Positions 1 through 64,000 of a stretch of DNA of 64,000 nucleotides are shown piece after piece. The position numbers and the translations under genes were made by a program. This stretch comes from Nemertoderma westbladi (taxonomy: Eukaryota > Animalia > Xenacoelomorpha), in the NCBI GenBank assembly GCA_032718475.1, contig JAUCBJ010007275.1, positions 1 through 64,000 on the forward strand. Reading direction: 5' to 3'. Numbering within the stretch: position 1 is the first letter of the stretch; each line of letters opens with the position of its first letter. Under the pieces are notes generated by a model, which did no database searches, had not been told where the DNA came from, and saw nothing but the letters and a program-made list of their open reading frames with translations.

Positions 1-323
1 ACAATAACAAAATAAAACGAATTAATAAACAAATAACCAAATTAATATTAATTAAGCCCCCCAAACTGTATGTGCGCTTATTTTCTTACAATGGGTAAGG
101 GTTGGAATGGGTTGGATTTACTTTCCTGTAATTGAACTATAGAAAAATAATTTTAAGGCCGTATGTACCTGTTTGTGCTATAGGGGGGTAATCAAATTGT
201 AAGTAGAAAAATAAGCAAAGTCTCTGATCTCCGGCTCTGGTCTCCGGTATTTTTCAAAATAATTCTCTGGGTAGGGCTCTGGTTTACCGGGATTAAGAAA
301 AACAGGTCTCTGTTTCAACTCTA
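1..323. mobile_element. Right end of a non-autonomous hAT-like element (same family as 22796-31832)
   Basis: 1-323 aligns with about 31315-31832 (without the Harbinger MITE) and ends in the TIR GTCTCTGTTTCAACTCTA, the reverse complement of TAGAGTTGAAACAGAGAC at 22796. Confidence 0.8.
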
Positions 324-2076
324 CCATACAGGGTGGTCTCAGTACCGATACCTTACTACACATTGTAGCCTACACCCTGTCAGCCTGTCGGTACCTGCAT
401 GGAAGGGGTCGAAATTCCGTACCGGTCTAAACAATTTAGTTTCATTTTCTTAATGTGTGAGTTGTATGCAGAAAAATTAGTTAAAAAAGTAAAAACAATT
501 TTTAAACTAATTTCTTGTAGTGAAACAATGTTAGAATATTTCACTGATTTTTAAAAATATTTAGTGAGAAAATTAGGATTTTATAATATAAATATACTGT
601 AATATAACGTAAACCATTGGTAGAAAACTAGTTTTATCTGAAAAATCCACCTTTTTTCAGTACATTTTGTAGCAAACAATGCAAGAAATAGTGCATTCGC
701 GCACTATTATTACTTTCCACCATTCAAATAGTGGCAGAAAATCTTTATAAAATAATTTCAATGGCAGAACCAGAAAGTACAGGCAGCTCAGTGGTCACAT
801 GTGCTGCACTATTATTTAATGAGTTCCAAATACATAGTAGTTCCATACACATTTTACATCACTGCCAATAACAGCAAATTTTCGTAAATTCAAATCCATA
901 ATATTTTAATAAAATTTGATCCAATCTAATCACAGATATGGATTTTTCTAGTAAGATACGCTCAATACCGCATTCCATACCTGTGCAACCTGGTGAAAGG
1001 GAATATTAGGCCTACTGTATTGCGTTTTTCTGTTAATCTATAAGAATGCATACACTGCTTGATTTATATAATTCGTAAAAATGATGACAATTTCTATAAA
1101 CCATTTTAATGATAATCCATTAAAATACCATCATATTGACAATTCGTCATTTTACGTACCAACTCAATGAACTCATGAAAAATTAAATTTGAAAATTGAA
1201 TTTGAAAAATTTAGAAATTGAAAATGATTGAATTTCGGTGAATTAAAATTAATGACAAAAAGTGCTTCTTTCCGATACTTTTTTTCTTATCGAGGGACAT
1301 TAGGCTACTTTTTCCACTTGTTTGGTTTTTACGAAAAATCAACTCATTTTTCCCCGATGGAGTAAGTAATTATTAGTTTTGTTTGAAAATTAAATATTGT
1401 TTTAAACACCATAACATAATTTTATTGTTAAGATTGGATTTGAGTCAAGTTTTCCCCAAGTCTTAAGCTAAATCTATATTTCGGAGAAGCCACCTTTACG
1501 AGCAATGTTCAAGTTTATTGAACATGATGAGTTATTTAATTTCATATACAGTATCCTTGTCTTACACGCATAATGTTGGGTACACGGGAAGCTGTTACAA
1601 TTTAATTATTTTAGTAGGCTGTGGACGGAAATGCTGTCAAATATGAAATGGAGACATTGGGGGGAGGGGGCTTGACGCAAACCCCATCTCAGCGAATTAA
1701 CATTTCGTCTCTTAGTGGCACGTTATTCTAACGTGCCTATATAAATGGCTCTAGGGGCCTAATCAATCATATGGTCAGAAGTGTTAATCAAGATGGGGCA
1801 TCCCGAGCCATACAAATAATGAGACTGCATTATCGCTTTACGATCTTAAAAAATATTGTTAAGAAATATATTATAATATAATTCATGTTTTTATGCTTTG
1901 AAATTAATGTATTTTTTTGTACATATAGCCAGCCTAATGTATAATAAATGTACACAGCGGACATGTAGTACAGTAGTAAGTGCAAATATGTATCGCAAAC
2001 TGTTTATTTAGGCGATAGTTGTTTATTTATTGAACCTCAATAACAAACTTTGGCCAAATTAGGTGAATTTGCAAAA

Positions 2077-3012
2077 TCAAGGTAATTTATTCCAATCTAT
2101 TGGCAGCTTTCCTTGTTCTTTTAGAAGAGTATTGGCTTTAGAAAAGTGTTTACAACCGAAGAAGCCTTTACTAGCTGATAGTGGGGAAGGATGAGGTCCG
2201 CTGAGCACGTTATGACGTTTTCTGTCGACGGACACGGCCATCTTCTGCGCATAGGCGCCCCACAACAGGAAAACAACACCGTCGAGGTTTGCGTTGATCC
2301 AAGCGATTACAGCCGACGTTAATTTCTCCCAACCCTTCCCGGCGTGTGAATTGGGTTTGTGTTCAACTACGGAGAGGCAGGCGTTGAGTAGCAGAACGCC
2401 TTGGGAAGCCCACCCGGATAGATCGCCGTGTGTCGGCCGAGTAAACCCCGGGATGTCGGAGGTCAACTCCTTGAAGATGTTACCCAGACTCGGTGGGGGT
2501 TTAACACCCTTCCTCACGGAGAAACAAAGACCGTGGGCCTGTCCCGGGCCGTGGTACGGGTCTTGTCCAAGGATCACCACCTTCACCTCGGATATATCAG
2601 AGAATTGAGTCCACGAATAAACATCCAGTGGAGGTGGATATACCGTCTTAGTTTCTCGTTCTTTTGATACGAACTCAACCAGTCTGTTAAAATAATCCTT
2701 TGTAAATTCTTTCCCCAGGGCTTTCAACCAGGAAGGGCCAACGATTTTAGCTAGCTTAACATCGTCCTTTACGGGTTCAGCTATGGCAACTTCGATTTTA
2801 GATAATTTCGCAACTTTTTGATCTTTATCGTAAAATTCTAAAAGGCTCGACTGTTTTCTTTTCGCAGCAGCGCCGGATTCTATTTCTTTGGGTTTCTTTG
2901 AACCTTTTACTGCGCTTGATTTTGGAGCAACTACTTTAGTTTTTGGCGGCATTTTGCAAGATGCACGATAAATTAAAGATATAGGGCTGAAGTTAGCAAA
3001 TGTTTTCAACAT
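2077..3012 (-). CDS. UNG: Uracil-DNA glycosylase (family 1), intronless
   Basis: 311-aa ORF with GQDPYH, GLCFSV, PPPSL, GVLLLN and HPSPLS motifs. N-terminal basic region, PIP-box QSSLLEFY (2830-2853) and a second in-frame ATG at 2952. Confidence 0.97.
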   Translation of the reverse strand: MLKTFANFSPISLIYRASCKMPPKTKVVAPKSSAVKGSKKPKEIESGAAAKRKQSSLLEFYDKDQKVAKLSKIEVAIAEPVKDDVKLAKIVGPSWLKALGKEFTKDYFNRLVEFVSKERETKTVYPPPLDVYSWTQFSDISEVKVVILGQDPYHGPGQAHGLCFSVRKGVKPPPSLGNIFKELTSDIPGFTRPTHGDLSGWASQGVLLLNACLSVVEHKPNSHAGKGWEKLTSAVIAWINANLDGVVFLLWGAYAQKMAVSVDRKRHNVLSGPHPSPLSASKGFFGCKHFSKANTLLKEQGKLPIDWNKLP

Positions 3013-4536
3013 TAAACATAACTAATAGACAGTTTGCACGCACACACCTTACTGTAATCAGGCCTTCCGCCTATCGCACACTGTGTTGCATATTTTGGTT
3101 TGATAAATTAATTTATAGAACGAATGGTGTAGAGCAGTACCTATGTATAGTGAAGAGATAAGATTTGGACTATCTTTTCTGAACTGTTAATAATTAAAAC
3201 TAAAGACTATAATTGCACTAACAAGATCAGACAGAATCAGTATTAATATGATGGTTATACTGTATATGTTGCGGATAGTTCAACTTGTAAGAGAGGTTTA
3301 CTTCACCTTAGTAATTATAAAAGTTAAACTGTTTCACGAATATGTCAACTATATGTCCCACATCGTTCTGTCCAATAACTAATTATGCAATAATTATTTT
3401 TAATACTACACAGTATTAATGTGCATACTACAAGCAGAAAATATGCTTTAAAGTTAGATAGTGGCGCAAATTGACCGCAAGGGAAATATAAAGTTCCATT
3501 TATTGTTTTGGTTAGAAATCATGGCCACTTTAATCGCATCTTTCTTTTAATGTTTTAAATTAAATTTATTTTGTAAACCGACTAAACGCGGTGGTGTTAT
3601 ATAACACCGCCGCTATGTTGGAATAAAATATAATTTGCACGATTAACACCATAAAGTACTGTAGGGCCAGAGCATAGGCAAAAGGATACAATATGAGCGT
3701 AGCGAGTATTGAATTTTGCTTTATGTTAACTTGTTTATGTTTGTTAAAAAATTGTTGTTTAAAAGATCCAATTTTTTTTTAAATTGTCAAGGGGGGGGGG
3801 GGTGGCGCGATGGGCATGCCCCCAACCCAACATCCCCCCCCCCCCCCCCCCCCACCCCAATTTCGAGACAGGGGGGAAAACTCGACGCAAAACCCTTCTT
3901 GGCGAATTAATATCCCGCCTCTATGTTAAATTCTCAATTTAGGGAGAGGAGCAGGTAACAGTGGCACGTTATTTTAACCAAAACAATAAACTAAACACAA
4001 TAGGACAGCTTACAGTTTTATTTTTGAGAGTAATCAACTGTTATTTGCGTCCAATTTCCCCTGCCCCTTTCAAAATCCACCACTATTAGAGATACTGTAA
4101 TGTGTTCTGCTCAGTTGTCAGGTGTAGCTGTACTGTCAGACTGAAGGGTATGTTTCAAAATAAAAGTAAAAACTGCAGTGCCGGTATGTTCCTTCGTTGG
4201 TTCCTATGTAACAAGAACAACTACCCAGTTGGAAATACTGCATTACAGCATTACCTGGCTAGGTTCATTATTAAATTATGAACTGTGTAGCTGTGTGTTG
4301 GTGTACTGGTGTGTACTGCTGTACTGTGCAGCTGTGGTGTACTGGTGTATAGACTGTCAGACTTTAGTACTGACAGACTGAAATGACACTTCACTATACT
4401 GCACTACCGGTAGAGCACTACTGCTTGTACTTCACCGTGCAGTGCACCTAGCACAGTAGCAGGTAGGCCTATCTCATATATGGGTATATAACTGTATAAG
4501 GGTATTTAGGCATCGCCTACATTTTAACATGTCAGC

Positions 4537-6582
4537 ATGTTGTGCAAATGTTTGTATAATTTTAACGGAATAGAACCGCAGTGCCTCTCTGTGAAAAAAG
4601 GTGAAGAGTTATTGATTATAACTAAAACTAACTGCGATTGGTGGGAGGTTAGCAGCCTCAAAGGTAATCTCGGATTTGTTCCCCGATCATATCTTCAAGA
4701 AATAGCCTCAGACACTTCAGCAAGAAAAATACTCGAATTAGAAGCTATAGACCAAGCTATTAATCACTTAAATTCTACCTCAAAATTTGCCTCAATAGGC
4801 GTAAGTAAGAAGGTATTGAGTCGATCTTTGGGTAAATTAAATGGGCAGCGTGTGAAATTGTTATCATCTCGAACTTTCCCAGTTCCCGAGAATAAACCAA
4901 ATTCCAATCAAATCGCGAATGAATCACCAGCTGTTACTAACGCGGATGACGCCAGCGTCACTAGCAGATCCACATCCCTCAATTCTGGATCTGACGAATT
5001 GGGTGGGAAATACAATAAGAAACCCGCGCCTTTACCACCTTCCAGTCCTGCGGTCTGTAGGGCCGTTTCGGAATCACGTCGTTCGCGAAGTGTAGAAACT
5101 TTACTAAGCGATCGTCCAACTCCAACAAAGGTTCATCTCCCGCCGTTAGTCGGCAAACCTCCTTCTAACGCCAACCACAGGAACTCGTCGGCTAGCGATG
5201 AAACGAATCCCGAAGAGTTGACCCTCAACACGTTTATATTTGCGAGCGAAGTACATCGCGATCCCATCCCACCGGACAAATCAATGGATCCACGAACGAT
5301 CGATTCAGTTGATGGTAAACCGATAATCAATATCCCAGATGATATCGGCGCGTCTCTCGTCGAATTAGTCCGAAACGAAACGAAACTGAATTACAGTAAA
5401 TCCCAGATGGTCGTCAAGTCTATTCTGAACCGTATTCGTCGAGAAGTGAACCCGATCGCTTCCGTTCTCGACGACATTCTGTCTCAGATCGCCGCCTCCC
5501 ACAACAACAACTCGGAACAAAACTACACGACTAAAGACGAAGAAACCCTAATTTATTTATTCCACAAGATTAAACTAGTTTCCGAGGATTTTAACCAACT
5601 CGGTTGGTCTGTTTCTAACGATGAATTAGATATTCTCGACGTTTTAAACAGTCTCCATCAAGTTGTACGAGACGCGAACCCGGAAATGGTGAAACGATTG
5701 GTTCTCGAGGACAAACAGGAGCGAGTAACGCGTTTACTCGGCTACTTCCACGGCGAGCAGAGGGGGAAACTCTCAAACAAACTCATCGATATCTTTCTGA
5801 CGCTGGGCCGCGTCCATCCCTCGGTTATATCCAACATGGTAACGAGCGGGTTGGTTACAGTGGAGACAGTCCGTAGACTCACCGCTAACACACCCTATGA
5901 CGTCACACTGTGCGCCAGTCTACTAGCGATGCTTTTAGGTTCCGGTGAGAAATTCCTCGTTACAGATTTTGACCATTTCGACGTGAATCTCGTTGATTAT
6001 TCTTTGCAACTCCTCGAGGTGGAAGACAATAAAAGCAACGGCGACGAAGAGCTCATTGAGAATCTTATCAACTTTATAATCGCTCTGAATCTTCAGTTTG
6101 AGTTGCCGAGTTGCAACGTCGTTATGAACGCGTTCAGTAACGAACCCCGCTCGCTTTCCGCTGTCCACTGCTTCCATCAACGATTGTTTATGTTGTTCAA
6201 TCGGGGTACCGACCCCTTGGAGGCCGATCGGCCTCCGAGCACCGTGGCCGATCGGCCGCATTCCGTTATGAAGATGATGAACGATCTCTTTAGCAAGGCG
6301 GATACCTGCAATTTGTTCTACACTAACGATGTTAAAGTGGTTCTCGATGTTGCGATTCGCAATGTTGTTGATTGCGAGCCCAGCGACGCAATGCGAACGG
6401 AGAACTTGTCTTTGATTCATCTTATATTGAGGAATGCGGAATATTTCGAGCATTGCCATCGGCTGGATGAGTTGAAGGGATTAGTTAGAAGCATCGCTTT
6501 GGAAGATGATGAATCCCCACAAACATCTATGAATAAATACATCGTAAAAGAGATTAACAGAGAATTCCCACAGCATTTTTGA
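4537..6582 (+). CDS. NCKIPSD: NCK-interacting protein with SH3 domain (SPIN90/WISH/DIP family, Arp2/3 activator), intronless CDS
   Basis: 681 aa: N-terminal SH3 (LYNF...LSVKKGE...DWW...GFVPRSYL), Pro/Ser-rich linker (KKPAPLPP), and a C-terminal SPIN90/Ldb17-type domain with FYTNDVKVVLDV. Confidence 0.88.
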   Translation: MLCKCLYNFNGIEPQCLSVKKGEELLIITKTNCDWWEVSSLKGNLGFVPRSYLQEIASDTSARKILELEAIDQAINHLNSTSKFASIGVSKKVLSRSLGKLNGQRVKLLSSRTFPVPENKPNSNQIANESPAVTNADDASVTSRSTSLNSGSDELGGKYNKKPAPLPPSSPAVCRAVSESRRSRSVETLLSDRPTPTKVHLPPLVGKPPSNANHRNSSASDETNPEELTLNTFIFASEVHRDPIPPDKSMDPRTIDSVDGKPIINIPDDIGASLVELVRNETKLNYSKSQMVVKSILNRIRREVNPIASVLDDILSQIAASHNNNSEQNYTTKDEETLIYLFHKIKLVSEDFNQLGWSVSNDELDILDVLNSLHQVVRDANPEMVKRLVLEDKQERVTRLLGYFHGEQRGKLSNKLIDIFLTLGRVHPSVISNMVTSGLVTVETVRRLTANTPYDVTLCASLLAMLLGSGEKFLVTDFDHFDVNLVDYSLQLLEVEDNKSNGDEELIENLINFIIALNLQFELPSCNVVMNAFSNEPRSLSAVHCFHQRLFMLFNRGTDPLEADRPPSTVADRPHSVMKMMNDLFSKADTCNLFYTNDVKVVLDVAIRNVVDCEPSDAMRTENLSLIHLILRNAEYFEHCHRLDELKGLVRSIALEDDESPQTSMNKYIVKEINREFPQHF

Positions 6583-7711
6583 GTTACAATATATTCGTGT
6601 TTGATATTCCGAGGTACAGTATATGTAATCACAAATATAATATTTATATATTGGTATTTTAATTTAAACGAAACATTCCTTACAAACCGACTGGATGTAC
6701 TGAAAAATAATATAAAAATGAAATATTTTGAAAATTGAATATAATAAATTGTATAATTAATCATTAGGCTACAATATTAGTACAACAATCAACTTATACA
6801 GGTATATGAATAAGTGTTATATTAACTGAACACCATATCCAGTAATGTTGTGTCTTTAGAGATAATTTAACCATCTGTTTCTTAAACAAATCGCGACGCA
6901 TTCCATTAATTTTGGTGATTCATCGATTTTGCGAGAGGAATAAACTATATAATTTCTTAAATTCAGTATTATATTCGGATTTGTTTAAATTTAAATAAGG
7001 TTATCAACGAGGTTATCGACAACTTTTACTTTGTTGAGAGACTCTCCGGATTAATTTGGTATTTTTCTTGCAATAACATTTTAGTTACTAAGTAGGCGTT
7101 ACATTCTTACCATTCACGTGATGCACAGCACATTTCGCAGTTAGATTTTGCTCACGAGTGCGAACTATTTACAGCTCTTCTTGCTGTAATACAAATACAA
7201 CATACTCGATTGTTCAATATGATAAATGTTAAATATTTGTTATAAATTTGTGTATAAATTGTAATTTCCATTGTATTGTATGATTGATGGTTATTATTGG
7301 TAAAATATTATTAATAACAGTGTTACCTTTCCTATCTTAAGTTAATGTGTACATTAGTTACAGTATATAGTATATATTTGATATTATTCCAATCCTTATA
7401 AAGTAAGTAAAAACTATCGCTGGTAGGTTTCAGATTCTTAAATAATTATTATTTACATTATTGGAAATAAAATAGAACATTATTTCCACTCTGCTCGATA
7501 TTTTTATATGACAACCTAAGCGAGTCATATAAAGGATACATTTCATTGTGAAAATAATGACATTCTATATTTTTTTGTCTTTTCTCATGCAATATATAAT
7601 TTTATTTTGCTTTGTTAAATTAATTTTCACGTGAAAAACTTTTTATTAATTGAATTTGAATACATTTCCGATTGAGACGTGGGACAAATTGTATGTATAA
7701 TTTTAGCAGTT

Positions 7712-10700
7712 ACAGTCCGTCACGTGTCACGTTGCAGTCACTCACGTGTCACGTTGCAGTCAGTCGGGTATCACGTTGCAGTCTGTCACGTTCCAGTCAG
7801 TCACGTTGCAGTCAGTCACGAGTCACGTTGCAGTCACTCACGTGTCACGTTGCAGTCAGTCACGTGTCACGCTGTAGTCAGTCACGTGTCACGTTGCAGT
7901 CACTCACGTGTCACGTTGCAGTCAGTCACATGTCAAGTTGCAGTCACTCACGTGTCACGTTGCAGTCAGTCAGGTATCACGCTGCAGTCAGTCACGTGTC
8001 ACGTTGCAGTCAGTCACGTGTCACGTTGCAGTCAGTCACGTGTCACGTTGCAGTCAGTCACGTTGCAATCACTCACGTGTCACGTTGCAGACAGTAACGT
8101 GTCACGTTGCAGACAGTCACGTGTCACTTTGCAGTCACTCACGCGTCACGTTGCAGTCAGCCACGTGTCACGCAGCAGTCAGTCACGTGTCACGTTGCAG
8201 TCACTCACGTGTCACGTTGCAGTCAGTCACGTGTCACGTTGCAGTCAGTCACGTGTCACGTTGAAGTCAGTCAGGTGTCACTCTGCAGTCAGTCACGTGT
8301 CACGTTGCAGTCAGTCACGTGTCACGTTGCAGTCAGTCACGTGTCACGTTGTAGTTAGTCATGTGTCACGTTGCAGTCAGTCACGTGTCACGTTGCAGTC
8401 AGTCATGTGTCACGTTGCAGTCAGTCACGTGTCAACTTGCAGTCAGTCACGTGTCACGTTGTAGTCAGTCATGTGTCACGTTGCAGTCAGTCACGTGTCA
8501 CGTTGCAGTCTGTCACGTTTCAGTCAGTAACGTGTCACGTTGCAGTCACTCACGTGTCACGTTGCAGTCACTCACGTGTCACGATGCAGTCAGTCACGTG
8601 TGACGCTGCAGTCAGTCAATGTGGTCTCAACGCTGCAGTCAATCACGTGTCACGTTGCAGTCACTCTCGTGTCACGTTGCAGTCAGTCACGTGTCACGTT
8701 GCAGTCAGTCACGTGTCACGTTGTAGTCAGTCATGTGTCACGTTGCAGTCAGTCACGTGTCACGTTGCAGTCAGTCACGTGTCACGTTGTAGTCAGTCAT
8801 GTGTCACGTTGCAGTCAGTCACGTGTCACGTTGCAGTCAGTCACGTGTCACGTTGTAGTCAGTCATGTGTCACGTTGCAGTCAGTCACGTGTCACGTTGC
8901 AGTCAGTCACGTGTCACGTTGTAGTCAGTCATGTGTCACGTTGCAGTCAGTCACGTGTCACGTTGCAGTCAGTCACGTGTCACGTTGCAGTCAGTCACGT
9001 GTCACGTTGCAGTCAGTCACGTGTCACGTTGCAGTCACTCACCTGTCACGTTGCAGTCAGTCACGTGTGACGCTGCAGTCAGTCAATGTGGTGTCAACGC
9101 TGCAGTCAATCACGTGTCACGTTGCAGTCACTCTCGTGTCACGTTGCAGTCAGTCACGTGTCACGTTGCAGTCAGTCACGTGTCACGTTGCAGTCAGTCA
9201 TGTGTCACGTTGCAGTCAGTCACGTGTCACGTTGCAGTCAGTCACGTGTCACGTTGCAGTCAGTCACGTGTCACGTTGCAGTCAGTCACGTGTCACGTTG
9301 CAGTCAGTCACGTGTCACGTTGCAGTCAGTCACGTGTGACGCTGCAGTCAATCACGTGTCATGTTGCAGTCACTCTCGTGTCACGTTGCAGTCAGTCACG
9401 TGTCACGCTGCAGTCAGTCACGTGTCACGTTGCAGTCCCTCACGTGTCACGTTGCTGTCAGTCACGTGTCACGCTGCAGTCAGTCACGTGTCACGTTGCA
9501 GTCACTCACGTGTCACATTGCAGTCAGTCACGTGTCACGTTGCAGTCAGTCACGTGCCACGTTGCAGTCACTCACGTGTCACGTTGCAGCCAGTTACGTG
9601 TCACGTTGCAGTCACTCATGTGTCACGTTGCAATCACTCACGTGTCACGTTGCAGTCAGTCACGTGTCACGTTGCAGTCAGTCACGTGTCACGTTACAGT
9701 CAGTCACGTGTCACGTTGCAGTCTCTCACGTGTCACTTTGGAGTCAGTCACGTGTCACGCTGCAGTCAGTCACGTGTCACGTTGCAGTCAGTTACATGTC
9801 ACGTTGCAGTCACTCACGTGTCACGTTGCAGTCAGTCGCGTGTCACGCTGTAGTCAGTTACGTGTCAAGTTGTTGTCACTCACGTGTCACGTTGCAGCCA
9901 CTCACGTGTCACGTTGCAGTCACTCACGAGTCACGTTGCAGTCTGTCACGTGTCACGTTGCAGTCAGTCACTTGTCACGCTGCAGTCAGTCACGTGTCAC
10001 GTTGCAGTCAGTCACGTGTCACGTTCAGTCAGTCACGTGTCACGTTGCAGTCAGTCACGTGTCACGTTGCAGTCAGTCACGTGTCACGTTGCAGTCAGTC
10101 ACGTGTCACGTTGCAGTCAGTCACGTGTCACGTTGCAGTCAGTCACGTGTCACAGTGCAGTCAGTCACATGTCACGTTGCAGTCAGTCACGTGTCACGTT
10201 GCAGTCAGTCACGTGTCACGTTGCAGTTAGTCACGTGTAACGTTGCAGTCAGTCACGTGTCACGTTGCAGTCAGTCATGTGTCACGTTGCAGTCAGTCAC
10301 GTGTCACGTTGCAGTCAGTCACGTGTGACGCTGCAGTCAGTCACGTGTCACGCTGCAGTCAATCACGTGTCACGTTGCAGTCACTCTCGTGTCACGTTGC
10401 AGTCAGTCACGTGTCACGCGGCAGTCAGTCACGTGTCACGTTGCAGTCCCTCACGTGTCACGTTGCTGTCAGTCACGTGTCACGCTGCAGTCAGTCTCGT
10501 ATCACGTTGCAGTCACTCACGTGTCACGTTGCAGTGAGTCACGTGTCACGTTGCATTCACTCACGTGTCACATTGCAGTCAGTCACGTATCACGTTGCAG
10601 TCAGTCACGTGCCACGTTGCCGTCACTCACGTGTCACGTTGCAGTGAATCACGTGTCACGTTGCAGTGAGTCACGTGGCATTCACTCACGTGTCACGTTG

Positions 10701-11231
10701 CAGTCAGTCACGTGTCACGTTGCAGTTAGTCACGTGTCACGCTGCAGTCAGTCACGTGTCACGTTTCAGTCACTCACGTGTCACGTTGCAGTCAGTCACG
10801 TTGCAGTCAGTCACGTGTCACGTTGCAGTCACTCACGTGTCACGTTGCAGTCAGTCACGTTGCAGTCAATCACGTCTCACGTTGCAGTCACTCACGTGTC
10901 ACGCTGCAGTCAGTCACGTGTCACGTTGCAGTCACTCGCGTGTCACGTTGCAGTCAGTCACGTGTCACGCTGCAGTCAGTCACGTGTCACGTTGCAGTCA
11001 GTCACGTGTCACGTTGCAGTCAGTCACGTTGCAGTCAATCACGTCTCATGTTGCAGTCACTCACGTGTCACGCTGCAGTCAGTCACGTGTCACGTTGCAG
11101 TCACTCGCGTGTCACGTTGCAGTCAGTCACGTGTCACGCTGCAGTCAGTCACGTGTCATGTTGCAGTCACTCACGTGTCACGTTGCAGTCAGTCACGTGT
11201 CACGTTGCAGTCACTCACGAGTCACGTTGCG
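7712..11231. repeat. 22-bp tandem satellite, consensus CAGTCAGTCACGTGTCACGTTG, about 160 copies
   Basis: Direct tandem periodicity; the 22-aa period of the spurious ORFs (66 nt = 3 units) confirms the 22-nt unit. Confidence 0.98.
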
Positions 11232-13699
11232 ATTATCTTGCTCGTATCGTGTTTTTCCTATCTTTCTATGATACAGCGGTTTATTTCATTCAGATATTCC
11301 CAACTTAGAATAAACTTCGGTTTTCTGGACAGTTTTATTGCAAACAATGCTCACCTTCTCAATCAATATATTATGGGAAATGCGTCCTAGAAATTAATTA
11401 ATACTTTATCCTAAATATTTAACATAATTAATTAATTAATTTATACCTTATCTTATATATTAACATCGTCATAAGCTACGCACATAGTTCACTATTGGTA
11501 TTACGCTAAAGATTTATTTGTTAAAAAACATATAATTATCTAAATCAATATTATAATCCCACATTATTAATAGTTATTTATAATAATTATAAAATATATG
11601 AAATGCTCTATATCTTGAATTGTTTCACGTAACAACATACTCACACGCTCGCACCCAATATATATATATATACATTAATATATAAAAATTTCGTCTTCTT
11701 CCAATATACATACTGCTATATTTAACGAAGTGCAAATTTTCTGGTGCCGTTTCGCAGTAGATTTAGCCTTAATTTTTATTGCCTCTGTAACGTAAATTAT
11801 AGGATTTGTGACTAGACTGTGTGCTCGCTCCTGCTAGCTGTTGTGTTTAATTTTACATTAGGTTTAGCCATGCCGCGTGGATGGTTGAACTGGAAATTAA
11901 TAGGTACGATTTTGTTATTTTTTCGTTATTTCTACTGTATTTAGCAAGTTAATTTATAGACTTTTATATTTAAAGGCTCTTGTAACTATTAACTGTTGTG
12001 CTAGTATCGCTGAAACCAATAATTACTGTTATTATAACTTTATACTACTGGTGTAATTACTTGTTAATATAATTAAATGTTTTCAACTTTTATCGGTACA
12101 GGCGGCCTTTACTTATTTCTGATATTCTAACACCTTTCTAATATTATTTCGTATCTGAGTCTTATCTTTCAGATATGTAACATAGATATTATTTATTCCA
12201 CTATAGAATAATTATTTACATCTGCCTGTTTAATAAGAATGTGATAAAAAGTATAGCTTTATTACACGCTGTTATTGAAGTGTCGCTTCTTGAATATCAT
12301 GCACGTTAATTCAGCAAACATCATAGGTGAAGTAGGCCTATTATTTACTGTATTTTTCGTCTCGAAATAATTCTTCAATTATTAAGGTGTATTTTGTTTT
12401 GCAAACAATTTATTATCAGTGTATAACTTTAAAATCCGATACTGCTAACGTATAGGCTAACTGTATTGCTTTACACTCCATCTAAATATATTATATCGCA
12501 GAGTGAAAAAATATAATATCGGTGTGAAATTTCAACTGAAACTGACGTTATTTTTTCTCGAAATAGAAGACGGATTTGTCTTCAGTATCTTTCAGAGTAA
12601 TATCAAGGTTTTATTTCAGATTCAGAAAAGTTCCCAAATTAAGATATATTTCTCGCATAATAAAGCGAAGTAGTTTTGTATTTATGCCGAAACCATTAAA
12701 CTGTTTCCACTACAACTGCCGAGCAGAGCTTCCGGGAATGCAGACCAAGATAATCTGTAAGTTCCTGTAAATTTATATTTCTAGAATTTCCTGGGTGTTG
12801 AATGCTACACACACAATTAATAATCGCACTGTAAGATAATGCCTCGCATCCATTCAGATTCATCTCGGTGCAGATTAATCAGAAAGTCAATAGAAGATTG
12901 ATTGTATGGGATGGCCGTCGAAACGCAATGAATATATTAATTGGAACCTTTATGGTTGTAATGGGTGAGACAAAGTTTCCCTATAGAGTATCTTTATTGT
13001 TAGCCAGGCAACCAGCCAGGCCAGGTAAGTAGGCCTAGGCCTACTGTAATTCGAATATACAGTATATTAGCTTAGAATGAAGAACGGACGCGCCTGCTCC
13101 TATATCCTACACATACCTTGTAAATTATTAATGACTTTCGACTTTACTTATAATGGAGCTGTTTCTTCCCAGCTTAATTAAAGAATGTCGACTGATTGTC
13201 ACTCAACGGCCGAGCTACATATATGGATGGGAGGCATTAGCACTTATCGGCTGCTTGCCATCGAACAAGATTGTGAACAGGCTGTTCAGCTCATGATAGC
13301 AGGGGCCAGTAAGTCGTGTCCGTCGTGCCTGTAGGGTGGGGCTGCTTTTGGCAATACAATGTTAGAGATTGAAGAACGACTCATAGGCCCTGGTAGGTAG
13401 GCGGATGCTTGCCGCCGTTGTTGTCTGCTTTTGTTCAATTGTTCTAATCCTTTTGATTAACGCGGTTTCAATTAAAACATCTTCCATCGAAAATGTTGAA
13501 CTTCAAACTTATAGTAATTCTCAAATTAATTTAGGCCTAGTTTAGTTTTAAAATTTGCGTAGACCTATAATGTATAGCTACACGAGACGCCAATCATATT
13601 TGTAACCGCATGCTGTGAAATTTTCCAATTTTTTTTCCAAATTGTCTTAAATACTAGGGCTACTACTATCGGAATGCTGCGCAATATATCAATAAGAAT

Positions 13700-14280
13700 G
13701 CTGTGCCGGCTTGTCGATAGAATAGCGCCGTTACAACTCCCTATCACCCATGACATTTGCTAGATCATCCGCATCTTCAAGGCCAGTGTCCTTTAAGATG
13801 CGTCTCAAGAAAGTCATGGGCTGTCCACCATGCTTACAGAATGCACTCCATGAGACCGCCAAAGCACAATATTATGCACTGTCTGGAGCTCACGGCGAGG
13901 CGATGTCCTGCAAAGCGGAGGCGGCTCCGTGATAAGCTAAGGGAGACTGATGAAACACCTTCAATGTTGAATAAAGTCTGATTGGAGATGTGTTTATTGC
14001 ACTTGGCACGGTGAACCAGACGTGGCATTCTTGTGAATGTGCCATCCAGAGATTTGGTATCCTCTGCAGTTAGAGCCCGAACTCCACTCTAAACGTACTG
14101 GTACTACTGTTGCCCTAAATAATCGATCCTTGAGGTTGTGTTGTATTCTAAGGGATTTCCAAATCCAGGACAGACTATTCAATGCTACCCATGTCTTGCC
14201 CTTACGCATCTGAAGGTCTTAACCTGACTTGCAGTTCCATGATCCAAAGTACCAGAAGTTCACATGCTCAAGCAAGCCGT
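13700..14280 (-). mobile_element. Decayed 3' fragment of an RTE-clade non-LTR retrotransposon
   Basis: Broken translation WVALNSLSWIWKS...LKDRLFRATV...LDGTFTRMPR...HISNQTLF...RSRLRFAGH is typical of the RTE C-terminal region; a second copy lies at 39085-39430. Confidence 0.8.
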
Positions 14281-15263
14281 CCCTGGAGCCCTTACGATCA
14301 GACATTGGATGAGAATGAGTTTGAGTAGGGAGACTTGACTTTAGGGGAGACTTGATTTTTTGAATAACTAAAAAAAACTATTGTGAATTATTTGACAATA
14401 CCACACAATAACGTGTAAAATACATTTAGGCAAAACCCGCGCAACAATGTTTTATTAACTTGTGGATATTTTTGGTTTTATTGCCATAAACGTTTTCTGG
14501 GTTAAAAAGTAAATTTTTATCCTTTACAACGAATGACAATTTGCACCAACCCTTTCTTCCCTCTTTACAACTGTGGTTTTATCGTACCGACAACGCGTGA
14601 TTGACAGCTTAAAGTAAATGCCGCTGCCTCAGATGGTGTCACACGTCAATTGAATTACAGGAAAACAATTATAATGCGCCTGTGTTGAAAATTATACACG
14701 AATATATTTATTATGAAAAAGTGCTCCACCGCGTTAAATTTTATTGCGGTTTTAATTAACTATTAATTATTTCGTCCTTGTTAGGAGAACCATACCAATT
14801 TTGTATTTATGTGACGGGATCCGAGTTGGTTATATAAAATACAATTTTTAAAAAATAATTTGACAAATTAATAATCGCATTTTTTGCTTTTTCTCTGCTC
14901 TACTATAAAATACTGTAGACATGTTGAACATGTAATTACTGTATTTCACCTAATGGATTTTTGTACGAATTTACAAAAATGGGAATGTGGGCTCAAGTAG
15001 TCTCCCTCCCACCCTATGTGTCAAGTCTTGTGTTAAATGTGTTAAAACAAACTGTGTTAAACCAAATGTGTTTTCCGATGTAAAATTTTATGGTAATCCC
15101 GAATCTGAAATCAGTTTTTGATAAGTTGTTTTGTTTTCGAGTTATTGTAACTTTTGTAATTTTCATCCAAAATTTGAAAATTTATAATTTTGGTACAGCA
15201 CCGCATTTGACACCAAAAAAGACCATCAAACACCCAGAAATGTCGAAATATTTTGCCATTTTC

Positions 15264-16646
15264 GGAATCAGCGCCGAAAATTAGCCTATAGGTATCGATA
15301 CCGCAAGAGAAGATCATTTTTTAAAAATTTAAAAAATTTCACTTTTGGTGCATGTTTGGTCAGTTGTAATCAGGAGGAAATTTAAAACACGTTTTTCTCG
15401 GTTTATCGTTTTCTTCCTGCTGTAATTTTTAACTGATTTGAATTATGTTTGCGTTTTTTCGAAGCTCTTGGTGTCGCCAACAAACGATAGGCCTACTACC
15501 AGATTCATTTTTTTTTTAATTATATCAAAAGTTACAGCATTTAAAATATCAAAATATGCCAAAAATTCTAGTATTTTCAAAATTCGGGTATTTTTAGGAT
15601 ATTTTGATATTTTAATTGCTGAACTTTGATATAATAAAAAAAAAAAAATCTGGTAGTACAGTACAGGCCACCAGAAAAAGCAGATTTCATCCAATGTGAT
15701 CACATGTGAACACATTTGTTCAAGTCATCTGATTGACAGGTTATGGCGAGTTATCTTCTAGATCACACAGCAAGAGGCAAACTTGCCGGGACCGACAAAG
15801 GCTGATGTCTGTATGTCTGATATCAGGTATATGAGAGAGCCCCCAGGGCGTAACATTGCGGACATGGGCTGTATTGGTAGAGAGAGAACTACATACAAGA
15901 CCACATGGAGGTTAATGGAGTGGATGGGTATAACCTATGGATGGAGGAGCCTAGACCATTGAATAATTAATGTAGTGCAGGGAGATGTCGCGCCATTATT
16001 AGTCTGACACCGAGAGGGCACAGAGAAACACCAGAAGATGCCTTAATATCACTAACTATAGGCCTGCCTACTAGACACTATTAACCGCACACTATAAAGG
16101 TAAACAAAATCCTTATCGCATTTCCAGCTGCAGTGAGTGACAGTTCGCGGCAAACTACAGAGTGTTTCCAGATTACTAAGCGTTTCAAAAGTATTCAATT
16201 GTATCCTTTGGCGAAAAAATTTTGGTTGTTGCCAATTCAATTATGTTCAATTATGTTCAATTGTCCCGTTCAACAACATTACATTACACTGGTACACATT
16301 TGATAAAATGCGTTCACAATTGTACAAATCTGCGATTCCACCTTGTGTTTCTCCCCGCAGAAGAGACATATAGGGGAGGTCTGGTGGCCTGTACTGTATC
16401 TTAGGTTGGCGATACCAAGAGCTTCGAAAAAACGCAAACAGAATTAAAATCACGTAAAAATTACAAAACTACTGTAGTAGGGAATTATGGGAAAAAAATT
16501 ATAAACCGAGAAAAACGTGTTTTAAATTTCCTCCTGATTACAACTGACCAAACATGCACCAAAAGTGAAATTTTAAAATTCTCTAAAATTCTAAAGATCT
16601 TCTTTTCCGGTTTTTGATACCTAGGCTAATTTTCGGCGCTGATTCC
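15264..16646. mobile_element. Foldback/MITE-like element with long inverted arms, containing a nested MITE
   Basis: About 15264-15405 is inverted at about 16503-16646 (e.g. TTTGGTCAGTTGTAATCAGGAGGAAATTTAAAACACG / CGTGTTTTAAATTTCCTCCTGATTACAACTGACCAAA). Outer limits are uncertain. Confidence 0.65.
15659..16396. mobile_element. Tc1/mariner(pogo)-type MITE, copy 1
   Basis: TIR CAGTACAGGCCACCAGA...TCTGGTGGCCTGTACTG, flanked by TA on both sides; near-identical inverted copy at 47896-48645. Confidence 0.85.
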
Positions 16647-17009
16647 AGTATATACTTCAGTATATATTTTTTTTTGCAGAAGAGAAAGAAAATTAAAACC
16701 GAAGTTATGAGAAATAATTATTTGTAAACTTTCTTATGTCACTGGGTCGTCTGCATTTAATTTCAGTGGTGTGCCTTTTGTACATGGGGGGGGGGGGGGG
16801 GGGGGGGGGGGGGGTCTGTTGTTAAAAGTGGATATCCTCAGGGACATCCAGGGGTTATCACCAAGTTGGAGAACGCCCATCGATTAATTCCTACCAGGAC
16901 GTGTCGTGTAGGCCTACATCATCTAAAAACAAATTGTAACTCCCCTAAGTTGAGTTTGTTCGAATATTAATTATAGCTCATTCAATTATTATGCAATTTG
17001 AGAAAACAT

Positions 17010-17366
17010 ATAATTGGGTTCCACTAGTTGGGTTACCCTAATTGGGTTCCACTAGTGCTTAATCTTAAAACATATACGGGGGTTCCACTAGTTGGGTTAC
17101 CCTAATTGGGTTCCACTAGTTGGGTTACCCTAATTGGGTTCCACTAGTGCTTAATCTTAAAACATATACGGGGGTTCCACTAGTTGGGTTACCCTAATTG
17201 GGTTCCACAAGTTGGGTTACCCTAATTGGGTTCCACTAGTGCTTAATCTTAAAACATATACGGGGGTTCCACTAGTTGGGTTACCCTAATTGGGTTCCAC
17301 AAGTTGGGTTACCCTAATTGGGTTCCACTAGTGCTTAATCTTAAAACATATAATTGGGTTCCACTA
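17010..17366. repeat. Composite tandem repeat: 28-bp unit GGGTTCCACTAGTTGGGTTACCCTAATT inside a 92-bp higher-order unit
   Basis: AATCTTAAAACATA recurs at 17061, 17153, 17245 and 17337 (92-bp period). Confidence 0.9.
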
Positions 17367-18171
17367 CTACTGTGTACTATTACACTAACTACTGTAAGTG
17401 GCTTACACTGGATTTAACTTTTTCTTTTAGGATTGCCACCCGGGGGATCCCGATTTTCGGTATCGGGATTGCAATTTTGAATTTAATTTTCTTAAAGTTT
17501 TCAGCGTGCTAAGAACTTGAAGGAGGGCGAGTCATGTAGTAAAATAATCGTTACCAGCCAGACTATTCGAAATAGGGGTTGAGCGACAAAGGATTTAAAG
17601 ATGAAGACAGAAATGGACTGAAGATTTTATCGTGGAATATTTGTAAACTTCGAGACAAGATATCAGATGACAAAGTTCTAAAGTATATTAGTGAATACGA
17701 TTTAATATGGTTGTAGGAAGTAAAAACGAAACTGAAAATATTGATTCCAGGTTTTAAGTCTTTTACGAGGTCGAATCGTAGTGACGAACACGGTGGGGTG
17801 ATTTTATTAATAAAAAATAACTTAGTTATCGCGTGGGGGTTATATTGTTCCCAAGGATTCGCCATATTATACAGATGTGCAAGGGGTGTTTTACATAGTT
17901 TCGCAAAATCAAAACGTAAGGAACTCTTAATTTATGGAGATTTAAATGGACATGTTTACGATCCAAATAATACGCACGGGATGGAATAAAATCGCGATTA
18001 GTCAGAGTTGTAATTTGAAGATTCTAAATAACGTTCCGCCATCACAAGAAGATTTAACGTTTAGAAGGAGAAAGATGAGTCAAGTGGATTTGTGTTCAGT
18101 TTCCTCGGGATTGGGGGTGTCTTGTTAATCGTGCCATCGATTAAGGAAGGTCGTCTTATAACGATTACATA

Positions 18172-18729
18172 TATTAAGGCAACAATAAAAAGCGCAAATA
18201 ACTTAAACTTCATGGTTTGAGAAATAAAGATTCTAAAATAACAGCTGACGTTTCGATTTATTTAACAATAATAATTTTCAAAGCAAAAATAAATACCTGA
18301 AAATTAGTGAAAGACAGTACTAAATACAAAATACAATAATAAGGCTGGTGAAGATTGCAATAACAATACAAAAAAAACTATTTCCCAAATAATGGGTGTT
18401 GTGGCTAGTGTGCACAAAAAGCCTTCCATATTCAATTACAACCTTTTTGTGCACACTAGCCACAACACCCATTATTTGGTAAATTATTGTTTTTTTGTAT
18501 TGTTATTGCAATCTTCACCAGCCTTATTATTGTATTTTGTATTTAGTACTGTCTTTCACTAATTTTCAGGTATTTATTTGTTTTTGCTTTGAAAATTATT
18601 ATTGTTAAATAAATCGAAACGTCAGCTGTTTTTTTAGAATCTTTATTTCTCAAACCATGAAGTTTAAGTTATTTGCGCTTTTTATTGTTGCCTTAATAAG
18701 CTTCAGATTACCAGCAACTCAAACTCTAT
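18172..18729. mobile_element. Palindromic Penelope-like (PLE) pseudo-LTR insertion with a hammerhead-like motif
   Basis: About 250-bp near-perfect inverted arms (18172-18420 / 18444-18698) plus a ~30-bp tail. CGATTACATATA on both sides (18162, 18730). GCT-TTGAAAA-stem-CGAAACGTC-AGC motif at 18586-18626. Confidence 0.6.
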
Positions 18730-20698
18730 CGATTACATATATGGTTGACATCACTACAAGATACAAAGTTTGGGTTCCTAAAAGAGCAATTATAGATAAA
18801 TACAAGTACAAGGAGGAAATGGAAGTACTGTACTAGCAACTACAGTAGTTATAGTACAGTTAAACCGAATATTGATTCAATATTGGTATCATTAGACATG
18901 TTGTCGAATGTTTGTAAAGAAGCGACTGATAAAGCAAAAGTGCAACCAAGGGTAGACAGATGTCCAATAAATAATGATTTGGGTAGGATGGGTGGGATAA
19001 ACTTCTGCGTGATAATGACTCAAAAACAGTATGGAAAGCAATAAATTGGAAAGGATGCATAGACACTTCAGTTGCCAACTCCAGACCAAGTGATTCAGAT
19101 TTTCGTGACCACTTCACCAATCTTTTAAACGATCCATCAGCCGATCATGTTGATATGGTAGACTCATCCCAGTGCCCCTATATCCCTGACCTGTATGACC
19201 CCATTTCACCTATGGAAGTAGACATGGCCTTGGGAAAGTTAAAAATAAATAAAGGTGCTACTGGTATTGAGCCTGTGTTACTTAAGAATGTATATATTAG
19301 TATAGTAATTTTCATATCTTTTATATTAAGTGCAATATTTTTAATTGGTGTGACTCCTATACATTGGACTTATAGCAAATTAACTGTGTTAGTTAAGAAA
19401 GGTGAGAGAAATTGTACTAATTTCAGAGGTATGTGTTAGTGATTCTTTAGCTAAAAGCTATGATTATATTTTAGCTTTAAGGTTGAGTCGTTAGTGGAAA
19501 CCAAATATGGGCTCAAGCGGGAGGGCAGAAGGGTAGATCATGTTACGAGCAGATTTTGACATTAAGACTATTTATTAATAGACTATGCGATGTGTAAGAA
19601 GGTTAGGTTGTTTATTGTCTTTGACTTTTCGAAAGCGTACGATGAGTATCTAGAGCGAAGATGATAGCTAAATTAGTGGCTTTAGGATGTGGGATAAATA
19701 AAATATGGTTGCCGCAATAAAATCGTTGTATAGAGTAACAAATTTTCGTTTTAATTCTATGGATTTCGAGTGTAATTTAGGCGTTCGTCAAGGGGCTCCA
19801 ACAAGTTTATTTTTGTTGACATTGTATGATCTATTAGCTCCAAACTAGTATCTCAAACAATTACATGTGCTATTATTCATGGACGATGCTGCTATTTTAG
19901 TGGAATCGAGATTGCAATGTTTTTCTAAACTAGATGTACTAAAGCAATACTGTGAATTACATTGTACAGTATGTCTATAAACGAAGTTAAAACTAAATTT
20001 ATGGTGATCAATGGTACTGCCGATGACAGGGTAGCATTTAAGATTGGTAATATAATTATTAAAAATACATTTGCGTTGCGTATGTTTATTTAGGTGCTCA
20101 ATTTACACAGGACGGCCGAATGACGTCTGTTATTAATTTGCATGTTAAGGAATGTCAGAAACACGTTCATAAATTTGCGGCCTTCTGTGCGGCGAATACA
20201 AATATGCCATTCATACTAAAAAAGAAAGTATTTGATAGTGCATTAATAGCAGCGTTATTATAGTCCTGTGATACCTGGACTACCGAACTAGGATTAGTTG
20301 AAGTAGATGCAATTATATATGCTAATTAATACAAATAAATTTATAACCAGACAGGCAAAAATATCTGGGAGAAGGATGACCCACTGTATACCGCATATCA
20401 TATTTGTAAAGATTCAAACACTCCTGGTTACAGGTATCTTAAAGGATTATTATCTGAAAATGAAAATAATTTCATTCAGTGCAACAAAAATAAATTAATT
20501 TCAGAAATACTTATTAAGACAATATCGTGCAGTAAATTTAAAACTCATATTGAAATTAATCCAGATTTAGTTGTGCATCAAATTTATAAATAAGATAGTA
20601 GGGCAATACCGGACAATTAAAGGCAAATATGAGTAGATTTAGGCTTAGTTCGCACAAACTACGTGTTGGGGTGGGAAGGTGGAGTAGAATACCAGGAT

Positions 20699-22515
20699 TA
20701 GGGATGTCCCGGAATTCCGTTCCGGCCGGAATTCCGGCCGGATTCCGGCTGTTTTTGCCCGATTCCGGTTCCGGCCGGAATTGCCGGAATGGGGTCAATT
20801 CCGGCCGGAATTTTACCGGAATTACCAGGTTCCTAACTAGTTTGATAGTTGCAATTAGTTTGTTAAATTATTATAAACATTTATATATTTTTCAAACATT
20901 ATTACCAATTATATCGTTTAAGATACTTTTCAACACTTGTAAAAAAGTATAGTACAAAAAGTATAGTTTTCTTCGACCGTTAGAGCTAACATTTAAGGAT
21001 GAAAGGCATAGATGCCCCCTGGTTAGCCCCTTCAAACCATTCGTGCCGAATCGAAAACTGCCTTGGACCACATGCGGGGATCGAACCCACGACCCCCATA
21101 GAGATGGGAATTCAATGCAACCACTTCACCAAGGTGGAACCTAACAAACCTATCTAACGAGGGAAAATTCACAGCCACCCCGTTTTTTACAGTGAATGCA
21201 GTGTATGTGCATATGCAGTGCAGGGTATGTAATACATTTCCAAAAAAATTCACTTGGTATTCAAACTAAAGTGGTCCCAACATGTGTTACACCACTTACT
21301 GTAGTATTCATATACAATTCATAACCGGTTTAATTTACATTAACTAATTAAACCCTTTGTCCTTCTGAAGATATTTTATGAAATGCATCATTAGAGGCCC
21401 GTGCTACACTGGTAAGTCGTTTCCAGATTTTGTCTTTAGTCAGATTGTCAAAATGAATGCCTCCTTACTCCATTGGTAACACAAGTCATAAGTCATTTGA
21501 TAAAAAATATAAGATGCGTGTGTCACACACATTTAGTGCATATTTATACCCAAAGTAACCAATCACAGGCATCTTGGCGGATATAACACCTGATTCATTG
21601 TCAAAAGATGGAACATGTCTGACTAAGACTACATAAGACTTAGCAGTGGAACACGGGCCGCCACGAGTGGTTTTTCTCAATTTGCTTATAAAATGACGTT
21701 TTTTAGATTGATTTTACATTGATCTTACAATATTTTACATTGATCTTACAATATTTTACATTGATCTTACAATATTTTACATTTATTTTTTTTACATTAT
21801 TTTACATTGAATTTATAGAATTTACATTGATTTTATATTATTTTACTTTGAATTATTAATTATGATAATATTATGATTGGTATAGTCCAACGTAACATTA
21901 GGATTACCCCTAAATATTTGCAGCTTATTTCCATGGGGGTCCTTTATGTTACTTGGTTACAAACAGTATTACACAATTACAATTACTACTCTAACCTAAA
22001 TCTAATATAAAACGTTATTACAATACATTTACATACATGCATGTCACTGTAACATGCTCCTTTCCCTTAAAGACACTAGGATATTGCACCATAGGACCTA
22101 ATGACGCGAAACCCCATTAGGTTTTTGGTTAACGTAGGTTTTTAGGTATGAGTCTAAAGGCTAAAAACCTAACTTTTGGCCAAAGTTATAGATTTTAGAA
22201 AACAATTATATTGAATTCCCTGTCGTTCAATGCCGAAGTACCATCTCGTCCCCATAATAGGCCATAACGGGCCAGGTCATTCTCCACTCCACCCACCTTA
22301 ATTCCCCCCAAGGTTCTGATTCATCTCATTAACAAACTTAGCTGTAGAAATTAAAAAAAATCCATTTGGTTCACAAAAAATTATAAAGTTTCATGGGTCA
22401 TTTATTGTATTTCATTAATTATAGAAAATTCCGGTTCCGGCTGGAATATTCCGGCATGTTCGATTCCGGTTCCGGTTCCGGCCGGAATCAAAATATCGAT
22501 TCCGGGACATCCCTA
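20699..22515. mobile_element. Non-autonomous hAT element (1817 bp)
   Basis: TIR TAGGGATGTCCCGGAAT/ATTCCGGGACATCCCTA, 8-bp TSD ACCAGGAT, subterminal TTCCGG repeats. Confidence 0.93.
20970..21134 (-). mobile_element. tRNA-derived SINE fragment
   Basis: Pol III A-box TGGTGAAGTGG (21121-21131) and B-box GGTTCGATCCC (21077-21087), followed by a SINE-core-like CCTTTCATCCT; no intact cloverleaf. Confidence 0.6.
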
Positions 22516-22984
22516 ACCAGGATAGAATAGATTTTGTAAATGTGTCAGTACAAACTCATGTATTGTTGGAATGTCCCTTGACAGTAGAAAATATTATAAT
22601 ATAGACTGATATTTATGAAATATAAACCAGAAATTTATTGAGTTTACGATTACAAATATATTAAGTGAACTAGAGCTGTTGTAATTATATTCAGTACGTA
22701 GTAGCGAATTATTCGTATTTTGTGGACCGGATGTGTTATATTGTCATATCATATATTAATGGTAATTTTTTGTCGCATTCAGTCAATAAATATATTAGAG
22801 TTGAAACAGAGACTTGTCACTGATCTCTGATCTCTGGATTCTCCGGGCTATTTTTTGGTCTCCGGATAGGTCTCTGGTTCCCGGGTATTTAAAACAGACA
22901 TTTTACCCAGAGATCAGTGATTTTACAAATTAGAAATAGATATTTAAAAATAGATCCTGTACAACACGAAATGTGAAATGAGGA

Positions 22985-23537
22985 TGTTAGCTTATCCAAT
23001 TCCGCTAACACAAACCCATAGAGTGAGCCATAAAGCAATATTGGGAGCACGAGGTTGATTACCAATCAACCTCGTGTCAGCCCAGTAAACGGGGACAATA
23101 GGCCCCAAAGGAGACACACACAATAAGGGTCAGGGGTTACTCCCCTGACAAGAGAGAGAACAGCAAGGGCGAAGGGAAGCACTTCAGAGGGGGGCAAAGG
23201 GTGCCAACAGGGGTATCAACCAATCAGAGGGGGGAAAGGCATCGATTGAGTAGCAATAAGGCCACCACCGTGCAATATAACCAGTTACCAGTAATCATAC
23301 CGGTCAGTTATTCAGTTTACTCAGTCGGATCAGTAGGGTGGAACGGGGACTTCTGTCACCGTCCGCTACCGCCATTATATATTACCTATTGTGTCATACT
23401 ATATTATATCAACTGTCAGACTATTATACCCTTATACATATTACCCAACATCAGAACTCTTTTACCTTTCACACACGGCGGGGACGCGTGGGCAGAAAAC
23501 CCAAACGGATAAACCGGGATCCGTAGATCCCGTCACA
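22985..23537 (+). repeat. 5' LTR (553 bp)
   Basis: TGTTAGC...GTCACA; appears identical to 30234-30786 (the ORF track gives identical peptides in both). Confidence 0.96.
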
Positions 23538-23673
23538 GTGACAGAACTAGATCCGCCCAGCAGCCCAGCTACCTGACAGAGATAGAATCCTAGCAGCTGC
23601 CCTAACAGTCTGACAGTGATAGAACTAGATCTAACCAACTGACAGACTGTGGCTGCCAGCTACCAAAGGCGAG

Positions 23674-25548
23674 ATGAGTCGAGAGAAAGGAACGACACCG
23701 CCGCGGACCCCGGACGACGATCTAACGATCCGCGAGGCCACGGCGAGACGATACGAACCCACGACGCCGATCGATGCTACGCCGACCACGTCGACGCAGG
23801 TTGACGCCACGTCGACAACGAGCAACCCGGCGAACCAAGATGTGGGGGGTCGTCTACAACCGGAGAGTGAGTCGAGGGAAGGAGACGAGAAGGGAGAAGA
23901 GAAAGACGAGTCGACGCGGAGCGAGGGTCGACATACCGATGTCACCGGCCAGCCACAGGCCGAGGACGACGAACGGTCCACCGGAACGGCGACGGTGGGG
24001 CCGTCGGTACGACGTCGGACCCGGAGAGATGGAAGAGAGGTCGGCGACGAGGACGTCGGGGTTTCTGATCGACTTCGACGGGCCTACCTCGCGACCCGGG
24101 AGCAACTGAGAGAGGCCAAAGGAGGGGCGAAGATAGACGAGGTGAGACTGAGGAGACGACTAGGTGAGTCGAACAGATACTTTGATCACCTAGTGCGTTC
24201 TGGGCAGGGAGAACTGGCCAGGGAGAGAGCGAGAGGGGTTGCCTTCGAACTGTTTTGGCTATGGCAACGTATGGGTATGGGGCTTGGTGTAGTGTACATA
24301 GGGCCATACTTAGTCGATGCCAGGGAATTTAGGTTAGTGGGTTGGAAGAGACCTGGGGAGGGCGAATCCGAGGTTAACTCCGAGGATTCGGTCTCGTCGG
24401 TCGGAGGAAGTTCCGGGAAGCGGGGGAAAGTTAGTAGGACGGAGGGGCGACGGGAGTCCGTCGCAACCGATAAGTCTGCTACATCCTCCGCAAAAGAAAG
24501 AAGGGTGCGAGAGAGTGAACGCGTGGCGTATAAATTAGAAAAGGCGGCGGCAGAGCGGAAACAGTTAGAGGGGCAATTGAGAGAGCAAACCGCATTATTA
24601 GAGTTGGTAAGGGAGGATAGAGAGAGGGCCGAGGAGCGTAGAGAGCGGGAGCATATCGCGATAATAACCGGGAGAATAGAGAGCGAGCCGGCAAAGCGGT
24701 CTGAGATGCTTGCGAGAGAGAGGGCCGAGCGAAGTTTACGAAAGTGCATAAAGAAAGAGATAGAGATAGAGCGTGAGCGGGATGATTTGTGTGCCCAGAT
24801 AGGGAGGCTTGCGCAATATCAAGCCAAACTTAAACGGCGCCGACTAGAACTGGCGCGGTTGGAAATGTCAGAGAGTGAGACCCCACTTACAGGCACCGGG
24901 CGAGAGAACCAGAACTGGTGTAGCCGTACGGGCGGGGGGGGTAGTAGTAGTACGTTAGAGACAGTTAATGTTAATAGTACCGTAGTAAATAACCCTAATC
25001 CCTTTATTACAGGAAATATTTTACCCGGTAGTAGTAATTTAAGTTTAAATTCAAATAATAATATTAATTCAAATATTCAGAATAATCAAAATAATTCAAA
25101 TAATTCGAATAGCAATTTAAATTTTGAAAATAATAACAACTCTAATTTAAATAATTTAAATAATAATCTCGTTTCAAATTCTAATAATTTAATTGATTTA
25201 ACAAATAATAATGGGAATGGTGCTATTAATATGAGCGTGTCGGACGTACATAACCCAGCAGACGGGGGCCTGGTAGGCCACGTACTTGGTAGGCAGGAGG
25301 TGGCAGGGTTGAGCCAACCCGACGGCGGCCTGGTAGGCCACGTAGTTAGTAGGCAGGAGGTAGCGGGGTTGAGCCAACCCGAAGTGGGCCTGATGGGCCA
25401 CGCAGTAGTAGAGAGAGAGGCGGGGGTGAATAGACCCAGCCGTAGTAGAGACAGTGCGTCGACTAGAGAGGGGTGTAGAGACGAAGTGAGAGATAATGAA
25501 GTTAGATGTGGCGGAGTGGGGGGGGGCTACGGGCGCCCCACCACATAA
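23674..25548 (+). CDS. Gag-like protein, N-terminal part (charged coiled coil, Asn-rich tract, internal repeats)
   Basis: 624-aa ATG ORF just downstream of the 5' LTR; it ends shortly after a poly-G run and probably continues into the next ORF. Confidence 0.7.
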   Translation: MSREKGTTPPRTPDDDLTIREATARRYEPTTPIDATPTTSTQVDATSTTSNPANQDVGGRLQPESESREGDEKGEEKDESTRSEGRHTDVTGQPQAEDDERSTGTATVGPSVRRRTRRDGREVGDEDVGVSDRLRRAYLATREQLREAKGGAKIDEVRLRRRLGESNRYFDHLVRSGQGELARERARGVAFELFWLWQRMGMGLGVVYIGPYLVDAREFRLVGWKRPGEGESEVNSEDSVSSVGGSSGKRGKVSRTEGRRESVATDKSATSSAKERRVRESERVAYKLEKAAAERKQLEGQLREQTALLELVREDRERAEERREREHIAIITGRIESEPAKRSEMLARERAERSLRKCIKKEIEIERERDDLCAQIGRLAQYQAKLKRRRLELARLEMSESETPLTGTGRENQNWCSRTGGGGSSSTLETVNVNSTVVNNPNPFITGNILPGSSNLSLNSNNNINSNIQNNQNNSNNSNSNLNFENNNNSNLNNLNNNLVSNSNNLIDLTNNNGNGAINMSVSDVHNPADGGLVGHVLGRQEVAGLSQPDGGLVGHVVSRQEVAGLSQPEVGLMGHAVVEREAGVNRPSRSRDSASTREGCRDEVRDNEVRCGGVGGGYGRPTT

Positions 25549-25636
25549 GATTAGTGGCGAGAGAGGGGGGGGCAGAGAATGCCCCACAAGAGGGGTGTAG
25601 AAGTGTAGTAAGAGGTAGTGAAGTTAGAAGTGGCGG

Positions 25637-27403
25637 GTGGGGGGGGGGGCTACGGGCACCCCACCGCGAGAGATTAGTAGAGAGAGAGGGGGGGCAGAGA
25701 GTGTCCCACAGCCGTCAGCGGATAATGCGAGGGCCGAGCTAGGTAAACCGCAACACCCGGCGACGGAGAGTAATAGGGGGATTGCGAGTATCCCCAGCGG
25801 CGTGCGATCGAGCAGAGAGAAGCAGGTTGACGTCGCGAGAGGGCAGGCGAAGCGTCGAGCCCGACCAGAAGAGAGAAGAAGAACAGTGGAGTTTAACCGG
25901 GAGGTCGACGAGAGATCTCACGAGCCGGAATACTACACAGAAAAGAGAAGAAGAGAAGATAGTAGAAGAAGTGTCGCCACGAACGATAGGAGTGCGAGGA
26001 CGGATAACGGACCGTCGATAGTAGAGATGGAGTCAGGGAGCCAGTGGGGTCGAACTTCGGGAGATTGCCGTCGCCCCGGAGAAACGCACCGCACGCCAGG
26101 AGAGGGGTACAGGACGTACAAATACGAAGACGAGAGCAGGATAGGGGATCGAAGGGAAACTTCCCGACGTGATATAGCTGCCGATCGAGAGTACGGTAGT
26201 CGCGGGGAGATTCGAGATTCGCGAAGAATAAACTTCGGTTCGGAAGGGCACATGCAGACTGCAGGACATACTGTAGGCCTTACTGCACATACTATTATAG
26301 GCCATGCTGGGAGAGATAGAGTATGCGATAGGGTAGCGCGAACGACGGGATTAAACCCGGAAGTCGCGGAGTACATACCGGTAGGTAGGCGAGAGGTAGG
26401 TAGGCCTATATCGGTACAGCAGCATGACTATAATACACAGGGACATAACATATATCCAGGGGAGGGGGGAGTTATTGGAGATAGACGTATGGGCCCCAAT
26501 GTATTAACATCAACCCCAGTACCAAACATACCGGCTGGGGGGGGACAGGGTGACATTCCCCCATCACAATATCGACAATGTACCCCGATAGGAGCAAGAA
26601 CATCGAACTCCCCGGACGAGAACAGGTCGTGCGGACAGTCACCACCACACGCGGCCATACAGGGGACTGCTAGTCCACAATTAGTTGGTAGCAGGACCAC
26701 ACCGTGGCAGGGACAGAAAGAAAATAACACCGTAAATAAACACAATCCCAATATACCCAGTAGGCCGAGTCTAGACAACCAAAACATTAAATCGGTACAT
26801 ATAAACCTAAGCGCGATACGTGAAGGACTATACAGGAAACGCTATAATCCAGGATTCCAATGTCAATTACATCGGGACGGAACCCATAAGACCAGGAGTT
26901 GCAAGTACTGGCAATCGTTGCCCAAACGAGATCGTGTAGCCTACACAGACGCAAACGGACTATGTCATCGATGTGTGGTAAAAGGACACAGATCCGGAGA
27001 GTGTTGGAAAGAGAGAGGATATGAAAGGACTAAACCAGGGGCAGAGAAGCCCATTAGCAAACATAAGGGAGTCGGGAAAGTAGAAGGAGGCGTGTTGCAT
27101 ACACACGCACGGCTGACACAGTGCGAGGGGGCATTGCACGGGCAGACACCGCGTATACCGAGGGACGAGCGGGGGTCGTCGAGGGCCTTAATGCCAGCGC
27201 ACATACGAAGGGGGAGGCCAGCAAAGGTGGCACCGAAGAGAGTGTGGCGAAGAGTTAGAGGACGTATAGGAGGGCAGCAGGAGAGTGCCTACCGGAAGAA
27301 GGGGCACGTGAGAGTTTTTAGTCGTCCAAAGTTTTGGACTGAGGGGGGTGGGAATGAGGGCGAGACGCCCTTCCCACGCACGAAATATAAAATAATTATT
27401 TAA
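25637..27403 (+). CDS. Gag-like protein, C-terminal part with BEL-type zinc knuckles
   Basis: CQLH-x4-H-x4-C...DR...LCHRC-x4-H-x4-C has the same architecture as the BEL gag at about 55968-56110; basic C-terminus. Confidence 0.75.
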   Translation: MGGGATGTPPREISRERGGAESVPQPSADNARAELGKPQHPATESNRGIASIPSGVRSSREKQVDVARGQAKRRARPEERRRTVEFNREVDERSHEPEYYTEKRRREDSRRSVATNDRSARTDNGPSIVEMESGSQWGRTSGDCRRPGETHRTPGEGYRTYKYEDESRIGDRRETSRRDIAADREYGSRGEIRDSRRINFGSEGHMQTAGHTVGLTAHTIIGHAGRDRVCDRVARTTGLNPEVAEYIPVGRREVGRPISVQQHDYNTQGHNIYPGEGGVIGDRRMGPNVLTSTPVPNIPAGGGQGDIPPSQYRQCTPIGARTSNSPDENRSCGQSPPHAAIQGTASPQLVGSRTTPWQGQKENNTVNKHNPNIPSRPSLDNQNIKSVHINLSAIREGLYRKRYNPGFQCQLHRDGTHKTRSCKYWQSLPKRDRVAYTDANGLCHRCVVKGHRSGECWKERGYERTKPGAEKPISKHKGVGKVEGGVLHTHARLTQCEGALHGQTPRIPRDERGSSRALMPAHIRRGRPAKVAPKRVWRRVRGRIGGQQESAYRKKGHVRVFSRPKFWTEGGGNEGETPFPRTKYKIII

Positions 27404-27439
27404 TTAAATAAAATAATTAAATAATAAAGTAGGTAGAAG

Positions 27440-28200
27440 TTAGGTAGTTAGGAGTTATTTAGGAGGTACGTAGTACCTAGGGTCAGAGTTAGTTAGTTAG
27501 TCAGTTAGCACTGATAGTTAGTGTTAGAGTAAGAGTTAGAGAGTCTCTCTACCGTTAGAGAGTAGGAGTTAAGGGGTACGTAGTACCGTTAGAGAGTTAG
27601 TAAGAGTTAGTAGGTACGTAGTACCTAGTTAGAGAGTCAGTAGGTACGTAGTACCTAGTTAGAGTTAGAGTTAGTAGGTACGTAGTACCGTTAGAGAGTT
27701 GGTAGGTACGTAGTACCTAGTTAGAGTTAGAGTTAGTAGGTACGTAGTACCTAGTTAGAGTTAGAGTTAGTAGGTACGTAGTACCTAGAGTTAGTTAGAG
27801 AGTCAGTAGGTACGTAGTACCTAGTTAGAGTTAGAGGGTACGTAGTACCTAGTTAGAGAGTTAGTAGGTACGTAGTACCTAGTTAGAGTTAGAGTTAGAG
27901 GGTACGTAGTACCTAGTTAGAGAGTTAGTAGGTACGTAGTACCTAGTTAGAGTTAGAGTTAGAAGGTACGTAGTACCTAGTTAGAGTTAGAGGGTACGTA
28001 GTACCGTTAGTTAGAGTTAGAGTTAGAGGGTACGTAAGTACCGCTAGTTAGTTAGAGTTAGAGGGTACGTAAGTACCGGTTAGAGAGTAAGAGTTAGAGG
28101 GTACGTAGTACCGTCAGTTAGTGGAGTTGGAGTAGTGAGAGGGTACGTAGTACCGCTAGTTAGAGTAAGAGTTAGAGGGTACGTAGTACCGTTAGTAGAG
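27440..28200 (+). repeat. Array of about 20 GGTAC-GTA-GTACC stem-loops in (GTTAGA)-like C-poor linkers
   Basis: Core GGTACGTAGTACC (often TAGGTACGTAGTACCTA) repeats mostly every ~28-42 bp. Confidence 0.9.
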
Positions 28201-28220
28201 AGTTAGCAGAGTAGAGTTAG

Positions 28221-28787
28221 TTTTTTTTCCTACACATCGTACGTTTATTTATATTTTCATATCAATAATACTGCTCTGCACATTGGACATAAGATAGATA
28301 AATTTACTAGGCCATCGAATTGTGTAGTACCCTCCACCAATAAAAAAAAGTAAGCCAGTCCCACATTCCCCTACGCCCGCACCTCCAGACCTTCGGCTAC
28401 CGCGCAGAGGATACCGGTTTCCCTCAGCGATTGTGTGGACCGCCGGGTCTTTGGTGTGCGGGCGCCCCTCAGACACATTAGAGCGGACCGCAGCAGGGCA
28501 AAGTTTAACTTCGTCCGCACGAGAGACACGGTCTGCGAATAGGGAGAATCCCGCTTGACTGAGAGGAGGAGCGATATTCGATTTATGAGCGCATGCGCGC
28601 TTCTGCTAGCGCCCCCTGTGGTAGCCATGATGAACGGGCAGAAACCTCCATGCTCGATCTCATTTATCCTCTCCTCGTATTTTCGTCGTTTCTCCCTCTC
28701 GTGCTTCTGATACGCGGACGAAATGGAACGGGGGTTAGAGGAGCACAGCGGGTTGAATATCTTTACGTCCACGTATACTTTCTTACT
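28221..28787 (-). mobile_element. 5'-truncated CRE-like (RLE endonuclease) non-LTR retrotransposon copy, antisense inside the LTR element
   Basis: Peptide VYVDVKIFNP...HEREKRRKY...EHGGFCPFIMATTGG...LNFALLRSALMCLRG matches the RLE C-terminus of CRE-like elements. 3' UTR with AATAAA (28244-28249), A8 tail (28221-28228), possible TSD TAGAGTTAG. Confidence 0.8.
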
Positions 28788-28804
28788 TAGAGTTAGTAGT
28801 AGAA

Positions 28805-29570
28805 TGGTTGTGGGCACCGTAAGCGCCACATAGAAAGTAGTAGCAGTAGAGGGTTGTGGGCACCGTAAGCGCCACGTAGTTAGAGTTAGTAGGGAATGCG
28901 CTGAACTTAGTGGGGCACGGGCGTGATGATGTGTGTGATGTAAGAGCAGGGTATGTTAATTAGAGTTAGTGGGAGTTAGAGGTTAGTAAGAGGGTACGTA
29001 GTAGTACCGGTTGTGGTTGTGGGCACCGTTAGCGCCACGTAGATAGAGGTAGAGTTAGTAAGAGGGTACGTAGTACCGGTTGTGGTTGTGGGCACCGTTA
29101 GCGCCACGTAGAGAGTTAGTAGAGTTAGAAGGTGCCGTGCACAAGAGGTGCCGGGCACAAAAAGAGTTAGTAGAGTTAGAAGAGAGTTAGTAGAGTTAGT
29201 AGAGTCAGTAGTAGTTCACATAATTAACGTACCCACTCTGCCGGCACTCAGAGCGTCACGTGTAGGCGATGAGACGTAAAGGGGGTGTAGAAGAGTAGAG
29301 ACGGGCACATAGGGTGCCAGGTAGTAGAGTTAGAGAGGTAGTAGAAGAGTAGAGAGGGCACATAGGGTGCCAGGTAGTAAAGTAGAGTAGAGGTAGCAGA
29401 GAGGGCACATAGGGTGCCAGAGAGTAGAATAGTAGAGACGGGCACATAGGGTGCCAGGTAGTAGAGTTAGAGTGTTAGAGGTAGTAGAGAGGGCACATAG
29501 GGTGCCAAGTAGTAGGGTTAGAGTGTTAGAGAGGTAGTTGAGTAGTAGAAGGGCACAAAGGGTGCCAGAT
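28805..29570 (+). repeat. Two further stem-loop families: GTGGGCACCGTWAGCGCCAC (x4) and GGCAC-ATAGG-GTGCC (x6)
   Basis: Family B at about 28810, 28856, 29019, 29088; family C at about 29303, 29356, 29403, 29440, 29491, 29550; linkers almost entirely A/G/T. Confidence 0.85.
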
Positions 29571-30233
29571 AGTAGAGTGGTTAGAAGAGTGGAGTAGAGT
29601 TAGTAGAGCTAGTTAGTAGAGTTAGCAGAGCTAGTGGAGTAGAGTTAGTAGAGCTAGTTAGCAGAGTTGGTAGACTCAGAGGAGTCAAGTAGAGTTAGTA
29701 GAAGTAGAAAGTTAGTAGAGAGTTAGAGTCAGTAGAAAGTTAGAGGCTCTCAGTTAGAGCTAGAAGTAGTAAGAGTTAGTAGTTAGCAGAGTTAGTTAGA
29801 TAGTTAGAGTTAGTAAGCAGTAGGTAGATAGTATGATAGCACAGGGGTAGCATTAGAGATTAAAGCCTTAGGGAGTGACAAGAGAGTGGAGAGAGTAATA
29901 GTGCGGAGTGCGAAGAGAGCGTGGGCGCAATTCAAGTGTGGGGGAGGAGAAGTGAGAGGAAGAGTGTGGGACGAGGAGGTCCGGGGGTATGCGAGAGTTG
30001 GAGTAGAATGGTGAGAGTGTTGGGGAAACAAAAATTGTGTGAGAGAAGCGCACGATCGGCCCGACACGAGACGCCAGAGGGTAGTGACATCATACCCATA
30101 GGGAGCGGCCTGGAAAGCCGACTCCGAAAAAATATACCCACCCCACACCCGATGCTAGATCGGGATCCAGCGGAATTGTAGCGCACTTGAGTTGGATGCT
30201 ATCTTCTTACCGGGAAGATAGCATGGGGGGGAG

Positions 30234-30786
30234 TGTTAGCTTATCCAATTCCGCTAACACAAACCCATAGAGTGAGCCATAAAGCAATATTGGGAGCACG
30301 AGGTTGATTACCAATCAACCTCGTGTCAGCCCAGTAAACGGGGACAATAGGCCCCAAAGGAGACACACACAATAAGGGTCAGGGGTTACTCCCCTGACAA
30401 GAGAGAGAACAGCAAGGGCGAAGGGAAGCACTTCAGAGGGGGGCAAAGGGTGCCAACAGGGGTATCAACCAATCAGAGGGGGGAAAGGCATCGATTGAGT
30501 AGCAATAAGGCCACCACCGTGCAATATAACCAGTTACCAGTAATCATACCGGTCAGTTATTCAGTTTACTCAGTCGGATCAGTAGGGTGGAACGGGGACT
30601 TCTGTCACCGTCCGCTACCGCCATTATATATTACCTATTGTGTCATACTATATTATATCAACTGTCAGACTATTATACCCTTATACATATTACCCAACAT
30701 CAGAACTCTTTTACCTTTCACACACGGCGGGGACGCGTGGGCAGAAAACCCAAACGGATAAACCGGGATCCGTAGATCCCGTCACA
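30234..30786 (+). repeat. 3' LTR (553 bp)
   Basis: Direct repeat of 22985-23537, preceded by the polypurine tract and followed by TSD GAGGA. Confidence 0.96.
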
Positions 30787-31414
30787 GAGGATAATTTTTC
30801 ACAAATTTTTTACAATTAATAATTTCTTTAATTTTTAAATATTTTTAATACTCCGCTTCAACAAAATTATATATTCACTTTTACACTACTTTTAATCTAA
30901 CTCTAAATCTGACTCAAACTAAATGTACCGATAATCTTCTATTTAATTAATTTAAGGTGCGTTTAATTTTAAGTTAAATTAGCACCTAAAGAGGGTTCTT
31001 ATTTAAGGATAAGGGCGCTTAATTTTAGCACTCATAATGTTTAAAAGTGAAAGAAAGGGCTGTTCTCCATTCAATTTGTTGTAGGATAGATGATATGACA
31101 ACCAAATGAAGAGAACGAGCGTAACGAGGCTTGTATATGGGGCGAGTACAGTACCATACCTGTGCACTGTATTCGTAATTTACTAAGTTTATTTTATACT
31201 GTAGTACATTGAATGAAATGTATATGATTTGAACAATTGTAAAATAAGTGCCTTTAATTAACAAAGTACAAGTATCTATGGCGCAAAACAAAATTATGTT
31301 AACATATTATACTAACAATAACAAAATAAGAACGAATTAATAAACAAATAACCAAATTAATATTAATTAAGTCCCCCAAACTGTTACCTGTGCTTATTTT
31401 CTTCCAATGGGTAA

Positions 31415-31609
31415 GGCCGCGTTCACACTACCGAGTCAAAGTCAAAATAAATTAAATATAGCTAGCTAGCTAGCAACAATAAATAATAATACATTATGTA
31501 GGTCTAAAATAATACATAAGTGCATTCTAGAACACATTATATTTCTTGTGATTATGTTTTACATTTTGTCTTTTGACTTTTACTTTGACTCGGTAGTGTG
31601 AACGCGGCC
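31415..31609. mobile_element. PIF/Harbinger-type MITE (195 bp)
   Basis: TIR GGCCGCGTTCACACTACCGAGTCAAA and TAA TSD; the empty site GGGTAAGGG is visible in the paralogous copy at about 93-101. Confidence 0.93.
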
Positions 31610-32804
31610 TAAGGGTTGACATGGGTTTGAATTACTGTAATTCAACCATATAAAAATAGTTATCAGTCCATATGTACCGGTTTGTGCTTTATGGGACTAA
31701 TCAAAATGTAAGCACAAAAATAAGCAAAGTCTCTGATCTCCGGCTCTGGTCTCCGGTATTTTTCAAAATAATTCTCCGGGTAGGGCTCTGGTTTACCGGG
31801 ATTAAGAAAAACAGGTCTCTGTTGCAACACTAAAATATATATTATATAGATATGAACGGGTTTTAGTAAATTTTGGAGACAAGGGGGTGGAGGGGACTGG
31901 ACGCAAATCCCACATCGGCGAATACATGTCACGCCTCAATGTGAAATTCTCAATTCAGGGAAAGGAGCAGGTTACAGTAACTATCAGCAGTTGTTTCGTA
32001 ATGATACAATAATTATAAAATTCATTATAGTATTATTAGTATAGTATTCTGGTATACTGTAGCTATATTTTCACTCAATCACTCGTTCTTCTGTGTAACA
32101 AACTATTCAGATCATCAAAATGTAAAGTTCGACTTTACAAGCCAGTATTATGTATTGTATGTTATGTTACGACGGGAATATGTATTTTATTAAAACTCAT
32201 ACAATCACTAAGTGATTGACAAGAATTCATAAAAATATTTACAAACAAAATATATGAAAATATAAATCTACCTCATCAAGGTGGCCACTTTAGTTAGTTT
32301 CAATTTTCCCCAACTTTGAAAAATTACCCTGACTGCAGTTACGCCACATTTTTTATAAAATATAATATATTGTCCGCTTTATTATATTTCAAACAAAGTT
32401 ACGAGTTAAGCGATTAGAGTGCACCTAGATAGACGAGGAAATGGAATGGCTAGCGAAGCGAGCAGATAAATTTTACACATTTTCGTTTATGAATCACGTC
32501 CTGTGCTGTATATTCCCCTCCTGATTTGTCCATTTTTTACAAGAATTCCCTGACATTTCAAGAAAAATTAAATTCCATGACTAGTCCAGGTGAGTGTCAA
32601 CCCTGCTTATAAAGAAAAGCAACATTTTATAATTATCATGATGAATAATTTGGCATTTTTTTAGCCTCATGATATTTGCTAATATTTTACAGCTTTTGTC
32701 ACAGAGAATACGCGATTTGAAAACATAAACAAAATAATTATCGTAAATAAGAATAATTAAATATATAGTATTTTATGAATTGAATATTATAATAATGTAC
32801 ATTT

Positions 32805-35800
32805 TTAAGGAAGGAATTCCTTTATGTATTTAACAGTTAGTTCAACATGCCAAGTATCAAACCAGACTTTACTGATCACACCAACTACTGCTTGACAAGC
32901 GTGTTTGGAAGAAGCCTTTAGCAGCCAGGAGGAGCCATCTTCAAACGACAAATTAAGGAATACATCAAGTGAGCATTTAACCTCTGCAATAAGTTGAGTA
33001 ATATTCTGCTGGAAACAACCCGGTTCTAAAACTTCGGAGAATTGTTGGTCTTGTAATTCGTCCGTGGGCGGACTCAGGTTGTTGGGTAGTGGCCACTGAA
33101 ACGATTGCCGTACCAAACATAGTTGATGCGGCGTCACAACCAGGGTCAAGGGGACTAGACAACCATCTCGCTGGAAGAATACCAGAAACCTGTTGAGAAC
33201 AACTTTACCGAGCCCTGTAAATATCGTCTGCAGACGAGTCAGTTCGAGATTGGAAGAGTCGGGCTCAAAACTGGTAAGTTTTGCGATATTAATAACTTTT
33301 GACATGTAGTTTTTGAACGTAAGACAAACACTGCTGTCTCGAAACAGAAACGAATACGACAACGCTTTGAAGTTACGAGTGCCCAATTTCGAAGAGCATT
33401 CGATGCGAACTGACTGGTAATCAGCGTCCACGAGGAATCGGCTGACCTCCGGTGGTTGGAAGCTATCCAACTGCACCAGGAAGCGAGACACATCGGAGCT
33501 GCGCGCCGCTACATCGCAGCGCAACTCGAACAAGTGGAATCGCGAGCTGGGTTGCACCGTAGTCGTAGATCCAGAGTGCACGAACAAACAGTCGAACTCC
33601 ACTGTCCTCATATACTTGACGGCGTCGACCCTGAGTACGCAAGGAATATTGTTATCGTCCCTGTCCCCGAGGACGAGACTGAGGAACAACTGGATCCTGT
33701 GGTCCAGGTCGTCGTATTTGTTGAAACCCCGCACGGGAAGGTCTACGAGAGGTCTGGTCGGCAGGTCGGTTGTTGATTGGCTGGAATAACTCGCGTCAAA
33801 TCCGGACATATCACGAGAAGAAACTGATTGATTCGGACCTTTAGTCGTTATCATCGCACCGACGTCACACGAATTCGGTTTAGCTACATCAAAATTTGCT
33901 ATTAATGGTTTATTTATTAGTCCTAAATCATTATTAGGGCAGTATTTGCTAAGGTCGACACCACGAGGTAAGGTTTGGGGTCTGTCAGTGGCGAACTTCT
34001 GTGGTGTCGAGGTGGAATTTGGTAGAAAATTTGTCGGTGCATCCGAAAATGATTCATCATTCGGACCAGAAATCAAATTCTTTACTTTATCTTTAATTAC
34101 AGCTAAACTGCTTCGCATGCTGCCCAGACTACTCTTCCTGCTGTGTCTACTACTGCTGCTCCCAGTGTTACTAGTTGTGTCGTCAAAGTCACGGACGGAA
34201 TCGCTGGGTTTATTCGCCGTTAACTCAACAACCATATGCGATTCGCATTTAGGACAACACAGACTCAGAGTCGAGCTCTCCGTTGCATCTTTATTAAAAG
34301 GATTCTTAAAATATCTTTCTATAAGTTTCCCTTCGCTTTTAAGGAAAGTAACATTGGAACATTTTAAACACTTATATGTATCTTCCTGCAGTGGAATATT
34401 TGGCCGAATTCGACGGCTTATTAGATCAAGGAATTCAGCCTTTCTGTCATTTTCAATAATCTGATAGACACGATATTCTTTCGTCCTATTATAATAGGAA
34501 AATTTCAAACGAAAAACGCCAATTTTGTTTTCAATGATCTCCAATAACGAATCCAAAGCGAAGTTCTCCAGATGGCGACCGCAGTAATCCACTTCGATTA
34601 TGGAATCATCAGTGACCTTGAGGATGACCTCGTCATCTTCAGAGCCGCGTCGCACGATGAACGGATTGGCGATGAGCGAAGGAGAAACCGGTTCCGGGAT
34701 GGCAGCATATTCAGGCGTCGGGGAATTTTCAATTTGGAAATCGACGGGAGAAGTACGATTGCTAGGTTCACGATCCGAAGGATAAAGGATACCATTATTA
34801 GCCTCTTTACTAGCAACATCCTCATCAAATTCAGTTTTGACACGCTCATAAGTGACATTATCAGCTTTATCGTTATCTTCCACAGGAACTGTTTGTGGTT
34901 CATCGGCAAATTCATTGTTAGTGTCAGCATTTACAGAAGTTGGGCTAACTCTTGCGGATTCAACATAGTCTACAGTGGAGGCGTCCACAGGGACATAGCC
35001 TAGAGTGGATACCGAGGTCGCTGCAGTGGATGGTAGAACATCCGGGCCGTAATTAATCCCCAACAAGTACAGAGGACCCATCTGCTTTCTCTGCATCTCG
35101 TAAGGAAATCCCTCGCTCTTAGTGGGGTCAACATCCTCTGCTGTTGTGTCGCATTCAGAAGTTGTTGGGGCGTCGGAAACAGCCGTCAAGAGTTCGGTGC
35201 TGCCACCACTGCGATTCTGAATGACAGGCATTCTGTGTTTCTTTCTACGTCGTTTTACATTGGGGCTTTGGATAATATCAGGGACGTTAGTCGCTCCTAT
35301 TGCAGGGATACCTTCTGGGAGGGGGCGGAGTGACATTGTCACTGACGATTCCCCATACCTCTCTCTGGGTACAAGACTCCTAGTTCCAAACGAGAGTTTC
35401 TCTTTGCTGGAAAACTGAGTTGCATCCAATGTAACTGTATCAACATTGATTCTCGGATTTAACGCAGAGCAAACCAAAAGTCGATAGTTGGGACTACAAG
35501 AGAGAGGTGTCCCCTTGAAGTTAATAGTTTGGATATGGACTAACATACATAAATCAACGATTCCTTTAAACCCAAGAATAAGATTGAATGACATGCTCAG
35601 CATTTGGAGGTTACATAAACAATCCAAATTAGTCAACGTAGAAATATGGTTGAAATCGACGACAAGGTGAGTAATCTGAGAAGGTAATTGCGGAAGGATT
35701 TCGAGGTGGTTGTAACTCAAGTTGAGGGATCGCAATTGGTTCAAATTGCGAATAGAATCTGTTAGACTGTCAGTTCTTAATAAGTTATAGGAGAGATCAA

Positions 35801-36362
35801 GATGGGTTAGTTTGGGAGTCAAAAGAAGTGAAGAATCTAGCTGGTCGAATCTGTTATGACTGAGATGTAGTTCGGTTAACTGGTCCCAATTAGCGGGTGG
35901 GGCGCGATCACCACCACACTCACTGAGTAACTCGTAAGTGCTGTGAAGCATCCGGTAACAATCCAAATACTTCAACCGCGAGCGAAGTTGGGTTAAACCA
36001 GCCACCAAGTTAATAGGTATTTTATTCAGAATTAGGCAGGTTAGGTTGGGTAAATGATGTAGCCGGATTGGAGCTTGTATGGTGCTAGTGTGATGAACGA
36101 GTGACAAACTATCGCATTGAACAAAAGCTGAATGAAGACTGGATAAATGCCGTCTGTAGGCATCATCGTGAACACGGTGGTGGACAGCGCCAGAGTTTAA
36201 GGCATCAAAAGCTTCTCCAATAAACACCAATAACGAGGCTGAAATGTCTAAGTTATGGGGGTTTCCCCTTTTTTCAATTAGAATTGTCAACCATTCTACA
36301 TACTTGAGCGTGCTAACAGCAGCAACATCAAATTTAAACGGATAGCGATCCAGGGACGACAT
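32805..36362 (-). CDS. STK11IP: Serine/threonine kinase 11-interacting protein (LIP1), intronless; likely ATG at 36362 (1185 aa)
   Basis: N-terminal LRRs (LTELHLSHNRF, LTHLDLSYN, LRSLNLSYNHL), low-complexity middle, CxxC...CPKC zinc ribbon, conserved DHRIQLFL motif and PH-like C-terminal region. Confidence 0.85.
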   Translation of the reverse strand: MSSLDRYPFKFDVAAVSTLKYVEWLTILIEKRGNPHNLDISASLLVFIGEAFDALNSGAVHHRVHDDAYRRHLSSLHSAFVQCDSLSLVHHTSTIQAPIRLHHLPNLTCLILNKIPINLVAGLTQLRSRLKYLDCYRMLHSTYELLSECGGDRAPPANWDQLTELHLSHNRFDQLDSSLLLTPKLTHLDLSYNLLRTDSLTDSIRNLNQLRSLNLSYNHLEILPQLPSQITHLVVDFNHISTLTNLDCLCNLQMLSMSFNLILGFKGIVDLCMLVHIQTINFKGTPLSCSPNYRLLVCSALNPRINVDTVTLDATQFSSKEKLSFGTRSLVPRERYGESSVTMSLRPLPEGIPAIGATNVPDIIQSPNVKRRRKKHRMPVIQNRSGGSTELLTAVSDAPTTSECDTTAEDVDPTKSEGFPYEMQRKQMGPLYLLGINYGPDVLPSTAATSVSTLGYVPVDASTVDYVESARVSPTSVNADTNNEFADEPQTVPVEDNDKADNVTYERVKTEFDEDVASKEANNGILYPSDREPSNRTSPVDFQIENSPTPEYAAIPEPVSPSLIANPFIVRRGSEDDEVILKVTDDSIIEVDYCGRHLENFALDSLLEIIENKIGVFRLKFSYYNRTKEYRVYQIIENDRKAEFLDLISRRIRPNIPLQEDTYKCLKCSNVTFLKSEGKLIERYFKNPFNKDATESSTLSLCCPKCESHMVVELTANKPSDSVRDFDDTTSNTGSSSSRHSRKSSLGSMRSSLAVIKDKVKNLISGPNDESFSDAPTNFLPNSTSTPQKFATDRPQTLPRGVDLSKYCPNNDLGLINKPLIANFDVAKPNSCDVGAMITTKGPNQSVSSRDMSGFDASYSSQSTTDLPTRPLVDLPVRGFNKYDDLDHRIQLFLSLVLGDRDDNNIPCVLRVDAVKYMRTVEFDCLFVHSGSTTTVQPSSRFHLFELRCDVAARSSDVSRFLVQLDSFQPPEVSRFLVDADYQSVRIECSSKLGTRNFKALSYSFLFRDSSVCLTFKNYMSKVINIAKLTSFEPDSSNLELTRLQTIFTGLGKVVLNRFLVFFQRDGCLVPLTLVVTPHQLCLVRQSFQWPLPNNLSPPTDELQDQQFSEVLEPGCFQQNITQLIAEVKCSLDVFLNLSFEDGSSWLLKASSKHACQAVVGVISKVWFDTWHVELTVKYIKEFLP

Positions 36363-37455
36363 AATAATATATAAATAAACAAAATAATCAGTGAATTCAG
36401 AATTAGTACCGTATAGCAAATTGGTCAAAAGAGACCTGAGAATGACACATGTTTAATGTTTATAACATAATATTGGTAGGTCACTTAGTCACTTAAGTAA
36501 CATAGGGTTAAATTGCACACATTCATACTACACTACAGTACTACCTAGGCGTAATCGTAAAGACTGATAAAATATTTACTGTCGATATCTGTATATTCCA
36601 AAATGTTACTATTATTACTTAGCCTTGCCTATATATATCATTTACTTACTCCTCGTTGTTTATAGCTCGTTAGGCCCTATTTTATTACTTTATTAGCTGA
36701 ACCGGTAGGCCTACTCCCAATACTGCAATAAATCGACTCCCAGATTTACCGATTTACCTTTCCAAACAAATTACGTTCTCATTTAAAAATCCAAATGAAA
36801 CTATTTATTCTTAAATTGTTACTTTTTCGCTATAATATCAAATACACCTCAAAATCGGGAGAAAAGTGAGTACTTTTTTTCCCTCGGCAAACAAGTAACC
36901 CATACGATTGCATTGATCTTACTTTTTCTCCCGGCGAAAAAAGTAAAATAGGAAAATATTAAAGATTTCTGGTTTGAATTTCTTAAATTTTATTATTTAG
37001 GGCCTAGGCCCCCTATGTGTTGGAAGAGCATCGTCATAGAAAAGGTTTGCGACTTTAGCGTCTGACTGCAAGGGGAACTCCAAAACAGTTAAATAGGCTC
37101 TCTACTCTACTCTCTAGTAAGTAGCCTAATAAATATTCAAGAAAAATAATTTTTTTAAATCTGAGTCAGGCAGCATCAGGCTGTCAGGCTCAGGAGTTGA
37201 AGAGTACAATCATTGGAATCGCAGTAACTATGGAAGCAATATTTGAATAGGTCTATAGGCTATAGCAGTATAGTAAAATAGTGCAGTTCAATCTTTTTGC
37301 AACACACTTTCATTATATCTTGTATTAAAGAATTATAACAGTCGGGGAGAAGTTCAAATTTCAACTGAGTTGAAATTTAAAACTTTTTTTTTTAAATTCA
37401 ACTTTAAGTTGAAAATTCAACTCTAAAATGGTAGGAGGCCCAGAAGGCCCCTAAG

Positions 37456-38277
37456 TAGGGCTCGATCGGAGTTGGGATTTGGCCGGAGCCGGAGCAGGAG
37501 TTGGACAATTTGGCCGGAGCCGGAGCAGGAGCCGGAGCAGGAGCCGGAGTTTTTCAAAAATTTTAAAAATTTAATTATTTATTTTAAAAAAAATAAAGTA
37601 CCCGGTATGGTTATCGTTTGCCAATCGCTCATAATCAATCATACTGTCAGACTGTAGGTATAATTAATTTCATAATTTATAGATTTACGAATTTTCAATT
37701 TAAAATTTAAGTAATTAATTTATCACTGTATCATGGACAGACGGCCTGACGCTGACGGCGACGGCCTGATGCTGACGGCGACGGCCTGACGGCTAAAAAT
37801 TACCTACAGTACCTACCTCCCTAACTGTCTAACTGTGGTAGAGGTGTGTACTGTAGGTAGCCTACCGTACGTGTACCAGTAGGCCTACTGCAGTACAGTA
37901 TGCTGGCATGACAGCAGTAAATGGCTGCAGTGGTACTGTCTGATAGTGTACAATCATAGCATTTACAATTTTTTAAAGTAGGGCCTATCTGTCTGCTAGT
38001 CAGCCAGCTGGCCAGTACCAGTACTGCAGTACAGTCAGTCAGTCATTGACTTTAAGTAAATACTGCAGTATTATCAGATTATACTTGATATTGAAGCTGT
38101 AGGCCCTACTACAGTACTTATAGTGTTAAATAATTGTTCAGATTAGAATATGCACGAAATATAATACTTTATTAAAAAATTAACTCCGGCAATATTTTTA
38201 CTGGAGCCGGAGCAGGAGCCGGAGGTGCCAAAATGGCCGGAGCCGGAGCCGGAGGCCGGAGCTCCGATCGAGCCCTA
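37456..38277. mobile_element. Non-autonomous hAT element (822 bp)
   Basis: TIR TAGGGCTCGATCGGAG/CTCCGATCGAGCCCTA, 8-bp TSD CCCCTAAG, subterminal GGAGCC repeats. Confidence 0.93.
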
Positions 38278-38550
38278 CCCCTAAGACGTGATGACAGAAG
38301 GAGAAGGCAGACTGGCAGAGTGGTGTTTTTATTGTTTTTAAGGATGTAGGCCTAAGCGTAAGGTAACTCGAAAAATGAACCCTCATTACGATTACCCTGT
38401 TACCGATGGAATAAAAACTTTCACCGTTGGGATTACTTTTTTTTAAAACATTTTAAGTGATTACATTTGGATAATAGCTGAAATACTATCAACTATCAGA
38501 CTATACAGCTATAGGTCCTACACTGGAATTTATTAGACATATTAAATTAC

Positions 38551-40501
38551 CAGTCGGTGAGAAGTCAAAAATTGGACTTCAAGTCCAATTTTAGACTTCG
38601 AGTCCAATTTTAGACTTCGAGTCCAATTTTGGACTCCAAAGTCCAATATTGGACTTTAGTACAACTCCAAGTGTACCCATACTGCCATACTGTATATCGG
38701 TATTTAAATCAAAACGGCATCCCGTATCAGTACATATATATTACATAATTACAATGCAACATTATTTTAATGATCAAATTAATTATTATATGTATTATAC
38801 TGTTATAAACAGGGATCGCACACGTACAGTCAGACATCAGTAGTTACTTTTTGCGGTAGTGGTATAGCTTTGCACTTTGCGGTAGCCTTACTGCCTTAGC
38901 GGTGTATACCGCGGTAGCGTAGTTGAGTTATAGCTGTATAGTTCATTCATACCCACAGACCCATACTGCCATACCTGTGGTATTTTCGTATGGCAAAAAT
39001 AAGACTACTGTAAACTGTAACCTATTGTGTTATTGAGTTAATGTTTATTGACTAATTGTTTTGATTAGGTTCACTGTATCAAGTAAAATGCACACATCTC
39101 TGCATCTCCAACCAGACACTATATAACATTGGAGTTGGAGGTGTCTCATTCAGTCATTGGTTCCCCCAAGCTTGACACTAGAACAAAGCCGCCTCCGCTT
39201 TGCAGGACATCGCTTTAAGCCGTGAGGACCAGCCAGTGCACCTCATGGAGTGAATAAGCATGGTGGACAGCCCATGACTTTCTTGAGACGCATCTTTCTT
39301 ACTGTCTTAAAGGACACTGGCCTTGAAGATGCGGATGATCTAGCAAATGTCATAGGTGATAAGGCTGTAAGAGTGTAAGGGAGTTGTGGAGGCGCACTTT
39401 TCCCTGCTTTTGTCAACAAGCCGGCACAGCATTCTTAATACATTATAGGGCCTATATATATAATGCAGCTGCAATGAATCATGCCGATTGTAGTAGTAGT
39501 ATGTGGTGAGGTTATAGGGCTCCTTCAATTGGTAAAGTCAAAAGTGGGCGTTTATTGTTTTAGTTAGAAAAGCCTGCCTCTGTAACCTGTTCCTTTCCCT
39601 CAATTGGTTTATGATTATGACGTGTGTTACTTGTTACTTCTGTACTTATTATGTGGAGACCCCAACACGTTAATCAGTTACTAATCCCATTTCATTATCC
39701 TGTTATCCAGCCGTTTTATAATACCCTCCCTGTTGTATGGAAAATTAGAAGAGATGGTGGTAGCATCAACTTGTAGTATTTCTTTCTGATAGGGCTCCCA
39801 TAGCCTTAGACGAAATCATAGCTTGTACTGTAGTTAGCCTTAGCAGCAGCTGCAGTTGGCTAACCTGGCATTGCTACCAGTATCCACCAAATATAATTTG
39901 TAATTAAATATTTGTTGGAGCATAATCTAATCTAGTCCTAAAGACACTATAAAGTCCTGGGTACATAAGGCTGTAAGGTTAGACATAACATGAATGTAAA
40001 TTGTAAACTAAACAATATGCTAAAAGTAAAGTACAAAGTACCTAGAATGCTAGAATGTACCATTATATTCTAAGTACAGTACAGTCATTACACTGCAGGC
40101 AGATACATACAGAGCTGCAAAGGTAACTTTCCATAATTTAACAGCTGTCTGGCTGTCTCTCATCTGTCATGCTTCATGTACCTTTAAGTTCGATTCTCAA
40201 TGTCACGTCCAAAATTGGACTTAAAGTCCAATATTGGACTTTTGTAAAAATTCAAAGCCTTATAAAAAAAGTTCCCCCTGGCTGCCTGGTGAATTTCAGG
40301 TCCCCCTGTTCAAAACTCTTATTTTTTGATATATTTTCGATTAAAGAAAAAAAATCCCGCCCGATCCAATTACCCAAGGCCCTGGAACAATTGGCTGATT
40401 TGAAGTCCAATATTGGACTCACAGAAGTCCAATTTTGGACTTGAACTGGAGTCGAAGTCCAATTTTGGACTCAAGTCCAATTTTTGACTTCTCACCGACT
40501 G
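38551..40501. mobile_element. TIR element with CAGTCGGTGAGAAGTCAAAAATTGGACT termini (possibly EnSpm-like)
   Basis: Perfect ~28-bp TIR, subterminal AGTCCAA/TTGGACT repeats, possible 2-bp TSD AC. Confidence 0.8.
39085..39430 (+). mobile_element. RTE LINE 3' fragment, second copy
   Basis: Matches the reverse complement of about 13700-14000 (GCATGGTGGACAGCCCATGACTTTCTTGAGACGCATC...GAAGATGCGGATGATCTAGCAAATGTCAT). Confidence 0.8.
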
Positions 40502-41600
40502 ACGGTATCTCTGTCAGTCTGCAGTCTGTAGGCTATGTCATAATTATTACCGTATATAATACTGTAATAAAATCCAAGTGATGGATTCCAAATCGATATT
40601 TAAGTATTTCAAAACCTAGGCCTACTCAAAAAGTTGAATAAAAAAAAGTTGAATTTTAAATCCTACTTCAAAAGTTGAATTTTAAAAAATAAAGTTGAAA
40701 TTTGAACTCAGTTGAATATAGAACTTCTCCCCGACTGTATAACACTTTTTCGTTATATAGGCCTATATTTTATTAAAGAATTAGGCCTATAAAACCAACA
40801 AAAAAGTACAAATTTAAGAATAATTAATTAATTATGTATTACTGTATTACATGTAAAAAAAATGTAGAACGTTCAATTTTTCAATATTTTTTTGTCCCTT
40901 TGCCTTTATTAACCTCGATGGCGCTCTCAGGCTCTCACTCTGTAAATAAAATGCAGAAATGCTTCGAGCTCGAGGCTCAAGCATAGTGAAAAGTTATACT
41001 TTTTTTTCCCCAAAAATAAATAATTATTTAGTTGGAAATTAATTGAATAAAATGGATACGGTATTACAGTATTAGGCCTACAGTATTAATTCCATATCCA
41101 TAAACAATAAACATCAGAACATTACAATTTATTGTATTATACTGTCAGACTGTTATAATTAATGGATTAGCCTAAATAAAAGAGAGTATAAACAGATAAA
41201 CGAGGTAATATAAGGTCATTGTATATGGCTGTATGGTGAAATATGAAGTATATACCTGTCTGCCTGTATACCCCGGTACGGTACCGGTACTGTACTGCTG
41301 TACCGGTCAGCCGGTAGGTGAAATGAGATAAAAATACTGTAAATAAACACTCTGAGTCTGGAGTGAATAGTCTGGAACAATATAGGTAAAAATAACTGTT
41401 TTTGAGGTAGAAAATAACTATTCAAATACGAAATAATCGGTCAAAAAATAAGCAAATTCCAGAATTCGGCATTTCCATTCTACCATTTAGTCAGTTAGTA
41501 GGCCTAGACATTTAGAGGATTAAAAACAGAAAAACAAGGCCTAAATCTGTAAATCGTAAATCTACCTTCAATAATTATTTAATTACCAACTACAGAACTA

Positions 41601-44510
41601 TTTTTTTTTTTATTTATTTCTGAACAATTTACTACATTTCTACATACAATGTAGAATGTAGACGGTGGTTGGACGGGTAGGCCCATTACACCAGCCACCG
41701 TTAGCACTCAACAATTGTAGCTGCACTAAGAAACGCATTACAAAAACAAATAACCGACAAATCTACTGTACGATCGAGTATCATAGTAATCAAGCGTAAG
41801 TAATTGCAACTATAAAACAACCAACCTACTGTAGTTACGATTATACTGCCGCACTGCATTATACTGCAATAATTATATAAGTGCACTTTTAATTATAGAG
41901 GAATAATCCTAAACAATACATATCTAATTAGTTGGTGTGGAAACGAAAATAGAAAACTGTAATTCGGATACAAACCTAAAATTGAAATATAAAACAAAGT
42001 TCTAACTAAGATAATATCTATGCAACAACAATACGGTACTCTATATACAGTGATCTGTATTGTAAGCATCTATCTAACAATACGGTACGTAATCTAATAT
42101 ATTTGTAACAATAGAAAGTGTAACAGTTTTGTTTAGCGTGTACATGTAAAATAGAAAATACATAAATAATAATAAAATGCATGTAGAAAACACAGTGTTA
42201 TTGCTCTGAAGCGAGCAGTTTAGTTATGGCGTTTTTAAATAAATTTACTGAATTAGCGTTTCGTAAAGAAGAAGGCAGGGTGTTCAAGACCTCTGGTGCG
42301 CGCACTCTGATTGATTGTCTAGCAATCTCAAGGCGTGTGCGTGGTACCATATAGTTATTATTGGCTGCCGATCGCGTTTGGTGTTCATGTGTTGTTGATA
42401 TGAGAGTGAGTAGAGAAGGGAATATGTCAGATGGTAATAGTTTATGTATGTAGCTGTAGCTTAGTATTGTTATCTGTTTTATACTAGAACGCCATCAAGA
42501 TGGCTTTAAACGAACCTGTCTTACACAGACTCCAAGAAACAGATGGGATTGGAAGATGCAAACCAAGAATGACTTGCATCAACCAAAAAACTGCCTCCCA
42601 TCTAATGTAATACACATTCGCCTAGGCAAACAAATCATAATCACAATTACTACGATGATGTGTGAAATGGTATCCATATCCGCAACCTGAGAAACGGCCC
42701 AAAAGAGCAGTTTATTCTGCGGAGGGGTCTTTTCTGTATTAGATAAATAAAATAAAGAACACTATAATTACAGTATTTATACCTGATACATTCTCAGTTA
42801 GCCTAATAAAAACATCGGAGCAACCAATATAATGTACATGTACAAGCATCCTATGAAAGTTTGTGAAATGTTCCCTTAAGTCTACCCAACAGCCGTTGGT
42901 ACCCGGCTGGCAGCCACCCTGGTTCAGTTTTATGGTTTTGTTAGTTTAATCGACAGCTGTTGTAAACGTCCCAGATATACAAAACCTACTAAGCCTTTGC
43001 ATTACAATTGAGCTTAGCCTAAGTCGATGACAGTATTATAACGATGACAATTAGGCCCTATAGATACATACGATATATAAATGATGTACTGCTTGACATT
43101 ACACTAACTGGCTGAATAGAGATAGAACTATAATAATACGTTTGGCATTCTGTCAGATTTCAGTAGTAAGTAACCTCATAATAATTGCTAAATATCAATC
43201 ACCTGAAAAACATTTCAAGCAAGGGAGTTGTGGGTATTTAATTTCGCGTTCAATAATGTTGAAAATATGCAAATATTTCGAATATCGCACTTCGAATCGT
43301 TCCCAACTTTTTTATTCAACAACTAGACAACAATTGATAAATACTTGCGTTTACAATTTTACAATGCATGCAAGTGGTTTCAAGCCATTTGGTGAACATA
43401 CATAGTGAGTGATATATATAGGTAAATATATCCATCGTGTTTTTGCCGGCCTCAGCTTTAGACAAAAACTACCCAGTCTAAAGACAGGTTCGTTATAAAT
43501 AGATCGTATTGTAAGTGGAGTGAAGTCTGTGTTGCCTTTTGATACGACAATATTCTGGGCTCTCTGTTGCAGTTTGTGCAAGGTTGAAACATTAGTAGTG
43601 AGTTTGTCTGTTGGTTTTCGTCGCTTATGTCGATGTCTGTAGTGTTTGTTTGTAGGTCTGTTGGTGTCGGTGTTTATGGTTTTATACGATTTTGCTGCCC
43701 ACACAGTATTGCAGTACATCAGATACGGAGCTATCATCGTATTGTATAATACTATTAATGTTTTTGATGTGACCCACAATTTTTTATTTTATTTATTATG
43801 CCAATATTACGACTGATTTTGATACGTAGATAGTCACAGTGATTTTTCCAAGTCAGGTGTTCATCAATGTTGACACCCAGGAATTTGATAACTTTTTGTC
43901 GCTTAATTGTATTTCCGTTAATTGTTACAGCAGGTAGTGTGTTTAAGTCTAGCATTTTGTTTTGAGTTCGAAAAATAATGAAATTAGATTTTTTTATATT
44001 TAGAGACAGTCGGTTCAGTTGAAACCACTTTGTTAGTTTATCCAACTCATTGTTAATATCTGTAATCAGTGAGTTTAGGTCTGCACTGGATTTAAACATA
44101 TTCGTATCGTCAGCGTACAAAATGAATTTAGAAATGTTGGATACTGAGGGTAGGTCATTACAGTAGATTATAAATAACAAAGGGCTCAGAAGCGACCCTT
44201 GTGGTAATCCTATTACAATTGTGGAGTACTTTGATTGCGCTGTACCTACTGTCAGACTGTAACATATTGCACTCGATCTGTAAGGTAACTTGTGATCCAG
44301 ACCAGCGCTGTATCAGTTATCCCGTAGCGTTGTAGTTTCTGTATCAGTATTTTGTGGTTAACTGTGTCGAAGGCTTTAGATAAATCCAAAGACACTCCGA
44401 CACAGTATTCACCCTTGTCTAATGCGTCTGTGATGTTTTCTAGTAAGGTGAGTAAGGCATGCTGTGTAGAGCGTTTATTTCTGAAACCAAATTGATCAGG
44501 TGTAAGGATT
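41601..44510 (-). mobile_element. 5'-truncated CR1/L2-type LINE with poly(A) tail, interrupted by a Helentron-like insert
   Basis: RT motifs LDLSKAFDTVNHKIL, GLPQGSLLSPLLF, LYADDT, FLGVNID (43755-44400); 3' UTR ends in AATAAA + A-run at 41601-41618. Confidence 0.88.
42484..43498 (-). mobile_element. Helentron-associated non-autonomous element (HINE/DINE-1-like)
   Basis: 14-bp subterminal inverted repeat AACGAACCTGTCTT (42509) / AAGACAGGTTCGTT (43481), 3' hairpin GCCATC-TT-GATGGC then CTAG; it splits the LINE reading frame at an AT-rich site. Confidence 0.7.
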
Positions 44511-44564
44511 GCCTGTCTAACTTTGCTTGTCTAACTGCTTGCCTAACTAGTACTCAACGGGTGT

Positions 44565-44778
44565 TTGAAAAAGGTGGACTGGCAGACTGGACACAGAAAA
44601 CATGGATAACGGACAGACCAATCAGAAACGTATTATGCAAAGCAGTTTGTAGCAAAAAAAAGGTGGACTGGACAGGACACATGCACAAAAACATAGATAA
44701 TAGCTGAATAGTCTGACCAATCAGAAACGTATTAAAGCAATGCTATTTATTAGTGATTGGACTGTCCACCTTTTTCAG
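44565..44778. mobile_element. Small MITE-like element
   Basis: GAAAAAGGTGGAC...GTCCACCTTTTTC inverted ends; internal duplicated GACCAATCAGAAACGTATT. Confidence 0.5.
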
Positions 44779-44888
44779 GTTTCAATTATCTATCTACAGT
44801 ATAATGGGCAGATGGGCATGCTCTGGAAGCAGCTACCCCCTCCCCCCCCCCCCCCCCGCCGCGCAGATTGTCCCCCTATAGACTTACA

Positions 44889-46723
44889 CCCAGTAAAAAA
44901 TCCACATGCGTAACGCATTCGTCCCACATGCAGCATTCGTAAAAGGTGCGTACAATGTTATTTAAGATTCGTGAAGCCTTCGTCGATGGTTCGTCAGTCC
45001 GAATAATTTAACGAATGCGTATATGATTCGTATCGCATGTGAGATTTCACTTGTAAATATATTCGTGGCTCATCATTCGTGGCACATGCGATACGAATGC
45101 TTCCACTCCACACAAAAAATAATTCGTGGTTCATTCGTTCGTGGCACATGCGATACGAATGCTTAGCCACGCCACGCTTAAAATTATTCGTGGTCCATTC
45201 GTGACGCATGCGATACGCATGCAAAGCACTCTCAATTGGAGTACCGTACAGACTGTAATACTGGCCAATCACCATTCGGCAAATAATCGAACATAGTGTT
45301 ATTAGTTAGTAGCTCTCCCCCTTTGTTACCAGTCAGCCAGTCCCATGTACTTTTACTATATATTATTTAATGGGTTGCCCAGTAATTCTTAACACCCGTT
45401 TATTATTTTGGTTCCCCATTATTTTGGTATGTAAACCTGTTCCCTTTACCAACATGCTTGATATACTGTAATAATGTAAAGGTAGGCTAGGTGAGATAAA
45501 TAATGACAACATAAAACTACTGTATTAACATAAGGAACTACAGTATGTAGGCATACTTATAGTATGTAGGCACACACCCCCCCCCCCCCCCCCCCCCCAC
45601 CCGTAGTTTTAGCCCCTGTACAGTAGTACTATTTCCCAAAGTTATTACAGTAGTTTTATGTTGTCATTATTTATCTCACCTGGCCTACAGTACAGTACCA
45701 AATACATATTATAAAGCATGTGGCATTTTTATTAAATTGTACGTGTGTATGGTGATATTCTCACACAGTTTCTTAGGCCTCCAGGTCGAATTTGTTTAAT
45801 TCGCTATAAAACGCCATTAAAAAGTCTACTGATATACTGTAGCAGTTAATTACCGGTAACTGCTACAGTAGGATCTACACTTATTAATGGTAAAAAAACC
45901 TTACAGACAAAATAGATCAAAGGCATACATTTTATGAGATGCATCAACATAATTTCAATGTTTTTTTACTATATTCTAGAATATTAATTCGCTTTTTTTC
46001 GATAATAAGTAATAAAATATATATATAATAATAATAAAAATATATATATAATAATAATAAAAATATATATAATAATAAAATAATATAATATAATATAATA
46101 ATAAAATAATATAATATAATATAATAATAAAATAATATAATAATAAAATATCATAAAAAATAATAAACCATCAATAATAATTAATAAGATTAATTATAAG
46201 CTTGAAATTAATATTTTAGATAATAAAATCATCAGAACTATAACGATTTACGTCTGAAATTGCGTGCTCTTGAATTATATCTGAACATTTTTTTTGGGAA
46301 ATTGAAAATGGCTTTCATATTCGATTCGGAATATATCAAGTATATTCAAAAAAATAATATAAAATGGACACGTTTTAACAGTTGTAAACTGTTAAAACTA
46401 TGTAAACTGTAGCGAAATAATAAAAAAAAATAAAAATCCTGCGGTAAACATTCGTAAAGCGTGGGAAACATTCGTATATAACATGCGGGACGCATTCGTA
46501 TAGTGTGCGGGAAACATTCGTATAAGATTAGGGACGCATTCGTAGAATGTGCGGGATTCGAATAAGGTTCGTATTACATTCGATATGCGAATAAAGGATG
46601 CGTATTTGGTTCGGTTTTCGCATTCGTATCGCATGGTTCATCTATGTAACATTTCAGAATGCGTTACGAATGCGTGAAATATGCGCCATTCCCATGCGTT
46701 ACGAATGCTGATTTTTTACTGGG
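44889..46723. mobile_element. Non-autonomous EnSpm/CMC-like element (1835 bp)
   Basis: TIR CCCAGTAAAAAATC/GATTTTTTACTGGG, 2-bp TSD CA, subterminal CATTCG/CGAATG repeats; internal A/T microsatellite at 46010-46190. Confidence 0.85.
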
Positions 46724-47254
46724 CAGTATAATAATTGTAGGTCTAACGTCTGAACGTACCGTACAGCACTTTAACTTGGATTTATTGCAGTATTGCATTA
46801 GGCCTTATTGCTTATGGCCTCTTACTTATTCTGATATGGCAGTGATTTTTTTTGTCCTTTTATTTGACTTTTTTTGTGCATAATGAATGTGCATAACGAA
46901 TTGTGCATAATGACTTTTGTTGTCCCTTTAATGACTTTTGTTGTCCTTTTAATGACTTTTTATGTATGTATTTCTTAAAACTGTCAGACTGCTGATTTCT
47001 GGACTGTCAGACAGTTGATTTCAACATGCGTATGCCACAACATTCAAAATTTGCTGATTTCTGGTCTGTCGGACAGTTGGTTTCACTATGCCTGTGCCAA
47101 AACAATCCATGATTCCATGATTCATAGTCTATGAGATAGATTTCCATATGCGCCTGTGGTAAAAGACTCTAAAATTTAATAGTTTGTGGTTGTTGTCGAT
47201 AATCGATTACCACATGATGTAGCAAAACACTCATTTTATAGCCAAAAACAATTA

Positions 47255-47781
47255 CCAATTGATGGAAAGGAGCAGGTTAAGGCCGGATTTTTTTAACCAA
47301 AACAATAAACAGTCACTTTACCAAATGAAGGAAAGGAGCAGGTTACAGAGGCGGGCCTTTCTAACCAAAACAATAAACGATCATTTAACTAATTGAGGGA
47401 AACGAGCAGGTTACAGAGGCGGGATTTTCTAACCAAAACAATAAACAGTCACTTTACCAAATCAGGGAAAGGAGCAGGTTACAGAGACGGGATTTTCTAT
47501 CCAAAACAATAAACGATAACATTACCAATTGAGAGAAAGGAGCAGGTTACAGAGGCGGGATTTCCTAACCAAAACAATAAACGATCACTTAACTAATTGA
47601 GGGAAAGGGGTAGGTTACAGAGGCGGGATTTTCTAACCAAAACAATAAACAGTCACTTTACAAAATGAAAGAAATGAGCAGGTTACAGAGGCGGGCCTTT
47701 CTAACCAAAACAATAAACGGTCACTTTACCATATCAGGGAAAGGAGCAGGTTAGAGAGGCGGGATTTTCTAACCAAAACAA
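47255..47781. repeat. 68-bp minisatellite, about 8 copies
   Basis: AAAACAATAAAC recurs at about 47300, 47367, 47435, 47503, 47571, 47639 and 47707. Confidence 0.92.
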
Positions 47782-47895
47782 CCGGTCAGCCGGTAGGCCT
47801 ACCAGTACCGCATTTAAATGGTTGGCTACACAGTAGGCCTACAGCAGTACCGGTGCCGGTACCGGTACTAAAATACCTAAAATACCTGCTTTATA

Positions 47896-48645
47896 CAGTA
47901 CAGGCCACCAGAAAACGCAGATTTGTACAATTGTGAACACATTTTATCAAATGTGTACCAGTGTAATGTAATGTTGTTGAACGGGACAATTGAACATAAT
48001 TGAACATAACTGAATTGGCAACAACCAAAATTTTTTCGCCAAAGGATACAATTGAATACTTTTGAAACGCTTAGTAATCTGGAAACTCTCTGTAGTTTGC
48101 CGCTAGCTGTTACTCACTGCAGCTGGAAATGCGATAAGGATATTGTTTACCTTTATAGTGTGCGGTTAATAGTGTCTAGTAGGCAGGCCTATAGTTAGTG
48201 ATGTTAAGGCATCTTCTGGTGTTTCTCTGTGCCCTCTCGGTGTCAGACTAATGGCGCGACATCTCCCTGCACTAAATTAATTATTCAATGGTCTAGGCTC
48301 CTCTATCCATATACCCATCCACTCCATGAACATTAACATTGTGCGGTTAGTAGTGTCTATATACACTCCATGAACCTCCATGTGGTCTTGTATGTAGTTC
48401 TCTCTCTACCAATACAGCCCATGTCCGCAATGTTACGCCCTGGGGGCTCTCTCATCTACCTGATATCAGACATACAGTACATTCGCACCACACACAAAGC
48501 CTTTGTCGGTCCCAGCAAGTCAGCCTCCTGATGTGTGATCTAGAAGATAACTCGCCATAACCTGCCAATCAGATGACTTGAACAACAAATGTGTTCACAT
48601 GTGATCACATTGGATGAAATCTGCTTTTTCTGGTGGCTTGTACTG
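47896..48645. mobile_element. Tc1/mariner(pogo)-type MITE, copy 2 (inverted relative to 15659-16396)
   Basis: Same TIR CAGTACAGGCCACCAGA, TA flanks and shared internal sequence. Confidence 0.85.
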
Positions 48646-48690
48646 TACCTACATCTGTACATGCAATACTGCAAAATAGTGCTCTATATA

Positions 48691-48888
48691 CTAATACCGG
48701 TACTGATAGCCAGAGCGAACAGCAGTAGAGAAACCGGTAGCATGGAACCTAACGGTAAATATCTGGAGGACATAAAAAGTAAAAAAAAAACTAATACCGG
48801 TACTGATAGCCTGAGAGAACAGCAGTAGAGAAACCGGTAGCATGGAACCTAACGGTAGATTTCTGGAGGACATAAAAAGTAAAAAAAA
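48691..48888. repeat. 100-bp tandem duplication
   Basis: CTAATACCGGTACTGATAGCC starts at both 48691 and 48791. Confidence 0.9.
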
Positions 48889-50519
48889 GGACAAAAAAGG
48901 ATTTAAACGGACAATAAAAATTATTGCGTTCTGTTATTAGGTTTCACTATTACGGCAGTACTGAAGTTTACAGATAAGGGGGGAACCTGGACGCAATAAA
49001 AATTAATCCCTCCTCCAGGGGGAAATTCGACGCAAATAACAGCTAATTATCCTCAAAAATAAAACTGTAACCTGTTCTATTATGCTTAGTTTATTGTTTT
49101 GGTTAAAATAACGTGCCACTGTAACCTGCTCCTTTCCCTAAATTGAGAATTTAACATTGATGCGGGATATTAATTCGCCAAGGCAGGTTTTGCGTCCAGT
49201 TTTCCCCCTGTCTCGAAGTTTTTATCTAAATTCCAGGAAGTGCTATGCATATTGCTGCAGTAGTATTTTTTTTGAGGGATTATGTAAAAGCTTTTGCGGA
49301 TATAATCAGTCCCCTTGCCCGCAAAGTACCGTGTGGGTGTTTTAACGGACATAAAAGTTGTTCTTCTATATGTGTGCTTTGGAGGACATGGCAAGACACA
49401 AAACCCGCAATGCGTCAAATCCTCTAGCACAGTGTAGCCTTGATGATTCAGATTACGACATCTAACAGCTGGTTGCTGTCATGGAAACGGCCGTTGGACA
49501 CATGGTTCTTTGTTCAGCTTAACAGCCAATCAGAGCGATTTTTACTTTAGACGTGGAGATATTCTACAGATCGTACTAGGTGTGTTCAGTCTTACAGTGT
49601 TAGAGTTTTGTTGTTTCTATCTAGGCCAAGAACACCGGCTCTGGAGTAAAATTGTTTTCAGACTTTAGAAGAAACATTAGTAGGCTTAGATTATAGAGCG
49701 TATAACTGTTATCAGCGGTACAGTCTTACAGTACCAATCATATCATATCTTAACCTACCGTCTTAATGCTTTTACTGTTGTCATTATTTGTATCAGTTGG
49801 TTGAATATTATTACTTGGAAAACATCGATAAATAACCCAAATTTCCCAATTTTCTTGATACACTACAGGTTAGAGAGACAGGTTACATATAGCGATTGCG
49901 ACTTATATTATCGTGGTTTGTAGTGAATTTAATGCTATTTGATAAGCACTACATGAGTCAATTGCTGTTCTCTTTATGTATGATAAAATTCATTGACGGT
50001 CGGCAGATTAGTGTGCAGTATTGTGCGGTACCGGTAGTGTGCATGATTGTGGCTGATAACTAAGCATTTCCTAAAGAATGCGCCTCATACGTGAATCATA
50101 AGCCTTCCCGTCTCACCGTTGTGTTTAGTATAAGTCATATCTCTGTTTACCTAGATAGAGCGCCACGTCCTAAAGGAACTGTTAATATTTCCCGAAAGTG
50201 AATAATATTCGTCAGAAATTATTTATTAACGATCAATCGAATAATACAGTAAGCTTACACTGCAATAAAATCTAAGCCCTCCGAATCCAGTCTCCCGGGT
50301 AAATCCAGCGGGTGAATGGACGCGCACTAGGCTGGCTTCGGCTAATGTTGTGTTTATTGGTATTAAATACTTGTCATATGTTAAAGTCTATTTATAAACC
50401 AAAAGATATATAAATTTTGGCAGGTTAAACTGCTAAAGGTCTTCAAAAGCGCGTACAATAACAGTTATCTTCTTTATTGCAGTAAGCAATAAAGTTGAAA
50501 GTACCGGTCGACCGGTAAA

Positions 50520-51400
50520 CCTGAACCGGTACTGCTGTAGGTCCGTAGGCCCAACTGCCAGAAACGGTACTGCTGTAGGTCCGTAGGCCCAACTGCTTGA
50601 ACCGGTACTGCTGTAGGTCCGTAGGCCCAACTGCCAGAATCGGTACTGCTGTAGGTCTGCAGGCCCAACTGTCCTAACCGGTACTTCCAGTATAAGTACA
50701 TTAGTATTATTCGATTTTGATTATTGTATACCGGTAGGTCTTAGTACTTAATCAGGGAACAGCCGCCCTGGTTTTTTATTGACATTTTACTTATTTCTGT
50801 CGGTTTTATTTACATGTAAGTTAATATTGAGCAGAAGACGTGTAAGTCTGCTCAGATTGTTCAGATAATTGTAGGCTGGACTGTTGTCGGACTGTTGTTG
50901 GGTCTGGAGAGATTGCGGCGTATGTAGAGTCTGTCCGATAAAGTGCCAGTTAGTAAGTTGGGGCATCTTGAGTTGTAAGGTCAACCCCCTCCTAAAGAAT
51001 AAGTCGTACTACCGTGTTAGAACGCATACTAACTAACCATTTTGGAATCTGCATATACTGTAGTTTATTTAGGCTTGATAGTAGTCTACCAGCATTTTAG
51101 CCTGTGTTTGTTTGTGTGGTCTGTTCAGGTACCGTAATAGTTATTACTCAGATATTTTGTAGGCTGGATTGTTGTCTGGCTGTTGTTGGGTCTGGAGAGA
51201 TTGCGGCGTGTGTAGAGTCTGTCCGATAAAGTGCCAGTTAGTAAGTTGGGGCATCTTGAGTTGTAAGGTCAACCCCCTCCTAAAGAATAAGTCGTACTAC
51301 CGTGTTAGAACGCATACTAACTAACCATTTTGGAATCTGCACATACTGTAGTTTATTTAGGCTTGATGGTAGTCTGCCAGCGTTTGGTTTGTATTTTGTT
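50520..51400 (+). repeat. Leader repeats: ~39-bp unit x4 (50520-50690) and ~290-bp direct duplication (50865-51110 / 51155-51400)
   Basis: CGGTACTGCTGTAGGTCCGTAGGCCCAACTG repeated; TGTAGGCTGGA...GGCTTGAT duplicated. Confidence 0.85.
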
Positions 51401-52748
51401 TGAGTATTCTGTACGGGTAGCGTAATATTTATTGTTCAGAGTTTATGCGATTATTCGAAACATTCATGTCCCCAAGTTTATTCCTACAGTAATTGTGCTT
51501 GTTACACATACCGTTGTAGTTAAATTAACCCCGGTACTACACGGGCTGCTTGGCGTAGGTAAAGACTGGTGACTTTGTGCTCCGGTCACTCCAGCAGATG
51601 CTGTGGTTCTTTTAACTGTTCAAGTATATTTAACTGCTAGTTATCTGTTTTTAATAAGTACTTGTACCTAATTTAGGGTTTGGTGTACAGTGCTTTCCGA
51701 GAGTAATTAGTGTGTAGGCAGTGTATTGTGTTGTAAAGTGGTTAATAGGCACGTTGGATCTGGTAGTCCGCGGTAATTAACTTCCAGGTAGGAACACTCC
51801 GTGATACATAACGTAGTACCTATAGCGATACGGCTATAGGTCGTCAGACGGTGGTATTTTTCCTATCTGGACAGCGCAACATATTTACTACTACTTATTA
51901 TTTTCAAATACCATAGTACCCTGTCCGTTGTAATAACCAGAATTCTAACCCTTTGTTAGGCTGGTTTGTAGACTTCCTGTAAAATTACCCTAAAATTTCG
52001 TACGTAATATTTTTGTTGTGTTTAGTTAGAGAATTAATCTCACCCGTATCGTAAGTAATTCGTAGATAAGTAACTTAGGAAGTAGAATTATCTGTTTTAG
52101 TGTCCAATAAGTAGCACTTCACTGAGAGCGCACAGCTTCTGTGTAGTGATTATTTCCCAGAAATAGTAACATCTATTTCAATATTGTAACAAAACCCCTC
52201 ATACGGGTATATATATATATATATATTATATATTATATAATCAACTCAAACGATTTATAAATAGTAGGCCTGCCATACAACAACTAGGTCTCAATATCAG
52301 TTGGACTACTGCTTAAGTAACGGTAATAAAGTAAGTTAAAGTAACCAAGTAACCCTAAAATTTCAGAAATTCAATTATTCTAAAATAATTGACATACCGG
52401 TATTTACCATAGGCTTATTATATTTATTTCTATAAATTTGGGCTGAAATCATACCGGTATTCTGTAATTAATTCTAGTTCATAATTATACTTATATATAC
52501 TATAAGTGTAAACTGCATACCGGTATTCACGATAGGCCTATTATATATTTATATATATATTTGTGCTAAAATTATATACCGGTATTCTGCGACAAACCTA
52601 GTCTACAATACTTATATATACTATAAGTGTATACCGGTATTCTAATATACTGTAATAAATTACCGGTACTAGGCCAACGGTCATACTGAATTACTAGACT
52701 TGCTTTAACTGTAACTATAGCAGTAAGCATTCAACTGTATAGCTAAGC

Positions 52749-55700
52749 ATGTCTGACACTAAGCAAAACCTGTCAGACAGTCTAATCGATACAACCATCT
52801 GTGACACAGATAGGAGTGTGGAGCGATTAAGAAAAGGGTTCAGCTCACCTCCTACTGAAAGAAAGGTCATCCCTCCAGTAGTAGTATCAGACCCTAGGCT
52901 AATCCAACACCGTAGGTCTATCATCGGCACTCGGGCCCAGGTCAAATGGAACCAAGAAGCAGCTGTCCAACAGCAGCAACATCCTAGTCAAGAAACTCGT
53001 TCCCAGCGACCCGATAGCTCCAGTAGTTCGGATACTGTAGAGCTGACCCCCGAACGCGGAGTGAAGATGGCGGATACAGCCTATTCGGATCCCCTTCTCA
53101 CTCTTCCTGCCGCAGTACTAACTACGATATTGATTGCGGTGGAGGAACACCAAGTCGATTGGGCGAGAAGTAAGCGAGCGACCCAAGATAGTTATGCGGG
53201 ATACGCCAGGGAAGAATTGATGTCTATTGTCGAGTCACAATGGAACTTTCCCGGACCCGGATTCCCGTTAGACTTATCCGAAGCTACCTGGGATGACATA
53301 CACATGATGGGAGTGACTAGAGATACGATGGATCCAGCTGTTTGGAAGAGGTCGGCAGCAGGATATGTGCAGGGATTCTTCGGCTCCTTAGAGCGATTAG
53401 AAGAACAACTGTTTCGACAACCCCAAGGACCTCAAGAGCAGGAAGAGCTGCTTTATCAAGTACGCGAAAGAACCCTACGCATTAGACTAATCCTATCAGC
53501 CTTTGAGGAAACTTCCAAAAGAAGACAGGACACGTCGCTGCAAGTTGCTGTCAAGACTTGGTTCCAGCGGATAGGTCTCAAATTTCAAGAAACGGCCCAG
53601 TGGAAATCCCAGCTGGCTGAGCGACCAACCTATGAAGAATCAACCGATGCCACCTTTTCTCAAGTGGAAAGCGAAGTGACAGCAGAGAGACCGTGAACGA
53701 GAGACGCCATCGACATCTATCTGTCAGACTATCAACGTTTTTTAGGTGATGAAGAGTTGAGGAGACGACTGGCTGGACTTCGCCCCAATAGTGAAGGAGC
53801 CAAGCTTGTGTTGGACTCAATCGATGCGGAAATGTTAGCTGCAAACCAAGCTAAATTTGATGAAAAACTCCGCCTCGCTAGAGTCCAAGAAGAACAAGTA
53901 AAGAAAAAACGTATAGAGGACAGAAAGGCAGTAGCAGCTGCAAAGGCGGCAGCGGCAGTGGAAGAGGCAAAAGCGGCAGCGGCAGTGGAAGCGGCAAAAG
54001 CGACAGCGGCAGCGGCAGTGGAAGCAGCAAAAGCAGCAGCAGCAATGGCATTGGCAGAAGCAGAACAGAGAGCGTCTGAAGAGACCACCCAACTGGAGTT
54101 GGAAAATCTTCAAGAGACGCAAGACTGCATAAATAAACAGTTAACTGCTAGTCAAATGCAGATGATGAGTCGATCTACTCCCAAGCGCCAAGGATACACA
54201 TCATCGGAGGAAGGCGAGACCACCGATCCTGAAGGCGGAGGAAATAGATCTCGTCTAAGCAGGCGTAGAAAAACATCTCACCGTCACAAATTGCCTGATT
54301 TGCCCCCAGCTGTTAGAAGACAACTAGCTAGCACAGACTTAGGTAGTACAGAACCCACAGACCAAATTATTAAGGTCAAAAGACTCCCTACAATAGTAGA
54401 TGAGCCTGAAATAGTTAAGCCTGTTATCGAAAACACCCCTTCGGTGAGAGAGGCCCCTGTACTTCCCGAACCTACAACCAAATTCCCTTTACACAGTACG
54501 AAACTGTTTGCACCCGGTGGAGCAGTCCCAGAGAATGTCCCGGTTCTTGACGCCGAGAGAGAAATCCAAGATTTGTCTCCCGTTGTCCCACGTCGGCTCG
54601 CTACTATGTTGGCGACTCCCGCTTCGGCGGTCGAGTGGGTTGATGAGGGACGGCGGGAGATGGGTCTCTTGCTCGGGCAGCTGAGAGAGCACCGAGAATG
54701 CTCCTCACAGCAGATCCGAGATTTAGAAGGGACTGTCCACCAACTCAAGGGAACAGTAAGGGAAAGTAGGGTAGAATTGCAAGAAGTGCAGCAAAGTATC
54801 GCGCTGGAACGCGACAAATTAGTCAATATACAAAAGGGTATACCAATACCCCCTGTAACATTGTGTCAACCTGTTAGGTCTGAAGTATTACATGCGCAAG
54901 GTGTGGAGCCTACACGCATCTATACTGCTAGTGAAGTAGAAACTCCTATAGCAAACCCTATTAAGGGTGATTATAAACCTGTTGTTAATGATATTCCCTA
55001 TAGACCTGATAATAATCCGAGAAATTTATATACCGATAATTCGATATTAAATAATACGATGGCCCAAGAAAGCTTTACGCGTCAGATGGCTAGAACAGAA
55101 GCCCGCCAAGCGGTCAAAGTGGGAGAAATCGTCAAATTCAATGGAGATGAGATGAAATGGTTACCTTTCAATGAATATTACAAAGATGGCATACAGAACT
55201 CTGTACTATCTAACGGAGAGAAACTTAGATTCCTCATCAAGTGCTTGGAAGGACCTCCCAAGTTAATGGCGTTAAAGTTTATTGGACATCCAGATGGTTT
55301 AAGACAAGTTTGGGAGACATTAAACATCAGGTATGGTAACAAGGATAACATAGCGAAGTATTTGTATGCAAAATTAGTAGCCCCCCGAAACTTCCTTAGT
55401 AGCGGGATTATAGAGTTTTCCGATGAGATTCAGGAGATCTGTAGACAATTGGACTGGTTAGGTAAGTCTCATGAATATCAGAGTTCCATGGTTATTGGAG
55501 CCGTAGTCTCTACTTTACCAAAGGGTGGAGTATGTACACGCTGGGATAAGAAAGTGTTGTATATGAATGAGCAGCAACGACGAGGCCCTACCATGGCTGA
55601 TCTCATGTCCTTCTTAGATGGTGAAGTAAAACTACAACTCATAAAGCAGTCCAGAGAGAAAACATCGGAAAATAAGGTAAGTGAGAAACCCGTTTCTAGG

Positions 55701-56100
55701 AGAAGAGTAACACCAGTGTGTTACACTGACGACGGCGAAAGCCAAGCTTCTCAAGAAGAGGACAGCGGAAAAGACACTGACAGATTTTACTACGTTAACA
55801 AAACCTCAAAAGACGTAAGTAAATACAAGGCTCAAACCAACGATAGGAGAGAACAGGTTGCCAAGACTCCTCCTCAGTCTCCTAACAGAATGCACGGAAG
55901 AAAGCCCGAAGAAAGAACGAGAGTGCATCACGTTACCCAAGGTAAAGTGAGTAACATCAAACCAAACTGTGCGCTGTGCGACGGGCCCCACCGTTTGAGT
56001 GCGTGTGCTGAATTCCTAAAGAAATCCCTGGTAGACAGACGTGAAGTCATGTGGGATAAGCGGTTATGCTATAATTGCCTCAGACCAGGACACCAACGGC
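52749..56100 (+). CDS. gag: BEL gag (one in-frame TGA at 53694-53696; frameshift at about 56097)
   Basis: ORFs 52749-53696 and 53757-56168 are in the same frame with no other stop between them. DUF1759-like core (KFNGDEMKW..F...EKLRFLIKCLEG...L..RYG) and zinc knuckles CALCDGPH..., CYNCLRPGH. Confidence 0.85.
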
Positions 56101-59100
56101 GAAACCTGTTACTCCGACGTAAAGTGTGCAAAGTGCGGTGCGAAACATCACATCTTGTTACACAGTGAATTCGAACGAAACAACCCGAGTCAGGTAAGTG
56201 AGCCCGAACAACATGTCCAATTCAGTGATGTAAATGACACTGATCAAGAGTCTGAGATGGAAGGATTCTATACTTACGAATTCTCTGACGCCAACGAATC
56301 CTGTTACCTAATAAATACCGCAGTATATCGAGCACTTACTTACGAAAAGGACACCGACAATGAGTTCCCCCCAACTACCTTTGACAGACAACCATCTTGG
56401 AAAGATCCAACTTCCAACGTAGGAATCAGAGAATTTCCTGTAGTGCAGGTAAGAGTTCACGGTCCTAACAAAAGTTACATAGTGAACGCCCTCCTTGACT
56501 CCGGCAGCACAGGAACATTCATCGATCAAGAACTAGCCGAAGATATCTTTGCTGGACAACCCAAATTCCAAACTAAGTTGAATATGTCCGGAATTATGCA
56601 GGTTTGGAAATCTACCCTAACGGCAGATTACTATGTAGGTGCGTTGTCCACCCCCCAGGATAAATTAGGAGCACAAAGTATAAGGTCAGTAAAAATGGTG
56701 GCTATAAAGAACTTCGCTACTACCCAAGTAGAACCTTATAACTGGGACGAGGACGAGAGCATCCAACAGCTCAAGATACCGCGATTCCAGACAGATTATC
56801 CTGGAGTGCAAATACTCATCGGCCAAAACGCGCATGAGGCGCTCGAGACATTGGAGAAACGGCCTGCTCAACCGCAACCACTACAAACCTATGCGGTAAG
56901 AACTAGAGTAGGTTGGTACTTTACTGGCCCTTCCCGCAGAACTCTCAAAGAGAGATTACCACAAGAAAGAATATACCAAGTAAGTGATTGGGAAGTGGAG
57001 AGCAGTGAGGTGGACGAACTAACTAAGGGAATACCATATTCCTCAGATAATGACGACATCTACCAACTCTTCGATGAAGAGAACACAATCGACCTACTTA
57101 CAGAAAACAAAACTTGGAAAAACCAGGTGAACCTATGTCAACTGATTCGCCCATCGGGACCCATTGATTACAATGACGAACTAAATGATGAGATAGAGCG
57201 CTACAACGCTAGAACTCGGGACGAACTCGCCGTACGATTCTTTACTCAAGAATTGGTAGAGCCCAATTCATACGATAAGGCCCTATCGATAGAAGAAGAA
57301 AGAGCCAAGCAAATCCAGGAAACAACTACACGTTTTTTAAAAGATCAAGGTAGATATGAAATCGGCCTACCATTTCGAAAACGAGAACCTAGATTTATAA
57401 ATAACAGACCCTTGGCAGAGAAAAGAATCACTCAATTACATCGACGTCTTACGGCTAATCCTTCAGCTAAAGAAATGTACCAAACTCAGTTGAAGAAATT
57501 TATTACAAAGGGATACGCGGAGCGAGTACCGGAAGGAACACCAGTAACTGAGAGAACGTATTACTTAACACATCATTACGTTCCCAAACCCGGTAAACCC
57601 CATGAAGTACGAGTCGTATTCGATGGCTCCGCTCTATATATGGGCCAATCCCTCAATTCCGAGTTGTTACCAGGACCCAACTTACTCCAATCTTTGTTGG
57701 GAATACTTTTAAGATTAAGACAATATTCCATCGCGTTCGCCTCCGATATAGAAGGAATGTTCTTACAAGTCAAGGCGCTGGAGAGAGATAGAGACAGCCT
57801 AAGATTTCTGTGGTGGCCTGAAGGAGATCTCAACCAGAAACCGGTAGAGTACTGGATGACCATCCAGGCTTTTGGGATCATATCAAGCCCTTCCAACGCC
57901 TGCTCCGTGGTGCGGACCACTGCGAATGACAACCGAGACGCCTTCTCCAAAGAGGTGATAGACAACATCAAGCGCGATATATACATGGACGACAATTTAA
58001 AGTCCCTTCCATCAGTAGAAGAAGCCATTGATGTCGCGAAAGGAACGGTAGAGTGTTTGAAAAGAGGTGGATTTCGACTGACGAAAATCACCAGCAACTC
58101 CCGTGAGTTTCTGGAAGCGATACCGGTAGAAGACCGAGGAACGAAAGACCTAGACTTAATAAAGGACGATCTTCCAGAAACCAAGACGCTTGGCTTGAAG
58201 TGGGACACAGAAAGAGATATCCTGTTTTTTCAGCTAAAACAGCAAGATAATCCAGTTCGGACCAAACGGATTTGTTTAAGTATCCTGAGCACTTATTTCG
58301 ACCCATTGGGATTTATTAGCCCAGTTATATTGATTGCTCGGAGTTTAGTACAACAAATGTGGCTTGAAAACCACTCATGGGACGATCCACTTAAGGGAGA
58401 ACTGTTAACGAGGTGGATGAAATGGGAAGATTCTCTACCTGCCATCGAGAGCTTTGTAATTTCCCGTGCATATTTTGGTCATGTTCTCCCTACGTATTCC
58501 TATCAACTCCATGTGTTTGGAGACGCCAGCGACATGGGAATAGGTATAGTAGCATATCTGCGAGTCGAAACTCCGGATGGAATCAAAGTCGCCTTGGTTA
58601 CCTCTAAGGCATTGATTAACAACAAGTTAAAGGTTCCTCGAGCGGAGTTAAAAGCGGCTTTATACGCTACAGCCATCGGCCGGAACGTAACAGAACAAAT
58701 CGACTATCCACTGGAGAAAACTGTTTATTGGACCGACGCTTTACTCGTGTTGGAGTATATAACCAATGAAGTCTGTCAGTTCAGCGTTTTTGTTACTAAC
58801 AGGGTAGCTATTATTCTTAGTCGCACAAAGATAGATCAATGGAGACATTGCCCTGGTACGATTAATCCAGCCGATATCGCCTCCAGGGGAGCGACTCCAC
58901 AGGAACTGATAGATACTCCAGACTGGTTGGGTGGACCTGACTTCCTGAGTAAGGAAGAGGATGAATGGCCTCCTCACCTTACTACGGCAGAGATTAGACA
59001 AGCCAAGGGAGCGGAGAAAGTCAAACCTAAAACCCGGGCGAGTAAATCGAAGTTATTTAAACCGACGATCGATCTATCTGTATTACATACTTCCGGAAAC

Positions 59101-60834
59101 GATGCTTCGGATCCACAATCCCTCGCCACAAATAAGTCTGTTGTGGAAATTAGAGATAGAGATTGGAAATCTGGAATACCAGACGTCTCGCAAGGAATCT
59201 CACCCCTGCTGCAGAGAGCAATGTATCACTACAGTTCCTGGAATCGGCTCTGTAAAGCCGTCACATATTTAAGGAGATGTTTTCATCATCACTACTCCAG
59301 GACGAAGACCATTAATGATACCGCTCCATTGACATCTGCGCAAGTTCATGTTATTAAAAATTTACCCAAATATAAGACATCCGACCGGTTTCTAAAGGAG
59401 AAAATCAGTTACCAGGAGCATGAAGAAACCAATAAGCAGATACTGAGACTCCTGCAATGCTATGAGGATTCCGATAAGTATTTCCTGTTGTTGAGAAATC
59501 CGCAGATGCGCTTAAGGGATCGCTTCTCTAGCACAATGATAGATGGGTTAATACGTGGTGGAGGAAGACTCACCAATGCGCCATTATCCTTTGACACTAA
59601 ATTCCCCATATTCATTAGAAATCTTGAAGTACAAATCAAGATGATTGTAGATGTTCACAGTAAACTTTATCATGCTCGTAGAGAACGAGTTCTTAGCGAA
59701 ATCCGAACTCGCTATTATTTTTATAAACCCCGTAGAGCTCTGAACCAAGTTCTTAGGAACTGCATACCCTGTAGGAAAGCATTCAGTAGGCCTTTAACAC
59801 AGCGAGAGGCAGAATTACCTAGGGAACAAGTAAGCTTCTATGAACCACCTTTTACTAATACTGGTGTAGATTTATTTGGCCCTATTGAAGTATATCGTGC
59901 TAGGACTATAGTCAAGAGATGGTGTGTCATCTTCGTATGCATGACTTGTAGAGCCATCCATCTCGATATGGTGAACGATCTATCTACCAACAGCTTCGTC
60001 TTAAGTTTACGCCGACAGATCGCTCGCTTCGGGACTAGTAATACCATGAGATCGGATAAGGGAACGAACTTCATTGGTGCCAACAACGAAATCCAGGCTT
60101 ACGTGAAGGACTGGAACCAAAGACAGGTGGACGATCAGCTAAGGATAACAGCGTCTAGCTGGACCTTCAAAGCCGCCGACGCCCCTTGGTGGGGAGGAAG
60201 TTGGGAGAGATTAATTAGAAGTGTCAAGACCGCATTTCACTTTATAGTGCCATGCCGCGCGTATCTCACCGACGAACTTTTGCGGACGTTAATGGAGGAA
60301 ATAGCTGCCTATCTCAACGAGAGACCGCTTATGCCAGTCTCATCGAGTCCCGATTCCCTGGAAGCGCTAACACCCGCGCACTTTCTACTGAAGAAACCTG
60401 TAGCCATGCTCCCACGATCGGAGATTGCCGACGGAGACGAATACTGCCGTCGAACTTGGCAACTTACGCAGTTGCTATCCCGTCGTTTCGCTGACCATTT
60501 CGAGAAACATTATCTGCCCACGCTACAACTTCGAACTAAGTGGTTTGCGCAGCAAGAAAACGTCAGCGCCGGAGATATGGTGCTTATTGTAGATTCAGAC
60601 CTTCCACGTAAACGGTGGCAGACAGGTCGTATCATCGAGACTCACATCTCGGATGATGGTTTAGTGCGCTCGGTAGAACTCGTCGTCATGCGGCGTAACT
60701 TCAAGAAGCCAGGCATAATCTTTGAGACGCAACAGCTCAACCGCCCAGTTGGTCGTTTATGTTTATGGAAAGAGACCGAGAACTCTCCGGAAACTATGGA
60801 AGGCAAGACACTCTTCCCACGACCACCTCCCTAA
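56098..60834 (+). CDS. pol: BEL pol: protease, RT, RNase H, integrase, DUF5641-like C-terminus
   Basis: LLDSGS (56497), YMDD (57982), FGDAS, NPADIASRG, HHCC zinc finger, VDLFGP / SDKGTNF / WERLIRSVK, and W..GRI...DGLVRSV. The frame begins with the rest of the gag knuckles (GETC..CAKCGAKHHILLH). Confidence 0.95.
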   Translation, partial: GETCYSDVKCAKCGAKHHILLHSEFERNNPSQVSEPEQHVQFSDVNDTDQESEMEGFYTYEFSDANESCYLINTAVYRALTYEKDTDNEFPPTTFDRQPSWKDPTSNVGIREFPVVQVRVHGPNKSYIVNALLDSGSTGTFIDQELAEDIFAGQPKFQTKLNMSGIMQVWKSTLTADYYVGALSTPQDKLGAQSIRSVKMVAIKNFATTQVEPYNWDEDESIQQLKIPRFQTDYPGVQILIGQNAHEALETLEKRPAQPQPLQTYAVRTRVGWYFTGPSRRTLKERLPQERIYQVSDWEVESSEVDELTKGIPYSSDNDDIYQLFDEENTIDLLTENKTWKNQVNLCQLIRPSGPIDYNDELNDEIERYNARTRDELAVRFFTQELVEPNSYDKALSIEEERAKQIQETTTRFLKDQGRYEIGLPFRKREPRFINNRPLAEKRITQLHRRLTANPSAKEMYQTQLKKFITKGYAERVPEGTPVTERTYYLTHHYVPKPGKPHEVRVVFDGSALYMGQSLNSELLPGPNLLQSLLGILLRLRQYSIAFASDIEGMFLQVKALERDRDSLRFLWWPEGDLNQKPVEYWMTIQAFGIISSPSNACSVVRTTANDNRDAFSKEVIDNIKRDIYMDDNLKSLPSVEEAIDVAKGTVECLKRGGFRLTKITSNSREFLEAIPVEDRGTKDLDLIKDDLPETKTLGLKWDTERDILFFQLKQQDNPVRTKRICLSILSTYFDPLGFISPVILIARSLVQQMWLENHSWDDPLKGELLTRWMKWEDSLPAIESFVISRAYFGHVLPTYSYQLHVFGDASDMGIGIVAYLRVETPDGIKVALVTSKALINNKLKVPRAELKAALYATAIGRNVTEQIDYPLEKTVYWTDALLVLEYITNEVCQFSVFVTNRVAIILSRTKIDQWRHCPGTINPADIASRGATPQELIDTPDWLGGPDFLSKEEDEWPPHLTTAEIRQAKGAEKVKPKTRASKSKLFKPTIDLSVLHTSGNDASDPQSLATNKSVVEIRDRDWKSGIPDVSQGISPLLQRAMYHYSSWNRLCKAVTYLRRCFHHHYSRTKTINDTAPLTSAQVHVIKNLPKYKTSDRFLKEKISYQEHEETNKQILRLLQCYEDSDKYFLLLRNPQMRLRDRFSSTMIDGLIRGGGRLTNAPLSFDTKFPIFIRNLEVQIKMIVDVHSKLYHARRERVLSEIRTRYYFYKPRRALNQVLRNCIPCRKAFSRPLTQREAELPREQVSFYEPPFTNTGVDLFGPIEVYRARTIVKRWCVIFVCMTCRAIHLDMVNDLSTNSFVLSLRRQIARFGTSNTMRSDKGTNFIGANNEIQAYVKDWNQRQVDDQLRITASSWTFKAADAPWWGGSWERLIRSVKTAFHFIVPCRAYLTDELLRTLMEEIAAYLNERPLMPVSSSPDSLEALTPAHFLLKKPVAMLPRSEIADGDEYCRRTWQLTQLLSRRFADHFEKHYLPTLQLRTKWFAQQENVSAGDMVLIVDSDLPRKRWQTGRIIETHISDDGLVRSVELVVMRRNFKKPGIIFETQQLNRPVGRLCLWKETENSPETMEGKTLFPRPPP

Positions 60835-61389
60835 TTCCTCAAACATCTAGGGACTCCCCAACGTGATACGTCTGGAGTGGGTGCATGACTATATTATTCT
60901 ATCTATTTTTATTATATTTTATATGCGAACGTTATTACAGTATGTACATTATTATAATCGTTTTATTTAATTTTATTTAGTAGAATGTTATTTTAGATTA
61001 TTTAGTAGGTTAGTGCAATATATTAGTGTTTATTACGTAATTACATATAATATATATTTAATATGACGGCGAGAAATAATTCTTTCTTTTTCCTTACTGT
61101 CCGTATTATATTATAAATACGAGACTACAGTAAGATGACATGTCAGTACTTATTAAAGTACAATAAAGCTCCTACTATATTTAAGTATTATTGGTAGGCA
61201 GAGTATTAGGAATGCAAAGTTCAGATCCTCGTGTCTCGGCTAAACCAAGCTTTGGGTAGACCTTGGAAACGACTTGCCTCTTCACACTGACATTGCTTCG
61301 TGCGATATTGCTCTTCTACTTTATATTAAATAATACATATAGTAGCGTGATGTCCCTATAACAGTAGCGTAAAACGCAAATAAATCTGT

Positions 61390-61685
61390 TAAACCTTTTG
61401 ACCATCTGTAATTTTAGTCGATTAAGATATCGCGGCACCCACCGATATACTTGAAAGACAAATTCTAGAATCAGTGGTTAACGTCCCCAGACAAGTTCTG
61501 GAATAAATCGGTGCCCATCTTAAATATTAATTTAATATTTATTAAAATCTGTAAAATTCAGATCCTTTAAAATTTCTAGTCAATTAAGATATCGCAGCGC
61601 TTACCGATACTCTTAAAAGACAATTTTATAGAATTAAGGATCCTAGGTCCCCAGACATGCTCTGGAATAAAATTGTGTCAATTTT
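61390..61685 (+). repeat. ~160-bp imperfect tandem duplication downstream of pol
   Basis: TAGTC(G/A)ATTAAGATATCGC...ACCGATA...AAAGACAA...GTCCCCAGACA...CTGGAATAAA occurs twice (about 61415 and 61577). Confidence 0.75.
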
Positions 61686-62490
61686 ACCATCAAATAATAA
61701 AATTCACGGGAATAAATTTAAATTCATATCTTAAATGAATTTCATAAATTGTCATTTCGTGCAATTTATAACATTCCCAAAATTCCAGTAATTAATAGAT
61801 CATGGGAGCGGAGATTCATCCTATTGAGCGTATTAGAGTGCGAGAATCTCCAACATATAGTCAATAGCCGATAAAATTAATAATATCATGCATAAAGAGG
61901 ATATTGACAATTAAAGAATTACTATTAAATAGCATTCCAGATCTGTATGCATGAGAATTACCCTAATTCTACCGCTAGCTTTCCATAATGTCACCATAGC
62001 AACACCCACGCTAGAATTAGAAGCAAGTTAAAAGAACAATAGAAAGCTTGTCCCATTGCATAGCATAGAGAATACATAGCACATGGTTAGTATCCAAGGA
62101 TACACAGTAATAACGTGACATTCTGGAAGGCACTGACTAACGGACAAATGGCCTGTATGTGTACAATTGGAGACAGTTTTGTGGAATTTGTGCGTTTATA
62201 GGTGAATGTTACTGCTAAAGTGTGTTTACAGTAGCTAGTCGCAATTGTGAAAGTAACCCTAACTCTAATATAGAAAGAACCTAAAGTGGATTCAAGCCTT
62301 TGGGACAGACAGTGGAGTGACTTGTGCCGGTTATCGTTGTCGTGCTGTTGCTACATGTTGGCGTAAACACCGCGACAACGGTACATCGGCGCTGAGAATC
62401 CCACTGTCCGGGGGCAAAGAAAGGTAGGCAGCGACGCTCGCTTGCCTAAACATAAACTCATTATAATATTAATAAACCCAAATAGCAGAT

Positions 62491-63270
62491 ATGACGGAGT
62501 TGATAGAAGATGATCTTGGTATCAGGGAGCGATATACTCTACCTTTACAAGCATTTGTGGATAGCTTGATACGCGGTGAATCCGATCCAACCATTACGGA
62601 GGACGATGGTCGTTATATCGAACCGCCGATGTCCCAAGAGCAACTTACGCGTGAATTGGACTATCGAAAATTCACCGCTCGCTATACGCATCGTAATGGT
62701 ATGTATATGGACTTCTTAACTACCGGCCATCTTATCGATTTACATGATACGGACGATGTAGACACCGAAAGGGAAATGGTTCTATTTAAATATCATACCC
62801 AGCGGAGTCGTAACGATAAACCGAGAATAGTACACGAAAATTCTATTCGTAACAGACTGGAAAGAGAAAACGTTCAAGAACCGGATAAACGCATCGACTT
62901 CAGTGACTACCTGGAATTTTTGAGAGAAACCTATCTCAACATCGCCAGTCAGCAGAACCTAGAGACTCGATATCCTCAAGGTATACATCATGACCCTATG
63001 GTAGAACTCAAACGGCTCTATTTCACTATGATGTATCTTACCGCCGATCGTCCACTACCTGTTATCCCGGATAGTTTTGAACAAATGGAAGAATATTGCA
63101 AAACTGGAGAACGATCACCCGCGTTTCCTCTACAGGACGTACGTCTTTGGTATTATTGTGACGAATGCCCTAGACCCAACCAACAAACTGAAAGACACAA
63201 ACGTCCGCTGTTCCTATTTCCACGAACAACCGGCGATGGAAATTTATTGCGCATATTGCAGACTCCATAA
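62491..63270 (+). CDS. Accessory ORF of unknown function, part 1
   Basis: 259-aa ATG ORF preceded by acceptor-like TAGCAG; ends after CDEC...H where the frame shifts +1. Confidence 0.65.
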   Translation: MTELIEDDLGIRERYTLPLQAFVDSLIRGESDPTITEDDGRYIEPPMSQEQLTRELDYRKFTARYTHRNGMYMDFLTTGHLIDLHDTDDVDTEREMVLFKYHTQRSRNDKPRIVHENSIRNRLERENVQEPDKRIDFSDYLEFLRETYLNIASQQNLETRYPQGIHHDPMVELKRLYFTMMYLTADRPLPVIPDSFEQMEEYCKTGERSPAFPLQDVRLWYYCDECPRPNQQTERHKRPLFLFPRTTGDGNLLRILQTP

Positions 63271-64000
63271 CTTGCATATTTTTGCGGTTTGCCCTCAATT
63301 TATGACTCAATGTCACCATTGTCAACTAAAGGGACACGCCAGTTTCGATTGCCCTTTTAATCACGATTTGGAAAGCGTAGATGAAATGATCACACTACGT
63401 TACATCAGAGCTTGGGAAGCGAACGCTGATTTACATTGTGATTTGCGCCATCGCTATTATCCTGGACGCGCTTACGAAGGAGTTTATGCGTTCCATCCTT
63501 ATCTATTCGCTTCTGTCGAACAGAAATCACGCATATCGAGTTACGAACTACTGAAGCGCGTCGGAGAATGTATTTCAACCAAATTTGTACGCAAATTTCT
63601 CAGGAGTGTTAATCCTAGCGACCTTCATTCCTATAACTTAATCAATTTTATCCGTCAGGATCCGGACTATGGAGACTTATTTGTTAACTCACACCCCGAG
63701 TTACAGGAAGTATATCGACGGCCTTACGAATACCGAGCCCGCGAACGCGAGTTGGAAAGAACCATTAAACCCAGGAAGTTTCTGACTGCCTATGGTCCAC
63801 CCACGGCTCTCGTTCAGACCACTCGTAAAGGACCCGTAAGAGCGGCCGTCCTAAAACGCGCTCTAAAGGCCGTTAGACCCCTCTCCCCCGACGTTGATGT
63901 CAACCAACCCGGCACTTCGACCGGCGGATACACCGACCATAATCCTACACCCTCTGATGCAATCATATTGCACCCTTCACCCAGAAGTTATAGCCCTCCT
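63200..64000 (+). CDS. Accessory ORF part 2 with two CCHC knuckles, open to the window end (not in the ORF track)
   Basis: Manual translation (ATG 63236): MEIYCAYCRLHNLHIFAVCPQFMTQCHHCQLKGHASFDCPF..., 255 codons with no stop up to 64000. Confidence 0.7.

Follow-up and report, generated by a model that had tools for sequence, protein, structure and literature searches.

Here we describe a 7.8-kb retroelement at 22985-30786 of the window, by which we mean the whole 64-kb stretch of Nemertoderma westbladi DNA that was analysed. All of the element's features lie on the forward strand. It is bounded by two 553-bp LTRs (22985-23537 and 30234-30786), which are 100% identical and have TG...CA ends; a 5-bp target site duplication, GAGGA (22980-22984 and 30787-30791), flanks both LTRs, and a polypurine tract (PPT; 30225-30233) adjoins the 3' LTR. 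ORF1 (23635-25548) spans 637 aa from stop to stop, with its first ATG at 23674, and is followed in another frame by the 591-aa ORF2 (25628-27403) and by a long non-coding internal region with a short-unit tandem repeat (27559-28205). ORF1 belongs to no Pfam family and found no relative among 1.84 billion protein representatives. Its part at 23934-24060, which is common to many divergent contigs in the host sequencing runs, reads as a lineage-specific Gag-like N-terminal domain.

The affiliation of the element comes from ORF2, which carries two of the three BEL-type Gag Cys-His zinc knuckles at about 26858-27013. Of 120 BEL proteins, 82 supplied Gag knuckles for a knuckle profile; against it ORF2 scored an E value of 4e-8, and only the window's own coding BEL scored better; a homologue search with segment 380-500 of ORF2 retrieved no relatives and only zinc-knuckle leads, all under 0.9. 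The LTRs, PPT and short target site duplication are likewise features of BEL/Pao elements. Between the LTRs no ORF has the size of pol and Pfam shows no pol domain, so that the PR-RT-RH-IN of BEL/Pao is missing and by its pol feature the element is a non-autonomous derivative and not a full member of the superfamily. Because it has no RT, its kinship to the BEL families surveyed below rests on one knuckle. Compared with the Belpaoviridae as defined by the ICTV, it agrees in its TG...CA LTRs within the 0.2-1.2 kb range, its 7.8-kb length, its PPT and its BEL-type Gag knuckles, and differs in having neither an 18-nt tRNA primer binding site (PBS) nor pol. Contigs cover its LTR at a depth that exceeds the depth of single pieces by a factor of thousands, which, although depth is not copy number, indicates that the family is very abundant. 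By its sequence features, then, the element is young, non-autonomous and BEL-type; the BEL/Pao label given in the original prediction gains support from the Gag knuckle, whereas its non-autonomous state is not mentioned there.

The window also contains a coding BEL/Pao element (52743-60834) with three ORFs and the domains DUF1759, Peptidase_A17, Integrase_H2C2 and DUF5641. It has no clear PBS and no second LTR copy within the window, and on the latter ground it is probably 5'-truncated or interrupted. Downstream of it, 62476-63270 holds a 264-aa ORF without Pfam match. Elsewhere in the window, three host genes, each a single uninterrupted ORF, which is unusual for animal genes, encode a UDG-family glycosylase (2077-3021), an SH3/SPIN90-like protein (4528-6582), for which a homology search gave no match at 1e-20, and an STK11-interacting-protein-like protein (32805-36452). 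A long satellite array with a 22-bp unit runs from about 7655, with more than 140 overlapping copies listed. Inverted-repeat elements (MITE or foldback-like) and a 68-bp tandem repeat occupy 15319-16588, 18172-18698, 47216-47849 and 47913-48648, and 15656-16337 recurs in inverted orientation at 47913-48648.

Attention had been drawn to the 5' LTR of the non-autonomous element by the claim that no TGG-type PBS follows it and that the first 9 nt of the internal region are instead complementary to the LTR itself. Both observations were borne out. Past the LTR, TGG does not occur before 23650, 112 nt beyond its end, and there is no 18-nt PBS for tRNA-Arg or tRNA-Gly. Directly after the CA of the 5' LTR stands a non-tRNA PBS, GTGACAGAA (23538-23546), which is exactly complementary, in antiparallel orientation, to 23351-23359; the complementarity goes no further than 9 nt and is oriented so that synthesis from the LTR segment's 3' end would run into U5. 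This is the priming geometry of Tf1-type elements. The LTR segment, our predicted self-primer, ends in AC, with a predicted cut between 23359 and 23360, lies 178 nt from the LTR end and occurs within the window only in the two LTR copies (23351-23359 and 30600-30608). Dinucleotide shuffling of the LTR gave the 9-mer 14 times in 20000; among the 3862 internal positions of the element, 7 match the LTR over at least 9 nt; and when the PBS of unrelated BEL elements was set against foreign LTRs at offsets of 0-4, 9 nt were reached in 2/110 or 1/110 pairs in two runs. Taken alone, the 9-nt match is thus a 0.1-2% event by chance, which is suggestive and no more. In the leader (23538-23680) the PBS region also recurs once, in degenerate form, at 23616. 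A scan with ARAGORN detected no tRNA in the 64-kb window or in the 80 BEL loci of the survey.

The original prediction placed the match in a multi-helix junction. The helices that it named exist: the 5' arm at 23360-23373, which would stack on the primer helix, pairs over a long range with the 3' arm at 23477-23486, a hairpin with a 7-bp stem forms in U5 (23515-23532), and the whole junction is the minimum free energy (MFE) structure for an RNA of 23351-23570. For the primer helix, however, the pair probability is about 0.4 in that RNA, about 0.1 or less in RNAs beginning at 23290-23326, and about 0 in an RNA extended to 23700; if the RNA begins upstream, the self-primed fold is 3.6-5.6 kcal/mol less stable than the MFE. 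The U5 hairpin was robust in all folded constructs. Between the 3' arm and the hairpin lies a variable linker (23488-23514), in which 23488-23497 resembles the PBS in this copy and could pair with the primer segment as a decoy (−9.1 against −12.3 kcal/mol); the decoy pairing appears in an MFE structure. Beyond the PBS, 23547-23561 could pair with 23506-23510, a U5-leader helix like that of the Tf1 pretzel, possible in this element though short at 5 bp and with a pseudoknot that lies outside the scoring, or with 23336-23342 as an extension of the primer duplex; neither pairing was shown to be above chance. The extended duplex (23336-42/23552-58, −26 kcal/mol) was rejected as evidence, its strength being due to G-rich composition (p 0.6 vs shuffles), and for the extension in all 15 elements combined p was 0.08 vs shuffles. 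Rfam gave only three sub-threshold miRNA-like hairpin matches on the leader, where the hairpin at 23595-23660 carries sub-threshold matches to miRNA families.

The position of the transcription start matters for these folds, and the caveat attached to the original prediction, that the start may lie upstream of 23351, stands. The predicted start region (23276-23334) contains TATAA at 23276 and TCAGT at 23304, 23312, 23321 and 23330, which we take to be initiator-like motifs and which would put the start 17-45 nt upstream of the primer segment. Neither AATAAA nor ATTAAA occurs in the LTR.

Variation among copies was assessed from 862 contig placements on 23290-23600, from four runs and at most three samples. 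The 23 listed substitutions comprise 6 in 23412-23451, 16 in 23490-23514 and 1 at 23562. None is listed for the primer, for either arm of the long-range helix, for the stem of the U5 hairpin or for the PBS, although the table is incomplete (it omits a variant at 23327 seen in another listing) and so does not amount to proven invariance; the linker varies and the loop letters of the U5 hairpin differ among copies. Likewise, 10 of the 12 indels shown, out of 42 indel rows, lie in 23490-23503. Two contigs of about 87% identity match the element through 23546 and then depart, one of them rejoining near the start of gag (joint 23546-23687); that these divergent contigs keep the match to exactly 23546 marks the 9 nt as a kept unit. 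Of the pieces that end within 23537-23546, 9 of the 17 listed break off at 23539, one contig of this kind resuming at 23692, so that sister subfamilies may carry a different PBS after GT.

The evidence for self-priming is comparative. A search with an alignment headed by the window's coding BEL yielded 535 BEL loci in metagenomes, of which the survey used the best 80; no BEL loci were found in viral contigs. Ten distinct families had an LTR end fixed by the divergence of the 5' and 3' copies, a count that sets aside L052, L054 and L066 as near-copies of L058 and L065 and leaves out 8 loci without fixed ends, scanned separately, and the remaining 59 loci. In eight of the ten (L002, L021, L022, L034, L036, L049, L058 and L065) a stretch of 10-15 nt in the PBS, which lies 0-4 nt past the LTR, complements the joint that would result from removal of a predicted GT-AG intron from the LTR of the same element; the donors are canonical, of the GTAAG or GTACG type, and the acceptors pyrimidine-rich. 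L047 has a contiguous 11-nt PBS match in its own LTR, and L017 has a TGG-type, tRNA-type PBS. Self-complementarity was therefore found in 9/10 families, each with a different PBS, and the same fraction lacks a tRNA PBS; this is the pattern that the original prediction had proposed to look for in related families, complementarity kept while the letters change. Among control cross-pairs, 5/110 reached 10 nt when any GT-AG was allowed and 1/110 with strict splice sites, the strict donor list having been chosen after the data had been seen; none of 66 shifted windows exceeded 7 nt. Among the 8 loci without fixed ends, a junction match of 10-11 nt at a plausible LTR end was obtained for 5 and not for the other 3. 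The LTRs of L001, L007, L020, L026 and L027 too contain a canonical GT-AG intron whose predicted joint is complementary to the PBS over a length in this range (10-15 nt).

Several particulars connect the window element to these families. Predicted primers end in AC in 11/14 cases, as in the window element, and a PBS that starts with GT directly after the LTR also occurs in two fixed-end and two inferred families. The distance from primer to LTR end is 71-216 nt in nine relatives, a range that includes the 178 nt of the window element. Its 9-nt primer is shorter than that of any relative (10-15 nt), and its primer helix has a probability of 0.40, where the helices of the relatives in short constructs have mean probabilities of 0.06-0.99, 6/9 of them above 0.9. 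The window element is not itself of the splice-joint type: its LTR has the complement in one piece, and the two letters ahead of it are AC where an acceptor would have AG. For this element, a primer assembled by splicing or from a spliced leader was rejected, since no AG acceptor lies within the 9-mer or immediately ahead of it and the best junction reached 5 nt, and 0 with strict sites. In a FastTree phylogeny of 77 RT-RH sequences (4 loci dropped as short), rooted by midpoint only and hence read without any order of events, self-complementary elements occur on either side of the root, and L017, with its tRNA-type PBS, branches from among them. In the surveyed set we also observed a BEL element (L029/L030) that is repeated in perfect tandem every 6138 bp, the copies sharing LTRs.

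To establish a context for these results, a brief account of self-priming is required. To our knowledge, its experimental demonstration is confined to Tf1-type gypsy elements. In the accessible parts of the reports on Tf1, the RNA's initial 11 bases anneal to the PBS and cleavage by RNase H falls between the 11th and the 12th (PMC7175516), with priming taking place inside a three-duplex 'pretzel' (PMC10085805). The accessible text of further papers describes self-priming for the Tf1/sushi group and predicts it for the plant Tcn1 and TAR lineages (PMC4600332, PMC6317226, PMC6934838, PMC5341516); for Tcn1 (gypsy) and TAR/Houba/Osr-1 (copia) the prediction was made from PBS-LTR complementarity alone (PMC6317226, in its accessible part). 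BEL/Pao elements, described from metazoans only according to the accessible part of PMC3601003, are held by the ICTV to be primed by tRNA-Arg or tRNA-Gly through an 18-nt PBS, in a profile that calls their replication poorly understood (PMC8742986). The terms PBS, tRNA and self-priming are all absent from PMC3118150. The original prediction knew of no demonstration of self-priming in BEL/Pao, and our literature search, which had Repbase/GyDB and subscription papers outside its scope, agrees with it in finding no report of self-priming or of LTR-intron-built primers in this superfamily.

Judged against the accessible descriptions of the Tf1 group (Tf1/Tf2 of S. pombe, Tj1, Tosmo and the Tf1/sushi chromoviruses), the window element is alike in that the PBS after its 5' LTR complements the LTR in priming orientation, and in that flanking duplexes including a U5 stem are possible (PMC7175516, PMC10085805, PMC4600332). 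Unlike that group it has a BEL-type Gag and neither chromodomain nor pol, which places it outside Ty3/gypsy. Its primer is 9 nt long and probably internal to the RNA, in contrast to the 11 nt at the very start of the Tf1 RNA, and since the element is non-autonomous, cleavage would have to occur in trans. Most of the BEL relatives differ further from Tf1, as the accessible texts describe it, in needing a predicted splice joint. The plant elements Tcn1 and TAR/Houba/Osr-1 belong to other superfamilies, and the accessible part of PMC6317226 makes no mention of an intron-built primer.

We consider it likely, from the sequence features set out above, that this young and abundant non-autonomous BEL/Pao-type element primes its minus-strand DNA with a piece of its own RNA and not with a tRNA. 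Transcription would start at about 23306-23332, after which 23351-23359 would pair with 23538-23546, the junction being stabilised by the U5 hairpin and the 23360-73/23477-86 helix. Cleavage behind the AC at 23359, probably in trans by the RNase H of a helper BEL, would yield the 3'-OH from which RT would copy 23537 back to 23360 before jumping to the 3' copy of R; this jump requires a poly(A) site downstream of 23360. In most relatives the same primer would form only once the LTR intron has been spliced. The junction-type relatives would keep that intron only if the 3' LTR copy stays unspliced, and splicing of the 3' copy would produce an intron-less LTR with a contiguous primer, as in the window element and L047. 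Since its AC primer end and its spacing agree with those of most relatives, the window element likely belongs to a Tf1-like system of self-priming, probably as the intron-less form of one whose primer would mostly be built by splicing.

Three other explanations have to be weighed. The match could have arisen by chance, or the helix could serve packaging, dimerisation or translation control while something else acts as primer. Self-complementarity in a fixed register, with differing letters, in nine of ten relatives, the AC end common to their primers and the lack of any other primer site in view after the LTR make this unlikely, even though foreign pairs reach 9 nt in 1-2/110 cases, many elements were scanned, and the primer helix is marginal and has competitors. 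The element could also prime itself from its other end, the 9-mer in the 3' R (30600-30608) becoming the 3' end of the RNA through cleavage or polyadenylation. This would suit the presence of the 9-mer in both LTRs, yet we find it quite improbable: the nearest poly(A)-like hexamer, AATAAG at 23255, is some 100 nt upstream of where the primer ends, AATAAA or ATTAAA stands downstream of the primer in six junction-type relatives, and the primer of these relatives should come from the 5' end, because their intron would persist only with an unspliced 3' copy.

The remaining explanation, which we think very improbable, is a half-tRNA primer as in some Ty1/copia lineages, here a half of tRNA-Asp(GUC). 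The first 7 of the 9 PBS bases would complement its anticodon loop; with the common tRNA-Asp stems this fit would end at 7 nt. Moreover, the PBS is different in every relative, and in some contigs of the element's own family the match breaks off immediately after GT. In 120 viral loci with the 9-mer in a tRNA-like pattern ARAGORN identified 3 tRNAs, none of them tRNA-Asp, a weak point given that these loci are not host DNA. Half-tRNA priming as such is described for plant copia lineages (accessible part of PMC6317226).

We therefore return to self-priming by the 5' copy of the segment. The complementarity is real and most likely functional, and it most likely represents a known mechanism in a superfamily where it had not been described, with the splice-built form in the relatives being the unusual part. 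The comparative data support the self-priming reading of the original prediction, which had missed that the primer of most relatives appears to lie across a splice joint. A broader reading that joins the two, to which we would give about even chances, is that much of BEL/Pao has exchanged the tRNA for a self-primer released by a cut after a conserved AC, that in most families the spliceosome makes this primer from two exons in the LTR and so couples reverse transcription to splicing, and that the abundant family in the window has lost the intron and is served in trans by a helper's RNase H.

The prediction is exact to the base, with the cut falling at 23359/23360. If it is true, self-priming arose one further time, probably independently, and is common among the genomes of animals. 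It would also account for the BEL elements that lack a PBS and would provide a rule for delimiting BEL LTRs. Furthermore, if the relatives do build their primer by splicing, this would constitute a new link between host splicing and the replication of retroelements.
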